DNA from: a virus
DNA length: 64,000 bases
Direction: 5' to 3' (one strand)
Virus record (IMG/VR): IMGVR_UViG_3300033149_001159
Coordinates: 4,739-68,738 of that record
Below the pieces are notes generated by a model. It was not told where the DNA came from, searched no databases, and saw nothing but the letters and a program-made list of their open reading frames with translations. The translations under genes and the position numbers were made by a program. Shown in pieces: positions 1 to 64,000 of the stretch. The first letter of the stretch is position 1, and each line of letters starts with the position of its first letter.

Positions 1-2
1 AC

Positions 3-245
3 CCTGCGAAAGTACACTACATTGTGGATTGGCCTGCGCAGGGCTGGACAGACCTGGTGGAGAAGAGTGAAGCATTGCTGAACTACGCCAAGGCGGACGA
101 GATTCTGTTGCCGCTGAAGGCGATAGATTTGGAACACATCGCGACGACCCAGCAGGGAATGTCGAGTGTCCAATGGGACGCGATGAAGGAGAGAATAGAA
201 AATGAATCAGTTCCTATGCCAGAACTGCGGGGAGCCGCTGACTAG
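3..245 (+). CDS. C-terminal end of probable portal protein (5'-truncated)
   Basis: Frame is open from base 3; lies directly upstream of protease and capsid genes; C-terminal helix (GMSSVQWDAMKERIENE) loosely resembles T4-type portal ends. Mostly positional inference. Confidence 0.5.
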   Translation, partial: PAKVHYIVDWPAQGWTDLVEKSEALLNYAKADEILLPLKAIDLEHIATTQQGMSSVQWDAMKERIENESVPMPELRGAAD

Positions 246-384
246 CGTCACTTACGTTAATGGCAAGATGGTGCTTCTGTGTAAGAAGTGTGGTCAGTTT
301 GTAGAGTGCGAAGTGGATATTGCGGACAAACCGCTAACCGCCGACCGCGCTACGCGCGACCATGTAAAGTGCTTGGGAGAATAG
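202..384 (+). CDS. small Zn-ribbon protein
   Basis: Two CxxC pairs (CQNCG, CKKCG); AAGGAG upstream. Confidence 0.6.
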   Translation: MNQFLCQNCGEPLTSVTYVNGKMVLLCKKCGQFVECEVDIADKPLTADRATRDHVKCLGE

Positions 385-446
385 GCGGCCACGGCCTGAG
401 ATAACGGGCTAACCGGCGCGAGTGGCCCCGCGCAAGAGGTTATGAA

Positions 447-2120
447 ATGCCGTACACCATCACCGTTCGGGATAATGAATACTGTGTTTATCGCAAGGAC
501 AGTAACGGGAAGCCCTTTGGTAAGACTTTAGGGTGCCACCCCACGAAGAAGAAAGCCATTGCCCAGATTGGTGCGATTGAGAGTTCTGAGAAACGGGAGG
601 AGGCGGGCGACCATATCTGTGTCTGCCCTGAGTGTGGGGCCAAGGTTACTGCTGAGATCGGGCAGAAGTGCAACGCAACGAAATGCCCAAAGTGTGGTGC
701 GATGATGCGAGCGGAAGGGGCCCCGCGCCTAAGCAGGGAGGAGGCGAGCTACATGGTTATCGTAGAGGGCTGGCTGCCTAAAGGAATCAGCCAGAACGAT
801 TTGGACGACGGGGATTTCGCTTGGTTATCCAACGCCTACAAGAGTGGGAAGACGGACGATAAGTCTAAGGGCCGCAAACTGCCATACAAAGTGCATGGCA
901 AGGTCAACCGTGCGGGCTGGAAGGCTGCGTGGAGGGCTGCGGCCCACCCAGGTGCTAGGCACCCATCGTTTGCGGGCGGTCCTAGCCAACAGGCTGTGTT
1001 GAAGAAACTGCGGGCAGCAAAGCCAAAGGGGATTGAGATAGACGTGAAGAATCGGTTTACGGATACGGAAGAGAACACACCAGCGGTGCTGATTGCATCT
1101 GAAAGGCCGCTAGAAATCTTAGAAGAGACACAGGGTGGTCTCAGGGTTGCGGGAGTAGCTTTGATTGACGGGGCCATCAGTAGCAACCGTCGCCTTTACA
1201 CAGCAGAGTTCAATGATAGGTGCATGGAGGCGACGAACAAATACATGGCGGAAGGCGGGACCGTCACCATCTTCAGTCGGCATGGGAACGCAGTAGGGCG
1301 GAGCGGGCAAATGCCGACCGCCCTGCCGATTGGGAAGGTGTCGGCCCCGCTTTACCGAAAGGAAAGTGAGATTTGGTACAACGGGTTCATTGTCGATACG
1401 ACCGAGGGCAACGATGTAATCAAGCTCATCAAGGCCGAGGTTATGCTTGCTACTTCCATTCGGGCCATATCCTACAAAAGCCGCATGCGTAGGATGAACG
1501 GCCAGGATGTTGAGGAGCTAATAGAAGCAACCATTGTTGGGATTGACACGACGGACGAAGCGGGAATCAGGGGTGCGGGCATCCGCGAGGTGCTTGAGGA
1601 AGCCCCACAGTTTGAAGAGGAGGAAGACATGGACTACGAGAAGATTACTATGGAGGAACTGCTTGAGCACCGCAAGGACCTTCTGGACGAGCATGCGGCA
1701 GCCGTTCAGGAAGCCATGCAGGTCAAGGTGGATGAGGCAGAGGCAAGAGTCGCGGAAGTAGAGGCCAAGCTCCAAGAAAAGGTGGGCGAGTACGACACCT
1801 TACTCGAAGAGAAAGGTGTTATTTCCGAAGCTGCGGAAGGTCAGGTCAAGGACCTGGCGCTAAAGCTCAAGATTGCCGAGGCAGCTAATTTTGGCGGGAT
1901 GTCCGAAATTGTGCTCGAAGAGCTAACAAAGAAGGTGAAGTGCGAAGAGGACATTGAAAAGTACCTGAAGGAAGCCAAGGACAAGGCTATGACGGTGATT
2001 CTGGGGCGGGCTAGCACCGCGAGCGCGAAGGGTCAGACCCTATTCACCGAAGAGGACAACGAACCTAAACTGGATGCTGTGCAACGTGGCATTCTGAGAT
2101 TCGTCGGGAGGGAAGAATAA
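447..2120 (+). CDS. prohead protease (T4 gp21-like) fused to C-terminal scaffold, with extra N-terminal modules
   Basis: RVAGVALIDGAISSNRRLY..HG..TSIRA pattern resembles T4-like prohead proteases; acidic coiled-coil C-terminal third; immediately upstream of capsid gene. Confidence 0.8.
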   Translation: MPYTITVRDNEYCVYRKDSNGKPFGKTLGCHPTKKKAIAQIGAIESSEKREEAGDHICVCPECGAKVTAEIGQKCNATKCPKCGAMMRAEGAPRLSREEASYMVIVEGWLPKGISQNDLDDGDFAWLSNAYKSGKTDDKSKGRKLPYKVHGKVNRAGWKAAWRAAAHPGARHPSFAGGPSQQAVLKKLRAAKPKGIEIDVKNRFTDTEENTPAVLIASERPLEILEETQGGLRVAGVALIDGAISSNRRLYTAEFNDRCMEATNKYMAEGGTVTIFSRHGNAVGRSGQMPTALPIGKVSAPLYRKESEIWYNGFIVDTTEGNDVIKLIKAEVMLATSIRAISYKSRMRRMNGQDVEELIEATIVGIDTTDEAGIRGAGIREVLEEAPQFEEEEDMDYEKITMEELLEHRKDLLDEHAAAVQEAMQVKVDEAEARVAEVEAKLQEKVGEYDTLLEEKGVISEAAEGQVKDLALKLKIAEAANFGGMSEIVLEELTKKVKCEEDIEKYLKEAKDKAMTVILGRASTASAKGQTLFTEEDNEPKLDAVQRGILRFVGREE

Positions 2121-2122
2121 TC

Positions 2123-3307
2123 ATGGAGAGGATTGGGACTGAAGTAATCCTTGGCGGGGGCGACACCTACCGAGATTACATGAATGAGAGGCGGAAGTAC
2201 AAAGATGCCCTGGTTAACAAGTGGCAGTGGCTGCTTGAGGGCACCAAGAAACAGAACCTGAAGAAAATCGACCGAAGTCTTTGGCCGACAATGGCGATGG
2301 TGTTCGAGAACCAGGTGCTTTCAACAGAACGGAGCCTGATGGAGGCCACAACCACGGGGGGTGTTTCTATGCCCACGCTGTACTCGTTGCCGATTATCCG
2401 CAACGTGTACCCGAACCTTATTGCCATGAAGATCGCAAGCGTCCAGCCGATGCCAATGTCGAGTGCGGGCGTTATGCAGATCTTCTACCAGGACTTTCAG
2501 CGAGAAGATGCTTCTGACGCTAGTCTGAAGGTTTCTGACTCTGACTATGCACTTGGCGCAGAAAACTCGGTGCCAAAGCGTGTGAAGATGGTAATCACGT
2601 CTGAGACCGTGACTGCCGTCAAGAACATTCTTGGAGCATCGTGGTCACAGGAAGTTCAGGAAGACGCGATGGGTTCGCTGAATATCGACGTAGAGTCTGA
2701 GCTGATCACGCAGATGTCCCTTGAGATACTAAGGGAGATTGACCAGATCGTCATCGCCGAGATGTTGGCGGGCGCGACCGCTGGTGCAAGTACGTGGACA
2801 TGGACGAACACGAGCACCTGGTCGAATCAGGAATGGTACAAAGGCCTAGGGCACGCGTTTGTGGACATGGAAGACGACATTTACGGTGCACGCTTCCGCA
2901 GCGGTCAGTGGATTATCGCTGGTCGAAACGTGGTGAAGTACATCCGCAAGATGTCAGACTTTGTGCCCGCACCGCGCAACCAACCGTTTGATCCGTTCAA
3001 GATGGGTGTGGAGAACATCGGGCGACTCACAGGATACTGGGACATTTACCTGACGAACTACCTGAATACAAACCGCGCCATCATGGGCGTGTATCCAAGG
3101 TCAGTAATCGATACGGGCTACGTGTTCTCGCCGTACATTCCACTCACGCCAATGCCGAAGATCTACGCGGAATATGCTGCACATGATGATGCGACGTTCC
3201 CAGGCGCGTACTCGAACACCGACAAGTGGAGTCGAAACGTCCGCACGAGATATGCCAGGAAAATGGTTGTACCAGAGCTCTTTGCAACGCTGACAATCTC
3301 TGCCTAG
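2123..3307 (+). CDS. major capsid protein, T4 gp23-like
   Basis: gp23-family motifs: LVNKWQWLLEG, FENQ, LPIIRNVYPNLIA..SVQPM, WSQEVQEDA..IDVESELITQMSLEILREID, GYVFSPYIPL, VRTRY. Confidence 0.92.
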   Translation: MERIGTEVILGGGDTYRDYMNERRKYKDALVNKWQWLLEGTKKQNLKKIDRSLWPTMAMVFENQVLSTERSLMEATTTGGVSMPTLYSLPIIRNVYPNLIAMKIASVQPMPMSSAGVMQIFYQDFQREDASDASLKVSDSDYALGAENSVPKRVKMVITSETVTAVKNILGASWSQEVQEDAMGSLNIDVESELITQMSLEILREIDQIVIAEMLAGATAGASTWTWTNTSTWSNQEWYKGLGHAFVDMEDDIYGARFRSGQWIIAGRNVVKYIRKMSDFVPAPRNQPFDPFKMGVENIGRLTGYWDIYLTNYLNTNRAIMGVYPRSVIDTGYVFSPYIPLTPMPKIYAEYAAHDDATFPGAYSNTDKWSRNVRTRYARKMVVPELFATLTISA

Positions 3308-3322
3308 ACGATAGGGGGGTCT

Positions 3323-5185
3323 ATGCTCGTTCGGAACTTTACGGGCATTAAGCAGCGTGATTCGTTGAGTGGTGTAGTGATTCACCCCGACGAATGGACG
3401 GACTTGCCCTATGATGCAGCACTCAAGTTCTGGAGATTGCGAGTCGCAGAACTAGACGACTCGCAGTCTCCAGACAGGTGGTGGAAAGAGCCGGACGGGA
3501 CCCATATCTTCTGGACAAGCCCCTTTTCGTTGGGGGATGGCTATGCGACCGCAGCGGAGAGTATGGTTCTGGCTCTTCTAAGGCAAGGACTCAAGTTACA
3601 CCTAGCACAAACATGGTTTGGGCAGATGTACGGGCTTGACAAACGAATAGTCGATGGGCTGCGAGAAGTTCATCCGGCACCGATGCAGGTAGGCATCTGC
3701 ATGGCAACACCGGGCGAGTTTAATAAGCTACCCACGCCCTACAAGATAGGCATTACCATGTACGAAGCAGATAACCCTTTGGAGAACTTGCCGGAGTGGA
3801 GGCATGAATGTCGCATCTTGGATATGCTCATTGTACCGTGTGAGTATTGTAAGAGAACGTTCAGCAAGTTTGTAACCCATTGCCCAATCAAGGTCGTACC
3901 GCTCGCGGTAAACCCGTTTTACTACACAGCGAAGAAGAAGAAACCGAAAGACACATTCACGTTCGGGATGCACGGGACCCTAACGGGAAGAAAGTCACCA
4001 CTCGAACTTATAGATGCTTTCCAGAAGGCGTTTCCAACCGAAACGGACGTGAGGCTAGAACTGAAGACCAGGTTGGGAATCTGTGGATACAGGCAGAACC
4101 ACCTACCTACCATAACAGATTCCAGGGTTACCATACTCGACGAGGATTGGCTGGCCCCGAAGCTGCGAAAGTGGTTAGAGGGAATAGATGTTTACATATT
4201 CCCTTCCAAGGGTGAGGGATTTGGGATGCCGCCGAGAGAAGCAATGGCAACGGGGTGCCCTACGATGCTGACAAACCACACGGGACTGGCTGGGGTGTGT
4301 AACAAGGAGTACAACTGGCCCATCCCCGTGGCAAAGGAAGAAGAGAGTCCTTTGGGTGGGCTGTGGAGGCTGCCCGACTGGGATTACGTCATAGAAACCA
4401 TGCGGTGGATGTACCTTAACAGGGGAAAAGCTTACAAGAAGGGCCACAGGGGCGCAAGGTGGTTCATAAAGAACCACGGGGCTGACGCTGCTGCAGCGCA
4501 ACTGAAAGCTGTTATTGAAGGAATTAACCCCTTAGAAAAACATGCGGTTAGGAGAGTGCACACAGAAACGATTGCAGGCGGCGCATCTAAAAAGCACACA
4601 GCATTCTACGCAGAGATAGAAAGGTTGCTCCCTAAGGGGAAGATTCTCGATGTAGGCGTGGGCGAAGGCGTCCTGTACGCAGAACTTGTGAAGCGAGGGT
4701 ATCAAGTTACTGGCATCGTAGAGCCGAACAAGCTATTGTACATTACCAGGCTACTAGAAGCCCACGGGATTGTGCCTAACCTACTTCCGCAGAAGCTATT
4801 TGATTCCCGTAGGCTGAACGCAAAGTTCGATGCTTGTGTGAGCCAGGGGGTGTTGCAAGACTACCGCATGCCCGAAATCCAACTAATAGTCAGGTCTTGT
4901 TTGGAAGTAGCGCCGCTAGTACTGTTTTCAGTCCCAACGGTGCACTACCCGACAGGCTTTGGGCCTAGAGCAGGCCTTTGGAGACGAGATAAGTGGGAAG
5001 ACACGCTAAGGGCTTTCGACTTCGAGTTCCGCTATTATGGGGCTCGCCAATATCTAATGTGCCAGATACACGGCCTTGACCACGGCCTTAAAGCCCCTAG
5101 CTATGGCTATATGGTGGACAATGTATGGCATCCAGGCGCTTGGCAAAGACCGGACGGGAAGGTAGTTAGGGCCGAGCGAGAGTGA
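3323..5185 (+). CDS. GT-B (GT4-like) glycosyltransferase fused to class I SAM methyltransferase
   Basis: DGYATAA, RKS, FPSKGEGFGMPPREAMATGCP; C-terminal ILDVGVGEG SAM-binding motif. Confidence 0.88.
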   Translation: MLVRNFTGIKQRDSLSGVVIHPDEWTDLPYDAALKFWRLRVAELDDSQSPDRWWKEPDGTHIFWTSPFSLGDGYATAAESMVLALLRQGLKLHLAQTWFGQMYGLDKRIVDGLREVHPAPMQVGICMATPGEFNKLPTPYKIGITMYEADNPLENLPEWRHECRILDMLIVPCEYCKRTFSKFVTHCPIKVVPLAVNPFYYTAKKKKPKDTFTFGMHGTLTGRKSPLELIDAFQKAFPTETDVRLELKTRLGICGYRQNHLPTITDSRVTILDEDWLAPKLRKWLEGIDVYIFPSKGEGFGMPPREAMATGCPTMLTNHTGLAGVCNKEYNWPIPVAKEEESPLGGLWRLPDWDYVIETMRWMYLNRGKAYKKGHRGARWFIKNHGADAAAAQLKAVIEGINPLEKHAVRRVHTETIAGGASKKHTAFYAEIERLLPKGKILDVGVGEGVLYAELVKRGYQVTGIVEPNKLLYITRLLEAHGIVPNLLPQKLFDSRRLNAKFDACVSQGVLQDYRMPEIQLIVRSCLEVAPLVLFSVPTVHYPTGFGPRAGLWRRDKWEDTLRAFDFEFRYYGARQYLMCQIHGLDHGLKAPSYGYMVDNVWHPGAWQRPDGKVVRAERE

Positions 5186-5192
5186 GGAAACT

Positions 5193-5888
5193 ATGCTCCT
5201 GACAGCAATTCGGGAAGCCGTTAGAGACGTATACACAACGGAAACCTATACAGACGAGCAACTGGACAGGCGAATAGCCAGTGCGGTGAAGTGGTACAGT
5301 AGGTGGAACCCGCACATCAAGAACACTAGTTTCTCAGTCGTTAAAGACCAGCAGTACTACGACTTGCCAAGCGATTGCCTAAGAAACTACATAGAAAGGG
5401 TGGAATACTGGCCTTCTGGAGGGATAAGCCTGGAACTGAATGCTGCAAATGAATACGCTTTTGCATACCCGACTGCGGAGTACACCTATGATTTGTACTC
5501 GCAAAGAGTAACGGCGGACATAAGGCAGCAAGAGTTCATTCGCAGAATCAAGGGCTACTACTTCATCGAAAACAACCAAATAGGACTCTTTCCTGTACCA
5601 GATGGCAGTGTAGTTACGGTCTATGTCTATTATGGCGCGGCGCATGTGATAAGCGGAGATCCAGAAGCTTACGCCACAATCCCCGCCGAAGATCTTGGCA
5701 TTATCCGAGATCTTACTTTAGCAGAGATTATTCAGGGAAAGCAGATTGAGTTTTCGGTAGAGCCAAACTACACAGAAGGTATGCAGAAAACAATAAAGTC
5801 CCAGATTCCCAAGAATGTAGAAGCTACGGTGAGAATGCTACGGGGTGAGTGCCAGGCAAAGTATACCAGAAACATGGTGGGTAGCTGA
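5193..5888 (+). CDS. head-tail adaptor / neck protein
   Basis: Position after capsid; helical N-terminus (YTDEQLDRRIASAVKWYS) and YYDLPSD motif typical of adaptors. Confidence 0.6.
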   Translation: MLLTAIREAVRDVYTTETYTDEQLDRRIASAVKWYSRWNPHIKNTSFSVVKDQQYYDLPSDCLRNYIERVEYWPSGGISLELNAANEYAFAYPTAEYTYDLYSQRVTADIRQQEFIRRIKGYYFIENNQIGLFPVPDGSVVTVYVYYGAAHVISGDPEAYATIPAEDLGIIRDLTLAEIIQGKQIEFSVEPNYTEGMQKTIKSQIPKNVEATVRMLRGECQAKYTRNMVGS

Positions 5889-6262
5889 TGCCTGGAGTGA
5901 ATCTTACTGCAAGACGAAGAGATGTAAAAAGAATCATCGACGACGACCCATGGACAATCGTTGTTCATACGCCAGGAAGAACATCTGACGACGCCGAGAC
6001 CACACAGACTTTCACTGGAAGAGTGCAGCCCCAGGGCGGTAGGGGTTTCATGGACCTGAACCCGAAGTACATGGGGGGGGAGCGGTCCTTAACCAGATAC
6101 GCATGGCTCATTTTAGCAGAGTGGGATATTGACGAAGTGAAGGGGGGGGATGAAATAGACGCCACTCACGCAGCCACGGGTATAACCAAAAAGCTGAAGG
6201 TGTTTCATGCAGACCAGTATCCCTACAAGTGGGAGATACAGCTAGATGAGCGTCAAAGATAA
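5888..6262 (+). CDS. head closure (stopper) protein
   Basis: Size, beta-rich sequence and position after adaptor. Confidence 0.55.
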   Translation: MPGVNLTARRRDVKRIIDDDPWTIVVHTPGRTSDDAETTQTFTGRVQPQGGRGFMDLNPKYMGGERSLTRYAWLILAEWDIDEVKGGDEIDATHAATGITKKLKVFHADQYPYKWEIQLDERQR

Positions 6263-6449
6263 CGAAGGGCCTTTCATCATGCGGGCCAAGCCTGTAACGG
6301 GTTGTTTCGAATGTTCTGTGTGTCATTCTATGAAGTTGAGGTTTGACTTTAACCCATACAAGGGTCAGTTGACGCTATCGTGTGACCAGTGTGGGAATCA
6401 CAGAACAATGAACTTTGCAATGGGAATGGAGATTGATGGCCGGAAGTGA
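6246..6449 (+). CDS. small Zn-ribbon protein
   Basis: CSVCH and CDQCG pairs; fills gap between coupled genes. Confidence 0.5.
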   Translation: MSVKDNEGPFIMRAKPVTGCFECSVCHSMKLRFDFNPYKGQLTLSCDQCGNHRTMNFAMGMEIDGRK

Positions 6450-6927
6450 TATGGCAGAGGTCATTCGCTACTTTCTAAAGAACAACGCCGCGGCAGCAAC
6501 TCTGAGAAGCTACGTTCAGGGCGGGACGGACAACATCTTGGCGGCTGGAGACCTAACGGACGAGATTCTATCAGATGCGGTAGACGCCAGGAGGACTGCT
6601 GGAGTAGATAACGTTGCTTTAGCCATATCGGTGCAGGACGCGGGGGAAAGAGAGACGGGGTTCCTTCAGAATGACATGTTTGTCGCGGTCAGGGTTTACG
6701 ACCGATATAGGGGCTACAAGAATCTGCGGAAGTGCAAGATAGAACTTATGAAGATTCTCGTAGGGCACTTTGCTAACTTGACGGCGGGTATCGGGATCGG
6801 CCACAGGGAGACTTTCTTCCAATCGCGCACAGGCCACCGATTCAGCCATCAGTTTAGTGTGGATTATGAATCACTTACGTTTCGGTGCGCGGTTATGTAC
6901 GGGGAAAACACATACAACCCCGGATAA
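6436..6927 (+). CDS. tail terminator / completion protein
   Basis: Directly upstream of tail tube gene; start taken at ATG 6436. Confidence 0.55.
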   Translation: MAGSDMAEVIRYFLKNNAAAATLRSYVQGGTDNILAAGDLTDEILSDAVDARRTAGVDNVALAISVQDAGERETGFLQNDMFVAVRVYDRYRGYKNLRKCKIELMKILVGHFANLTAGIGIGHRETFFQSRTGHRFSHQFSVDYESLTFRCAVMYGENTYNPG

Positions 6928-6942
6928 TGAGGAGGAATTAAG

Positions 6943-7776
6943 ATGGGAGCCAACGAAAGAACTAGTGGTATTGGCCTTCGGCATGTACGGGTCGGACTGA
7001 GGGATTCAGACGGGACGCTGAAAGTTCCTGCTGGAACCGCTGCCGGAACTGCGTATAGCGGAAGGAGAGCTGAGGGTGCGACCGCCCTGACGATTACCGT
7101 ACCTGACCCAGTGACGGTGCCTGTGAGTGGAGATGATAGGGTCTACTACAAATGGGTCCTGCCGCCAACTGACAATTCGGCTGGCGAGTTGCGGGTCAGC
7201 AAGAACGACACCCAGATGATTGCCCTAGTTTCGGGCACCAAGCAATGGGGCTCGCCGAACCGAAGGAAGGTCGGGTTTGGTTCTGACAGCCAGGGTGAAG
7301 AACCAGAGTTGGTAATCTGGGGCTGCCGACAAGTCATTGAGGCGGATGAGGCCGAGGCGACGTACGGGACTAAGAAGTGGGAGACGTATTACATCCTGAA
7401 CGCGATTGGTTGGGTCAAGCCCAGTCCGTTTGAGTACCAGTCGGTGCAGAACGACATCTACGCTATCACTGCCAACGATGCGACTGTCAGTGAGATGGGT
7501 ACTGCCTTCACTGAAGCGATCAACGGGGCTACCAAGTTCGAGTTCCTGAAGATCGTGACCGACAAGAAGTATATGTTGGATGCGTTCGCAGGGGATGCTG
7601 CACAGACGACCTTCACGCTGTCCCAGACACCTTACGAGAGTGGTATCTTCAACATCACGTTGGATGGCGTTGTGCAGAACGAAACGACTGAGTGGACGCG
7701 AGTGACCAACGTAATTACCATGCTGGTTGCACCTGGGGCAGGCACGAAGCTAATCGTCGAGTATGAGTACGAATAG
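6943..7776 (+). CDS. major tail tube protein with C-terminal beta appendage
   Basis: GAGGAGG RBS; N-terminal GIGLRHVRVG; C-terminal FAGDAAQTTFTLS..APGAG domain; followed by chaperone and tape measure genes. Confidence 0.75.
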   Translation: MGANERTSGIGLRHVRVGLRDSDGTLKVPAGTAAGTAYSGRRAEGATALTITVPDPVTVPVSGDDRVYYKWVLPPTDNSAGELRVSKNDTQMIALVSGTKQWGSPNRRKVGFGSDSQGEEPELVIWGCRQVIEADEAEATYGTKKWETYYILNAIGWVKPSPFEYQSVQNDIYAITANDATVSEMGTAFTEAINGATKFEFLKIVTDKKYMLDAFAGDAAQTTFTLSQTPYESGIFNITLDGVVQNETTEWTRVTNVITMLVAPGAGTKLIVEYEYE

Positions 7777-7792
7777 TCTATAGGGGGTCCGA

Positions 7793-8191
7793 ATGAAAGA
7801 GAGCATAGTCGAGTACTCTGATGAAGAGTATGATGTAAAGATCACCGTGCGCCAGTGTAGCCTGGCGGCTTCGTTCAAGCGCCAGGCAATTCGGGCAAAG
7901 CAGGTCGCCCATCTCTTGAAAATGGAGAAGGAGGGCAACAAGCCAAATATCTATGAACGCTATGCTGCCCTCCGTTACCTACCCGAACTTTATGGGGCGA
8001 CGGTCAAAATTGTCAACGCAAAAGACGCCAAACTGAAGCTGCCAGACGAAATGGACCTTGACGCGTTCATGGCATTGCCAGAAGCTCTGATCATACTCTG
8101 GGAAAGGGCCACCTACGAAGTCAATCCGCAGTGGATTGCAAGGACTGATGATTCGGGGGAAGCGAAAGAGCCAGGCAAGAGCTCTGGCTAG
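7793..8191 (+). CDS. tail assembly chaperone (gpG-like)
   Basis: Between tail tube and tape measure genes; slippery G GGG GAA at 8155-8161. Confidence 0.75.
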   Translation: MKESIVEYSDEEYDVKITVRQCSLAASFKRQAIRAKQVAHLLKMEKEGNKPNIYERYAALRYLPELYGATVKIVNAKDAKLKLPDEMDLDAFMALPEALIILWERATYEVNPQWIARTDDSGEAKEPGKSSG

Positions 8192-8442
8192 ACCAACAGC
8201 TACTCGGCTGGCTCAAAGAAGACGACCGCAACCCCGAAGAAATCGAATGGTTGCTCAACAAGCCAGAGTTTAGCTGGTCTGTCTGGAAAATGATGGAAAG
8301 TACAGGCTGGACGTGGTTGCCTTACGAGGGCGGCCTTCTTGACCAACCGGCCTGGCTCATTCAAGACCTGATGACCATAAGCTGGCGCAAGGGTGTCGTT
8401 AAGGACATGCTTTCTCCTAGCCCGAAAGAGGTGGCGAAGTGA
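8158..8442 (+). CDS. tail assembly chaperone -1 frameshift extension (gpT-like)
   Basis: The -1 frame is open from the slippery site (GSERARQELWLDQ...) into the 8251-8442 ORF with LPYEGGLLDQPAW. Confidence 0.75.
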   Translation, partial: GSERARQELWLDQQLLGWLKEDDRNPEEIEWLLNKPEFSWSVWKMMESTGWTWLPYEGGLLDQPAWLIQDLMTISWRKGVVKDMLSPSPKEVAK

Positions 8443-8942
8443 GACTTGTGCCCGTGAACCAAGCAGAAATAGACGCTCTATTTGAGCGCATTGAAAAGGC
8501 CATCGACACGATGGGCGACGTTGTCGTGCATAAGTCGATGGACTTTGCTGTTCAGACGGTATCTGAGATCTTCGAGGGCGAAGGGGCTCATCCAGGGCTA
8601 GGCACTCAGGAATGGCAATCCTTGAGTGAAATGCAGAAGGGCATCCGGGCTCACGAGCTGGGTGAACAGTGGGCTGAGCACCCCATCCTTCAGTTTTATG
8701 GCGACCTGTACTTTTCGCTGACCGAACCCGACCACCCGAACGCGATGCAAGCGATTATGAAGGAACGGCCTGGGGACTATGAGGGGCTTTACGGAACATC
8801 TGACCCCAAGTTTGAGCTACACCAGAAGGGAACAGAGGGGCCGAAACGGGTTATCTGGCCGGTGGACGCTGCGGAAGAACGGCTCATGGCTATGATGGAA
8901 GGGCATCTCCTGCATGAAGTGGAGCGAATAGACGGTGTCTGA
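8439..8942 (+). CDS. virion morphogenesis / tail completion protein (Mu gpG-like)
   Basis: [29 protein letters not shown] pattern. Confidence 0.65.
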
Positions 8943-11900
8943 TTACACCACGAAATACGTATTCCGAATAGAGGTTGAGGGCGCGCAAGCGGTACAAGAA
9001 GCGCAGCGAGTTCGCGCCCAACTTAATAGTATCATGGCTGGCGGGGGCGCGGGGGGCGCTACAGGCGGGGCTCCGTTAACCGGCACCGCACAAGAATTGT
9101 TTGAGTATGCTCGTCGGACCACGCCCCTCTATGCCGAACTGGCTCGTGGCGGTAGCAACCTAACAAGGGTGTTACAAGAAGCCGAAATACAGATGTTCGG
9201 TGTGCGTCGCCTTGCTTATGGGCTGGGGACCACGGGCAGGCAGTTTACCCAATTTGGGCAGACTGTTATCAACGTCGCTAAGGAGGCCAGCGAGGCCTAC
9301 CTGGACTTTGCTGAAGGCATGACCCGTGCAAGCATGGCGATGGAGCTGCCAGTAGAGATGCAGGATCAGTTTGCCGAGTCCGTCAGAGAGACTTCCAATG
9401 TTATGGGCGCTTTTGACGCCCAGCAGTTGATGGAAACCATGCGTGAGTGGGTGGCTGGCACTGGACAGACAGTAACAAGCCAGCAAGAGCTAAATGATGT
9501 AATGGGCGTCACCACTCAGATCATGCGGCTGGCCGCTATAAACAACGTAGATGTTAACAAGACAGTCGAGAATGTCGGTGCAGCCATGAGCCAGTTCGGG
9601 CTCAGCCAGCAAGATGTGAATGCAATTATAGAGGACTTCAACTTCGTCTCCGCAAAGACGTTTGCTAACGTCACCGACCTCGGAACGGCGCTGACCTTCG
9701 TGGGGCCTGGCGCGGCGCAGGTGGGAGATACATTCCAAGAAGTGACCACTGTTTTGGGTGCCTTGGCCGACGCCGGTATCAAGGGCAGCAAATCCGGGCG
9801 TGCCCTGCGCCAAGTCTACAGGGGACTTATCAAGCCGACAGATGATGCTACCGAAGCGCTGAACAAATTATTCAAGGAACAGCTAAAGGTAGGCGAAACC
9901 TGGGAGGACATAGTCAAGCCAGGTGGCGAGTTCGTTGGCATCATTGAGTACGTCAGTTTGCTGGCCGACGCTACCGAGGACTTGACGCAATCTGAACGTG
10001 CTAACGCAATGGCTAAGATTACAGTTGCTAATGCCAGCACTTCTCTCATTCAGCTCACCCAAGACGAGATTGCCTTCCGGAAAACAGCCGCAGAGATGGG
10101 TTATGAGAATGTCAGTAAGCTCCGTGCCCAATACAAAGAGAAGATGGGCATATGGGACGAAGAAGTCTTGGCTTACAAGGCCATTACAGAAGCACTAACT
10201 GGGATGAACTACAAGCTGCAAGAGGCTGGCAACCTATTGGTCGAGGCGGTTACAAAGTGGCTTAACTCAGACCCCGCAAAAGCTGCTAATCTAGTAAACC
10301 GCTGGAAGAACGCTGTTTCTGCACTAGGCAAGATCTTCTTTGAAGAAGGCATTCCCGCCGTCGAACAACTTGTTGAAGTGCTAGAAAAGCTGACTGACTA
10401 CGCCGAGGAACATCCAGAAACCATTGCCACACTACTAGATTTTGGCATAACAGCAGCAAAGATTGGTCTTGTGCTAGGCTTTGCCAAGGCAGTTATGATA
10501 CTTTCGGCCAACGTGTACTCGTTTGTGAAGGCTCTTCAACGACTAGCGCCTTATATCCCCGAACTAGCGGTGTTGGCGGGAATCTTTGGCGAAGCAGCAT
10601 ACCTAAGTGGGCGCGGGCGGGCTGCTACCGAGGCCATGCTGCCAGAATTAACTGACCAAGAGCTTCGGGATTTATTGGCCCTACAGGCCGAGTTGCCGCC
10701 AGAGGTTGCTGGGGCAGGGGGGTGGTCTTCGGCGCAAATTGCCGCAGAGCTAGAGCGCCGTGCTGCCGGCTACGGTGTTGCTGGAGGCCTTATCGGGCCT
10801 GCCGCAGCACCACCTGGCTATTGGGCCAGGCAAGAACAAGAATGGGATATAGGAACACGGGCAGAGCTACGCACCCCCGCGGTTGCTGGAGAAACACCTA
10901 CAACAAAGGAACCTGTCAAGCTTGACATCGCAGGCTGGATGGATACCTACGGTGCCTGGGTTGACGCTGCGGAGCGATTCGAGCAGCAGATCCTTGACAA
11001 GCAGAAAGACTTTGACGCCGAGACGATAGTGCTTGAAAAGGCCCACACGCAAGACCTAATAGACCTTGACAAAGACCGCGCTGATGGGCGTATTGATATA
11101 AACGAGCAATACTACAAAGCTGTAGAAGACACCCAACGAAGTTACAACCGGTCTCTAGAACTAGCAGAGAAGGATCACAACCAAAGGCTCATAGATATTG
11201 CCGAAGATGGTGCGGAGCGGCGAGCTGAACTCATCGCGCGCCAAGCAAAGGCGATTGCTGATACTGAGGCTGCTTACCAGCTTAGCCTGGCAGACGCACA
11301 AGAAGCCTTTGAGTACAGTGAGCTGCTTGCCAATGAAAGCTACCTTGAACGTCGCCAGGCACTGATAGATGACTACAATGAGTGGGAAGCTGAACAGGCT
11401 GATGAACAAACTGACGAAGCCCTTGCACAAGAAGAAGAGCGCAACAAGCGGCTACAGGACCTAAAAGAAGCCTACCTAAAGGACATGGCACGCGCCCAAG
11501 AGGACCACATTGACAACATGTGGGACCATGTTCGGGCGATGGACGCCAGGGGTGCGCTGGACCAGATTCGGGATTACCAGAAATGGAAACGCCGCAGAAC
11601 CGAAGACTATGAAGAAGACCGCAAGAAAGCATCAGAGGTTGACAAAGATGCGCTTGCGAAGGAAAAGGAAGAGCGTAAGCGCAACCTGGCGGAAGAACTT
11701 GCTGAACTAGACGCGGCAGAAGCAAAGCGCAAAGAGAAAGCTAAGAAGGCCTACGAACGCCGACTGTACCTGATGAAGCGGGCACATGAGCGTCGGATGG
11801 TTGCACTAAGAGAGCAGAACAAAGAAGCGTTGCTTGAGTTCGACGAGGCACAGCGAGACCGCGAAGCTGCTGAAAACGAATCGTACCAGCGCAGCCTTGA

Positions 11901-13536
11901 CCGGATGAAAGAAGCACACGAATACCGCTTGTCAGAAATGCAACGGGAGCACGAAGAAACGCTCAAGCGGTACGACTATGAAACACATCAGCTAAAACTT
12001 GCTCTGAACATCCAGCACGAAGCAATGATGGAAACCCGCAAGAGCAACCATGAGAAAGAAATGGCACTTCTCAAAGCTCAGGCAAAGGAAGAACTACAGG
12101 CTCAGTATGATGCACTCGGCCTAAGCGACGAAGAGCTACAGAAGATCTTTATGGAGCGGTGGGCGAGGCTGTCCAAGTTCTTTGGCATAGAGATTGACCA
12201 GATTCGACAGTACCTGGGCCAGCAGATGGCTGCAGTCAACGCAGAAGTGTGGTCGGATGTTGGTATTGCAAACGCAATGGCGGACCTTACTAGGCTCGAA
12301 CATGAGTGGGATGTTAGCGTGCAAACCCCAGGCTACGGGGGTACAGGAACAACAGCGGGGTCGGGGTTAGGGATCGCGGGTGCGCCTTATGCTGGCACGG
12401 TTCCTTACGAAGCAACATTCAAGAAGGCCGCTGCCAAATATGGGGTTGACTGGCGGCTCCTGGCCGCACAAGCTGCATGGGAAACTGATTACACCTGGGA
12501 CCCAGCGATGAAGGAATACGGAGGTGCGCCTGGGCTAGGTTTGGGTCAGTTCATGCCTGGAACATGGGAAAGCTACAAGAACGAACTTTACCCTAACGCT
12601 CCGCGCACAGATCCAGAAGCGACGATTTATGGCATGGCAGCATACATGGCGAATGCGCAGAGAGCCCTTGGCACTTCCGACCCGCAGTGGTTAAGCCTTG
12701 CCTATAACATGGGCGTGGGGGGGGCACAACGCCTTAGTTCAAAGGCTGCCGCACCCGCAGCGCAACAACGGATGATTAAGGCCGTCGGCGCGTTCCGTAT
12801 GACCAGGGGCGGGGGCAGCGCACCAACCGCAGGCACGCCCGTAACAAGCCCAGCCGCCCCACAGACGACTACGCTTACGAGCGGACAGATATACTTTGTC
12901 AAGTCTGGCGACACACTAGGCGAAATAGCCAAGCGCTTCGGGACAACTGTGAGTGCCTTAGCCGCCTACAACGACATAACGAATCCCAACCTGATACATG
13001 TAGGACAACAAATACTCATTCCAGGACCAAGTCGAACGGTGCAGGTTGGCGCACCGACGGTATCTGGACCGCCAACAAGCGTATCAGGTATCAGCGCCTA
13101 TACCAGCCCAAGCAGGACGGAATACGAAGAAGACTTTGAGATTGGCGAGCAAACCTACATAGTGAAGTCTGGCGATACGCTAGGTGGAATTGCTAAGCGT
13201 TACGGGATTCCGTGGCGAGACCTTGCAATGTTCAACGACCTAGCTAATCCCGACGTGATTTTCCCAGGGCAGACCATTAGGATTCCGGCGGGCTATGCTG
13301 GCGGGGGGCTAGTCACTAGTCCTGGGTTATACGCACTCGCGGAAAAGGGGCCAGAATTGGTCCTAAGTCCTAGACTCACGAAGCAGATACTGGGGGGGGG
13401 CAGGTCTATGGTCTTACAACAGAACTTTACCTTCCATGGCAAGTTCACGGAAGGGGAAAGGCAATGGTTCAGAAGAACTGCACGAGACCAGGCTTATGGA
13501 GCGTTCGCGCAAGCGGCAGAAGAGGCGGGGCTATAA
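8935..13536 (+). CDS. tape measure protein (TP901-type core) with lytic transglycosylase and two LysM domains
   Basis: [17 protein letters not shown] core; long coiled coil; [35 protein letters not shown] (SLT); two YxVKSGDTLxxIAKR LysM repeats. Confidence 0.92.
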
Positions 13537-13917
13537 ATGGCTGACTATAGTTTCGAGATAGGCGCTAACATTGGGGCAATGACGAACGTCGAAGACTTAA
13601 TCGGCGCGCCACCCCATCCCTGGACATACCAAGACGGTGCAACCGAACAATACATTGCCGGAACCGGACACTCTTACGTAGATGGCTACCCACAAGCAAC
13701 TTGGTTCTTTAAGTATCTTCCCGTTGCCGACTATCAAGTGTTAGAAGCATGGTTTGGCACAGCCCAAAGTGTCGCCAGGGGTATCAAGACAAAAGACACT
13801 GGGGAGACTTACGTTACGAAGACCTGCATCATGCACAAGCCCGTTCTGGGAGACACGGTTACTAGGGGACATTATGGGTTCTATGACATTACATTGAGGT
13901 TCACGCAGTTGACATGA
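13537..13917 (+). CDS. probable distal tail protein
   Basis: Position directly after tape measure gene. Confidence 0.5.
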   Translation: MADYSFEIGANIGAMTNVEDLIGAPPHPWTYQDGATEQYIAGTGHSYVDGYPQATWFFKYLPVADYQVLEAWFGTAQSVARGIKTKDTGETYVTKTCIMHKPVLGDTVTRGHYGFYDITLRFTQLT

Positions 13918-16900
13918 CGGTACTTACCGCTGGACAACTAACACAACTCAGAAGCCACCCACACGCATCAAAGTTCTACCTTGCGTGCCATGTGCCTAGA
14001 ATCATGTGCTATTGCAGGGTCAACGATGCGGGCGCTGCGCGTGGGGACAGGGTTATCACCTATGATAATGCAAGCTGGCAAGCAAACCCCGATGGCGGGA
14101 ATTACGTGCCGCTCGATGTACCCACGGGGTCTACGCTTTACGTAGGCTCCGCCCAGGGGTTAGGAGACTATGGACGAGTTCGCATCAAAACGATGGGGGC
14201 CACCACTATTACGGTGGCGAGGAACGAACACATTGACTGGGCAGATGATCTATACCTAACAGTCGCTAACGTTGTCGAGCCGTGGGCGATTTACCCAAGG
14301 ATGGAGCTTGCAGCAGACGGAGAAAGTATTGACTTCTGGGAAGACTACACCTATGCCTACACGAGTGAGCAGCAATACTACAACCCCATTCCCATCATGG
14401 GGCCGCCTGCGGTTGGCTTCCTGAGCGGGGGTGCTTGCACGATCTACTTCGACGGGTCTGCTTCTTATGGGTTGAACGGGGCAAGTGTTCTGTTCTATTC
14501 ATGGGAGTTCCCAGGGGCCGCGCCCAACACGAGCCTGGTTGCTACGCCTGGGAATGTAACGTGGAACACGGCGGGGGCGTACATGGTGCGGCTCATGATC
14601 ACGGACGACAATGCCCGTTCAGCGGTAGCTTATAGGTGGGTACAGATTTACGATAGCCCGACAACAGGAGTGCATCCCTACACCGAGTTCGATGTAGATG
14701 GGTTGCAGGGCGACATAGAAAGTGGTAGTTGGAGAGCAACTTTCACAGTCAGGGGAACAAACCTTGGACCCACTTACTTCAGAGATAACGCGCAAGTGGC
14801 TCTGTTCGCAGACGGTACCGCGGGCGGTAGTTCTATGCCCATTCCGGGGAACCACCCCAATAGAAGCAACCTTCTTTTCGTGGGGTGGATTGTTGGGGAA
14901 ACAATTGTCAAGAACCCATTGACCAATGAAGTAAGCTTTGAAGCCGCTGGAATCTGTGAGCGCATGAAAGCGCTTGATAGTTTCCCCAGAACACTGACAG
15001 CAGCGGCGGTTCCTACTAGTTGGTTTGAAGCTCAGAACTTATCACTGGATTTATCCTTGGCTACGTTACTGCGGTGGCGTTCAACCATACTAGAAATTAC
15101 GGACGTTCACCTGTTACTGGATTCGGCGAAGGCTATTCTCACGGCGGACTTTGCACACGGTAGCTTGTATGACCAATGCCAGCTTATGATGGACCGCGTA
15201 AAAGGAAAGATAGCAAGTGACAAGCAGTCTTGTATCTACTGTAGGGTAGACCCTAATGTTTTACCGACTGGGGCGGAAAGGAATGCACTAGACACCATCT
15301 TCAGCCTGGCAGACACCGACTGGCACGGCGAGATTGAGTGGGATAAACGCGTCCTGGACGAAGTGTCCAGAATAGACCTTGCGGGCTTCTATTATGATGA
15401 ACTGGGTTACGACCCTGATGTAAACGACCATCCCTTGCTGAGTCTTGCGCCAGGCGAGACTCCGTTATACGAAGGCACAATGGAAAGAGTAGATGGATTG
15501 ATTCTAGAAGGCCAAGCCCAGGCGAATCAATTATCGGGCGACATACTCGCCTGGGTCAACAACGAATACCCCAGAATCGGCTTGCACATGGCGGGGATGT
15601 GGACGCCCATCGATATTATTCCGTTCGAGTGGGTTGACTGGACCTTTGCTGCTAGTTACACCAAGCGAGAGATAGCCTGGACTAACGCTAGACTGATTCC
15701 GAGATCCGTGACCATCAACGTAGACATGGAAAAGGGCACAGCTTTTGTAGACGTGGACCTGGAAAAGGAAACAGACGGGGATGATGGCATTACACCAGAC
15801 TACCCGCCAACGGAGCCGCCTGATGACGTACCTGACCCACCCGAACCCCCGCCCGTTCCCCCAGGCCCAGGCGGCCCTATCGGTGGGTGGCGAAAGCACG
15901 CCTACGTTTCTACCGACGGGGGAATCTGGTACACGTCTAGCCTGGTCGTAAGTGCCACAGATCCGACGGGGGACCCTAGTTGGGTACAGAAGAATGGCGG
16001 GCTAGGGGCAGACACAAACATTCGCCAGATGGCGTTCGATGTGGTAGAGCCCGAAAGGGTACAGTACTGTTTGAGCGCCGAGACTGGCAACAACACTATC
16101 TACAAGCGGGACACGGGAGTAAGTGATAACTGGAGTGCAATTCTCACACCCGCACAAGCGTTAGCTTATGCACAGGGCGCGGGATACAGCGGTACGGGGG
16201 CAACGCCAGTCATATACTCAATCAACTCGAACCCTGCACAGGCTGGCTATTTGTACTGTACATTCGCAGCGGGGTGGATAGGTTATTCAAGCCCGCCAGA
16301 TCGCCCCTACTGGTTTGGGATAAGTATGGACTACGGCAGCACATGGTCGTTCTACGGGGTGTGCTCGAACAATCAATCCAATGCAATGGGGGCGGGCCTG
16401 ATTGAGTCTCACTTTGATGGAACGGTAATATGGATTACTTGCGCCTGTAGTACTACTGGGCGCAGAACTTACCGTTCTGCCGATACTGGTCATACGTGGG
16501 TGCAAGTTAAGGGCTCCGACGCAGCGACGGGTACGGACGTATATGCATGTCCAGTTTCAAACCTACGTGCGTATACGAACCAAACTAGCGGGGGCGTACA
16601 TTACATTTACCGTACCGTAGACGCATCGGCCTGGGCCAAACTCACAGGTGTTGGTTGGGACCCTAAGACCTATTCGAATACCGCGCTAGGTAGGCACTGG
16701 TTCAACGCTCAGCTTCTACAGGCTGGGCTGATACGTTGCTGTGACGGCGCTTATATTTACAAATCGCTGGACTATGGCGACACTTGGACCAGGGCTACAT
16801 GTGACGGTGCGCATCCCGCAACACTAGTTGAGCTCATCCCTGACGCGGTTGACTACCTTTACCTAGCTAGGCGCGATGGCGCGCCAGTGGGCGGGCACTT

Positions 16901-17029
16901 CATTTGGCTCTCAGCGGACGAGGGTGTTACTTGTTACGATAAGAATGGCGCTGATCCTGACACGCCAGGGGCTGATTCGATTCCCAGAACACAACATTTG
17001 ACCGACTTTCAGCCAGTGTGGACTTTAGA

Positions 17030-17033
<4 letters not shown>
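13914..17033 (+). CDS. tail tip / central spike protein with PKD-like domain and Asp-box propeller
   Basis: FDGSASY..YSWEF..YMVRLMITDD (PKD-like); Pro-rich linker; repeated SxDxGxTW boxes. Confidence 0.7.
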
Positions 17034-21142
<4,109 letters not shown>

Positions 21143-21175
21143 GGGTAGACAAAACACGAAAATGATAGGGGAAAT

Positions 21176-21565
21176 ATGGCAGCACTGAATGAGAACGCAA
21201 TAACGAAACTAGCAACCGTCACAGGGATTGACGCGACGGCGGTAGCTATCACTACGCTCTACACAGTCCCCACAGGCAACACGTTCATACCAGACCATAT
21301 AGTTATCAGGGTCACGGCTTTCACTGCTGGCGCGAAGGACACGCAGGCTGTAGCCAGCTTCGGTGGAAATGGCGCGACCTATGATGACTACCTGAATTCC
21401 GTTACCTACACAGTAGCAGCTGCGGATGTCTTCATTCGGGACAGCGTGGAGGATACTGCTGTGGTAACTCAGGCTGCGGCAGACGTGTTCTCGATTGCAA
21501 TTGAAGTAGCGAGCAACGCTGACGTGGAAACTTGGGCTGTTGACGTGTTTGGACACCTAGCGTGA
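21176..21565 (+). CDS. hypothetical virion-associated protein
   Basis: Ala/Thr/Val-rich ORF in fibre cluster with RBS. Confidence 0.6.
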   Translation: MAALNENAITKLATVTGIDATAVAITTLYTVPTGNTFIPDHIVIRVTAFTAGAKDTQAVASFGGNGATYDDYLNSVTYTVAAADVFIRDSVEDTAVVTQAAADVFSIAIEVASNADVETWAVDVFGHLA

Positions 21566-22086
21566 GCCGGAAGCTACTTCCTGGATTTGCGAACCTATAT
21601 GTGGACGAGGCCGGAACGCTCTTTGTGCCTGGCAACCTGCGTCTCAAGGATAACAACGAGCTTCGCTTCTACGACAATGGTAACTACGTAGGCTTTGAGC
21701 CGCCTGCGTTGAGCGGAGACCAGATATGGGTACTACCTACAGCAGACGGTAGTGCGGGAAACCACCTACAGACAGACGGGGCGGGGAACCTGTCGTGGGC
21801 AGCAGGGCTAACTCTAGCCGTTACCGCGAAGGTCAACGACTACACGGCTACAGCTAGTGATGCGGTTATCATAGTAGATGCTTCAGCTAACACGGTGACG
21901 ATCACTTTACCTACGGCGGTGGGGATAACTGGAAAGCACTACACGATCAAGTGTATTGACGCTACGTTTGCAGTTGATGTTGACGGTGCCGGTGCGGAAA
22001 CCATCGACGGGGAGCTTACACAGACGCTAAGCCAATGGGACAGTATTACCGTGGTGTCTGATTCCGCAAACTGGATCATTGTCTAG
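21562..22086 (+). CDS. small tail-fibre-like protein
   Basis: TITLPTA..G..Y.IK..TIDG..W domain common at fibre ends; shares NELRFYDNGNYVGFE segment with 17030-18790. Confidence 0.65.
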   Translation: MSRKLLPGFANLYVDEAGTLFVPGNLRLKDNNELRFYDNGNYVGFEPPALSGDQIWVLPTADGSAGNHLQTDGAGNLSWAAGLTLAVTAKVNDYTATASDAVIIVDASANTVTITLPTAVGITGKHYTIKCIDATFAVDVDGAGAETIDGELTQTLSQWDSITVVSDSANWIIV

Positions 22087-22089
22087 GCA

Positions 22090-22117
22090 TTGACAAATCC
22101 GAAAAATCTGATATAAT
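22090..22117 (+). promoter_or_regulatory. consensus sigma70/sigmaA-type promoter
   Basis: TTGACA-N16-TATAAT with extended -10 TG. Confidence 0.7.
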
Positions 22118-22126
22118 AGGAGAAGT

Positions 22127-22861
22127 ATGAGCTACTTTGCGACGGTAAAACAAGAACGAGATGAAATCGCCAGGGGCAACATCACTGGAAAAACAGCCTT
22201 CAGACGGTTTGGGCACAACGATACGTGTGGTGTAACACTGGAGACGGTTTGGCACGATAGCTCCTTGTATATCTACTTGACCAACGCAGAGCAGTTGAAA
22301 GTTGTTTCAGACGATGCAGATGACGACGGCGACCCTGCAGGCAACGGGGCGCAGACTCTGTTCTTGAAAGGCCTGGATACCAACTACGCGCTCATCTCAG
22401 AAACCATCACCATGAACGGCGTAGGGGTAGTGACGACTTCAAAGTCCTACTTGCGTATCTTCATGGCACGTGTGACCGCCGCTGGCTCAACGGGCTACAA
22501 CGAAGGTACTATCACCATCAAGAACAACGCTCAAACGGTAACGCTACTTGTGGTTGAACCCCAAGAAGCTGAGAGCCACGCATGTATCTGGACCGTTCCC
22601 GCTGGTGCCACGGCCTACATCACGTCCTGGCGGGGTAGTGAAAGTTCTTCCAAGGGAACGGATATGGCGCTGTGGATTCGGCCTTATACTGAAGGGGTAT
22701 GGCAATACAAAAGGGGTGTCTACACGATAGACAATATATTCAACATCAAGTTCACCGTACCGATAAAGGTATCTGAGAAGTCCGATATAGAAGTTAGAGT
22801 CAGGGCGTTTCAGGCTGGCGCTAAAGTATCCAGCTTATTCCAAGGCTGGTACGAAACATAA
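22127..22861 (+). CDS. hypothetical beta-rich phage protein
   Basis: 244-aa ORF with AGGAG RBS. Confidence 0.65.
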   Translation: MSYFATVKQERDEIARGNITGKTAFRRFGHNDTCGVTLETVWHDSSLYIYLTNAEQLKVVSDDADDDGDPAGNGAQTLFLKGLDTNYALISETITMNGVGVVTTSKSYLRIFMARVTAAGSTGYNEGTITIKNNAQTVTLLVVEPQEAESHACIWTVPAGATAYITSWRGSESSSKGTDMALWIRPYTEGVWQYKRGVYTIDNIFNIKFTVPIKVSEKSDIEVRVRAFQAGAKVSSLFQGWYET

Positions 22862-22873
22862 GGGGGGGGCGGC

Positions 22874-23446
22874 GTGACTTGGCAACAGGCCCAGGAATGG
22901 GAAGGCGAGTGGTGGGGCTTCTGCACCAACACCTATGGCGAAGAAGAGAAGCAGCTAGTCTACGCCCGCAAGATGGGGCTAAGATTCTTTCATGACAGCA
23001 AGTCGCCATACAACATAGACATGAAAGGACTCTCTGTTCTGGACATCGGCGGGGGCCCGTGCTCGCTACTGCTCAAATGTCACAACGTTAAGGGCAAGGT
23101 GGTTGACCCGCTAGAGTTTCCGGCATGGGTCGCTGCTAGATATGCGGTGGCGGGAATTGAGTATGAACAGAGGCGAGGCGAGGATGTCCAGGAAGCGGGC
23201 TGGGACGAGTGCTGGCTCTACAATGTGCTCCAGCACACCGCGGACCCAGAGTTGATAGTCAAGAACGCGAAGAGAGCAGGGCAGATCGTAAGGGTCTTTG
23301 AATGGATAGACATACCGACCAACGTCGGCCATCCGCACAGTCTGTCCGAACAATTGCTCAACGAATGGTTGGGTGGGGAGGGTAGAGTGGAGCAGTTAAC
23401 GGGAGGAACTTGCAGGGGGTTAGCCTACTATGGGGTGTTCCTGTGA
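22874..23446 (+). CDS. class I SAM-dependent methyltransferase
   Basis: VLDIGGGP, NVLQH motifs. Confidence 0.8.
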   Translation: MTWQQAQEWEGEWWGFCTNTYGEEEKQLVYARKMGLRFFHDSKSPYNIDMKGLSVLDIGGGPCSLLLKCHNVKGKVVDPLEFPAWVAARYAVAGIEYEQRRGEDVQEAGWDECWLYNVLQHTADPELIVKNAKRAGQIVRVFEWIDIPTNVGHPHSLSEQLLNEWLGGEGRVEQLTGGTCRGLAYYGVFL

Positions 23447-24594
23447 GGTTCCACATGTTGGGGCTCGCTCACTTGCCTGTCTCGCGAACCTACATGGGCT
23501 GTGCTTTCACGATTAAGATACATCGCTTGTGTCAAATGCTACTCTCATTGGGGCACGAGGTGTTTCTCTATGGGGCGGAAGGCTCGGACGCTCCCTGTAC
23601 GGAATTCATCCAGACCCACACACTGAGAGACATCCGGCAGGAGTGGGGGAGTGGGGACAACAGGCCGCAATGCGACGGAATTGGCTACCAGTGGCGCAAG
23701 ACTGGGTTCCGTCACGACTTCAATTCTCCAAGGACGAAGACAACCCTGAAGTATTACGCGCGCTGCGTTGAGGAGATTAACAAGCGGAAGAGGCCGGATG
23801 ATTTCTTGCTAGTGATGCAGGGTGTATACCAGAAGCCGATTGCCAATGGCGTGCAGTTGTGGCTCACGTGCGAGCCAGGGATAGGTTACCGTGGTTCTTT
23901 TGCGAAGTATCGGGCCTTTGAGAGTTCGTACTTGCAGAACTTTACCTACGGGAGCGAACATCCAGGACAGTGTATCAATGGGAACTACTATGACAGAGTT
24001 ATCCCAAACTACTTTGATGCCAAGGACTTCCCGTTCTGCGAAGAGAAAGACGACTACTATTTATTCGTTGGGCGACTGATACCGCGCAAGGGGGTGTGGA
24101 CGGCGGTCAAAGCAACGGAAGCGATAGGGGCAAAGCTCGTGCTAGCGGGTCAGCAAAGTCCTGAGCTGAACATTGGGAAGCTGCCGCCACACTGCGAGTT
24201 CGTTGGCTATGTCGAGCCAGAGCAGAGGGCAAAACTGATGGGCCATGCCAAGGCAGTCTTTGTACCGACGCTGTACCTAGAGGCGTTTGGGGGCGTGGCG
24301 GTGGAGGCACAACTATGCGGGTCTCCCGCCATAACGACAAACTTTGGCGTCTTTCCAGGCACGGTCATTCATAAGAAGACTGGCTTCAGATGCGATACGT
24401 TACAGGATTTTGTGGATGCAGCGCGGGCAGTTGAAGGGCTGGACCCGCAGGTCATTCGCAAACACGCTGAACGCTATCTGATGGACAATGTAAAGTGGGA
24501 GTTTGACAAATGGTTCCGAGAGCTTTATCAACTATATCTATCAGCACACAATCCAGAAGTTAAGGCATGGCATTTCCTAAAGGGGGAAACATGA
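23443..24594 (+). CDS. GT4-like glycosyltransferase
   Basis: LFVGRLIPRKG, YLEAFGGVAVEAQLCGSPAI; GTG start overlaps upstream stop. Confidence 0.9.
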   Translation: MRFHMLGLAHLPVSRTYMGCAFTIKIHRLCQMLLSLGHEVFLYGAEGSDAPCTEFIQTHTLRDIRQEWGSGDNRPQCDGIGYQWRKTGFRHDFNSPRTKTTLKYYARCVEEINKRKRPDDFLLVMQGVYQKPIANGVQLWLTCEPGIGYRGSFAKYRAFESSYLQNFTYGSEHPGQCINGNYYDRVIPNYFDAKDFPFCEEKDDYYLFVGRLIPRKGVWTAVKATEAIGAKLVLAGQQSPELNIGKLPPHCEFVGYVEPEQRAKLMGHAKAVFVPTLYLEAFGGVAVEAQLCGSPAITTNFGVFPGTVIHKKTGFRCDTLQDFVDAARAVEGLDPQVIRKHAERYLMDNVKWEFDKWFRELYQLYLSAHNPEVKAWHFLKGET

Positions 24595-24782
24595 AGGGGT
24601 CCGAGAAGGAAGAACAGAAGCAAGACTTTGAGGCACTGGCGCAAGCAGCGCGGGTCGAAAGGGGCAGGCAGGCCAGCGCCAAGATTCAGGCCATTCTCAA
24701 AGAATACAAGTGTACAATCGTACCTACGCTGACCATTATAGGAACCAACATTCAAGCAGGAATCCAAATCGTGCCGCAGTAA
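24591..24782 (+). CDS. hypothetical protein
   Basis: ATGA overlap; GGGGGA RBS. Confidence 0.55.
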   Translation: MKGSEKEEQKQDFEALAQAARVERGRQASAKIQAILKEYKCTIVPTLTIIGTNIQAGIQIVPQ

Positions 24783-24933
24783 GGAGAAGGTATGGAAGAA
24801 GAATCGTTGAAGAAACTGCACCGGTTGACTGAGAAACTTGACCCAAAGGGGCCTGAGGGCAAGAAGCTCCCACCAGAGGTTAGGTTTTGGATGGCAGCAC
24901 GCAAGCAGACCGTCGCGATAAGGAGACCACTAG

Positions 24934-25173
24934 ATGAGCGAACCCCTGCCTAACGGCTGGAACGAATGGAGCCGCCATGTCCTGGCGGAACTTGTAAGAC
25001 TTGACCAGTGTTATAAAGAAATCCGCGAGGATTCGGAGAAACGCGACAAAGAACGGGTCAAAGAGGTGGTTTGCCTGAAAACTGAAATGGCGGCGCTTCA
25101 GGTGAAGGCTGGTTTATGGGGTGCGGTAGGGGCAGCTATTCCAATTATTGGTTATCTTTTGCTCAACAAATAG
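24934..25173 (+). CDS. coiled-coil protein with C-terminal membrane anchor (possible lysis role)
   Basis: NGWNEWSRHVLAELVRL N-terminus; hydrophobic C-terminal helix. Confidence 0.55.
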   Translation: MSEPLPNGWNEWSRHVLAELVRLDQCYKEIREDSEKRDKERVKEVVCLKTEMAALQVKAGLWGAVGAAIPIIGYLLLNK

Positions 25174-25182
25174 GGGGTCCAA

Positions 25183-26037
25183 ATGACTACGATCCTAGTG
25201 GCAGTCGGCGATGAACACGCCAACTCAAAGGTTGGCCTGTGCCCGCCGATGATTACGCTAGATCATGCAGGGTCCTATGTTGCCAGCAAATCTCAAATGT
25301 GGCTGTGGGGCAAGTGGAAGCTCTTTTGGAAAGAAGTTGCGGAACTCAAGGAACAGCTAAGGTGTGAAGTGTGGATGGTCAATTTGGGAGACTGGGTGGA
25401 CATGAATGTCCACTCTAGTTCCATACTAATCAGCACCAATAAGGCGGACGCAGTGAAGACGGGAGTTGCTATCTACAAACCCGCCAAGGCTATCGTCGAT
25501 GAGTTATTTGCAGTAAAAGGTACAGAAGCCCATACTGGGGAACAGGCATGTGCTGAAGAAGAAGTAGCTGCGCAATTGGGGGCCAACCAAGACTTTGCCC
25601 TAACCCAAGATCCCGAAGCCGCACCGTTTTCCTGGTGGCACCTGCCCCTATTTGTAGAAAAGGTCTTGTTTGACCTGGCACACCATCCGAAGACTTCTGG
25701 CTGGCGACCGTGGACTGAACAGGCGGCAGCGGCCAGGGAAGGTTCTATCCACCTATCGGAAAGTGCGACAGCTAGGCTGCGTGTGCCGGATGTAGTCGTT
25801 CGTGGGCACATTCACCACCCCAGGGATAGCGGTTTGGTGTCCTTTCCCCGCACTCTGGGCATCCCGTCCTGGACGCTAACGGGGCCATATGGTTATCGGA
25901 AGGGCGCAGGCTGGACCCCCAAACCCATAGGCGGAATTGTCTTTGTAGTAAACGGCTCAGAATACGATGTGAAGTTCCATAAATGGAGCCCAAGAAGGAG
26001 GGAGCCGTGGCGGAAATCAGTGAATCACAAATCATAG
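25183..26037 (+). CDS. calcineurin-like metallophosphoesterase
   Basis: GDEH, NLGDWVD, GTEAH, HH, GHIH motifs. Confidence 0.85.
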   Translation: MTTILVAVGDEHANSKVGLCPPMITLDHAGSYVASKSQMWLWGKWKLFWKEVAELKEQLRCEVWMVNLGDWVDMNVHSSSILISTNKADAVKTGVAIYKPAKAIVDELFAVKGTEAHTGEQACAEEEVAAQLGANQDFALTQDPEAAPFSWWHLPLFVEKVLFDLAHHPKTSGWRPWTEQAAAAREGSIHLSESATARLRVPDVVVRGHIHHPRDSGLVSFPRTLGIPSWTLTGPYGYRKGAGWTPKPIGGIVFVVNGSEYDVKFHKWSPRRREPWRKSVNHKS

Positions 26038-26255
26038 CGGACATTCAAGCTGCGCTAGGTTTAGACAACGTAGTAGATGACCCAAGTGCCCGAACGCTTG
26101 GCGAGATAGCCAAGGCATTGGGAATCACGAAGCGCGCCGCCGAAAGCCGTGTTCAGAAGGCTGTGGCAAACGGAAAACTGGAGCGAGTGGAAGTCTGGCG
26201 GCCTGATGCTGCGGGAAGGCGCTTAGTACACCCTGCTTATCGGGTGGTAGGCTAG
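26007..26255 (+). CDS. winged helix-turn-helix protein
   Basis: TLGEIAKALGITKRAAESRVQKAV. Confidence 0.65.
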   Translation: MAEISESQIIADIQAALGLDNVVDDPSARTLGEIAKALGITKRAAESRVQKAVANGKLERVEVWRPDAAGRRLVHPAYRVVG

Positions 26256-26309
26256 CAGGAGCGGGTGAGTTCCGCACCGGACCCCAGTGGGCTCGCCTGC
26301 TCCTGCTAG
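26252..26309. terminator. long hairpin between convergent arms (probable terminator)
   Basis: CTAGCAGGAGC / GCTCCTGCTAG perfect arms, extended by G-U pairs on the + transcript; no clear U-tract. Confidence 0.6.
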
Positions 26310-26713
26310 GCTATCAAATCTGTGAAGGGTTCCCTGAGCAATCCTTCTTTCTTAAGAAACGCGAGAGCGTGCCGTAGTGCATCTTCAGCGTGCTTCATCC
26401 CCAACCCCTCGGTCAACTTCAGTTTTTTTGCCTGCGCTGCGTTCTGCACGACCAGAGGTATATTGTAGCGTTCGGCCAAGTACTTGATAACGCCGATAAC
26501 CTCGCTGGCTGGAAACGTCTGCCACTTCAGTCTATCCCCCAAATGCGGGTAAAGTCTAAACTCCTCCGCGACCACAACATCTACTTGCAGTGGTGTCATC
26601 AAGTCTTCAAGGTTCTGCCAGTTCTCAAACTGGCCGTAGCAGAATGCGTCGCGGTTCGTGTCCAAGTGACACCAGCCAGTGGTGAGTCCGGGGTCCAGCG
26701 CCAGTATCTGCAT
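26306..26713 (-). CDS. RuvC-like Holliday junction resolvase
   Basis: ILALDPGLTTG, VVAEEF, HAEDALRHA. Confidence 0.85.
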   Translation of the reverse strand: MQILALDPGLTTGWCHLDTNRDAFCYGQFENWQNLEDLMTPLQVDVVVAEEFRLYPHLGDRLKWQTFPASEVIGVIKYLAERYNIPLVVQNAAQAKKLKLTEGLGMKHAEDALRHALAFLKKEGLLREPFTDLIA

Positions 26714-26750
26714 GGTGGAGGGGGAGCACCTCTCAGCGCTCCCCGTTTAC

Positions 26751-27146
26751 CTATTCGTAGTACGCAGCGCCAAGGGCGCGAGCCTCGACGAAGGCAGGCG
26801 TATCTTTGTTCAACAGGAAGTAGATCTGTTCTGCAAGGTAGATTAGATATGGTAGGTACTGATCTACCCAGGCTGGCGCTTCTGCTGCATACGGTAGCAA
26901 GAACCTAGCCAACAGGCCAACTACCACAGCCAGCCCCAAACTTGCGAATTGTGCTAGTTCTTCATCCAGCACAGGGAACACGATTCTGATGAGCGTGAAG
27001 ACATGGCTTGTGACAGCACCGATAGTCCCGACCGCAGCAAGCAGGGTCAGGATGCCGACCAAACTCATATCACCAGCAGTTCCCGCCCAAATCCACCCCA
27101 TTGCTCCAACCCCTAGTCCGATTGCGAGTTTCTTCTCTTGTTTCAT
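26751..27146 (-). CDS. multi-pass membrane protein (holin candidate)
   Basis: Three to four hydrophobic segments; AAGGAG RBS before ATG at 27146. Confidence 0.55.
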   Translation of the reverse strand: MKQEKKLAIGLGVGAMGWIWAGTAGDMSLVGILTLLAAVGTIGAVTSHVFTLIRIVFPVLDEELAQFASLGLAVVVGLLARFLLPYAAEAPAWVDQYLPYLIYLAEQIYFLLNKDTPAFVEARALGAAYYE

Positions 27147-27307
27147 ATTACTTCTCCTTTCGGCCCCACCCAGAAGGGCAGAGCCAACTATCATCATGCA
27201 GATTCCCGTTGGGCAGAATGTAGAGACATGCTACAATCAGCCCGTTCTTGTTGCTTACGATTACCCTAGTCATGTGCTCCTTTCAGATTTGTGGTACAAT
27301 CACCTCC

Positions 27308-27880
27308 TTAGCATAGGCACCTCTTAAAGCGCCTGCTTATAGCACCCAGCATAGGGCGCATCAGCGTGTACTCCAGCCGCTCCCGTTTTACCTTCTCCAC
27401 GATCCCTGCTTTGATTAAGGGGTCCAGGTGGTAGCGCATGGTCATTATGGGAACATTCCCCAGAAACTCGCAGAGTTCTTTGCTGGTGGCGAGATCGTTT
27501 CGTAGACTAGTAATGATTTTTGCCCTGCTAGGATGCGCGACGACTCTCAGCATATGAACCGTCCATGCCACTAGCTGTTCTTCTGGGATAGGGAATACTT
27601 GAATGTATCCTAACTCAGTGAGCTCAAACAGCACTTCTTCCAGTACCGCGCGCGGTACATCGAGCCACTCCGCGAGTTTCCCAGCGACACATAGGGTTGT
27701 GGCGGACTCCACCAGTAAACCGCCTGCCTGGCTAAAAAGCCGCACCACTTCGTTGGCAATGGACCATCCAGCATTAGGGTCCACGGGCGTGAACTCATCC
27801 TTGACCATTTTGGTAATGGGCGGAACGTGCTCCAAGCAAGTTGCCCATTCTAGCCCTTTACTCGTCAGTGTTACTTTCAT
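27308..27880 (-). CDS. ArsR-like winged-helix transcription regulator
   Basis: AHPSRAKII..ELCEFL..RYHLDPLIKAGIV. Confidence 0.7.
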   Translation of the reverse strand: MKVTLTSKGLEWATCLEHVPPITKMVKDEFTPVDPNAGWSIANEVVRLFSQAGGLLVESATTLCVAGKLAEWLDVPRAVLEEVLFELTELGYIQVFPIPEEQLVAWTVHMLRVVAHPSRAKIITSLRNDLATSKELCEFLGNVPIMTMRYHLDPLIKAGIVEKVKRERLEYTLMRPMLGAISRRFKRCLC

Positions 27881-28094
27881 CCTTTGTCCTTTCTATCTTG
27901 GTCACCAAGCAGCTCGACTTGCCTTTTTCTGGGCACTTCGGGCAGTCGAGTGCTAGCTTATCTGACAGATAGACCATGTCTGTATCAGCACTTAGGAACG
28001 CGGTCTTGGCAACCGCCCCGCAATGTAGCTCTAACACCCAGTCTCCGTCAACGAACTGAGCTTTTATGACGTTTTCTACTCCGGTGATGTACAT
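27858..28094 (-). CDS. hypothetical Cys-containing protein
   Basis: Coupled ORF in leftward operon. Confidence 0.45.
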   Translation of the reverse strand: MYITGVENVIKAQFVDGDWVLELHCGAVAKTAFLSADTDMVYLSDKLALDCPKCPEKGKSSCLVTKIERTKDESNTDE

Positions 28095-28551
28095 GGCTCA
28101 TCCGCTGTTTTCATTTCCCACATGTACCCGCACTCAGTACACCTACATACCAACTTTCCGCTTTCGTAGTCCCCATCATCCCATTCATAGGTTCTTTGGA
28201 TGTACGCCTTACACTTCGGGCATGTTTCACGAAAGTCCATCATTTCAGTCTCCTTTTCAGCCAAAACACACCATTTACAGCCAGTAAACGAATGTCGTGG
28301 CTGGACAACCTTGTCGCCTTTCCGCAACGCTTGTCCACTAGCCGCTCTGCTTGCTCCGCCATAATCTGGCGGCGTTGGTCAATTGGTAAAGTCATTACAT
28401 GACGCTTGTAACCTATCCCATCCATCGATAACACCGTCCCTGGGGTATTGTCTATGCCTGAATTATACTTGGCTTCAACTCGTCGGCACTTGCCAATATC
28501 TGCTGACGTTTTGTACTGTCTACCACTACCCGCCTCCGCGTATCGGTTTCA

Positions 28552-28932
28552 TCACTCCTCCTCTATCACGTAGCACTCTACTCGCGTCGTGTCTCTCGTC
28601 CCGTCCGTCAGAACGTCCATAGCTGTGGGGCTGAGATCAACGCACACGTTCCAGCCCGCCAAGTAGCCAGTATCGGTAACCCTGACCTTCACGCGCCTGC
28701 CAGTCCCTGCATCTACCACTAGCAGCCACTTGCCCGCCAGGCTCGGCCACATAGCGTCGTCTACAGCAACCGTCATCTGCGTGCCTGTGTACACGTCGCC
28801 ATTACGCATGACCCGCCCGATGTACGGAGCTCCGTACCACGTCGCCAGGCCTGTCAACACCGGCTCCAGCGGCGCGTTCATGCCGCCAGCACCAGCGACG
28901 CCGAGCGCGAAGGCAAGGATTAGGCGGAGCAC
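28552..28932 (-). CDS. secreted RlpA-like double-psi beta-barrel protein (possible lytic transglycosylase)
   Basis: Signal peptide; GLATWY..MRNGDVY..TVA..VRVTDTG..VDLS. Confidence 0.75.
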   Translation of the reverse strand: MLRLILAFALGVAGAGGMNAPLEPVLTGLATWYGAPYIGRVMRNGDVYTGTQMTVAVDDAMWPSLAGKWLLVVDAGTGRRVKVRVTDTGYLAGWNVCVDLSPTAMDVLTDGTRDTTRVECYVIEEE

Positions 28933-29116
28933 GGTTTCACAACCTCTTCTGGCCTATGCCATGTTCTTGTGTGCCATTCATGGCCGCATACCTGACAAAA
29001 GTACTCTGTAGTCACGCCCTTGCTACCAAAGTCGTAGGGCGGGGCATCTTCGATACAACGCACTAGAATGTGCTTGTCATTCCCGCACACTGGGCACCCA
29101 CGATGTTTCGCTGTCC

Positions 29117-29275
29117 TCACTCCACCTCCCCGCACATCTCCAGGATCATATCCACATCTCTCTGCATCGCGTCCAGGCGCTCTTCCAACACGTCCAACCT
29201 GTCCGGCGGGGGCGTGTTATTCCTGACGCACGCTATGAGTAGTACCGCGAGCGGTATGAGTAATAAACGTTTCAC
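29117..29275 (-). CDS. small lipoprotein (52 aa, not in ORF track)
   Basis: GTG start; MKRLLLIPLAVLLIA-C lipobox-like signal followed by short coiled coil. Confidence 0.55.
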   Translation of the reverse strand: MKRLLLIPLAVLLIACVRNNTPPPDRLDVLEERLDAMQRDVDMILEMCGEVE

Positions 29276-29577
29276 TTTGCCTTCCCCCTTGCCTTCTCCA
29301 ACGCTACGGCGAGCGCGCCGAATACTTCCGCCTTGAGTGGACTACGGTCATTCTCCTCTTCCCAGGTCAGGTCAGTAGGCCGCCGCTCCGGAATAGGCAA
29401 GTAACGAGGTGCGTTGTCTAGCACATCCAGCTTCTTCTCTAGGTAGGCTAGAAAATACCAAAACTGGCGCTTACGGCGATTCCATATCACTGCAGGCGTC
29501 TCTTCCCCATTAGGCCGAAATAGCATCATTTCATAACCAGCTTGCTCTATTGCCCTCAGCACCGTCGTCGCTTTCAT
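29272..29577 (-). CDS. hypothetical protein
   Basis: Translationally coupled on both sides. Confidence 0.5.
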   Translation of the reverse strand: MKATTVLRAIEQAGYEMMLFRPNGEETPAVIWNRRKRQFWYFLAYLEKKLDVLDNAPRYLPIPERRPTDLTWEEENDRSPLKAEVFGALAVALEKARGKAK

Positions 29578-29762
29578 TCTAGCGCGTTCGCTATCCGCGT
29601 CAACTGGATGCGGATCTCCACTACTTCCTGATATATCTCATACAGGCAAGCATTCGTACGAGAGTAATCCCAACACTTGTCGCGTGGCATTTTTCTTGCG
29701 GGCGTTATACATCCACACAACATTACCGCAACCAACAGCAAGACCAACAGTTTCCGTTTCAT
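29574..29762 (-). CDS. small lipoprotein
   Basis: MKRKLLVLLLVAVMLCG-C lipobox-like signal. Confidence 0.6.
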   Translation of the reverse strand: MKRKLLVLLLVAVMLCGCITPARKMPRDKCWDYSRTNACLYEIYQEVVEIRIQLTRIANALE

Positions 29763-30606
29763 GATCCCTCCTCAAACGCCCCTGTCATTATAATATCGCC
29801 AGGCCCGTTCCAGAAATCACTCCCCCCAAGTCGCTCTTCTAGCTTGACCACAGCCTTGCAGATAGGATCGTTGCATACCTCGAAGTCGGCGTTGTGGCAT
29901 TCACGGCAATGCCAAGCGAAGACCTCAGCTACCAAGTTATAGACAGCCACCTCAACGCTAATCAGTTGCGGTGTCATGGCAGTTTGCCAACTCAGCATCG
30001 ACGGCCCGCGCTTCATAGCTACCACGGTATACACCCGACTCTGCACAGAGCCAAGAATCAATCCAGTCTAACATCTCCCGTACTCTTCCCAGCGTCTGCA
30101 ACACCTGCGCCAGTTTTTCGCATATCTGCGCCTTCGAATAATACGGCGCCCCTAGTTCCGCGCTTGCTAGTAACGCGCGCTCCTTCTTAGTCAGCATCGC
30201 CACAGCCCTCCAGTTCGGCCTCAATTCTGTTCCATAAATCACTAGGCCCGTCGACATCAAAAAATGCCGCGTCATTTACTTCTTTCAGCAACGCCCGCAG
30301 CCTGCCCACTGTACCCAGCAAGTAACGAGCGTCTGCTATAGCATCCTTGTGCGCCCAAACACGGCGATGCCCCACGTCCATCGCCCCTACCCAGGTTCGC
30401 CTGTCTATCTCACGCTCCCGTTCATTCAGCATCACTTGTGCCCTTTCTTGCGTCTCTTTCGCTTGGGCAACTCTGTCAAGCCGAGATGTCTCTCTATCTC
30501 TCGCACCTTGCATTCCAGGTCTGCCGTCGCGTGCTCTGGCGCAAACCGCTCCTGGTAGTAACCCCATTCATCAATGTAGCCAATGCCCAGCATCCTGAGA
30601 ACCAAC

Positions 30607-30933
30607 CTACGTAGCATTATTCCCCCCAAACCCGTGGAAATCAACGGGTTTAGACTCTGCCTCAAGTGCGTCGGCTATCGCGTCAAACAAAGCCGCGCCA
30701 TCAGTCTGAGTGCCATTCTCTCGCCCCGTTACGCGAAGCCGGGTGCGTTTGGCCCAATAACGCAGAGTAGCGGCCTTCCTCGCCCCAAGCGCCTTCCGCA
30801 CCGCTGCTCCAAGCTTGGCGTCGCGCCCCATCTGTTCCATTCGAGCAACCGTACACTGAAAACACAAGTCTCGTCCATCATGTTCCCACACTTCCGACAC
30901 TATCCGCCCGCAGGACCCACACGTTAGTTCCAT
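30607..30933 (-). CDS. modular paralog 1 (Zn-finger N-terminus + RDxxLGAAVRKA module)
   Basis: CGSCG/CFQC; RDAKLGAAVRKA..AIADALEAE. Confidence 0.6.
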   Translation of the reverse strand: MELTCGSCGRIVSEVWEHDGRDLCFQCTVARMEQMGRDAKLGAAVRKALGARKAATLRYWAKRTRLRVTGRENGTQTDGAALFDAIADALEAESKPVDFHGFGGNNAT

Positions 30934-31434
30934 CGCTTCCCTCCTCTGCCTCAAGTGCATCGGCTATGGTATGAAGCACAAGCCCCACGTCATCCTCGTA
31001 CTCTTTGCACAAAAGGTCGCCATCTTCCCGTAACTCGACCCAAGGTCGTTCGTATGGGAATACCCCAAGAGCTTCTATCACCGCCTTCCGCACCGCTGCT
31101 CCCAATGTGGCGTCGCGCGTCGCCCGCGGATCGTGCACATATTGCCACACCCCATCGGCCGTAATGTTCGGCGGCGTCTGCCCCCGCCCGATAGCGTCAA
31201 CCTTGCGTCGTCGGTACAGTTTCATCGCTTTTCCTCTGTATCCAGTACGTCGGCTATGGCGGTAGCTATAACACGTACTGTGCTATGATAATGCCTGTTT
31301 TTGAGAGCAACCTTACGTGCGTAGCGGTCTGCGCTAAGGGCAACCTCGCGCAGATAGCCTATCTGTGCCTCGCGCGACCAATTCACCCGCGTCGCCACTG
31401 CCTTCCGCGCCGCTGCCCCCAATGCGGCGTCGCG
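30791..31434. repeat. three ~35-bp imperfect direct repeats
   Basis: GCCTTCCGC(A/G)CCGCTGC...GGCGTCGCG at 30791-30825, 31083-31117, 31400-31434. Confidence 0.8.
30878..31225 (-). CDS. modular paralog 2
   Basis: RDATLGAAVRKA..TIADALEAEE. Confidence 0.6.
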   Translation of the reverse strand: MKLYRRRKVDAIGRGQTPPNITADGVWQYVHDPRATRDATLGAAVRKAVIEALGVFPYERPWVELREDGDLLCKEYEDDVGLVLHTIADALEAEEGSDGTNVWVLRADSVGSVGT

Positions 31435-31587
31435 AGCAACTCCTTCTGCCATCTCTAGGTGCACACACGTACATCGCCCGCCATCCATACTCATAACATC
31501 ACACTCGTGCTCGGTGACCTGCAACACCGCACCCACTGGCGGCGGAGTCTCAATGTCATTTGCATAATACGATAGGCATTTACGCAT
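31222..31587 (-). CDS. modular paralog 3
   Basis: RDAALGAAARKA..AIADVLDTEE. Confidence 0.6.
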   Translation of the reverse strand: MRKCLSYYANDIETPPPVGAVLQVTEHECDVMSMDGGRCTCVHLEMAEGVARDAALGAAARKAVATRVNWSREAQIGYLREVALSADRYARKVALKNRHYHSTVRVIATAIADVLDTEEKR

Positions 31588-31932
31588 CACTTCCCTCCTC
31601 TGCCACAGCCAACAACGCCGCGACCCAGATACTAGCTTCCCAGTCTGATACTTCTCCGTTCCATACCACAAAGCCCTTGTCCGTTCGTTTCCACGTCCGC
31701 ACCCACCCGCCGCGCCAGACAGCGAGCATTGGAGCTTTGGTATCAGGCGGAAACAGAAGTGTCTTCATCAATCTCCCTGTCGAAAACTCCTCGTAGGTCT
31801 TCTAGCTCCTCTCCGCACCACGGGCAATAGTGAATGTCGGTATATGAGATCGCCCCTACCTCACCCACGGTGTCGAGATGCCAGCCGCCCGCCTCCCACA
31901 AAACGATGACATATTCCGGCATGTCCTGACAC

Positions 31933-32148
31933 TCATGCGTTGTCATCCTCAGCCTCCTCAATGGCGCGCAGGGCGTCGGCGAACTCGCGGTAGACGGGTG
32001 CAGCCCGCTTGATAAATCCACCTCTCCCTACACAAGTGGAATCCTCATAGAACCTGGCCTCAGTCTCCGCCTGGCGTAACCCCATACCATGCAAGGCACG
32101 CCTGGCTATCAGCGCCCTCGCCAATCGCACCAATAATTCATCCTTCAC
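31933..32148 (-). CDS. hypothetical protein related to the modular paralogs
   Basis: RLARAL..DALRAIEE, shared with 32138-32482. Confidence 0.5.
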   Translation of the reverse strand: MKDELLVRLARALIARRALHGMGLRQAETEARFYEDSTCVGRGGFIKRAAPVYREFADALRAIEEAEDDNA

Positions 32149-32482
32149 CCTCTACCTCCTCAATGGCCCGAAGTGCGGCTTCCAATTCAGAATAAGCTGC
32201 CGCATCTTCGAGATATGGCCCTGCGCCTATATCACCGACCGCTGCCGCAAGCCTCTCGCACTGGCTCGCCTTGCGTGCATAATATTGTGCGCCGCCCAGT
32301 TCACGAGTTGCCAGTGCCGCTCGCCCCAGCCTGGCGTATCGCTCAGCGTCCTCGGCCCGGACATAACCCGACCCGCGAATCCACCCTTCCGCCTCACAGA
32401 CAGGGCATATCCAAAGAGGATCGTCGTCCACATACCCAGAGCCATTGCAGGCTGGGCATATTCTGTACAGCTTCTCAGTCAT
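32138..32482 (-). CDS. DnaJ-type Zn-finger protein related to 60147-60470
   Basis: MTEKLYRICPACNGSG..AEDAER. Confidence 0.6.
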   Translation of the reverse strand: MTEKLYRICPACNGSGYVDDDPLWICPVCEAEGWIRGSGYVRAEDAERYARLGRAALATRELGGAQYYARKASQCERLAAAVGDIGAGPYLEDAAAYSELEAALRAIEEVEGEG

Positions 32483-32831
32483 GTTTTCCCCAGTCACGGC
32501 CTTTCACAGCCTGCAAGTACGGTACCTTCACCCGCCATGTGCCGCTATCAAACAGTTCAATCCCAGCTTCCGAAATGGTGTACTTTGACGGTTCTACTTC
32601 CTGGATCAACCCTAGGTTTAGAAGGCGCCTAACCATTGTACTCCGCGTGCCGTACCCGTGAAGAATTACCTTGCCTTGGTACACTATTCTAGGGCCTTCG
32701 TACGCGCCAAACGTGTATTCTATGGTGGCCCCGCGCCGCAACAATCCCAGGACCTGCAACTGGCGGGTGCTTAGTTCAGTACCGCCCGCGGTAGTCACCC
32801 GTCTTCTCCCCGCAGGAGCACTTCTCGCCAC
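32475..32831 (-). CDS. winged-helix protein (start uncertain)
   Basis: LSTRQLQVL..VRRLLNLGLI..YTISEAG. Confidence 0.5.
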   Translation of the reverse strand: MARSAPAGRRRVTTAGGTELSTRQLQVLGLLRRGATIEYTFGAYEGPRIVYQGKVILHGYGTRSTMVRRLLNLGLIQEVEPSKYTISEAGIELFDSGTWRVKVPYLQAVKGRDWGKHD

Positions 32832-33145
32832 GGCCCGTCGAGCGGGTACACATAGTTGTAGCGTCGCTGCATTTCCGTGAGTAGCCTAAACCGCATCTTC
32901 TGGTTAGCTGCCTTTGCGTGACACTGCCTACAAATGCAACACATGTTGTCTATTCTGAATATTCGTTCCATTGTGCGGTTACCCGCCATACTCCTGGGAA
33001 TTATCTCGTGCACTTCCGTTGCTGGTTCCCCGCAGTTTAGGCATCGACCCTTATCCCTAGCCCACACGGCGGGAAGCACCTTATCGCGCAACGCTAGGTG
33101 CTTCTTACGTTTGTCGCTGATGGGCCGGATACGCGTGCGCTTCAT
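32795..33145 (-). CDS. HNH-family nuclease
   Basis: RDKGRCLNCG..EVHEIIPRS..N..CICRQCH. Confidence 0.75.
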   Translation of the reverse strand: MKRTRIRPISDKRKKHLALRDKVLPAVWARDKGRCLNCGEPATEVHEIIPRSMAGNRTMERIFRIDNMCCICRQCHAKAANQKMRFRLLTEMQRRYNYVYPLDGPWREVLLRGEDG

Positions 33146-33390
33146 CCAGTCACTCTTCTCTGTATCTCTGCTATCTCTTCTTCCAAGTCTGACAATGTTC
33201 TATCCCCAGGCTTCAGCCCGTACAGTTCCATTTCCCTAGCCCTGCGCCCACGCTCAGCATCCACTTCAGCCTGTTCGTCACGGCGGTATTCCCAGTGGTA
33301 GCTACCTGTCCGCCACTGCTCATCTTCTTTGCTGCTGTAGACCTTTACCTTGCGGTAGAGTTCATGCATCTTTTTCGCCACCCTTCTCAA
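33142..33390 (-). CDS. hypothetical protein
   Basis: First ORF downstream of the 33411-33439 promoter. Confidence 0.5.
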   Translation of the reverse strand: MRRVAKKMHELYRKVKVYSSKEDEQWRTGSYHWEYRRDEQAEVDAERGRRAREMELYGLKPGDRTLSDLEEEIAEIQRRVTG

Positions 33391-33410
33391 CCCTGTACGA
33401 CTTTGTCCTT

Positions 33411-33439
33411 ATTATAGCAGACGGTAGACCGTTTGTCAA
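33411..33439 (-). promoter_or_regulatory. consensus promoter with palindromic spacer
   Basis: TTGACA-N17-TATAAT; spacer contains ACGGT-N2-ACCGT. Confidence 0.8.
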
Positions 33440-33464
33440 GTGTAGCTTTGGTTACAGGTGGTGT

Positions 33465-34319
33465 TCAGACGACAACCCTGCATTTCCCCTTGAGTTCCTT
33501 CCACACCTTAGGCAGCCTGGTTGTCAAGTAGTCAACTTGCTGCCTATTGTGAGCTATGAGAAACGTGCCGTTCTCCTTGCCTACGAGCCTTAGTTCCAGT
33601 AGGCGGGGATAGACTTGTGGAACGAACAGTTTGTCGGCCAACTTCTTGAGCAACGCTTGCCACTCCGAAAGTAGTTGACCGTCTTGCTGGCGCGCTTCTG
33701 CGCGCTTGGTAACATCTTCCGCCACCGGGCTCCTGGCGGGTAGCCTTTCCCCCATCTCTATCTTGGAACGCAGGAAACCTAACGGCGACCGTATTTTGCC
33801 ACGCCCTGCTTTCTTCGTATTGTAGTCTTCGATATAGTCCCACCAAGCATAGATGTCTTCAATGCCAAGCTCGTTCTCAATGCATTTTGGGGCTAATGTT
33901 GCTGCGTTCTGTGAGCTATAGCCGAGTTCTTTAAGCTGTCTCCGTATACCATCACTTCCTGGTAGTTCTATGACGGTTAATGATGGTTTGTAGGACATTT
34001 GGGGTACCTGTTTGTCCTCCCCCTTGGGACATCTAGGGTCCCCAGTTGTCTTGGGGAAGGACATTTTCGGTAGATAGTACAAGTTTGTCCCGTGCGGTCC
34101 CTCGTTGACGCCTATCCTGATTTCCCCGCTTTTCTGTAGCTCTGCCAGAAGTCTTGTAACGTTGCGGCGCGACTGCCGCGTTTTGCGGGCCAGGCGGTCA
34201 ATGCCAGGCCAACACACGCCTTTGTCATCGGCATGGTCGGCTAGTGCTAGTAATAGCAGTAGCTTGGTTCCGCTTTGCTTGCTATGTTCCCAGACGTGAC
34301 TGATGGCCTTGACGCTCAT
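33465..34319 (-). CDS. phage replication initiator (N-terminal HTH_36-like)
   Basis: KLLLLALADHADDKGVCWPGIDRLARKT..V.R.L..L..GEI; IRSPLGFL; internal short repeats. Confidence 0.8.
   Translation of the reverse strand: MSVKAISHVWEHSKQSGTKLLLLLALADHADDKGVCWPGIDRLARKTRQSRRNVTRLLAELQKSGEIRIGVNEGPHGTNLYYLPKMSFPKTTGDPRCPKGEDKQVPQMSYKPSLTVIELPGSDGIRRQLKELGYSSQNAATLAPKCIENELGIEDIYAWWDYIEDYNTKKAGRGKIRSPLGFLRSKIEMGERLPARSPVAEDVTKRAEARQQDGQLLSEWQALLKKLADKLFVPQVYPRLLELRLVGKENGTFLIAHNRQQVDYLTTRLPKVWKELKGKCRVVV
33990..34095. repeat. candidate iterons / replication origin inside initiator gene
   Basis: GGACAT repeated three times interleaved with inverted TTGTC(C/T) copies in the linker-coding region. Confidence 0.5.
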
Positions 34320-34792
34320 CGTGCACCTTTAACGCTGTTGCAGTGCCGACATAGCGTCTGAAGGTTGTCAGGGTCTAGGCTTCCCCCACGGCTCTCTGGC
34401 TTAATGTGGTCAATCGTCAAATATCGGCGGCTCCCGCAGATCTGGCATGTAAAGTTATCGCGCTCCCATATAGCCCACCGTAGAGCAGCGGGGATGCTTT
34501 GCTTCTTTGGGAGTGGCTCCCACGCCTTCTTTGGCTTGGCGCGCGAGAGGTCTACTCGATAAGTTGCTGGCGAATGATAACTAGCTGGCTTTGTCTGAAT
34601 CAGGATGCCCTGCTTCCGCAACCTTGACATCACTCGCTGAATCTGCCGCTTGGAAAGCCCCATCTGCCATGCTATGTGTTCGATGTAGGGACGAAAACCG
34701 TACCGTTCGTTGCAACCTAGCGCCAGCATTACTCTTTGTTCTGTCCCCCTGAATTCGTAGTCCCATAGCCTCTCCATCCATTTGACGCTCAC
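34316..34792 (-). CDS. HTH + HNH endonuclease
   Basis: GTG start at 34792 after GGAGG; ERDNFTCQICG..TIDHIKPESRGG..NLQTLCRHCN. Confidence 0.85.
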   Translation of the reverse strand: MSVKWMERLWDYEFRGTEQRVMLALGCNERYGFRPYIEHIAWQMGLSKRQIQRVMSRLRKQGILIQTKPASYHSPATYRVDLSRAKPKKAWEPLPKKQSIPAALRWAIWERDNFTCQICGSRRYLTIDHIKPESRGGSLDPDNLQTLCRHCNSVKGAR

Positions 34793-34824
34793 TTTGGTTC
34801 CCTCCTGGACCCCTCCAGATGTAC

Positions 34825-34946
34825 AAAAGCCCCAAAGATAGTTGCCGCCCTTAGTTGCTACACCGTGGACAGAGTCACTATCTCTGGGGCTGTTTGCCAA
34901 ATTGTTCGGGCATCAAAAAGACTCTGCGCCCCACGATGTAGCACTA
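34825..34946 (-). ncRNA. structured leader RNA with two interlocking helices
   Basis: 34920-34946 pairs with 34852-34876; 34877-34895 pairs with 34825-34842; starts right after a consensus promoter. Confidence 0.6.
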
Positions 34947-34948
34947 CC

Positions 34949-34977
34949 ATTATATAGGCACGCGCCCGAATTGTCAA
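34949..34977 (-). promoter_or_regulatory. consensus promoter
   Basis: TTGACA-N17-TATAAT. Confidence 0.8.
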
Positions 34978-35170
34978 GTCTCACTTTCCGCGCCTGCCAG
35001 GAACTCCATAATGTCGGCTGCTGCACTAGGCACCCACGCAAGTCTTCTAAGTAATACTACGGCTCGATCTCTCTGCGCCCGCAGTTCCTCGTGGCTGTCC
35101 AGCACGCGCATTTCCTGGGCATACTCATAGAGAATACTACGCCGCCAGGCTATGTCTGCTTTGGAAAGTA

Positions 35171-36001
35171 TCATTGCTTCTTCTCCCATCTTTCTCTGAC
35201 AAGTTCAATGGCTTCTTTGCGATTGAGATTCCGCCATTCCATCAGCCGGTTCACGGAGCTCGAATGGCTAAGGCACAGGCTCTTGCCATTGCACACGGGC
35301 TCGTTACAGATAATGCACCTATCGCCGTCGCGGTGATGCAAATTGTAGTCATCCCGCCGCCTGGTTGCTAATTGCCGCGCCCTGGCGTAATGGCCTTCCG
35401 CCCTGCGGCGGGCGGCTTTTCTCCGTTCGGTATCTGCCCGCCACTTTTTGAAGGCTGCTGTCCATTCCTTTGATTTAGGTTGCCAGCACGGACAAGCACT
35501 TTTGGCCTTACATTTCGGGCATTTGGCCCAGTCACCCAGGCAGTTCTTGGGTAGTTCATCTGCTAAGCAGCAGTCTGGGCAATAGATATTTACTCCTGGG
35601 CACGGGGGAAGTGTTGCGTGCTTCCTGGGCTTGACAGCGCAACGCTCGCTGTTGCGCCGCCCCGTTAGCCCAAGGGTTTTGAACAAGTCATACATGCTGG
35701 ATGTACTGGCCCACCCCTGGCGTTCAGCTACTTGGTGAATGTTGTAGACCCATTTACCACTCTCGTCTTTCAGCAGGTAGTCGCGGTAAGCGGCTCGGAT
35801 ATTGCGTTCGTCGGGTGCCTGCCCCCGACGTTCCGTGAGATTTAGTCTATCAAAGTGCTTGTACAAGCGCGATGACCGTTGCCACCCCTGGCGCTCGCAC
35901 ACTTCAGCCACGGTATATGCCCACTCGCCGTCAACCCGCAGCCAGTAGTCAGCCCATGCAGCCCGAATGCGGGATTCCGGTGTCTTGACTCCGCGCGTCA
36001 C
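35171..36001 (-). CDS. tandem-HTH protein with Cys-rich C-terminus
   Basis: Internal duplication IRAAxxDY..W.Y...V.ERQGW..S..Y..F..L.LT.RR; many CxxC motifs. Confidence 0.65.
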   Translation of the reverse strand: MTRGVKTPESRIRAAWADYWLRVDGEWAYTVAEVCERQGWQRSSRLYKHFDRLNLTERRGQAPDERNIRAAYRDYLLKDESGKWVYNIHQVAERQGWASTSSMYDLFKTLGLTGRRNSERCAVKPRKHATLPPCPGVNIYCPDCCLADELPKNCLGDWAKCPKCKAKSACPCWQPKSKEWTAAFKKWRADTERRKAARRRAEGHYARARQLATRRRDDYNLHHRDGDRCIICNEPVCNGKSLCLSHSSSVNRLMEWRNLNRKEAIELVRERWEKKQ

Positions 36002-37317
36002 AATGGCAACCTCATCTGTTGCTGCGCTTTAGCAACCCTTTTCTTCGCAAGCTCCAAGTACCCAGGGTTCAACTCAATGCCTACGAATGAGCGGCCTTCT
36101 TCAATGCACACCTCGGCTGTTGTGCCACTGCCACAGAAAGGATCTAGAATGGTACAGGGCACAGGCCCGCCACCACAATCGCATTGCGGACGCCAGCCGA
36201 CGGTATGCCAAGTGTGTTCTTCATAGATATGCCCTACGTCGTTTCTATCGCCCTCGTTTCCTGGTTTGCTGAATGGGCGCGGCCTGGTAATAGCTGCCTT
36301 GTGTCGCTCAATCTCTCTCACCCACGCCTTGCCGCACTCAGGGCAGCAGCCCTTCCGGCTCGTCCCCGCAAGTATCATGGGGCGTATGAGTGCGCTAGGG
36401 AAAACTGCGAAGTGAGCTTCCCTGTACGGCTTCGTTGTCACTGTCCAGACAGTGCGCTTGTTGCGGCCCACCGCACACTTGGCAGCATCACTTCCCATAT
36501 ACTTGGAAAAGTGATTTTGTGGCCCGCATGGATAGTCGCGGTCTTCATTGCCTGCCCAGCCTGTTTGGTATCGTCGCTTAGTTCTATCTTGTAATGGCTC
36601 CCGTATCGCGTCCTGGTCATAGTAGTATTGCTTGCTCTTTGCCAGTAGGAACACGTATTCATGTGACCGAGTCGGCCTGTCTTTCACGCTCTCCGGCATA
36701 CAGTTTGGTTTGGTCCAGATGATGTCGCTTCGCAACCACCACCCGTCAGCCTGTAGCGCAAAGGCCACGCGCCAGGGTATGCCTACCAAGTCCTTAGGCT
36801 TGAGAATCGAATGACTCCAGTGCAGGTGAGGCATTCCCTGCAAGCTACCCGCGTTGGTGGCTTGCTTGTATCCCACAACGGAGCCGTGTTTGGTGTAGCC
36901 CTTACCGCTTCCTGCGTAAGAGTCCCCAAGGTTCAGCCACAGCGTCCCATCATCTCTCAGCACCCTTTTGATTTCCCGCATGATCTCTATAATGTGCTGT
37001 ACGTACAAACTTGGATCTGGCTCAAGTCCTAATGATCCCCTCCACGCACCGCAGAGCTGGCAAAACTGACTTGATGTGTCATGCGTGAGAGACTGAATAC
37101 CTTTATTGTTGCCAAAACCATCACCATGGGGGGATTTCTTGATAACCGCATCACCCCACATGTGCTCACATTCTGGATCTCCGCCCCATACTAGCGGGGG
37201 AAGTCCGTAGTCGCGGAGTCCCCAGTAAGGAGGGCTGGTTACGACACACTGCACAGATTGCTCTGGCAGTTGTTCCAGCACCTTGCGGGCATCACCCAGC
37301 AATAGCCTTACTGTCAT
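35998..37317 (-). CDS. site-specific DNA methyltransferase (N4-C/N6-A class)
   Basis: VTSPPYW and ILDPFCGSGTT. Confidence 0.92.
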   Translation of the reverse strand: MTVRLLLGDARKVLEQLPEQSVQCVVTSPPYWGLRDYGLPPLVWGGDPECEHMWGDAVIKKSPHGDGFGNNKGIQSLTHDTSSQFCQLCGAWRGSLGLEPDPSLYVQHIIEIMREIKRVLRDDGTLWLNLGDSYAGSGKGYTKHGSVVGYKQATNAGSLQGMPHLHWSHSILKPKDLVGIPWRVAFALQADGWWLRSDIIWTKPNCMPESVKDRPTRSHEYVFLLAKSKQYYYDQDAIREPLQDRTKRRYQTGWAGNEDRDYPCGPQNHFSKYMGSDAAKCAVGRNKRTVWTVTTKPYREAHFAVFPSALIRPMILAGTSRKGCCPECGKAWVREIERHKAAITRPRPFSKPGNEGDRNDVGHIYEEHTWHTVGWRPQCDCGGGPVPCTILDPFCGSGTTAEVCIEEGRSFVGIELNPGYLELAKKRVAKAQQQMRLPL

Positions 37318-37362
37318 TGGGCATCACCTCCTCTCGAATAAATGTCTGTTCCCGTGTTGGCC

Positions 37363-37596
37363 TCACGGCAGCGGTCCCAACCGATACAGCAGATCCGGCA
37401 CAGAATTGTAATGCCAGCAGGCGATGACACCGCTTTCCAAGGTTTGTTCATGGGGCACGCCCGACATCAGTCCGCGCTCCAACACGCGCTCCAGTTGTGT
37501 CATGCTCATAACAACACGCTCTGGCAGCTGATCATGTTTGCGCTGGTAGTGCGCAATAGCCTGGTCTAGCGGTGTCAGTGCAAATGAGAACAGCAT
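37363..37596 (-). CDS. hypothetical protein
   Basis: ORF in operon orientation. Confidence 0.45.
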   Translation of the reverse strand: MLFSFALTPLDQAIAHYQRKHDQLPERVVMSMTQLERVLERGLMSGVPHEQTLESGVIACWHYNSVPDLLYRLGPLP

Positions 37597-37622
37597 CCAC
37601 TTCTTGTTCAGGTCGGGCCATT

Positions 37623-38162
37623 CTAGTTCACGTTTCGTAGTGATAGGTACACCTCCCCTTCTTCTATTTCGCCTTCAATTTGTAACGGCTCAATTTCCCA
37701 CCGTAACGGATTCTCCGTAATCTTCAACCAGCCGGTACCTGTAACCCTACAAGGCAGTTCCCTGCCCCGCCTTTCAGCGGCCAACCTTCTAAGCTCATCC
37801 CGTGGCATGATCCCATCTACAACCGCAAGCTCTAGTAGTTCCTTTTGGTCGGGCTCAGGCAACGCAGCTACTGCATCGTAGTGGCTTATCCCTAGTCCGG
37901 CTTGCCGTACCGCGTGCGGTACACGGCGCATAATACTTGCCCAGTTCCTAAGTGTCTGTTTCTTGCGTTCGGGCAACCAGTCGGGGAAGGCGTCTTCCCA
38001 GGTGTCGGGAAAGTGCAGCTTCCCGTAGTTGATAAGGTCCCCTAGTATCAGCGGGTTCGCTATTTGGACCCCAATGTGAAACTGTAGGCGTTCAGCCCAT
38101 TCCTGCTCACTAATCTCTTCTTGGATGGTGACGCCTAGTGAAACGTCTACGATGTCAGTCAT
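37623..38162 (-). CDS. putative DNA-binding protein (LmbU-like)
   Basis: LGD..NYG..QTLRNWAS..SHYDAVAALP..Q..LL..A..ELR; GGAGG RBS. Confidence 0.5.
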   Translation of the reverse strand: MTDIVDVSLGVTIQEEISEQEWAERLQFHIGVQIANPLILGDLINYGKLHFPDTWEDAFPDWLPERKKQTLRNWASIMRRVPHAVRQAGLGISHYDAVAALPEPDQKELLELAVVDGIMPRDELRRLAAERRGRELPCRVTGTGWLKITENPLRWEIEPLQIEGEIEEGEVYLSLRNVN

Positions 38163-38169
38163 GTGCCTC

Positions 38170-39744
38170 CTATAGTAATGTCGGTTGCTGCGTCCAGTAC
38201 GCTATCCGCGCTCTTGCTATCTCACAAGCGTGTTCGCTCATGTCTATCGCGAGCCAGTTGCGCCAACCTGCAAGTATGGCACCAAGCGCTTCTGAGCCGG
38301 TACCCGAAAATGGGATCAGGATCGCGGCCTTGTCTCTGTACTCTTCTGGAACCAGGAGTAGCCTGGCCAGATATTCTGTAATTTTCAGTGGCTTTACCGT
38401 AGGCCAGTCATTGCGGATGCACTTGCCTTCCTTGCCGTTTATGGTGTGCTTTGTGGTATCCACACCACCGCACTTGACGCACGGCAGGACGCCGAGCAAG
38501 CCCTTCTCGCGCTCGCTCCGAGATGCCTTGGCGGTGTAAAAGAAGCGGGAGGCTGTGCCCTTGTCGCCGTAATTGTCTGGGGCATTGCTTGTTCCAGAAT
38601 GCAACTTTGTGCTAAGAAGGCCCACGCCAGCCTTGCCTTGGCGGGCAGATGCATGGCGATAGGTGCCACTCTTGCGTTCCCCCGCCTGCTCATCCAGCAT
38701 CTTGACGGCACACCCATCCTGGCAGATAAAGTCAGCCACCTCCTCTGTGCCGTCGGGGGAGGTGTAGCCTTGGGTGACGAAGCCTATTGGTCGGCCACCC
38801 TCTATGCCTAGCCCGCCAGTCTGTGACTTGGTGCTATCGCCCGTATGTTCCACGCGGGGCCGTGTGCCCTTCACCTTCCGCGTACCAACCTGTTGGCACC
38901 TAGGGGAATGGGAGAAAAGTACGTTACTTGGATACCTCCCGCGATTCTCTGTGCGATACTGTCCATCCCATGCCTGAAACTTCCCGTAGGCTACAGTGTC
39001 TACAGGGCCACCATTAGGATTGCTTCGACCTGTCTTGACACTTCGTTGTTCCGTCCCTATCCTGCACCCATCCACGTTGATCGCCCCGCTACCATGCTCT
39101 GTGATAGCGTCTATCCGTGACTTGCCATAGGGAGCGTTCATCAAAAGGATGGGCTCCGCCGCTGGCTTCAAGCTCTGGCGGCCATACTTCCAGCCGTCCC
39201 ACGTTTGGGCTAAGGGTGTGGCGGGGGCGGTGACGTTCGGCGTCGTGCGCCCGTTGCCCTTCGTGTTCCAACCATAGCGCCCCGTTCCGCTATCTGTACA
39301 TGGCGCTGGATGTTTACCCACCACTTCCCGCTCTGCGCCTGCTCGTTTGTCAATCTGCTTACTCACGTCTGTACTTTTTGGAAATCCGCTGGAGTACATC
39401 CAATAGAGGCAGGAGTTGTCCTCAAACCCCGCCAGCCTCATGCTGACGCCCATCAAGTCTTGTGTCCTGCACCCTGAGAACGCCATGATGAACGCGCCTG
39501 GGCTGAGAACGCGCAACACTTCGCGCCACGTTTCGGGGCTGGGTACAGCATCCCAGTCGCGCCCCATAAACCCAGACGTCTGTAAGTGCTCGCCGTCCGT
39601 CCCGTCCAGCCAATGCCTAAGCAGGCCGTGTATGTCCTTTACCGTACCAAGGCCGTATGGCGGATCTGTCAAGACCGCCTGGAACGTTCCTGGCGGGTAG
39701 TCTTTCAACACGTCTTCAACTTTGCCACAGATGACTTTGTTCAT
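38170..39744 (-). CDS. DNA methyltransferase (N6-A/N4-C class)
   Basis: LTDPPYG, W.YSSGFPKS, LKPAAEPI, RFFYTAKAS, PTVKP, PFSGTGS. Confidence 0.92.
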   Translation of the reverse strand: MNKVICGKVEDVLKDYPPGTFQAVLTDPPYGLGTVKDIHGLLRHWLDGTDGEHLQTSGFMGRDWDAVPSPETWREVLRVLSPGAFIMAFSGCRTQDLMGVSMRLAGFEDNSCLYWMYSSGFPKSTDVSKQIDKRAGAEREVVGKHPAPCTDSGTGRYGWNTKGNGRTTPNVTAPATPLAQTWDGWKYGRQSLKPAAEPILLMNAPYGKSRIDAITEHGSGAINVDGCRIGTEQRSVKTGRSNPNGGPVDTVAYGKFQAWDGQYRTENRGRYPSNVLFSHSPRCQQVGTRKVKGTRPRVEHTGDSTKSQTGGLGIEGGRPIGFVTQGYTSPDGTEEVADFICQDGCAVKMLDEQAGERKSGTYRHASARQGKAGVGLLSTKLHSGTSNAPDNYGDKGTASRFFYTAKASRSEREKGLLGVLPCVKCGGVDTTKHTINGKEGKCIRNDWPTVKPLKITEYLARLLLVPEEYRDKAAILIPFSGTGSEALGAILAGWRNWLAIDMSEHACEIARARIAYWTQQPTLL

Positions 39745-39778
39745 ATTCCCCCTGTGCTCATTTGGGTGCAATGGGGTG

Positions 39779-39871
39779 GAGCGGCGACACCCCGTTCGTG
39801 CCTACCAAAGCACTTGTTGTGCATTCTAACCTCAAGCGTGTTTTGCAGCTAACCCGCTGCTGTTGCCGCTC
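39779..39871 (-). ncRNA. multi-branch structured RNA of unknown family
   Basis: Closing stem GAGCGGCAACA/TGTCGCCGCTC enclosing GCAGC-GGGTTA-GCTGC and GTGCTT-TGGT-AGGCAC hairpins with A/C-rich linkers. Confidence 0.5.
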
Positions 39872-39874
39872 TAG

Positions 39875-39942
39875 GGTGGTTGGTGGGAGTTGAACCCACA
39901 GCGCTTAGCGTCACAGGCCAGCGCGAGCCGCTCTCAACCACC
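39875..39942 (-). tRNA. tRNA-His(GUG)-like element with reduced D-arm
   Basis: G-1:C73 plus GTGGTTG/CAACCAC acceptor stem; anticodon loop CT-GTG-AC; canonical GTGGG-TTCAACT-CCCAC T-arm; only 13 nt between acceptor and anticodon stems; CTA in place of CCA. Confidence 0.65.
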
Positions 39943-39947
39943 GTGTG

Positions 39948-40175
39948 CTACTCTATCGCGTCCCAGGCTTCTATCTGTTCCGCAGTCACACCAAGTTCCA
40001 GCGCGATCCACTTCCGCACGAATGGCTTGCTGGACGGAACGATGGTCACGCCCTCGTCCTGCATCATGCCATGGGAGTAACGCCGTTCGTCACGCCGACG
40101 CTCTTCTTCGCGCCTTGCTTGTGCGTCGATACGGTCATTCTCGTATTCTTCGTCGCGGTAGCTAAGAAGCATCAT
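39948..40175 (-). CDS. hypothetical protein
   Basis: Coupled ORF. Confidence 0.45.
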   Translation of the reverse strand: MMLLSYRDEEYENDRIDAQARREEERRRDERRYSHGMMQDEGVTIVPSSKPFVRKWIALELGVTAEQIEAWDAIE

Positions 40176-40380
40176 TCCCCCCCCCGAACTGTGTCATCAG
40201 ATCGGCCCTATCGTCATCGGCACCATCTAGTGCGATGACAGCGTGACAGCGTGGGCACGTCCAAAACTGTCCGTCCCAGTTCATCCACGTTTCGCAGTCC
40301 GCGCACCACTCTGCCTTCTCATAACCATCGTCCTCCGGCACTCTGTTGCTCACGCAGAAGTCAACACTGTTAGGCATCAT
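40162..40380 (-). CDS. small Zn-ribbon protein
   Basis: CADCE..CPRCH. Confidence 0.5.
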   Translation of the reverse strand: MMPNSVDFCVSNRVPEDDGYEKAEWCADCETWMNWDGQFWTCPRCHAVIALDGADDDRADLMTQFGGGNDAS

Positions 40381-40783
40381 GCTCCTTCCCGTAGAGATCG
40401 TCTATGCACAACTGCCCAAGTTCCTGTCTGATTTCTTGCACAATCATAGCGAGCTCTTGGACCGCTAGCGGGTTCAGTTCGCGGTCATCGAGCAACCAAT
40501 CCAAAGTTGCACCGACCTGGGCGGCTGTCACCCGCTCATCTTTGAGTGAGTCCCACCCCCAAACGTAACGAGTGAACAGCCGCCTTGCGTCTACTCCGTC
40601 TTTATGAGCTTGCTGGAGCTTTCCCGCCAGTAGGCCCCTTTGCGCTTTGCTTGGCGGCCAGGGGTAACCGTACTTCTCCGCCTTTTTGGTCAGCCATTTC
40701 TTGACTTGTGTCGGGCTTGCTGGTCTCATGTTTGCCTTTCTGGATCTCGAACGGTGGCAGTAGGTAGGTGATGTCAAACTCAC
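40370..40783 (-). CDS. hypothetical protein
   Basis: Coupled to ATPase gene. Confidence 0.5.
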   Translation of the reverse strand: MSLTSPTYCHRSRSRKANMRPASPTQVKKWLTKKAEKYGYPWPPSKAQRGLLAGKLQQAHKDGVDARRLFTRYVWGWDSLKDERVTAAQVGATLDWLLDDRELNPLAVQELAMIVQEIRQELGQLCIDDLYGKEHDA

Positions 40784-41742
40784 GCATCGTCTTGGTATGT
40801 CCCTTCAGGTGCAAGGATGTCTGCGTCATCGGCAGCAAGCTTGGCGTCTATCCCCACTTCGTGAGCCTCATCCTTTATGGCAGCGCCTATGGCTTCGTCC
40901 AAGTCCGCAAAGAATTGCTTGCCCGTTTTGTAGCCCTTGGGGTCAGGCACATTCAATAGTCCGCAGGCTTCTTCTTCGTCAATGCCGCGCGTCGCAAGCT
41001 GGGCCATGTATTGGCCGCGATTCGTTTCGCTCCAGTGTGGCTTGGGCGGGCGCTTCTTGCCCTTCAGCCACGCCAGGAGAACCTCGGCGAGCTCCTTCCC
41101 CGGCAAGGGCCAAGTCTTTTGTTCCGCTAGGTCAGGGCATCGTGTCTTCTGCACAACGCCGGTATTCTTCATGTTCATGTCCAACACCACGTCAAATTCG
41201 TACTCTACACTATCTCTCTGGACGGGTGCAAGCCCCACCTTCTTGACCGCTAGCTTACCCCTGTCATCTGTGTCCATGGCGTACTTCATCTTACTTCGCA
41301 TGGTGCAAATGACATGGATGTCCGATGCTAGAATAGCTTCAATAAACTGGTTCTGCAACTTCCCCGCCGGTCTCCACGCAGTGAAGTCGCTAAACTCTCT
41401 TTGCGCGGCGTAGTCGTCCTTGATCTCCAGAACACCGCCCGACCCCGCCCAAGCATGAGAAATGCTGTCCATAATCACCACATCATAGCCCTCCGTAGCT
41501 GCTTCGTTCATAAGCGCAATGAACCGCGACGGGGTGTAGGGCGGGTCAAGCGCAACGTGGTCGAATGTAAAGACATTTGCATACTTTGCCGCAGACCCGT
41601 GTTCTGTGTCTATCACAGCAATTCGCTTTCCCAAGACCGATGCTATCGCAAGAGCTGTCCAAGTCTTCCCTGACCCGCTCGGCCCGATGATAGCAAGCCG
41701 TAGCTTGCCTTCGTACTTTACCGCTGGTTGAAAACTTTTCAT
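40780..41742 (-). CDS. AAA ATPase (AAA_24 / Sak4-like recombination protein)
   Basis: GPSGSGKT, VIDTEHGS, IMDSISH, EYEFD..KTR. Confidence 0.88.
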   Translation of the reverse strand: MKSFQPAVKYEGKLRLAIIGPSGSGKTWTALAIASVLGKRIAVIDTEHGSAAKYANVFTFDHVALDPPYTPSRFIALMNEAATEGYDVVIMDSISHAWAGSGGVLEIKDDYAAQREFSDFTAWRPAGKLQNQFIEAILASDIHVICTMRSKMKYAMDTDDRGKLAVKKVGLAPVQRDSVEYEFDVVLDMNMKNTGVVQKTRCPDLAEQKTWPLPGKELAEVLLAWLKGKKRPPKPHWSETNRGQYMAQLATRGIDEEEACGLLNVPDPKGYKTGKQFFADLDEAIGAAIKDEAHEVGIDAKLAADDADILAPEGTYQDDA

Positions 41743-42049
41743 GTTAGTCTCCTTTCAGGTTAGTATGCCAAACACGCAAAGTGCGAGCAGGGCGAGGGTA
41801 ATCCACATCGCCCCCCACCTTCTTTCTGCCACCTCATCGAAGACGTTGAGAAGCAACGCCCCCGCGCAGAAGGCATTGACCAAATCTGCTAGTTCGTACA
41901 TCATTCTCCTTTCATACCGCGTGCGGTACTAGCCGCTATACACAAGCTTATCAGCAACATTCCTAGGAACATACCCGCGAACAGACCCGCGGTAAACGGT
42001 ACCATAGTTGCCTCCTTTGTAAGAACCGCCCTCGTTGTACGACATTCCC

Positions 42050-42078
42050 ATTATATACGCAAAGTAGCCCCGTGTCAA
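42050..42078 (-). promoter_or_regulatory. consensus promoter
   Basis: TTGACA-N17-TATAAT. Confidence 0.8.
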
Positions 42079-42590
42079 GTGTCGGCTTGGTTACAACCAT
42101 CAGCAAGGGCGTCTAGCCGGTTTTGCAGTTCATTCATCTGGCCGAAGCGTTCGTCCATGCGTTCAATCAGCCCAACCAGAACGTCAATCTGGTTGCGGTT
42201 CTTTTCTGTGGCTTCGTCCAAGTTTGCAAAGTGCAAGTCACTGCTCGCCTTGTACTGCTTAGCGCTTGCAGAAACCCTTCGGTCAACCTCTTGCAAGATA
42301 CGGTTCACAATGTGTTGCACTAGTGCCCCGTAAGCCTTCAGCACCCCCCCCGCCACATTTTGGACCTTATCAAACATCTCTTCTGAGCGCTCTTCCTTGT
42401 CATAGCACTGTGCCTTTAGCCCTTCCCTTGTAGACGTGAGCCTAAACCACCTACCAGGGGCCAGCTCATTCCACGTCAAATCGGCAAGGATGCGAGCCAC
42501 GCCCCCCTTAGGCACAAAGGTGACAAAAATCTCGTGACGGGCGGGATACCCGTCGTCGTTCGTTGAAACGCGCCTAAACTTGACATCCAT
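42075..42590 (-). CDS. hypothetical protein with C-terminal coiled coil
   Basis: 171-aa ORF in operon orientation. Confidence 0.55.
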   Translation of the reverse strand: MDVKFRRVSTNDDGYPARHEIFVTFVPKGGVARILADLTWNELAPGRWFRLTSTREGLKAQCYDKEERSEEMFDKVQNVAGGVLKAYGALVQHIVNRILQEVDRRVSASAKQYKASSDLHFANLDEATEKNRNQIDVLVGLIERMDERFGQMNELQNRLDALADGCNQADT

Positions 42591-42591
42591 A

Positions 42592-42801
42592 TCAGCCCCC
42601 TATCAGCTTTGCTATTTGTGTCCGGTTCGTAAACCGAAACAGCCTACATATCACATCCTCGCGATCCCAGTACAGTGCGAATTGTGAGCTTGGGATGGCC
42701 CGAAACGAGCCATCCGCAAACTCGACAATATCCCCCCCTTGCCACGCGTCACAGTTCCGCGCAGCTTCTTCTAGTGCTTCTTGTAGCGTCATGCGCTCCA
42801 C
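42592..42801 (-). CDS. hypothetical protein
   Basis: Coupled ORF. Confidence 0.45.
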   Translation of the reverse strand: MERMTLQEALEEAARNCDAWQGGDIVEFADGSFRAIPSSQFALYWDREDVICRLFRFTNRTQIAKLIGG

Positions 42802-43547
42802 ATCAGGTAGTAGTCGTCTGTATCAGGCTGTGCTAGAACGTAGTCAATCGTTTCCAGCACAATCTCAAGTGCTTGTAGGTACCAGTCCAACCCATTGTCT
42901 TCGCACACCAAGTGTAAGGCTGGTTCGCCTAGTACTGTTTGTCCTGGTATCGCTGCATAGATGGTTGTTCCTTTGGGCCAGAACTCCCCCCGCCCGCTGC
43001 TATACCCATCGGGGAAAGCCGGTGCGCGTTTGCGTTCTTCTGCAAACGCTTGTAGGGCATCATAAGGGGTTCTAGGCGAAGCTGGCCCAAGCATTGGCCT
43101 TGCAGCGACTGTTATCACGTTGAAGTGGCCTATGTCTGACGCCATGTACGCCTTTAGGGCTTCGATAGCTTGTTCGGCACGTACTTTGCTCGCCCCCCAA
43201 TCGGGCGTGAGTTCATATTTGTCTCCCGCCCCGAAGATGTCGTACAGATCAGGAACCCCCACCCTTCGCAGGACTTGGTTTATCCCCCTTGGATTGTAGC
43301 TACTTCGGAAGTACCCCATGTCAAACAGGTGGCTGGGATACTGAGCAGACGGTTCGCGAACACCTAGGCGCGCAGGGTGGCAACCCCAGTCATCCAGGCC
43401 AAGGCCTTTTGCCACAGCCCTGGCCTTTTCATATGCGGTGTTCGCGTCGGCCTTGTACAGCGCGTCACATTCCGTCTCATATAGTGCTTCGATTCGTGCT
43501 GCCTCTGCCTTATCCGCGCACTTGTACAAATGCACATCCAAACCCAT
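42789..43547 (-). CDS. hypothetical phage protein
   Basis: MGLDVHLY start, GYFRSSYN motif, GAGGTG RBS. Confidence 0.65.
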   Translation of the reverse strand: MGLDVHLYKCADKAEAARIEALYETECDALYKADANTAYEKARAVAKGLGLDDWGCHPARLGVREPSAQYPSHLFDMGYFRSSYNPRGINQVLRRVGVPDLYDIFGAGDKYELTPDWGASKVRAEQAIEALKAYMASDIGHFNVITVAARPMLGPASPRTPYDALQAFAEERKRAPAFPDGYSSGRGEFWPKGTTIYAAIPGQTVLGEPALHLVCEDNGLDWYLQALEIVLETIDYVLAQPDTDDYYLMWSA

Positions 43548-43548
43548 G

Positions 43549-44148
43549 TCACACCTCCCCTTGTTCGTTCGCGGTATTCAGTGCATCCGCTGCGATTCTA
43601 TCTTCCAAGTCTGCAATCTTGCCCTTGACCCGTTCGAGCATTTCAGCGTCGGGTTTGACGGGCCGCCAACCACCCAGGGTAAGATCACGGTGTTCTAGGT
43701 GCATGGGCATGACCAGGGCATACAATTCGTTCTCGGCTTTGTCATGCCCAAAGACCTCGAACGCCCCCCTAGGCGTAAAGAACCGCAAGATCGTAGGCCG
43801 TTCTGGGTCCATTCCTGCCAGGGCTTCTTTCAGATACTTTGCGTTCACTGCAATGGCAAACTGGACTGGCCCCTTGGGCATGACTTGATCCATATTGGGA
43901 AACTTCCCTTCGACTTCGGTCAATTCGGCCACAAAGTTCCCCGAAGGAACCTTGCCCCTGACTATGCCCGTGGTGTCCTGTAGGCATTCTGGGGTCTTTG
44001 CTGCGTGCATTCGGAACCCGTCAACCCCCGTGATAGTACCATCTGCGACGTTGATTCCCGTTATCACTGGTCGGGTTTCGTCCTTGGCTGCTGCCTTCTG
44101 CACCCAGCGAATCAGCGTGCTTTCCTGTTTGTTGCCCTTGACTATCAT
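43549..44148 (-). CDS. truncated DNA polymerase III beta-clamp-like protein
   Basis: KDETRPVITG, DGFRMH, EGKFPNMDQVMP, VNAKYLKEAL, ALVMPM match middle/C-terminal clamp motifs; only 199 aa. Confidence 0.75.
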   Translation of the reverse strand: MIVKGNKQESTLIRWVQKAAAKDETRPVITGINVADGTITGVDGFRMHAAKTPECLQDTTGIVRGKVPSGNFVAELTEVEGKFPNMDQVMPKGPVQFAIAVNAKYLKEALAGMDPERPTILRFFTPRGAFEVFGHDKAENELYALVMPMHLEHRDLTLGGWRPVKPDAEMLERVKGKIADLEDRIAADALNTANEQGEV

Positions 44149-44324
44149 TCTACCCCCCTTTCATCCTCGTCCCCCTCGTCGTGGTCGCACAAAGTGTAGG
44201 GTACCTCTACGCCATCCAGGGCCACGCATGTCACCACTCCCCCGTAGACGTGCACCACTAGCGTAGCCTCGCCCCTTTCCAATATCCCCTTGACCGTTTC
44301 TTTTGCGTTCATATTCCCCCCCCT

Positions 44325-44942
44325 TTAGTTGTGTCTATAGGCGACGGCGTCAAAGCCCCCGCCCCAGCCCAAGTCATCAGCCACGTCCTGGGTCATGGCT
44401 TCCACGTCCATTTCTAGGCCGTCATAGCTTGCCCATTGTTCCTCTGGTGTGTCAAGCCACAGATCAAGCCATTCCTCTAGGGAATTGACCTTCCGGTACC
44501 CTGGCCCCGCCGGTAGCCCCAATCCCCATTGCACTAGGGTTTCCCCGCCTATGATGCAAGTAAACTCTTCGGGGTCGTCCGTTGCCAAGTCTTTCCAATA
44601 CGCCCTTGCCGCCACCCCCGCCTTTTCTTCGGATTCGGCCACAACATAGTCTCCCCCGCCGGTCTCAAGTTCTGGCAGGTATCTGCCCACAGCAACCTTA
44701 GACACCCCCAGCCGCTCACCGTCAATCACGACTAGCCTCCCGCCCTCGATTATCTTTGTCATTTCCCCCCCCTTGTCTGCTAGTTCATCCATAAAGGCCC
44801 GGATAGCGGGTTCAATCGGGTGTAGGTCGACTTCATGGCCCCCCTCATCGTATTCCCGAATCCACTGTTCCCCTACCCAATACCCGAACCAGTGCCCCGT
44901 TTGAGTGTCCAGCCGTGCATAGCTTACCTTGTCTAGATTCAT
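44325..44942 (-). CDS. acidic hypothetical protein
   Basis: Ends ASYDG.E; N-terminus resembles the neighbouring 44939 ORF (GH.F.W.G..WI.EYD..G). Confidence 0.55.
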   Translation of the reverse strand: MNLDKVSYARLDTQTGHWFGYWVGEQWIREYDEGGHEVDLHPIEPAIRAFMDELADKGGEMTKIIEGGRLVVIDGERLGVSKVAVGRYLPELETGGGDYVVAESEEKAGVAARAYWKDLATDDPEEFTCIIGGETLVQWGLGLPAGPGYRKVNSLEEWLDLWLDTPEEQWASYDGLEMDVEAMTQDVADDLGWGGGFDAVAYRHN

Positions 44943-45430
44943 ACCCCCCCTAGTTGCTCAATGTACGCCCAAACGATAGCCATGATCGAGTGCTGCCCGT
45001 ATCTTGACCCCGTGGCGTCATACTCAAATATCCATTCCCCGCCCTCCCAAACGAAGGAATGCCCAGAATATGCATCATCCCAAACGAATCTCACGTTACT
45101 ACCCCCTTTGCAAATAGCAGCACCATAATAGCCCACACCAACAGAACGAACAGAACCCCCAAGCACCCCGCCGCGTACTGTATCCGTGTTTTGTCCATAG
45201 CCCCTCCCCTTTTACCGCGCGCGGTACTATACGCGCCGGATGTACAGCGTAAACACTGGATCGCCAGACCTTACCCGCACCTGCCCCACTTTGACCGCGT
45301 CCTCTGGTATGTCCTGGTGCCACCCCGCCGCACCCGCCCGCCACCCTGCCGGGCAATCCGCTTGCACTTGGTGAACCGCGTCAAAGACCCCCGCCCTGTA
45401 GTAGTTGTGAAACCCCACTTTTGCTGCTGC

Positions 45431-45857
45431 CTGTTCGTTTGTCATTTTACCCTCCTTATCTGATATAACCATCCGTGCACATGTAGCGATGCTCTTCGTT
45501 CCCCTGCCAGCACTCGATGATCCAGGCGTTGCCGTCCGCATCAGCCTGCGGGTCGTCCGGCAGGTATAACTGTGCAATGTGCGTATGCCAGCCCTGCATC
45601 GTATCGCGTTCCTGCTCAGCGCATTCCCTGCGTGCGAAGGTCTTGATCCTAGTCATTTCCACCTCCTTGGTGTAGGCACGTATGCCCGCAAGTATTCCGC
45701 GGCGTCCACGTAGGCCCGCCACCTACCCTCTGCGGCTGCGTGTTGCGTGTTGTACTGGCCCCTCGTGACTTTGGCGTCTTCTGCATAGAGTAAAGCCTTC
45801 TGGTCAAGCCTGCGAATCACTGATCGGATCTGTTCATCTGTCATTTTACCCTCCTTA
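45431..45857. repeat. 28-bp direct repeat spanning RBS and start of two early genes
   Basis: 45431-45458 and 45830-45857 match at 26/28; minus strand TAAGGAGGGTAAAATGAC..., encoding MTNEQ and MTDEQ. Confidence 0.8.
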
Positions 45858-45986
45858 GTTCTAGCTTGACTGCCCTGCGCGCCTTGGCCCGTAGTTCTGC
45901 CCGCCGCCGTAGAAACGCCTTCCGCTTACGGATAGCATCTAGGTCTCTCATCATGCCCTCCCCTGGGGAACCGCACCCCCGAATTG

Positions 45987-46508
45987 TCACCCGACGACAA
46001 CCGCACCCATCAAGACCCGTCGGTTGAGCTTGTAGAAGTGATACTGGTTCGGCCAGTCCCTAACGACCTTACGCCGTGGATTGACCACAACGAAGGTCTG
46101 TTCCGTGAGCCCCCCGCGAAACGTGATAGGCTCCACCGTCCGTATCACAAGCCCCTTGCGCAAGCGGGGCGGCTTCAGCGCAAGCCGCTCCCTGCACCGC
46201 TTGCGCCATTCCACAGCCCGCGGCCACACCGTTGGCGTCAACAGGTCAAGTATTCGCTGTGGGCAATCACACTCAAAAGGCCCTATATCTTCCGACATGT
46301 CCTTGTAGCAGAAGTTGAAACGCGGATCGTTGCGCTGATACCTGAGTAGTATCACTCGCGCGTGAACCCCCCCGTCTGGCCCCCGTAGCGCAGCGTACGC
46401 CGTCATGCCCTGCCTGCCTATGTCTACCAGTTCATACGGTAGAAACTCCGACTTGAACCACTCCGCATCTGTTACGCCTTTTTCCCGCCTTGCGCATGTC
46501 CAGCCCAT
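45987..46508 (-). CDS. conserved hypothetical protein (DUF6927-like)
   Basis: MGWT..FCYKDMSEDIGP..CPQRILDLLTP..WR.RC. Confidence 0.65.
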   Translation of the reverse strand: MGWTCARREKGVTDAEWFKSEFLPYELVDIGRQGMTAYAALRGPDGGVHARVILLRYQRNDPRFNFCYKDMSEDIGPFECDCPQRILDLLTPTVWPRAVEWRKRCRERLALKPPRLRKGLVIRTVEPITFRGGLTEQTFVVVNPRRKVVRDWPNQYHFYKLNRRVLMGAVVVG

Positions 46509-46565
46509 GATAAACCCCCTTTCTCTTTCACTATACCCCAACACCGGCAGCATAGTGCCCACAGC

Positions 46566-46593
46566 GTAGCACAGAACCCCCGTTCTGTGCTAC
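46566..46593. repeat. perfect 12-bp inverted repeat
   Basis: GTAGCACAGAAC-CCCC-GTTCTGTGCTAC, intergenic. Confidence 0.75.
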
Positions 46594-46602
46594 ATCTGAG
46601 CA

Positions 46603-46896
46603 CTATCCCCAATCCTCTATGTCTGGATCATACCCCTGCCGCATCAATTCGTCCGCAATCAACGCGTCAACGGTGCCGCAATCAAGCCGCCCGCAGTCAC
46701 CATTGAGCAACTCCCGCAGAGCCGCCCCTATGCGTGCCCATTCTGGCCCCAGGAATGCATCAGCCGATAGCCCCGCGCCGTTCCGCGCCATATGCCGCGC
46801 CCCGTACAATTGCCACGCCCGCACCATGCCGACAATGCCAGTCTCCGGCCCCTGAGGTTCCCTCCACGCCAATTCATGCCGCAAAGCCCAGTGCAT
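46603..46896 (-). CDS. hypothetical protein
   Basis: LLNGDCGRLDCGTVD motif; RBS present. Confidence 0.55.
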   Translation of the reverse strand: MHWALRHELAWREPQGPETGIVGMVRAWQLYGARHMARNGAGLSADAFLGPEWARIGAALRELLNGDCGRLDCGTVDALIADELMRQGYDPDIEDWG

Positions 46897-48198
46897 TTTT
46901 ACCCCCTTCCCTGGTCACAATAAAACATAACTATCGTTCTGATTGCTATGTCATAAGCAGCCGCCCGTTGGCTGGCGCCAAATGCCCGGCGACCCAACCC
47001 CCCCCTCGATAAAATGCTGCCCCCCGCCGATTGGCATCGCGCAACCGCCGCAATTCTCGCAGTATATGCCGTGTAAGCCGCTTCTCGCTCATGTTACGTT
47101 ACCCCTTCCCGATAGTCTACTACCCAAGTCACACCCTGCGAAACAGCCAGCATAACCACCCCGGCTTTCGAACCCGCACGGTATGCCCACAATAGCGCAC
47201 CCTGCATAACTGCCTACCGTATGCCCTAACGTCCCAACCAATCGACAACCCAATACCCCACCATTGCCAAGACCCCAGCCGTTTCACGCTACCCCCTTTT
47301 CGCATTCTATGGGCTTGTGCAACTCTTGCGCCAAGCGTTCTGCAACCTCCCGCCGCCGTGTTCTATAGCACCCCGTGCACCCGTTGCCCGGCAACCATTC
47401 CCAGCCCCGCCTAAACATTCCCCCCCTTGCCTTGTAGAGAATCCCCAACGCTAACCACCCCTCTTCGACCTCAACGACCCGTATCATTACCCCCCCTGTC
47501 TATAATTGCTAACGCGTCCTGATATGCCTCCGCCCGTGCGCGATGTACACACACTAGAAGATGCTGCCTGTGCTTGCGCCAACACCGAACCCAGCCGCGC
47601 TCGCGCTCGATGCAATGCTCCAGTTGCTGCCGAATTGTCACTGTAACCTCCTAGTCGAATATATCCCAACATATCCCAAATGTGTAAAATGTGTATTGTG
47701 TGCCCTCCCTCCCCCGCTCCCCCCGCCCCCCTATACCCCTTGTGGTCAAAGGGCCAGCGTCCCACTTTGCCATAGAAAACACGGGGTCAATAGGGCGGGC
47801 GTCCCACTTGGCGCAGGGGTTGGTCGATAACCTAACTCTTGCGGACTTGGTCATTTTTTCACGAATTCCGCCGAATCCACAACCAAGCGCCAAGCGCCAA
47901 GCCACACCAAGCGAGTAGCAGCGCTGACAAGTAGACGTTGATGATCGACTCGATCGTTTCTTGCGCTGTCATGTTTACACTTCTCCTGCGTATCGCCGCA
48001 AGTAGCACACTGCTTGCAGCAGCTCGTCCATCCGGGTATACTGGTGTCGTATAGAATCTCGCAAAGCTTTTTCGTGGTCGGATACGCGTTCAGGGGATAC
48101 ACCGGCATAAAACTTGTGATGAAGTCGTGACTTGTCGTGGTCAAGCTTGCGTCGCAGCGACTTCATCCTCATCCTAGCGTACAATGTCAAGTCTCTAT

Positions 48199-48434
48199 CG
48201 TTCACTTTGACACCTCCTGGATAGTGCATAGCATACCATATGGCAGCCGCTTGCAGACGGCCGTTATGGCGCTCGACAACCCGACACATTTACCACAAAA
48301 GAAACTGTCAATGCGGCTGCCAGCTGGCAGCTGAAACCGATGTTCGCGCGTTCTCTGCAGTTCGTTCTCTAGTTCTGCGAGTATGCAGCTAATCAATGCG
48401 TTCTGTTCTTGCGCGTTCACTTTGACACCTCCTG
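48199..48434. repeat. exact 21-bp direct repeat spanning RBS and GTG start of two early genes
   Basis: CGTTCACTTTGACACCTCCTG at 48199-48219 and 48414-48434. Confidence 0.85.
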
Positions 48435-48703
48435 CGTTTTGTGTTTGTGCGACTACTGCGCACACTTGAACGCCAAACCGAAGTTTGGCGTTCTGTGTAT
48501 GCACTAGACGGGACGTCCAGGCAGGTATGCTCCCCAGCCAAGTTCTCGTGCCAGGCTGGCCAGTTCATTGCGTATCACCTGCGAATAATGGGTAGGTACC
48601 CACGGGATAATACTGTCGTGATACGCAATGCGTGCTAACAGCGCTTCCCGGATTCTGTTCACGCTCGTGACCTCTACGGGCGGGGATAGGCGCTCACAAA
48701 GTG

Positions 48704-48979
48704 TCATTGTACTGTCTCCTTTGCTGTGATCGCATCTTCGACTACTGCAATCGCAAACCGTATTGTGTTGAGTTCTCCACTGATGTACGCTCGCTTGGCC
48801 TTGTCCTTCGATAGTCTGTTATACTTCTGTTCCATCTCTAGTCGCTGTCTGTGCTCGTCCAGCGTATTGCGAATTGCATCAACGAGCCTTCTCTCGCCAA
48901 ACACCGCCGTGACTAGTTCTGCTTTTTGTGCTGCTGTACATTGCTGTTGCTGGCCTTTCAGTACTTGCTCCAGTTTCAT
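48704..48979 (-). CDS. hypothetical protein, first gene of leftward arm
   Basis: GGAGG RBS; adjacent to divergence region. Confidence 0.55.
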   Translation of the reverse strand: MKLEQVLKGQQQQCTAAQKAELVTAVFGERRLVDAIRNTLDEHRQRLEMEQKYNRLSKDKAKRAYISGELNTIRFAIAVVEDAITAKETVQ

Positions 48980-49034
48980 TCTACGCCTCCCACTTGTGAT
49001 AGTGCTCGCGCACGCCTACAGCATAGCACGCCCA

Positions 49035-49216
49035 GCGTAAAGGGAGCGTAAAGGTAGCGTAAAGGCGGCGTAAAACTTGCGTAAATATCGTATGAAGACA
49101 TTATGAAGACATTATGAAGAAACACACCTTCGCACTATGCCCATTATGGCAACACGGGGATCTGAAGAGACCGGACCGGAGACCAGAGACCGGAGACCAG
49201 ACCAGGACCAGGACCA
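49035..49216. repeat. phased tandem repeat cluster
   Basis: GCGTAAA x5 at 11-bp period (49035-49085), TATGAAGA x3 at 11-bp period (49091-49120), then a GACC(A/G)G run (about 49168-49216). Confidence 0.85.
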
Positions 49217-49327
49217 GGGCAGGAGCGGAGCAGGCCAGCGGAATAGGGGGGGGACTTGTCATAACGGGTGTCAAGCGCTGACGCAATCTACGCCTACTTT
49301 TTCCCCTTACTGGTTACTTCGTATGTC

Positions 49328-49356
49328 TTGACAAGTGGCTTGTTCTTTGCTATACT
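49328..49356 (+). promoter_or_regulatory. rightward promoter
   Basis: TTGACA-N17-TATACT with extended -10 TG. Confidence 0.75.
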
Positions 49357-49543
49357 GTGGGTCAATTGGGGAGTGCGAATGACTGAGACGGAGTATGAAG
49401 AGTTGGTGGCCCTTCTCTGCCAGTTACTGGTGTTGGCGGGCGTGCCTGACTTGGTTGCTGCGAAGACTTTTGCCGATTACGTCTATGTCTTACCGGCTTC
49501 TTCGTAGGTTGTTGTTGTAGGGGCTTGACACTGTAATTGAATC

Positions 49544-49572
49544 TTGACAAATTGGTCTGTGCCTGCTATACT
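49544..49572 (+). promoter_or_regulatory. rightward promoter
   Basis: TTGACA-N17-TATACT with extended -10 TG. Confidence 0.75.
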
Positions 49573-49830
49573 GTGTATGCAAGAATACGCTCCCACGCCT
49601 ATTGCCTATTGCCCGTTCTGCGGGGTGGAATTGCCGGATGTGAGTGGTAAGGATAGAAACACCGATACTTGTGGGAAAGTATAGGGAAGTTTAGCCAAAA
49701 TGACTGAAAAAGACCCCAAAACTCCGAAAAAAGCCGTAGGGGGCGAAAATACCGCCGAAAAGCCCGCATTTGGCCTTGGACCCGTCCAGTTGAGCATAAA
49801 AGCTCTCATTTACCCGCTATCTGGAGAAGA

Positions 49831-50175
49831 ATGATGGGCGTTCCATACCGCGCCATAGACTACCTAGAAGATGTGGTTGATTCCGGCCTATTCGTAACCC
49901 TAGACACCGAAACCCAAGACCGTCTATTACAAGGCGTTGGAGGCCCGGAACAGTGGAAGCTCAAGACAGGCAGGGCATGGACGGGAAAGCGGCTAATCCC
50001 CATCGGCGCAAACCCGGCTATGACTGTCCTACAAACCATCAAGGACATTTTCATTGGCGAATCGCATCTTGCGCCCACGCTGAAGAAGGCCTGGCACTGC
50101 GACCACTGTGGTAGGCTGAACTGGCTAGATAGGCTAACTTGTGAGGGGTGTGGGGCGCCGAGGCGAGAATGGTGA
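49831..50175 (+). CDS. hypothetical protein with C-terminal RanBP2-like Zn finger
   Basis: WHCDHCGRLN..CEGCGAPR. Confidence 0.6.
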   Translation: MMGVPYRAIDYLEDVVDSGLFVTLDTETQDRLLQGVGGPEQWKLKTGRAWTGKRLIPIGANPAMTVLQTIKDIFIGESHLAPTLKKAWHCDHCGRLNWLDRLTCEGCGAPRREW

Positions 50176-50312
50176 AACAGTGCGATTGCGACGACGTCGT
50201 ACCTTCTGCGACTAGCTGGTTCTCTAGAAGAAGCCCAGGCGACTGATGTGGTTGTGTTTGAAGGGTATTAGCTTATGGGGCCTACACGCCCTTTGTGTAG
50301 AAAAGGAGAAAC

Positions 50313-50846
50313 ATGACCACTGAGCTGGAAGAAAGAATACCGGCGATGGAAGACTACGTTGATGGCGAGTGGGTGTTCACAGTTGACGGCAAGGTAACGC
50401 GATTCAAGGACTGGCGAAAGAAGAAGGAGTTTCTGCTAGATGAAGCTGAGGCTCGTAAGGCTGCGGGGGACATGCGATTGATCTCGCGCGGCATCACTCG
50501 TGCTGCCATAGAAGCCAATAAGGCCCCGCGAGCTGCGTACAATGCCGAAATTGTACCTGGCCGCGACTACCGTATCTACAGCCGGTCTAAGGGCTGGACT
50601 TGCATCTTGTGTGGGGCGCACTACAAGCTAGATCCCATAAAGAAGTGGTGGCAGTTCTGGAGGAAGGGCTACCCGCCATACCACGCTGGTGGGGCTCGCG
50701 TCCCACCGTTTGGGTGGCAGATCAGTTCTGATGGCGATACCGTGTTTTGCAAAAAGTGCCGGAAGGACGGGCGCTGGAGAATGCCGCGAAATATCAGCGA
50801 CTACTTTAAGCCAACTATGAAAGAGTTTATGGAAAGGTTCACATGA
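50313..50846 (+). CDS. hypothetical protein
   Basis: AAGGAG RBS; CILCG..CKKC. Confidence 0.6.
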   Translation: MTTELEERIPAMEDYVDGEWVFTVDGKVTRFKDWRKKKEFLLDEAEARKAAGDMRLISRGITRAAIEANKAPRAAYNAEIVPGRDYRIYSRSKGWTCILCGAHYKLDPIKKWWQFWRKGYPPYHAGGARVPPFGWQISSDGDTVFCKKCRKDGRWRMPRNISDYFKPTMKEFMERFT

Positions 50847-51613
50847 TTACCTGGACACAAAAGCTATTTGGGCCAAGAGACCACCTTGATGCCATTGCGG
50901 TGGTTTCTGAGTGGCTCCGCGGGCTCCACGGTGAAGTAAAGTACTTTAGCATGGTTCCTGTAGGGGAAGCGGTGTTGGTGGTTGCGGGTTACGAACCGCT
51001 GAAAGACGTTTACGAGTATGTTTATGAAGCTGGTTCAGCTCCGTAGTGTTAGCGTTACTGATACTGGGATAGTACATTCTACTGAGCCCTACGTGGCAGC
51101 GGTGATAGGGTTGCAGTTAATGGACGTGACTATGCCAGCAGCGGTAACTATTCACCCACCAGCAAGGGCGTACTTGCCTGTTGCGGGTGCGGACCTAGCT
51201 CTGTGGGCTGAGAGAGTGCTGGTGTGGCATAAACTAAGGAAAGAATGGGTGGATTACTGGAAGCTGCAAAGGGGGATGTATGGATAAACTAACTGATAGC
51301 CTTTTCAACGTAGTGTACTTGATCGCAATTGTGGGCTCACTGCTACTCCTAGCAGGACTCGTAGCAATGCTTCTGTGTCTAATGGGGGTGTTGTGACTGA
51401 TACCGCGCGCGGTACAAAGTGGATAAGCGACGAACTTGTCGATTACTTACTGGCACGCCAGGAGCTGCAAAGCTCACTCATCAGTGCGATGGCAGACTAC
51501 ACATTTCGCCGCACCGATGCTCTTATGATGGGCGAGAAGTTTGACGAACAAGTCCCAGAAGAGATGATTGAGCTTGCCAAGGACTTGTGGCCCATGCCAG
51601 AAGATGACGGCTA

Positions 51614-51943
51614 GTGTTCAAAGTTGGGGGATTGATGACAACTAAACAGCGGCTTGACAAACTAGAAGCATCGGTAGACGCACTATCAGAACGGATAGAT
51701 AACCTGGCGCGGTGGCATGCTAGAGACTACGATAAGCTTCGCAAAGATTTCAGGGGATTCATAGCGACGCCAATGGTTGAGTTGACCTATGAGCCCGTGA
51801 ACAACGACGCGCTCAGGGAATGGCTCGACCAGGAAATAGCAAGGCTAGAACATCACGAAAAGATGCCAGATCGCAGGGCCGAGTGGCTTTGGGGCCAACT
51901 TGCGGCCTTCCGCGCGGTTAAGGACTTTCTCAAGAATGCCTGA
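51614..51943 (+). CDS. hypothetical coiled-coil protein
   Basis: ORF in late-arm orientation. Confidence 0.5.
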   Translation: MFKVGGLMTTKQRLDKLEASVDALSERIDNLARWHARDYDKLRKDFRGFIATPMVELTYEPVNNDALREWLDQEIARLEHHEKMPDRRAEWLWGQLAAFRAVKDFLKNA

Positions 51944-52532
51944 CACCCTGGGCTACACCAAGTTCCCCACAGCACCCGACACTGACGACCCCACTATCAA
52001 GCCGTTCCGCCAGGAAGTGTTCAACAAGCTTGTAACTGGCTGGAGCCCGTCGCGGATCTCTGCCATCATGGAAAGTTACTACCACGTTGTGATCACAGAG
52101 CCTGACATTCTCGAATACGCCAAGCTCATCCCGCCAGAAGTCAAGATACGGGTTCCCTACCTACACCGACTACTGCATCTGTTGGACATTGAAGTAGACC
52201 CAATGGGGGAGATGCAGCGGCTAATGAAGTTCATGGCAATTCGCCTAGACGAAGCACTACAGGCAGAAGAAGACATCCAAGGCGGAAGTCCCGCAAACAA
52301 GAAAAAGGCCGCCGACAAAGTAATTCAGCGGGCCAAAGACTACTGGCGGTTCCTAGGCGACTACATTGAACGCATTGCTACCATGCGGGCCGCAGGCGTA
52401 TCTAGAGAAGTGGTGATCCCAGGCAAGGTTCCATCCGTAAGAGACCTACTAGAACAAACTGGCACCGATAGGATTGTAGACGTGGCAAGTAAGCTGTTGC
52501 CGGAAGGCAAGAATGGACCTAGTTCAAACTGA
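51936..52532 (+). CDS. probable terminase small subunit
   Basis: Immediately upstream of and overlapping TerL; HTH-like N-terminus. Positional. Confidence 0.5.
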   Translation: MPDTLGYTKFPTAPDTDDPTIKPFRQEVFNKLVTGWSPSRISAIMESYYHVVITEPDILEYAKLIPPEVKIRVPYLHRLLHLLDIEVDPMGEMQRLMKFMAIRLDEALQAEEDIQGGSPANKKKAADKVIQRAKDYWRFLGDYIERIATMRAAGVSREVVIPGKVPSVRDLLEQTGTDRIVDVASKLLPEGKNGPSSN

Positions 52533-54369
52533 CTACAAGCTGATAACCGAGCATCTCCTTCGGAACTACACCCGTAAAGAATTGGAAGACCAAGGCTTCT
52601 TGGATAGGCAGTTCGACAAAGAACTGCGAACCCAGCTTGCCCGCAAAGACATGGGGTTCTTTTGCCGCTTTTACTTGCACGAACACTTTAGCAAACCACC
52701 CGCCAAAGTACACTGGACCCTGTTTGCTGAAGTCAAGAAGCTCATCGAAACCCCTGGTAGGCAACACATGGTGTTGGTTTTGCCCAGGGGCTGGGCCAAG
52801 ACCACTATTGCTACACTCGCTGTTCCGTTATGGTGCGTGATGTTCAACCTGAAAAAGCACATCGGAATTGTGAGTGATAGCCAAGACCAGGCCAAAGACC
52901 AGCTTCAGACTCTAAAGAGCGAGTTAGAACACAACGAAAGACTCAGAGAAGACTTCGGCAACCTGGTTGGTAAAAACATTTGGCAAATGATGGACATCGA
53001 AACCGCTTCGCACATTAGGATTAGAGCCTTTGGAACGGGCCAGAAGATTCGTGGCAGGAAGCACGGCAAAGACCGCTTTGACCTACTGCTACTAGACGAC
53101 CTTGAAAACCTAAAAGCAGTTAATAGCCAGGCAGCCCGCGAGGCCCTTCACCGTTTTGTCTACGGCTCTGTAATGAAGGCGGGCTGGACAGACACTACAA
53201 TAATCGCGATGGGCAACTTCTTGCATTGGGACTGCTTGCTGATGAACATGGTCAAGAACCCAATGTTCAAGAGTATTGTGTTCAAGGCCATGGTTTCATG
53301 GCCCGACAACATGGACATGTGGGACCACTGGCGCGACTTGATTACTAACCTGGATGACCCACAAAAAAACGAGACCGCCAAAGCCTACTTTGAAGCCCAC
53401 AAAGAAGAAATGCTCCAGGGCGCAGAAAGCTCGTGGCCCGACGCGTTTTCAGTCTACGACCTTATGATGATGCGGGTTTCTGACGGGGAAGCGTCTTTTG
53501 CCATGGAGCTCCAGAATGAACCCATAGACCCAACACGAAGATTCTTCAAGTCCTGGGGGATCTACCGCAGGGCCCGCAAGCTTGAAGATACCTGGCTAGT
53601 ACCCGCCGCCAACCAACCAGCAGTCAGACTTAAAGACTGTGCCATCTTTGCGTTCACCGACCCGTCTTTGGGGAAAACTGCACGGGCGGACTATTCGGCG
53701 ATTATAATTCTGGCAAAGGCTCCTACAAGGCAACAGTTTGTGCTAGAAGCGGACATCAAGCGCAGGCCGCTAGACCAGCTTATCAAAGATCAGATCAAGT
53801 ACGCGAAAAAATATAAGATTACTAGGTGGGGGATTGAGTCCAACGCGTTCCAGGCTCTCTTTACAACCGATAGCGCCAGGGCGAGCATGCAATCTGGAGT
53901 CTACATGCCCATCGCACCAGTAAACCAGATAGCCAACAAGACCGCGCGAATCCAGACATTGCAACCTGACTTGGAAAATAGGTACATTCTCTTACCAGAG
54001 AATGGGGCCAAGCTGCTCAAGCAACAGCTAGAACGGTGGAAGCCCAGCTCTACTGGCAACGACGACGGCCCTGACGCTCTGGAGGGCGCGCGGAACCTGG
54101 CGCGAGAATGGGAACCATTGGATGTAGTTGAGATAGTCCAGGGCGACATACACCAGTTCAATAAGCACGAACACGACAGGGGTACGGAACAATACGATCC
54201 CTGGGATGAAGCTGACAAATTGGCAGATGAAAGAATCAGGGAGTATAGACTAGCCCAGAGAGATGCCATAATGAACGAATTGGAGGGCGAGGAGCGAGAG
54301 GCCGCGCTAGCCAAGTTACCAGTCCTGGAAGAAAAGCCAGAGGTGTTTGTCCCCAAGATGGTTTACTAA
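52513..54369 (+). CDS. terL: terminase large subunit
   Basis: PRGWAKTT (Walker A), LLLLDDLE (Walker B), FTDPS and DDGPDA nuclease motifs. Confidence 0.93.
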   Translation: MDLVQTDYKLITEHLLRNYTRKELEDQGFLDRQFDKELRTQLARKDMGFFCRFYLHEHFSKPPAKVHWTLFAEVKKLIETPGRQHMVLVLPRGWAKTTIATLAVPLWCVMFNLKKHIGIVSDSQDQAKDQLQTLKSELEHNERLREDFGNLVGKNIWQMMDIETASHIRIRAFGTGQKIRGRKHGKDRFDLLLLDDLENLKAVNSQAAREALHRFVYGSVMKAGWTDTTIIAMGNFLHWDCLLMNMVKNPMFKSIVFKAMVSWPDNMDMWDHWRDLITNLDDPQKNETAKAYFEAHKEEMLQGAESSWPDAFSVYDLMMMRVSDGEASFAMELQNEPIDPTRRFFKSWGIYRRARKLEDTWLVPAANQPAVRLKDCAIFAFTDPSLGKTARADYSAIIILAKAPTRQQFVLEADIKRRPLDQLIKDQIKYAKKYKITRWGIESNAFQALFTTDSARASMQSGVYMPIAPVNQIANKTARIQTLQPDLENRYILLPENGAKLLKQQLERWKPSSTGNDDGPDALEGARNLAREWEPLDVVEIVQGDIHQFNKHEHDRGTEQYDPWDEADKLADERIREYRLAQRDAIMNELEGEEREAALAKLPVLEEKPEVFVPKMVY

Positions 54370-54501
54370 GACTATGAAATGTGGAATCAGAGGCCTACTC
54401 ACGATCCTGGCCAGGTTGTGGCTCGAAAACGCAGAGCTGAAAGCCTTAGTGGCTGCCTACGAAATCGAGATTGAAGAACTCTATGATGAGCTGGAGGGTT
54501 G

Positions 54502-55329
54502 ATGCAACCGACTGTTGACATTGTGGTGGCTGTGTATAATGCAAGGCCGTTCGTTCTCAGGTGCTTTCAGTCGGTGAGGGCTGAAACAAAGTACCCGCAT
54601 AACATCTACTTTGCAGACGACGCCAGTACCGACACAACGCTAGTAAAAGCTATGCGAGATTGGGATAGCCAAGGGCTGGCTACCCTGTTGCGATCTGAGC
54701 GGAACCTTGGGTTCGCCGGAATCAACAACTGGGCGGTCAGGCAGACCAAGAGTGACTTCTTCTGCCTGCTGAACTCTGATACTGTAGCCCTACGGGGGTG
54801 GTTGGGGGCAATGATGGAAGTTATGCTTTCCAATGACCGCATAGGAATTGTGGGGGCAAAGCTATTGTTCCCCACGGGCAAGCAAGAAAGCGCTGGAACG
54901 ATACAACACGCTGGGGTTGGTAGAGACAGGACGGGGCAGCCCTACCATCCATACAGAGAAAGGCCAGCAGACTTTATTCCTGCGAACGTGTTGCGGGAAG
55001 TGAACGCCGTTACTGGGGCCTGTATGCTGGTCCGCCGAAAGTGCTGGGACGAGCTAAAAGGCTTCGACGAACGCTACTCAATGGGGCAGTTTGAGGATGT
55101 AGACTTCAACTGGAGGGCTAGAATGGTGGGTTGGAAGATCTACATGCAGCCAAAGGCGGTTCTGTACCACTACGAACACGGTTCTGGGGAGGAGTTCGTG
55201 GTGCGGAGCCACGACAAGAACAAAGACATCTTGTTGAGAACCTGGCGGGGAATTGCGTCAGACGAACACCTGTTTCCAGACGGCAAGAGATACGACTACT
55301 ACCCAAATAGTTACCAGAGGGGAAAGTAA
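54502..55329 (+). CDS. GT2-family glycosyltransferase
   Basis: IVVAVYN, DDASTD, NLGFA..NN, LLNSD, VTGACML, FEDVD. Confidence 0.92.
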   Translation: MQPTVDIVVAVYNARPFVLRCFQSVRAETKYPHNIYFADDASTDTTLVKAMRDWDSQGLATLLRSERNLGFAGINNWAVRQTKSDFFCLLNSDTVALRGWLGAMMEVMLSNDRIGIVGAKLLFPTGKQESAGTIQHAGVGRDRTGQPYHPYRERPADFIPANVLREVNAVTGACMLVRRKCWDELKGFDERYSMGQFEDVDFNWRARMVGWKIYMQPKAVLYHYEHGSGEEFVVRSHDKNKDILLRTWRGIASDEHLFPDGKRYDYYPNSYQRGK

Positions 55330-55871
55330 TGTTCAAGTCATGTGGCGAACCATTCACTATGTTCCCGCTTACCAAGATCATCAACACAGAAGTTATTGAG
55401 ATAGGCCACCACTGTCAGATAGATGACTTTGTGTTCATCGATGGCGGCGAGTCTACAACCATTGGGGACTACGTTCACATAGCGACGTTTGCTTCCATAA
55501 CAGGAGGCGGTGTACTCAAGCTTGGTAGCTTCACCACGCTTTCTAGTGGGTGTAGAGTCTTTACTGGAACAGATGACTTTTCAGGTAAAACGCTCTGTGG
55601 CGCGCCCATCCCCGCGCCGTTCAGAGAACCCATACGTAGTGTAGTAAGAATTGGCAAGCACGCACTGGTAGGGGCTAACGCTGTAGTGTTACCTGGAGCA
55701 GTTATCGGGAACGGGACTGTTATCGCAGCGGGGGCTGTGGTTCTCCAGGGGCAACACTGTACTCCGTGGTTGGTCTACGCGGGGGTTCCCGCAGTGGTTG
55801 TGGGCCGTAGACCAAGGTCAAAGATGGAAGAACTGGAAAAGAAGCTAATGAAGGGGGTCCTATGTTTTTGA
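55329..55871 (+). CDS. hexapeptide-repeat (left-handed beta-helix) acetyltransferase
   Basis: IGHHCQI, IGDYVHI, IGKHALVG repeats; YAGVPA. Confidence 0.9.
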   Translation: MFKSCGEPFTMFPLTKIINTEVIEIGHHCQIDDFVFIDGGESTTIGDYVHIATFASITGGGVLKLGSFTTLSSGCRVFTGTDDFSGKTLCGAPIPAPFREPIRSVVRIGKHALVGANAVVLPGAVIGNGTVIAAGAVVLQGQHCTPWLVYAGVPAVVVGRRPRSKMEELEKKLMKGVLCF

Positions 55872-56725
55872 GCGTAGTTATACCCGTTTACAATCGTAGA
55901 AATGGACTTCGGCTCTGCCTAGCAGCTTTAGACAAGCAGTCTGTCAAGGATTTCGAGGTAGTTGTGGCTGACGACGGAAGTGACGATGACCCGTTTGGGG
56001 TTCTGGGAGAGTACAATCGGGCTTTGAGCTTGCGTTATGCTTGGCACCAGCGGCGGGGCACAAGAATTGCCCTGACTCGCAATGAAGGGGCTGCAATTGC
56101 CCAGGGTGATGCGTATCTTTTCCTAGACTCCGATGTGCTACTAAACCCTACAGCTATCGGGCATTACATGAACATTCACAAAGCTAACCCCGATGTTATC
56201 GTAGCAGGAAGGTATGACTGGCTACCACCACAAATCGCGGCGGTGTACCAGGTCCACTACGATTGGGAGAAGCTGATCGCGGGTGACCTTCCCAGGCTAG
56301 AGACACTGGAAGACGAAGCCCTGGGTTTTCAGGGGGCTGACCCACGTGCGGTAAACCCAGAATTGTTCAACAGTTCGGTGATTCACACAGACGGGTACTG
56401 CCTATCACTCTTCAGTGGCAATTTGTTGGTCCCCAAGAGAATCTTCCACGAGCTCGGTAGGTGGGACCAGAACATGATTGGTCACGGCGGAGAAGACGCG
56501 GAGTTCGGCATGCGGGTGCAAAGGGTGCATTTGCCAGTTATCTTCTCAGAAGACGTGGTTGGCTATCATGTTTGGCACGAACGCAACCAATACCTAAACG
56601 AAAAGGAGCTGAGAATCAATTGTAGCTACATTGCCCAGAAGCATGACCTGGCCAGTTTGGGCATAAGGCATGGAAAGGAGTTCGAGCCCGCCCTGGTATA
56701 CCGTGAAGGGGTGGACCATGTTTAA
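55862..56725 (+). CDS. GT2-family glycosyltransferase
   Basis: SVVIPVYNR, DDGSDD, FLDSD, GGEDAEF, GYHVWH. Confidence 0.92.
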   Translation: MFLSVVIPVYNRRNGLRLCLAALDKQSVKDFEVVVADDGSDDDPFGVLGEYNRALSLRYAWHQRRGTRIALTRNEGAAIAQGDAYLFLDSDVLLNPTAIGHYMNIHKANPDVIVAGRYDWLPPQIAAVYQVHYDWEKLIAGDLPRLETLEDEALGFQGADPRAVNPELFNSSVIHTDGYCLSLFSGNLLVPKRIFHELGRWDQNMIGHGGEDAEFGMRVQRVHLPVIFSEDVVGYHVWHERNQYLNEKELRINCSYIAQKHDLASLGIRHGKEFEPALVYREGVDHV

Positions 56726-57413
56726 GCCCACATGGGAATCTGGCGACGTTCAACTGTACCTTGGGGATTGCCTTCAGGTGATGCAGGAGTTAGGCGCCGA
56801 TAGCGTGGACGCGGTGATTACCGACCCGCCGTATGGGATAGGATTTGGCTATGAATCATCGTACATAGACACGCCCAAAACGTATGGCAACTGGATATGG
56901 GAATGCATGAGACTGGCTGAGTCAAAGTGTAGCCCAGGTTCACCCATCTTCATTTGGCAGGCGATGCTGAATATTCGGTATCTCCACCAATGGTTTCCAA
57001 GAGAGTGGCGACTTTTTGCTGCGTGCAAGAACTTTGTGCAAATACGAAAGATTGCCATGCAGTATGCTTTCGATCCAGTCGTTGTATGGTGGACGCCTGG
57101 CGAGGTGTGGTCAGATGCTAGTGCTAACCGCGATTGGCACATTGGCAATACAGCCAATACGCTGAACCGGAAGGCGGGCGACGCTCTGGGACACCCATGT
57201 GCAAGGCCGCTGAACCAAATCAAACACATCGTGGCGCAATGGGCGCGGCCCGGCAGCGTTGTGTTGGATTGTTTCATGGGCAGCGGCACAACGGGCGTGG
57301 CGTGTGTCAAAACAGGCCGCAAGTTCATCGGTATAGAGATTGAGCCAAAGTATTTCGACATTAGCGTAAAGCGCATCTCGGAAGCACAACAGCAAATAAG
57401 GCTAGGAATCTAA
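56718..57413 (+). CDS. DNA methyltransferase (N6-A/N4-C class)
   Basis: ITDPPYG, HPCARP, LDCFMGSGTT. Confidence 0.9.
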   Translation: MFKPTWESGDVQLYLGDCLQVMQELGADSVDAVITDPPYGIGFGYESSYIDTPKTYGNWIWECMRLAESKCSPGSPIFIWQAMLNIRYLHQWFPREWRLFAACKNFVQIRKIAMQYAFDPVVVWWTPGEVWSDASANRDWHIGNTANTLNRKAGDALGHPCARPLNQIKHIVAQWARPGSVVLDCFMGSGTTGVACVKTGRKFIGIEIEPKYFDISVKRISEAQQQIRLGI

Positions 57414-57422
57414 GGGGGGGCA

Positions 57423-58160
57423 ATGTTTCTGAGTTTTGTTATTCCGACATACGAACGAGTAGCCAACCTGCGCAGGGTGCTCAGTTCGCTGATTTTCCAA
57501 ACAGACCGCGATTTCGAGGTCATCGTGAGCGACGATGGCAGCACAGATGGCACCGCTGCAATGGTTCGCCAGCAGGCCGAAAGGCTGCCTATCAAGTATT
57601 TCTGGCACAAGCACCAAGGGTATAGGTTAGCTATGGTGCGCAATAGGGGTGCAGCGCTACGCGACAAGAAGACGACGCACGTATGGTTTCTTGACTCTGA
57701 TGTCGTGCTTCCCAAGGATGCCGTTGCCCAGGCCAAGAACATCTACGCGAAACACCCTGACGTAGTGCTAGCAGGCAAATACGACTGGATGCACGAACAC
57801 CCGTGGCCCGTAGAGTGTGGACCGAACTACTGGGAAGAGTTCTCCAAACTACCATTCAGGCCTGACCACCGGAAACAGGCGTTTGACAACGAGACAATTC
57901 ATACCTTCTATGAAGGGGGTGTCATCGGGGCCAATATCTTGTGCCCTGTAAAATGGTTGCTGAAAAGGGGCTTTGACGAGAACATTATCGGCGGCGGGGA
58001 AGATGGCGAATTCTCCTATCATTTGCAGGAACAAGGTGCGCCAGTCATCTTTTCTTCGGCGACACGGGGGCTGCACATGTGGCACCCGCGAGACCCCGCA
58101 GGGGACAACTCGATGGCACTACACATCATAAGGACACGCTACTTGGGAATGGATGAATGA
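57423..58160 (+). CDS. GT2-family glycosyltransferase
   Basis: VIPTYER, DDGSTD, FLDSD, GGEDGEF, HMWH. Confidence 0.92.
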   Translation: MFLSFVIPTYERVANLRRVLSSLIFQTDRDFEVIVSDDGSTDGTAAMVRQQAERLPIKYFWHKHQGYRLAMVRNRGAALRDKKTTHVWFLDSDVVLPKDAVAQAKNIYAKHPDVVLAGKYDWMHEHPWPVECGPNYWEEFSKLPFRPDHRKQAFDNETIHTFYEGGVIGANILCPVKWLLKRGFDENIIGGGEDGEFSYHLQEQGAPVIFSSATRGLHMWHPRDPAGDNSMALHIIRTRYLGMDE

Positions 58161-59017
58161 GCCACATCTGCGTAGTTATGGCTGTACACAACCGATTCCA
58201 GAATGTGAATATGGCGTTGTTCTCATGGGCACTTCAGTTCCGCGACGACTTCAGTGTTGTGGTGGCCGACGATGGTAGTACAGATGATATTGCGGCGCTA
58301 GTAGAATACTACGAGCGTTATCTCAACATCTGCCACGCTCGACGAGAAGAAGGTGGAAACGTGGCGGCCAATCTCAACCAGGGTACTAAGTGTGCGCCAC
58401 CCGAAACCACGCACATTTGGTATACGGATGGAGACATAATCCGCAAGAGTGATGCGATGGGCTGGGCATACAAGCACATAGAAGAATACCCTAACAGAAC
58501 GATTATAGGTAGATACGACTGGCTACCGCCAATGGAGATTGTGGCAGACAACCTTCGGTGGGAATGGGAGAAGATCATAGCCTGTGAGCTACCTAGACTG
58601 GACGTTCCAGAGAAAGACCAAGCCTACAGAGAAGACCACCGACTGACCAATGACCCAGAAGCGTTTGAGCACAAGCTGGCGAACCATTCAGGCCATATCC
58701 TGGGAGCAAACTTTATCATACCTATCCAGGCATTCTACGATACAGGTGGGTGGGATGAGTGGATTCCAGGCGGAAATGCCAACGATTCGGACATGGGCTG
58801 GATGCTCACACAGGCGGGTTACGGGTCGTTCTCGTCTCCACATCTGACGGGGTACCACATGTGGCATCCGAGAGACAGCAAGGCCCTAGCAGAGAACGCG
58901 GGGATAGCCCTAGTCTACATTTTTCGTAAACGCGGTCAGGAAGTGCCCGACTACTACAAGCCGTACATAGAGAAAGAGAAGCAGTGGAGGAAGGAACATG
59001 GCTGGCCAGAAGTCTGA
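58157..59017 (+). CDS. GT2-family glycosyltransferase
   Basis: DDGSTD, TDGD, GRYDWLPP, GGWDE, GYHMWH. Confidence 0.9.
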   Translation: MSHICVVMAVHNRFQNVNMALFSWALQFRDDFSVVVADDGSTDDIAALVEYYERYLNICHARREEGGNVAANLNQGTKCAPPETTHIWYTDGDIIRKSDAMGWAYKHIEEYPNRTIIGRYDWLPPMEIVADNLRWEWEKIIACELPRLDVPEKDQAYREDHRLTNDPEAFEHKLANHSGHILGANFIIPIQAFYDTGGWDEWIPGGNANDSDMGWMLTQAGYGSFSSPHLTGYHMWHPRDSKALAENAGIALVYIFRKRGQEVPDYYKPYIEKEKQWRKEHGWPEV

Positions 59018-59177
59018 GAAAGAAGTCGTAAAGCGCGTGAAATGCGAGGTCTACTCCAGAATCGTAGGTTTCTTAAGGCCGCTTGATAGCTGGAACCCAG
59101 GGAAACTCGCTGAATGGGAAGACCGCGTAGATTACAAGATGCCGAAGGGGGATGAGCTTGCCGACAGCAGTCTATGA
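58998..59177 (+). CDS. stand-alone NrdD C-terminal glycyl-radical domain (59 aa, not in ORF track)
   Basis: Hand translation MAGQKSEKEVVKRVKCEVYSRIVGFLRPLDSWNPGKLAEWEDR...; matches the class III RNR C-terminus YSRxVG(Y/F)LRP..WN.GK..E..DR. Confidence 0.8.
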   Translation: MAGQKSEKEVVKRVKCEVYSRIVGFLRPLDSWNPGKLAEWEDRVDYKMPKGDELADSSL

Positions 59178-60150
59178 TGGGGTCGAGATTGAGGTTTCAG
59201 AGCCTGTACTCTGGCCCGTGGAACGTATAAACTTCAGAATGCACCCGTGCACGGACTTCTCTGGAGTGGAGAAGTACAAGAACGGGGAACTAGAATGGAA
59301 ACCCATTATTGTGTGCCGCCGCTGTTTCGTAGTCCTAGATGGGTGGCACCGCCTAGCCGCCGCATGGCAAATGGGCAAGCGATACATAGAAGTCCAATTC
59401 ACAGACTTCCACCTTAACGGGGCGTCGGGCAGGTGCTACTGTGATCAAGTTAATTGGATAGACACTCTCCGGCCCTGGGTAGACATGGACTGCGTTTCGG
59501 GTTCCTATCACCGCAAAGACTTCAAAGTAGTCTGCTTCGCCAACTGCGTGAACCAACTCAGGCGAGCTGGGCCGCCGATGCCAATCTGTAGGGACTGGGA
59601 GCAAGCGAAAGCTATTCTCTCGTTAGGGGTAGTCCAGAACCGCAAGATACTGGACGTCGGAAGTAGGGAAAGTATCGTACCCGCATACCTGGCCGATAAG
59701 GGGGCGGAAGTTACAGCTATCGACCTGAACACGGACATGATTAAACCCCATAAAGGTGTGACCATTATGGAAGCTGACGCCAGGGAGCTGCCCTTTGAAG
59801 ACAACTACTTTGACCACGTGGTTTCTACTGCGTGCATCAAGCACATACCCGAAGACACAAAAGCTGTCACCGAGATGGTCAGGGTAGTGAAGCCGCATGG
59901 GTTAGTAGCTCTATCCTTTGACTTCGGGCAAGAATATGCGGAGTTTCCGAGCGAAGCGACTGGTAGGCGTATCTACGATGCAGACTCTGTGTATGCGCGG
60001 TTGCATGTACCGCACGCGGTAATCCAAGAACCAGCAGACTTTGGGAGATGTGATTGGGCCGATTGGCCAGTGGAGAGCCAAGCACCAAGCGTATACGCGA
60101 AGGGCGTAAACGTGCAGGTAGCGTTTCTACTGTTGAGGAAGGTGCCATGA
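59152..60150 (+). CDS. ParB/Srx-like domain fused to class I SAM methyltransferase
   Basis: PIIV..VLDGWHRLAAA; ILDVGS..AIDL..ADARELPF..RVVKP.G. Confidence 0.8.
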   Translation: MSLPTAVYDGVEIEVSEPVLWPVERINFRMHPCTDFSGVEKYKNGELEWKPIIVCRRCFVVLDGWHRLAAAWQMGKRYIEVQFTDFHLNGASGRCYCDQVNWIDTLRPWVDMDCVSGSYHRKDFKVVCFANCVNQLRRAGPPMPICRDWEQAKAILSLGVVQNRKILDVGSRESIVPAYLADKGAEVTAIDLNTDMIKPHKGVTIMEADARELPFEDNYFDHVVSTACIKHIPEDTKAVTEMVRVVKPHGLVALSFDFGQEYAEFPSEATGRRIYDADSVYARLHVPHAVIQEPADFGRCDWADWPVESQAPSVYAKGVNVQVAFLLLRKVP

Positions 60151-60470
60151 TGGAGAAGCTATACAGGATGTGTCCCGACTGTAACGGCTCTGGCTTTCAG
60201 CCACCGCCGCTGAGCGAAACCTTTATGTGTTTCAGGTACTCATGCTCTACGTGCAAGGGCCAGGGGTTCGTCGAGGCCGCGGATGCTGAACGCGACCACG
60301 CCATTGGGCAAGCTGTGCGTAAATACCTGGAATCTTGGACACGCCCCACAAACTGGATGCTATCGGACCTGGTGCGTAAAATAGCCCTAGAATTGCACAA
60401 GTGCGGCTTTCATGCATCGGCAACGCTAGAAGAAACAATTGCCAGAATATTGAAGGAATATGAAGCATGA
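60147..60470 (+). CDS. DnaJ-type Zn-finger protein, paralog of 32138-32482
   Basis: MEKLYRMCPDCNGSG..CSTCKGQG..AERDHAIGQAVRK. Confidence 0.65.
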   Translation: MMEKLYRMCPDCNGSGFQPPPLSETFMCFRYSCSTCKGQGFVEAADAERDHAIGQAVRKYLESWTRPTNWMLSDLVRKIALELHKCGFHASATLEETIARILKEYEA

Positions 60471-61519
60471 AACTTGCCTGGGTCTATGATAAAGGTCGTC
60501 CCAAGAACTGGGCCAACAGAGCCTTTGAAGGTGCAGCGCTAGGCGGCTCCGAGGCAAGCATGCTGCACTACGCCAGAGAGTTTGTGCGGCTCGGTCACAG
60601 CGTAACTATCTTCACGCCTGGTGCTAGCGCTTGTGAGCTAGACGGGGTTCAGTGGCGAGACACCAAGGACAGCATGTGCCAGCGCCGGTACGATGTAGCC
60701 ATAGCACTGCGGTTTCCAGACTCTCTGCCAGGGATGTTGGCTCCGCTAAAGGTCTTGTACTGCTGCGACCCAGAGATCCCAGAGCTACCGCAGTATGTCA
60801 AGAACGGGTTCGTGAACGTGGTTATCACCATTAGCCAGTATCAGACAGAGCTATTCCAGAAGCAACACCCGATTCCGAGAGAGATGTACCTTGTGAGCAA
60901 CGCGGGTGTGGTCTATTCCGACTACCTTAACAAGAATGTTAAGAAAGTACGCGGCAGGTGCATCTACTGTAGCGCACCGCCAAGGGGTTTGCTACCGCTC
61001 ATTCATGCGTGGCCGCTGATTCGACAGAAGGTTCCGTATGCTACGCTACACGTTACGGGCGGATTTGAGCTTTGGGGGTTGGATATTCCTATCGAGCAAC
61101 AGCCCGTGTTGCAAATGTTGCTGAAGTTGGAAGGGGCGACATACCTGGGGGTGGTATCCAGGGCAGACCTTGTAAGAGAACAGCTAGAAGCAGAAGTTAT
61201 GTTGTTGCCAGGAAGGACGGATTCGCCTGAGATGTGTTGCATCTCGTTTTCAGAATGTCAGGCAGCAAAGGTCTTTCCACTTGTAGGAGACATTGGGGCA
61301 TTGCCGGAACGGGTGCTATACGGTAACGTGGGGCTAGTTTGCTCTGTTGATGGCCTATCGGTAGAGACAGGAGCGTTCGCGGGACTGGCCGTCGGTATTT
61401 TAAGAATGCGAGACCCGCTTATGGAAGTGCGTCACGGAAGCGCGATGGCACAACAGTACGACTACTCAGTGCTGGCACCACAGTGGATTGAGAGATTCGA
61501 GAAGGAGCTAAATGGCTAA
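60467..61519 (+). CDS. GT-B (GT4-like) glycosyltransferase
   Basis: LGGSE, YCSAPPRGL, EMCCISFSECQA, GALPE. Confidence 0.88.
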   Translation: MKLAWVYDKGRPKNWANRAFEGAALGGSEASMLHYAREFVRLGHSVTIFTPGASACELDGVQWRDTKDSMCQRRYDVAIALRFPDSLPGMLAPLKVLYCCDPEIPELPQYVKNGFVNVVITISQYQTELFQKQHPIPREMYLVSNAGVVYSDYLNKNVKKVRGRCIYCSAPPRGLLPLIHAWPLIRQKVPYATLHVTGGFELWGLDIPIEQQPVLQMLLKLEGATYLGVVSRADLVREQLEAEVMLLPGRTDSPEMCCISFSECQAAKVFPLVGDIGALPERVLYGNVGLVCSVDGLSVETGAFAGLAVGILRMRDPLMEVRHGSAMAQQYDYSVLAPQWIERFEKELNG

Positions 61520-61760
61520 ATACTGGTTGTTTCAGGGAGAGGACTACTATCCAGCGGGCGGAATCTTCGATTTCAGCGGGGTCTTTGACAGCATTGCGGA
61601 TGCCCAGTTGTCACTAGCGGGCGAGTCCGACTGGGCACATATCGCTGTCCTAGAAAGTGACGATTTCAGCATTGTGGCATATTATGGTCTTCGTACCAAT
61701 TTGGGCTATGACCGGAAGAAGAAGGCCTATCAATTTGGGCCAAAGTGGGTACTCACTTAA
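61512..61760 (+). CDS. small hypothetical phage protein
   Basis: YWLF..YYPAGG..DF..DWAHI. Confidence 0.55.
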   Translation: MAKYWLFQGEDYYPAGGIFDFSGVFDSIADAQLSLAGESDWAHIAVLESDDFSIVAYYGLRTNLGYDRKKKAYQFGPKWVLT

Positions 61761-62581
61761 TGCCTGACTTCGCAAGTGTGTGTGTGTCGGCTTGGAACAG
61801 GCCAGATTTACTAGACCGTTGCCTAAAGAGCCTGTGGGCCAATACTCGATTTCCGCACGAGATCCTGGTCCACGATGACGGTAGCCAAGACGAAACGAGT
61901 AACTACTTGTACCAGTTGTCGCGCATGGGCAAGATTAGCACCTTGATTACGAACCCGCGCGGGCACAATAGGGGACACGGGACTTCCGTGAACCGAGCGG
62001 TGAACATCTCCGAAGGTAAGTACATAGTCAAGATCAACGGAGATGACAAGTTTACTCCTGGCTGGCTAGGGAAAGCGGTCAGAATGTTTGAGCTTTTCCC
62101 AGAGATAGGGTTACTGCACTTGGCCTACTATGACTTTACGGCTCTTTGGAATAGAACGAGAACGAAGCTCCCACCGAAAGACCCGAATGTAGACTATTAC
62201 ACCCTACACCGAGAAACAAGGGAAGGCGTAGAAGCCAGAGTCGTCTGGTGCGGCCCTGGCGATGCGTTTATGTGGACCAGAGACTTCTGGAACGAGGTGG
62301 GGCCGTGGCACAGTGAATACGACCTAGCATTTGGGGAAGACGTGTACTTTCGACTGAAAGCTTGCCCTATGATGCGTAGACCGTTACAGCCGCAGGGGAG
62401 TAAACTCTGCCCACCGACGCTTGAAGAATTACCAGAACACTGGGAGAAGTACAAGGATACGCCGTGGTTAGTTGCGTGTGACCCGCCGTTAGTGAGCTTT
62501 GCTTGGGGCGAAGGGCTATGCTCAATTTACGACGCGCAGAAAACATTGAAGCATGGACCAGTATTATTGGGAGGCAAATGA
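61760..62581 (+). CDS. GT2-family glycosyltransferase
   Basis: AWNRP, HDDGSQD, NGDD, FGED. Confidence 0.88.
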   Translation: MPDFASVCVSAWNRPDLLDRCLKSLWANTRFPHEILVHDDGSQDETSNYLYQLSRMGKISTLITNPRGHNRGHGTSVNRAVNISEGKYIVKINGDDKFTPGWLGKAVRMFELFPEIGLLHLAYYDFTALWNRTRTKLPPKDPNVDYYTLHRETREGVEARVVWCGPGDAFMWTRDFWNEVGPWHSEYDLAFGEDVYFRLKACPMMRRPLQPQGSKLCPPTLEELPEHWEKYKDTPWLVACDPPLVSFAWGEGLCSIYDAQKTLKHGPVLLGGK

Positions 62582-63492
62582 TGGGCTACTTCGACGAAAT
62601 GAGTGTTCTGGTAACCGGCGGCACGGGGTCGATAGGTTCAGCCATTGTAGAACGGCTGTTGACCAAGAATGTCGCATGTGTAGTTGTTCTCTCTCGCGAC
62701 GCGTCGAAGCAACAAGAACTGCACGAACGATGTGGGCGCGACGCACGTCTATACTTCAAGGTGGGCGATATTCGAGATAAGGACACCGTTGAAGAAGCAG
62801 TGTGGGGTGCGAACTTGGTCATTCACGCGGCGGCGTGCAAGCACATTCCTGCTTGTGAAGAATCGCCCAGGGAGGCGGTGACTATCAACACACTAGGCTC
62901 CCTGAACGTATTGCGGGCTTCTTTACGGGAGGGGGTACATACGTGCTTGGCTATTTCGACTGACAAAGCATGTGAGCCGACATCTGTTATGGGCATGACT
63001 AAATATCTCATGGAAAGGCTGTTCATCCAGTACGGTTGGGGGAACATGCGGACGCTGTGTGTGCGAAGCGGGAACGTTGCGGGGAGTCAAGGCTCTGTCA
63101 TTCCGTTGTGGAAGAAACAGATAGCAAGCGGGGGGCCTGTTACAATAACCGACATTGGCATGAAACGGTTCTTCATAACAGTGGACAAGCTGGTAGACTT
63201 GGTATTCACGGCTATTAAGACGGGGGTAGCGGGGGAGATCTTTGTGCCACAGATGCCTGAAGTGAGACTCGTAGACCTTGCGGATGTTATGCGGGCAGGA
63301 ACTGCATGTGGGGTAAGGATTACGGGCGCGCGAGTGGGCGAGAAGCTAAGAGAGACTGTTGTGTCTGAGCAAGAACTGCGAAGGACTTACGGGCGGGGCA
63401 ACTACTACGTTATTGGTAAGGAGGTGTTGCCAGAAGGGTTCGTGCTCGATAAGTGGTGGGCGACTGAAGGCGAAATGCGAGAGCTATTGTGA
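62578..63492 (+). CDS. UDP-N-acetylhexosamine 4,6-dehydratase-like SDR enzyme (CapD/CapE/PseB family)
   Basis: VTGGTGSIG, HAAACKH, ISTDKA, MGMTK, RSGNVAGSQGSVIP, R.GEKL.E. Confidence 0.9.
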   Translation: MMGYFDEMSVLVTGGTGSIGSAIVERLLTKNVACVVVLSRDASKQQELHERCGRDARLYFKVGDIRDKDTVEEAVWGANLVIHAAACKHIPACEESPREAVTINTLGSLNVLRASLREGVHTCLAISTDKACEPTSVMGMTKYLMERLFIQYGWGNMRTLCVRSGNVAGSQGSVIPLWKKQIASGGPVTITDIGMKRFFITVDKLVDLVFTAIKTGVAGEIFVPQMPEVRLVDLADVMRAGTACGVRITGARVGEKLRETVVSEQELRRTYGRGNYYVIGKEVLPEGFVLDKWWATEGEMRELL

Positions 63493-64000
63493 AGCCCACC
63501 TGGGAATCTGGCGACGTAAAGCTATATCTTGGGGATTGTCTAGAAGTGATGCAAGGGCTAGAAACTGACAGCGTGGACGCGGTGATTACTGACCCGCCGT
63601 ATGGCGAAACAGACTTCGCATTTGAAGCGAGCCTTAACTCCAATACGTGGATGGGCGTTATGCTCAACTTGGTTCATGCGGATGGGTACCTGGCCAGCTT
63701 CGGCTCAATTGAACTGTTGGGCGATATATGCAAGGTTTGGGCCAAGCGGTTTGGAGGCTTCTGGCTTAAGCCGAACGGAACGCCGCGTTCATACAATGCC
63801 AAGAAGCCGCCGAGTAAATGCGAGCCGTTCTGCGTATACGCCCACCCGAAGCACGTTATATCTAACCTCGCCTGGAATAAGATTAAGCTATCAGGCGAAC
63901 CCTGGAAAAAGGTTGAGCGCAACCCACACCAGCGCAGAAGCGGGCGGGATGCCCTGGACAGAAACGCAACATCCTCTTGGGGGCTCGCTGGGTACGTCAA
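63489..64000 (+). CDS. DNA methyltransferase, 3'-truncated (not in ORF track)
   Basis: GTG start overlapping upstream stop; LYLGDCLEVM..DSVDAVITDPPYG; frame open to window end. Confidence 0.85.
   Translation, partial: MKPTWESGDVKLYLGDCLEVMQGLETDSVDAVITDPPYGETDFAFEASLNSNTWMGVMLNLVHADGYLASFGSIELLGDICKVWAKRFGGFWLKPNGTPRSYNAKKPPSKCEPFCVYAHPKHVISNLAWNKIKLSGEPWKKVERNPHQRRSGRDALDRNATSSWGLAGYV

Follow-up and report, generated by a model that had tools for sequence, protein, structure and literature searches.

Genome and extent of the glycan island

The window analysed here (64,000 nucleotides) is part of the complete circular genome, 68.6 kb, of an uncultured tailed phage, a siphovirus; the record is 68,738 bp long with a 114-bp terminal repeat, and the window comprises its bases 4739–68738. 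All features below lie on the + strand and are numbered from the first base of the window. The interval between the large terminase subunit gene terL (52513–54369; phrog_38, E 3.5e-95) and the portal gene, 13,024 bp in all, is occupied entirely by an island of genes for glycan synthesis that extends beyond the window end. Its left border, terL, has as best cultured relatives Mu-like terminases of no more than 38% identity; its right border is a T4-like portal gene, the C-terminal end of which is at 1–245 and the whole ORF of which (record bases 3508–4983) matches PF07230 at 1.3e-27.

The island comprises 20 co-oriented ORFs, which encode five GT2 glycosyltransferases, a GT-B glycosyltransferase, an AntD-like N-acyltransferase, a PseB/CapE-like UDP-GlcNAc 4,6-dehydratase, a DesI-like aminotransferase, two sugar-type methyltransferases, two N6/N4 DNA methylases and small ORFs. 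The ORF map of the circularised genome, used for the region beyond base 64000, shows past the record junction the rest of the second DNA methylase, a CmcI-like methyltransferase, three small ORFs, the DegT aminotransferase, a 97-aa ORF and the portal. The initial annotation ended the locus at 63492 and missed the two DNA methylases and seven small ORFs; the inventory it did give after terL (five GT2 genes, GT-B, acetyltransferase, dehydratase and SAM methyltransferase) is real by Pfam, the GT-B call being weak there. The translational coupling it described is seen as tight packing, with 17 of the 20 junctions of the terL–portal interval overlapping or no more than 9 nt apart, and our gene calls agree that all eight glycosyltransferase genes of the genome are on the late (+) arms. 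Upstream of the late arm, at 49328–49572, the sigma-70-like promoter consensus is matched twice, by identical sites (TTGACA-17-TATACT with TG); these are consensus matches only, and overall the region has no more promoter-like sites than shuffled controls.

Glycosyltransferases of the island

The five GT2 genes match PF00535 with E values from 2.7e-13 to 8.1e-21, and the catalytic motifs are intact. The first island gene, GT2_a (54499–55329; 5.7e-20), keeps the DDxSxD motif and the final Asp of DxD, and its homologues in relatives (41–51% identity) are always directly 3′ of terL. GT2_b (55862–56725; 2.8e-19) carries a DSD motif and is 42–53% identical to its relatives, and GT2_c (57423–58160; 8.1e-21) is its paralogue, at 40% identity. 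GT2_d (58157–59017; 2.7e-13) has a DGD motif, and GT2_e (61745–62581; 1.6e-20) is the last of the five. The GT-B gene, GTB_1 (60467–61519), gives sub-threshold GT1/GT4 Pfam matches (26.1 bits, cut-off 27) and has homologues of 35–53% identity in 10 related loci, always 3′ of a homologue of X-MT11 (below).

Sugar-modifying enzymes, methylases and small ORFs

The acyltransferase (55329–55871; PF00132, 6.9e-14) is a left-handed beta-helix (hexapeptide) protein. Its best solved relatives are the 3vbi–3vbn series (E 1.3e-27, residues 3–176), of which 3vbn is given in PMC6031040 as the AntD N-acyltransferase of Bacillus cereus. The dehydratase (62503–63492, probable start 62578 or 62581; PF02719, Polysacc_synt_2, 1.9e-81) is of the PseB/CapE/FnlA type: its matches in the PDB are 2gn4 (1e-56) and CapE (1.4e-56) as against 1e-39 for the PglF-like WlaL, and it scores 255.4 bits with TIGR03589 (PseB), under that family's cut-off of 407.75. 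No homologue of it was found in 70 related loci, and it is absent from all the relatives' islands. A DegT-type aminotransferase had been predicted past base 64000 and is indeed there (PF01041, 3.6e-85), matching DesI (2po3) at 5e-101. The earlier proposal that the phage makes its own nucleotide sugar holds only in part: the aminotransferase and acyltransferase resemble enzymes of dTDP-sugars (DesI, AntD), and the single dehydratase is of the UDP-GlcNAc type.

X-MT11 (59152–60150; PF08241, 8.1e-20) is a two-domain protein, in which an N-terminal domain with an invariant LDGWHR motif precedes a class I SAM methyltransferase (Methyltransf_11, residues 167–253). Its relatives are 46–64% identical and conserve the N-terminal domain; the first ~146 residues are without assignment, and the predicted fold model is of low confidence. 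The first N6/N4 DNA methyltransferase is at 56670–57413 (probable start near 56718; PF01555, 9.9e-26; phrog_67, 2.3e-50). The second, also phrog_67, begins at 63489, and its N-terminal 170 of 271 aa fill the window to base 64000; it continues across the record junction, and the PF01555 match (4e-23) is to its C-terminal part. A small zinc-finger protein (138-aa ORF, 60054–60470, probable start 60147 or 60150), with weak matches to DnaJ_CXXCXGXG and a Q-like PHROG, lacks homologues in all 70 related loci. An 82-aa ORF (61512–61760) has no Pfam match and weakly resembles PHROGs without an assigned function.

The island in related phages

Both terL and portal are visible in 23 of the 70 related loci, and between them the island is present in nine and absent from 14; it is therefore dispensable, an accessory element. 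The type of locus is conserved while its content varies. The relatives' islands always start with GT2_a and GT2_b and are variable thereafter, with other sugar genes that include SDR epimerase/dehydratases, ATP-grasp, GNAT, full-length CmcI, RGP and Glyco_trans_1_2, and with N6/N4 DNA methylase homologues in three relatives. At 13 kb the island described here is the largest seen. Variable content of this kind would be expected if the glycan is exposed and diversifying.

The capsid-linked glycosyltransferase

The gene that lies 15 nt after the gp23-like major capsid protein (MCP) gene (2123–3307; PF07068, 2e-30; phrog_138) encodes a fusion of a GT4 glycosyltransferase and a SAM methyltransferase (3323–5185; Pfam GT1 domains and a weak Methyltransf_25 match). 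The fusion gene is directly 3′ of the capsid gene, at a spacing of 5–510 nt, in 32/32 informative loci (portal identity at least 35% and at least 1.5 kb of sequence after the MCP gene; 28 distinct sequences), and is absent from four distant loci with portal identity of 26–30%. Across 26 sequences, down to 35% identity, its motif E298-x7-E306 and residues R223 and K224 do not vary, and its AF2 model (pLDDT 90.1) has a GT4 fold with a chlorovirus glycosyltransferase as top PDB match. Source pipelines label the fusion homologues 'glycosyltransferase involved in cell wall biosynthesis'. In the MCP, neither a tail nor a loop rich in Ser/Thr goes with the presence of the island.

The collagen-like fibre and third GT-B

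The collagen-like fibre gene (18800–21142; PF01391, 1.6e-69) encodes ~159 Gly-X-Y triplets; Thr occupies the Y position in 82, mostly as GDT. After the fibre genes is the third GT-B, of the GT4 type (23410–24594; PF00534, 3.8e-21; phrog_3408, 4.4e-82), which is 42% identical to a glycosyltransferase of cyanophage S-CAM7 located between baseplate and tail-fibre genes. Both GT-Bs annotated outside the island are thus real genes, the third starting at 23410 and not at 23443. Each had been described as fused to or paired with a methyltransferase, and this holds for the fusion, with its weak Pfam match; the partner of the third, p190 (22874–23446; phrog_3603, 1.8e-58, function unknown), has neither a Pfam match nor a PDB sequence match, and its only signs of being a methyltransferase are a VLDIGGGP motif and a match by language model (atlas score 0.99 with viral clusters in which 13–32% of members carry Methyltransf_11). 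Co-occurrence of the collagen gene with the island, raised in the initial annotation, was not observed in any of three complete island-bearing relatives or five further partial records, and the third GT-B is missing from all three complete ones. The fibre therefore cannot generally be the island's acceptor, and it is a candidate acceptor in this genome only.

Probable function

The first proposal, that several enzymes of the late operon form a system for building glycans, is supported. The analysis shows the gene content, gene order, conservation pattern and intact motifs, and that machinery for membrane steps and DNA hydroxylation is absent. On balance we think it probable that this is a cytoplasmic glycosylation system, encoded by the phage and expressed with the virion genes, which decorates virion proteins; co-transcription, the sugar products given next and above all the acceptor are what we infer. 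Together, the island and the capsid-linked glycosyltransferase suggest a particle coat of variable sugars in these phages, built by a system of two layers. In the core layer, conserved across this uncultured siphovirus lineage, the retaining GT4–SAM methyltransferase fusion would attach the initial sugar, which may be methylated, to a head protein that is itself conserved, and the compositionally variable terL–portal island would supply an accessory layer. There the DesI-like aminotransferase and AntD-like acyltransferase could convert an NDP-4-keto-6-deoxyhexose to an N-acylated 4-amino-4,6-dideoxyhexose of the viosamine/anthrose type. The starting 4-keto-6-deoxy sugar, most likely dTDP-4-keto-6-deoxyglucose, is probably supplied by the host, and the PseB/CapE-like dehydratase may open a 6-deoxy-HexNAc branch from UDP-GlcNAc. 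The dehydratase and aminotransferase belong to pathways with different nucleotide carriers, so that the pathway as drawn is not closed. The two methyltransferases would O- or N-methylate the sugars, the five soluble GT2 enzymes and the GT-B would assemble the oligosaccharide directly on a soluble acceptor, and in this genome the third GT-B and its methyltransferase-like partner may serve the Thr-rich collagen fibre.

Other possible targets

The enzymes might instead act on the host envelope during infection, altering intermediates of host polysaccharide or teichoic acid, or lipid-linked ones, on its cytoplasmic side; if host carriers and flippases did the export, the outcome could be a block on superinfection, masking of receptors or easier release. 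The nearest curated families of the GT2 enzymes are exopolysaccharide and O-antigen enzymes (EpsD, HpsE/N, PglI, TuaG; all far under cut-offs), GT2_b weakly matches a PHROG named 'GtrB-like O-antigen conversion', and the pipeline names of the fusion homologues point the same way. We nevertheless consider this unlikely. In agreement with the earlier remark that no flippase or O-antigen polymerase was recognised in the window, the complete genome lacks genes for polytopic membrane proteins, its genuine genes having at most one hydrophobic segment, and six-frame searches of it gave no initiating transferase (Bac_transf), so that it does not itself encode export by a lipid-linked route. Nor does it encode a GtrA/GtrC-like partner, and all the glycosyltransferases are soluble. 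Furthermore, the genes belong to the head-assembly operon and not to an early module or one for lysogeny, there is no integrase among 20 early-arm ORFs scanned, and the best-conserved glycosyltransferase is tied to the capsid gene in every informative relative.

Somewhat less probable still is a glycan placed on the phage DNA before packaging, as an anti-restriction hypermodification, with the embedded methylases and the terminase neighbourhood belonging to the same module. Two N6/N4 DNA methylases do lie inside the island, with homologues in three relatives' islands, the LDGWHR motif of X-MT11 may be ParB/Srx-like (atlas score 0.77), and one relative's island has a gene of the RGP family, that of the UDP-arabinopyranose mutases. 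Phage DNA that carries arabinose has been described (PMC13326640), and Pyle et al. (bioRxiv 10.1101/2023.12.21.572611) report di- and trisaccharide products as well as DNA-modifying GT-A/GT-B genes that adjoin terminases, ParB-like proteins and methyltransferases. However, the routes described, as far as our sources give them, all need a hydroxylated base from a 5mYOX/TET enzyme or a thymidylate-synthase homologue, and six-frame searches of the complete genome found no Tet_JBP, Thymidylat_synt, C5 DNA_methylase or 2OG-FeII_Oxy_3 domain. Thymidylat_synt was likewise not found in five relatives, three of them complete; the absence of TET applies to this genome, the control of that search having given no signal in the relatives. 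Methylases of the N6/N4 type give no hydroxyl to accept a sugar, the core glycosyltransferase is linked to the capsid gene and not to replication genes, and eight glycosyltransferases, an N-acyl amino-sugar branch and sugar methyltransferases are more than any described DNA system has. The initial case against DNA glycosylation thus stands on the missing TET/JBP-like and other hydroxylation genes, and is tempered by the two DNA methylases in the island. Overall, the missing membrane proteins, initiating transferase and DNA-hydroxylation genes disfavour both lipid-linked surface glycans and known forms of DNA glycosylation, as judged from the encoded genes.

We regard as least probable a soluble non-structural target (a small molecule, peptide, or host or phage cytoplasmic protein, compare MftF/MftM on mycofactocin) or a free oligosaccharide, for although all the enzymes are soluble, the MCP comparison yielded no acceptor candidate, GT2_a has the mycofactocin glycosyltransferase MftF as its best curated match (89.1 bits, cut-off 280) and X-MT11 weakly matches the oligosaccharide methyltransferase MftM, these matches are far under the family cut-offs, and this reading would leave unexplained why the genes have fixed positions next to those for capsid, portal and fibre, why the island varies in an O-antigen-like way and why capsid gene and glycosyltransferase are paired across the lineage.

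Comparison with known glycosylation systems

Glycosylation of virion proteins, the reading we favour, has a precedent. In mycobacteriophages, phage-encoded glycosyltransferases modify proteins of the capsid and tail tube (Freeman 2023, as cited in PMC12619734, PMC13313380 and PMC12363180). The only cultured-phage relatives of the fusion's glycosyltransferase domain are actinobacteriophage glycosyltransferases of 23–30% identity; no match reaches 80% coverage of the query, and no mycobacteriophage is among them, so these matches do not show homology with the proven systems. The enzyme classes of the island are the same as those reported to build the fibril glycans of Mimivirus (PMC9614988) and the anthrose on the collagen-like protein BclA (PMC10050317).

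Genome and late gene arrangement

The window covers bases 4739–68738 of a record that is 68,738 bp long and has a 114-bp repeat at both ends, which indicates that the genome is complete, circular or circularly permuted, and 68,624 bp in length. The phage is a siphovirus, and its virion assembly genes encode a Mu-like large terminase (phrog_38, E 3.5e-95), a T4-like portal protein (PF07230), a gp23-like major capsid protein (MCP), an SU10-type adaptor and a 1533-aa tape-measure protein. The + strand carries the late genes, which run from about 49.8 kb across the record junction to about 26 kb; the early genes between them are on the − strand. The nearest terL match in a cultured phage is 38% identical, the locus had no megablast match among phages, and a terL peptide-pattern scan of IMG/VR found none. 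Clues to the host are likewise absent, with no tRNAs in the genome and no prophage relative, and a scan of genome contigs for the host gave only two remote MAG matches (24–27% identity); the cultured relatives are too distant to point to one. No RNA run was listed for the genome, and three DNA sequencing runs (shares 0.06–0.14) contained only scattered pieces of 35–312 nt, none of them across the junction of terL and the glycosyltransferase (GT) genes.

The tape-measure protein (8935–13536, +) has lytic transglycosylase/endolysin-like segments at its C-terminal end (residues ~1305–1453), a likeness that suggests a cell-wall-degrading tip. At the end of the late arm, a 284-aa ORF (25183–26037, +) has no Pfam or PHROG match and carries the motifs GDxH, GDWVD and GHIHH, which we take to be typical of calcineurin-like metallophosphoesterases.

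The terL–portal island

The interval between terL (52513–54369) and the portal gene is a genuine, intact glycan-building system that is conserved in kind among related phages. All of the enzymes listed for it in the initial annotation are found there by Pfam scans, namely five GT2 genes (PF00535, E 2.7e-13 to 8.1e-21), a hexapeptide acyltransferase (LbH, 55329–55871), a Polysacc_synt_2 dehydratase (E 1.9e-81), a Methyltransf_11 domain that forms the C-terminal half of a 332-aa protein (X-MT11, 59152–60150), and a GT-B gene (60467–61519) that scores below the Pfam threshold yet is conserved in relatives. Also confirmed were the collagen-like fibre (PF01391, E 1.6e-69) and two further GT-B genes, one fused to a methyltransferase behind the capsid gene and the other behind the fibre genes. 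The locus does not end at 63492, as had been proposed, since more genes follow across the record junction, and the earlier list had overlooked two PF01555 N6/N4 DNA methylases, a small zinc-finger ORF and several short ORFs. A DegT-type aminotransferase had been predicted beyond base 64000 and is indeed there (PF01041, E 3.6e-85); the order past the junction is a CmcI-like O-methyltransferase, three ORFs of 74–89 aa, the DegT aminotransferase, a 97-aa ORF and portal.

From the terL stop to the portal start the island measures 13,024 bp and holds 20 co-oriented ORFs. Neighbors overlap or are at most 9 nt apart at 17 of 20 junctions, and the remaining gaps are 129, 134 and 429 nt. Promoter-like and terminator-like sites are no more numerous than in shuffled sequences, and gene packing is thus the sole basis for the operon structure. 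Dehydratase, aminotransferase, N-acyltransferase, several GTs and methyltransferase, all five enzyme classes, are found within one co-oriented block of 13 kb. The zinc-finger protein (60054–60470, +) has a weak match (E 1.4e-7) to PHROGs with a Q-like antiterminator annotation; should that match hold, the protein might control read-through along the long late operon.

Sugar synthesis and catalytic motifs

The DegT aminotransferase aligns over its whole length (residues 2–383) with DesI (PDB 2po3; E 5e-101). DesI is also its best curated family (TIGR04427, 421.7 bits against a cut-off of 650), and PseC reaches only 160.7 bits. The best solved relatives of the LbH acyltransferase are the 3vbi–3vbn series (E 1.3e-27, nearly whole length). 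Of these, 3vbn is AntD, a CoA- and dTDP-binding N-acyltransferase with which Bacillus cereus makes D-anthrose (PMC6031040). By these similarities, the pair looks like a branch leading from an NDP-4-keto-6-deoxyhexose to an N-acylated 4-amino-4,6-dideoxyhexose.

The dehydratase is equally close (E about 1e-56) to the PDB structures of Helicobacter pylori PseB/FlaA1, Staphylococcus aureus CapE and a dehydratase/5-epimerase, and farther from the PglF-like WlaL (1e-39). It matches at the family level (PF02719, 273.9 bits) and scores under the cut-offs for both PseB (TIGR03589, 255.4 bits against 407.75) and FnlA (201.5 against 730), so it is a member of the UDP-GlcNAc dehydratase family that is not callable as PseB. 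This UDP-GlcNAc-type enzyme is the only dehydratase present, and a Pfam scan of the island ORFs found no glucose-1-phosphate nucleotidyltransferase or NDP-glucose 4,6-dehydratase. Because relatives that lack the dehydratase still keep the DegT–LbH pair, we infer that the 4-keto sugar is probably taken from the host.

Degenerate catalytic residues, raised earlier as a point that could count against the locus, were not seen in the GTs. DDxSxD is kept in every one of the five GT2 proteins, as is the final Asp of DxD; three of these proteins, GT2_b, GT2_c and GT2_d, are paralogs with 29–40% identity. The GT-B proteins retain E-x7-E. X-MT11 gave a poor fold model (mean pLDDT 51.7) whose structure matches are generic methyltransferases only. 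Its conserved N-terminal domain (residues 1–146; 59152–59600, +) has no match in Pfam, PHROG or the PDB, the atlas score on this half (0.77) being uninformative, and contains invariant C33, C55 and LDGWHR, the last possibly reminiscent of the ParB/sulfiredoxin fold.

A GT4-methyltransferase fusion linked to the capsid gene

Directly after the MCP gene (2123–3307) lies the fusion of a GT4 and a methyltransferase (core fusion, 3323–5185). In all 32 loci where portal identity is at least 35% and MCP is followed by 1.5 kb or more of sequence, the fusion gene is 5–510 nt behind the capsid gene, and it is missing in four loci with 26–30% portal identity. Alignment of 26 of its 28 distinct sequences, down to 35% identity, shows invariant R223, K224, E298 and E306, the two glutamates being the GT4 E-x7-E motif in KGEGFGMPPREA, and nearly invariant motif-I glycines in the methyltransferase. 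The AlphaFold model, a confident one (pLDDT 90.1, pTM 0.88), matches retaining GT4 enzymes, with a chlorovirus NY-2A glycosyltransferase first, followed by MshA, BshA, PglA, PimA and WaaG.

The family has about 100 full-length members in a collection of 5.8 billion proteins, after which E falls off from 1e-74 to 1e-30. A tblastn search of 50,697 phage records matched the GT domain alone, at 23–30% identity in 136 actinobacteriophage records (Streptomyces 127, Arthrobacter 6, Rhodococcus 2 and Microbacterium 1). All 136 fall short of 80% query coverage and no mycobacteriophage is among them, a negative that applies to the core fusion, the query used. The gene neighborhood of the GT in Rhodococcus phage Trina is mixed and uninformative.

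The capsid protein is the obvious guess for the acceptor of this enzyme, given the gene linkage. A complex prediction for MCP with residues 1–420 of the fusion scored 0.00 and weighs neither way; the MCP C-terminus is conserved and no Ser/Thr-rich feature of MCP tracks the island. One locus (L026:5226–8132, +) has a single 968-aa ORF in which MCP is in frame with the GT-methyltransferase from its residue 15. We set this aside as Rosetta-stone evidence, since it occurs on a single contig and the conserved last ~40 residues of MCP are gone; it could come from misassembly, from a defective genome or from a real deletion variant.

Variability of the island among relatives

Portal homologs number 124 at E ≤ 1e-5, with 36–84% identity, and several are on contigs of 65–72 kb. 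A profile scan of IMG/VR gave 70 loci, not de-replicated (47 of 57 portal rows are distinct), onto which the proteins of the studied genome were mapped by tblastn. Twenty-three of these loci show both terL and portal; nine have 4.3–8.8 kb of GT-rich DNA between the two genes, and the other 14 have only 84–579 bp. The locus is conserved in relatives as to kind, with differing contents, and the island of the studied genome is the largest seen.

The relatives' islands begin with homologs of GT2_a and GT2_b and then diverge. Some have a block of X-MT11, GT-B, LbH and DegT, and others have different SDR epimerase/dehydratases, ATP-grasp, GNAT, a full-length CmcI methyltransferase, an RGP-family protein and Glyco_trans_1_2 proteins. 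For the dehydratase, the CmcI-like methyltransferase, the zinc-finger ORF and the small ORFs of the studied genome, tblastn found no homolog in the 70 loci, a result that is weaker for the 97-aa ORF, whose query had only 72 residues. On the portal tree, island presence (28 rows) and absence (14 rows) require at least four changes, compared with 11.7 when labels are shuffled; the well-supported branches alone force one change.

The RGP-family protein, from the “reversibly glycosylated polypeptide” family (PF03214, E 8.7e-40), is encoded in one relative's island (L028:4813–5784, +). We take this family to be that of the UDP-arabinopyranose mutases, and its occurrence hints that some relatives' islands may make furanose sugars.

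The target of the glycan

We consider glycosylation of virion proteins somewhat more probable than all other readings together, the acceptor being its weak point. The proposal of a virion glycosylation system stands as regards its intact glycan-building genes and falls as regards the association expected between island and collagen-like fibre (18800–21142): collagen is absent from all three complete island-bearing relatives and from five further partial records, and one partial collagen match lies at the end of a record that is 83% complete. Whole-genome maps show the collagen fibre and the third GT-B to be specific to the studied genome.

In that genome alone, the fibre is a striking candidate acceptor by analogy with Bacillus. 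Of its roughly 159 Gly-X-Y triplets, 82 have Thr at Y, mostly as GDT. The Thr of Gly-X-Thr is the attachment site in BclA. In that protein the collagen-like region bears a dense coat of oligosaccharide capped with anthrose (PMC10050317), an O-methylated, N-acylated viosamine (PMC9614988). In relatives, a scan for Ser/Thr-rich proteins, which also flags many spurious ORFs, found a 1576-aa fibre with a TPTPT linker (G001) and an island ORF of 361 or 370 aa (G002 and G003); as candidate acceptors these are suggestive only. The 361–370-aa ORF, with 21–27% Ser plus Thr and no Pfam match, is in islands just upstream of portal (L058:7656–8768, +; G002 56481–57566) and could be an island-encoded acceptor or structural protein.

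That the enzymes instead modify the host envelope seems unlikely. Serotype-conversion and Wzx/Wzy-type loci use membrane parts (an initiating phosphoglycosyltransferase, flippase, polymerase or GtrA/GtrC), and these are lacking here. In a hydropathy scan of all ORFs of at least 50 aa, every genuine gene had at most one hydrophobic segment; the sole five-segment ORF is antisense to the collagen gene. The genome has no match to the Bac_transf initiating transferase (PF02397). We conclude that the phage encodes no lipid-linked, exported glycan.

A glycan on the phage DNA is slightly less probable again. DNA sugar-hypermodification clusters combine GT-A and GT-B enzymes related to those of LPS and teichoic acid, sometimes near terminase, ParB-like and methyltransferase genes, whereas their defining base-hydroxylating enzyme and C5 methylase are missing from the complete genome studied here. 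Published routes of DNA glycosylation start from a base that has been hydroxylated, either by a TET-like dioxygenase acting on a C5-methylated base or by a homolog of thymidylate synthase (Pyle et al., bioRxiv 10.1101/2023.12.21.572611; Lee et al., NAR 2026). When the complete genome was searched in six frames, it gave no match to PF12851 (Tet_JBP) or PF00303 (Thymidylat_synt) at E ≤ 1, nor to PF00145 (C5 DNA_methylase) or PF13640 (2OG-FeII_Oxy_3); the absence of a TET/JBP-like enzyme noted for the window extends to the whole genome. Pfam scans of 20 early-arm ORFs found only N6/N4 methylases, AAA_24, HNH and HTH proteins and unknowns. A thymidylate-synthase homolog is also absent from five relatives, three of them complete; in the TET search of relatives the control was silent.

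All four DNA methylases of the genome are of the PF01555 N6/N4 type, two in the early arm (35998–37317, −; 38170–39771, −) and two in the island (56670–57413, +; 63489 onward, +), which suggests a heavy investment in anti-restriction methylation. The 439-aa methylase has an additional class I methyltransferase-like segment at its C-terminal end.

Some other soluble target is the least probable alternative, and we give it little weight.

Significance

A more specific form of virion glycosylation, which we put forward tentatively as a rather unlikely whole, is that these phages have virion “serotypes.” The capsid-linked GT4-methyltransferase would prime a head protein, the O-antigen-like, horizontally shuffled terL–portal island would build lineage-specific, methylated N-acyl-amino-sugar oligosaccharides on the particle, and in the studied genome an anthrose-like sugar would be added to the Thr-rich collagen fibre. 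If true, the island would correspond, in a bacteriophage, to the glycogene clusters that giant viruses carry in clade-specific forms, and the phage would be the first on record to produce a rare amino sugar itself for use on its coat.

To our knowledge, phage virion glycosylation has so far been shown only in a few actinobacteriophages with one to a few GT genes each. Here the lineage consists of phages of about 65–72 kb, seen in at least 70 metagenomic loci, with a core fusion conserved like the capsid gene and an island of up to 20 genes. In the literature searched we found no description of a capsid-linked GT-methyltransferase fusion or a variable terL–portal glycan island; an earlier description is possible. 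If the glycans are on the particle, these phages may diversify their surface glycan much as bacteria do their O-antigens, with a bearing on adsorption, particle stability, evasion of recognition by host or grazer, and immune recognition in phage therapy. The soluble GT4-methyltransferase fusion, the DesI/AntD-like pair and the five soluble GT2 proteins are candidate enzymes of possible use in glyco-engineering of protein scaffolds.

Comparison with known systems

By analogy, the locus resembles actinobacteriophage virion-glycosylation genes in its logic and the Mimivirus fibril cluster in its enzyme content and lineage-specific variability, and it lacks the components that define DNA-hypermodification clusters and serotype-conversion loci. 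In mycobacteriophages (Che8 gp110, Corndog gp38 and Myrna), capsid and tail-tube proteins are reported to be modified in the cytoplasm by phage-encoded GTs, which in some cases come with methyltransferases. In contrast, the phage studied here has eight GTs and a predicted nucleotide-sugar branch, a capsid-tied GT-methyltransferase fusion and a variable terL–portal island, and its core fusion has no sequence homology by tblastn of the 50,697 phage records to the proven mycobacteriophage enzymes.

The closest cultured relative of the third GT-B (23410–24594) is gp016 of the Synechococcus cyanophage S-CAM7, which is 42% identical and likewise lies between baseplate and tail-fibre genes beside a modifying enzyme. 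That neighbor is a 2OG-Fe(II) oxygenase in S-CAM7, whereas here it is the methyltransferase-like p190 (22874–23446), which has no match within the S-CAM7 locus.

The Bacillus anthrose pathway uses a DegT-family aminotransferase and an AntD-type N-acyltransferase on dTDP-4-amino-4,6-dideoxyglucose, and O-methylated anthrose decorates the collagen-like filament BclA of the exosporium. The studied phage shares with it an AntD-like enzyme, methyltransferases and a Thr-rich collagen-like fibre; the BclA system, however, is cellular, and the phage fibre is not conserved in relatives with the same aminotransferase–acyltransferase pair.

The Mimivirus fibril cluster (R141, L136, N-L142, five GTs and R132) brings together a 4,6-dehydratase, PLP aminotransferase, N-acetyltransferase, GTs and SAM methyltransferase, and its product is methylated N-acetyl-viosamine glycans on the virion fibrils, with clusters that are clade-specific (PMC9614988). 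Mimivirus is a giant virus of amoebae with a promoter per gene, whereas the studied island has the tight packing of a bacterial-type operon and belongs to a siphovirus of 68.6 kb. The studied dehydratase, unlike that of Mimivirus, is of the UDP-GlcNAc (Polysacc_synt_2) type, and the aminotransferase is closest to DesI. With Mimivirus clade A the island shares the clustering of these enzyme classes and the lineage-specific variation of their content.
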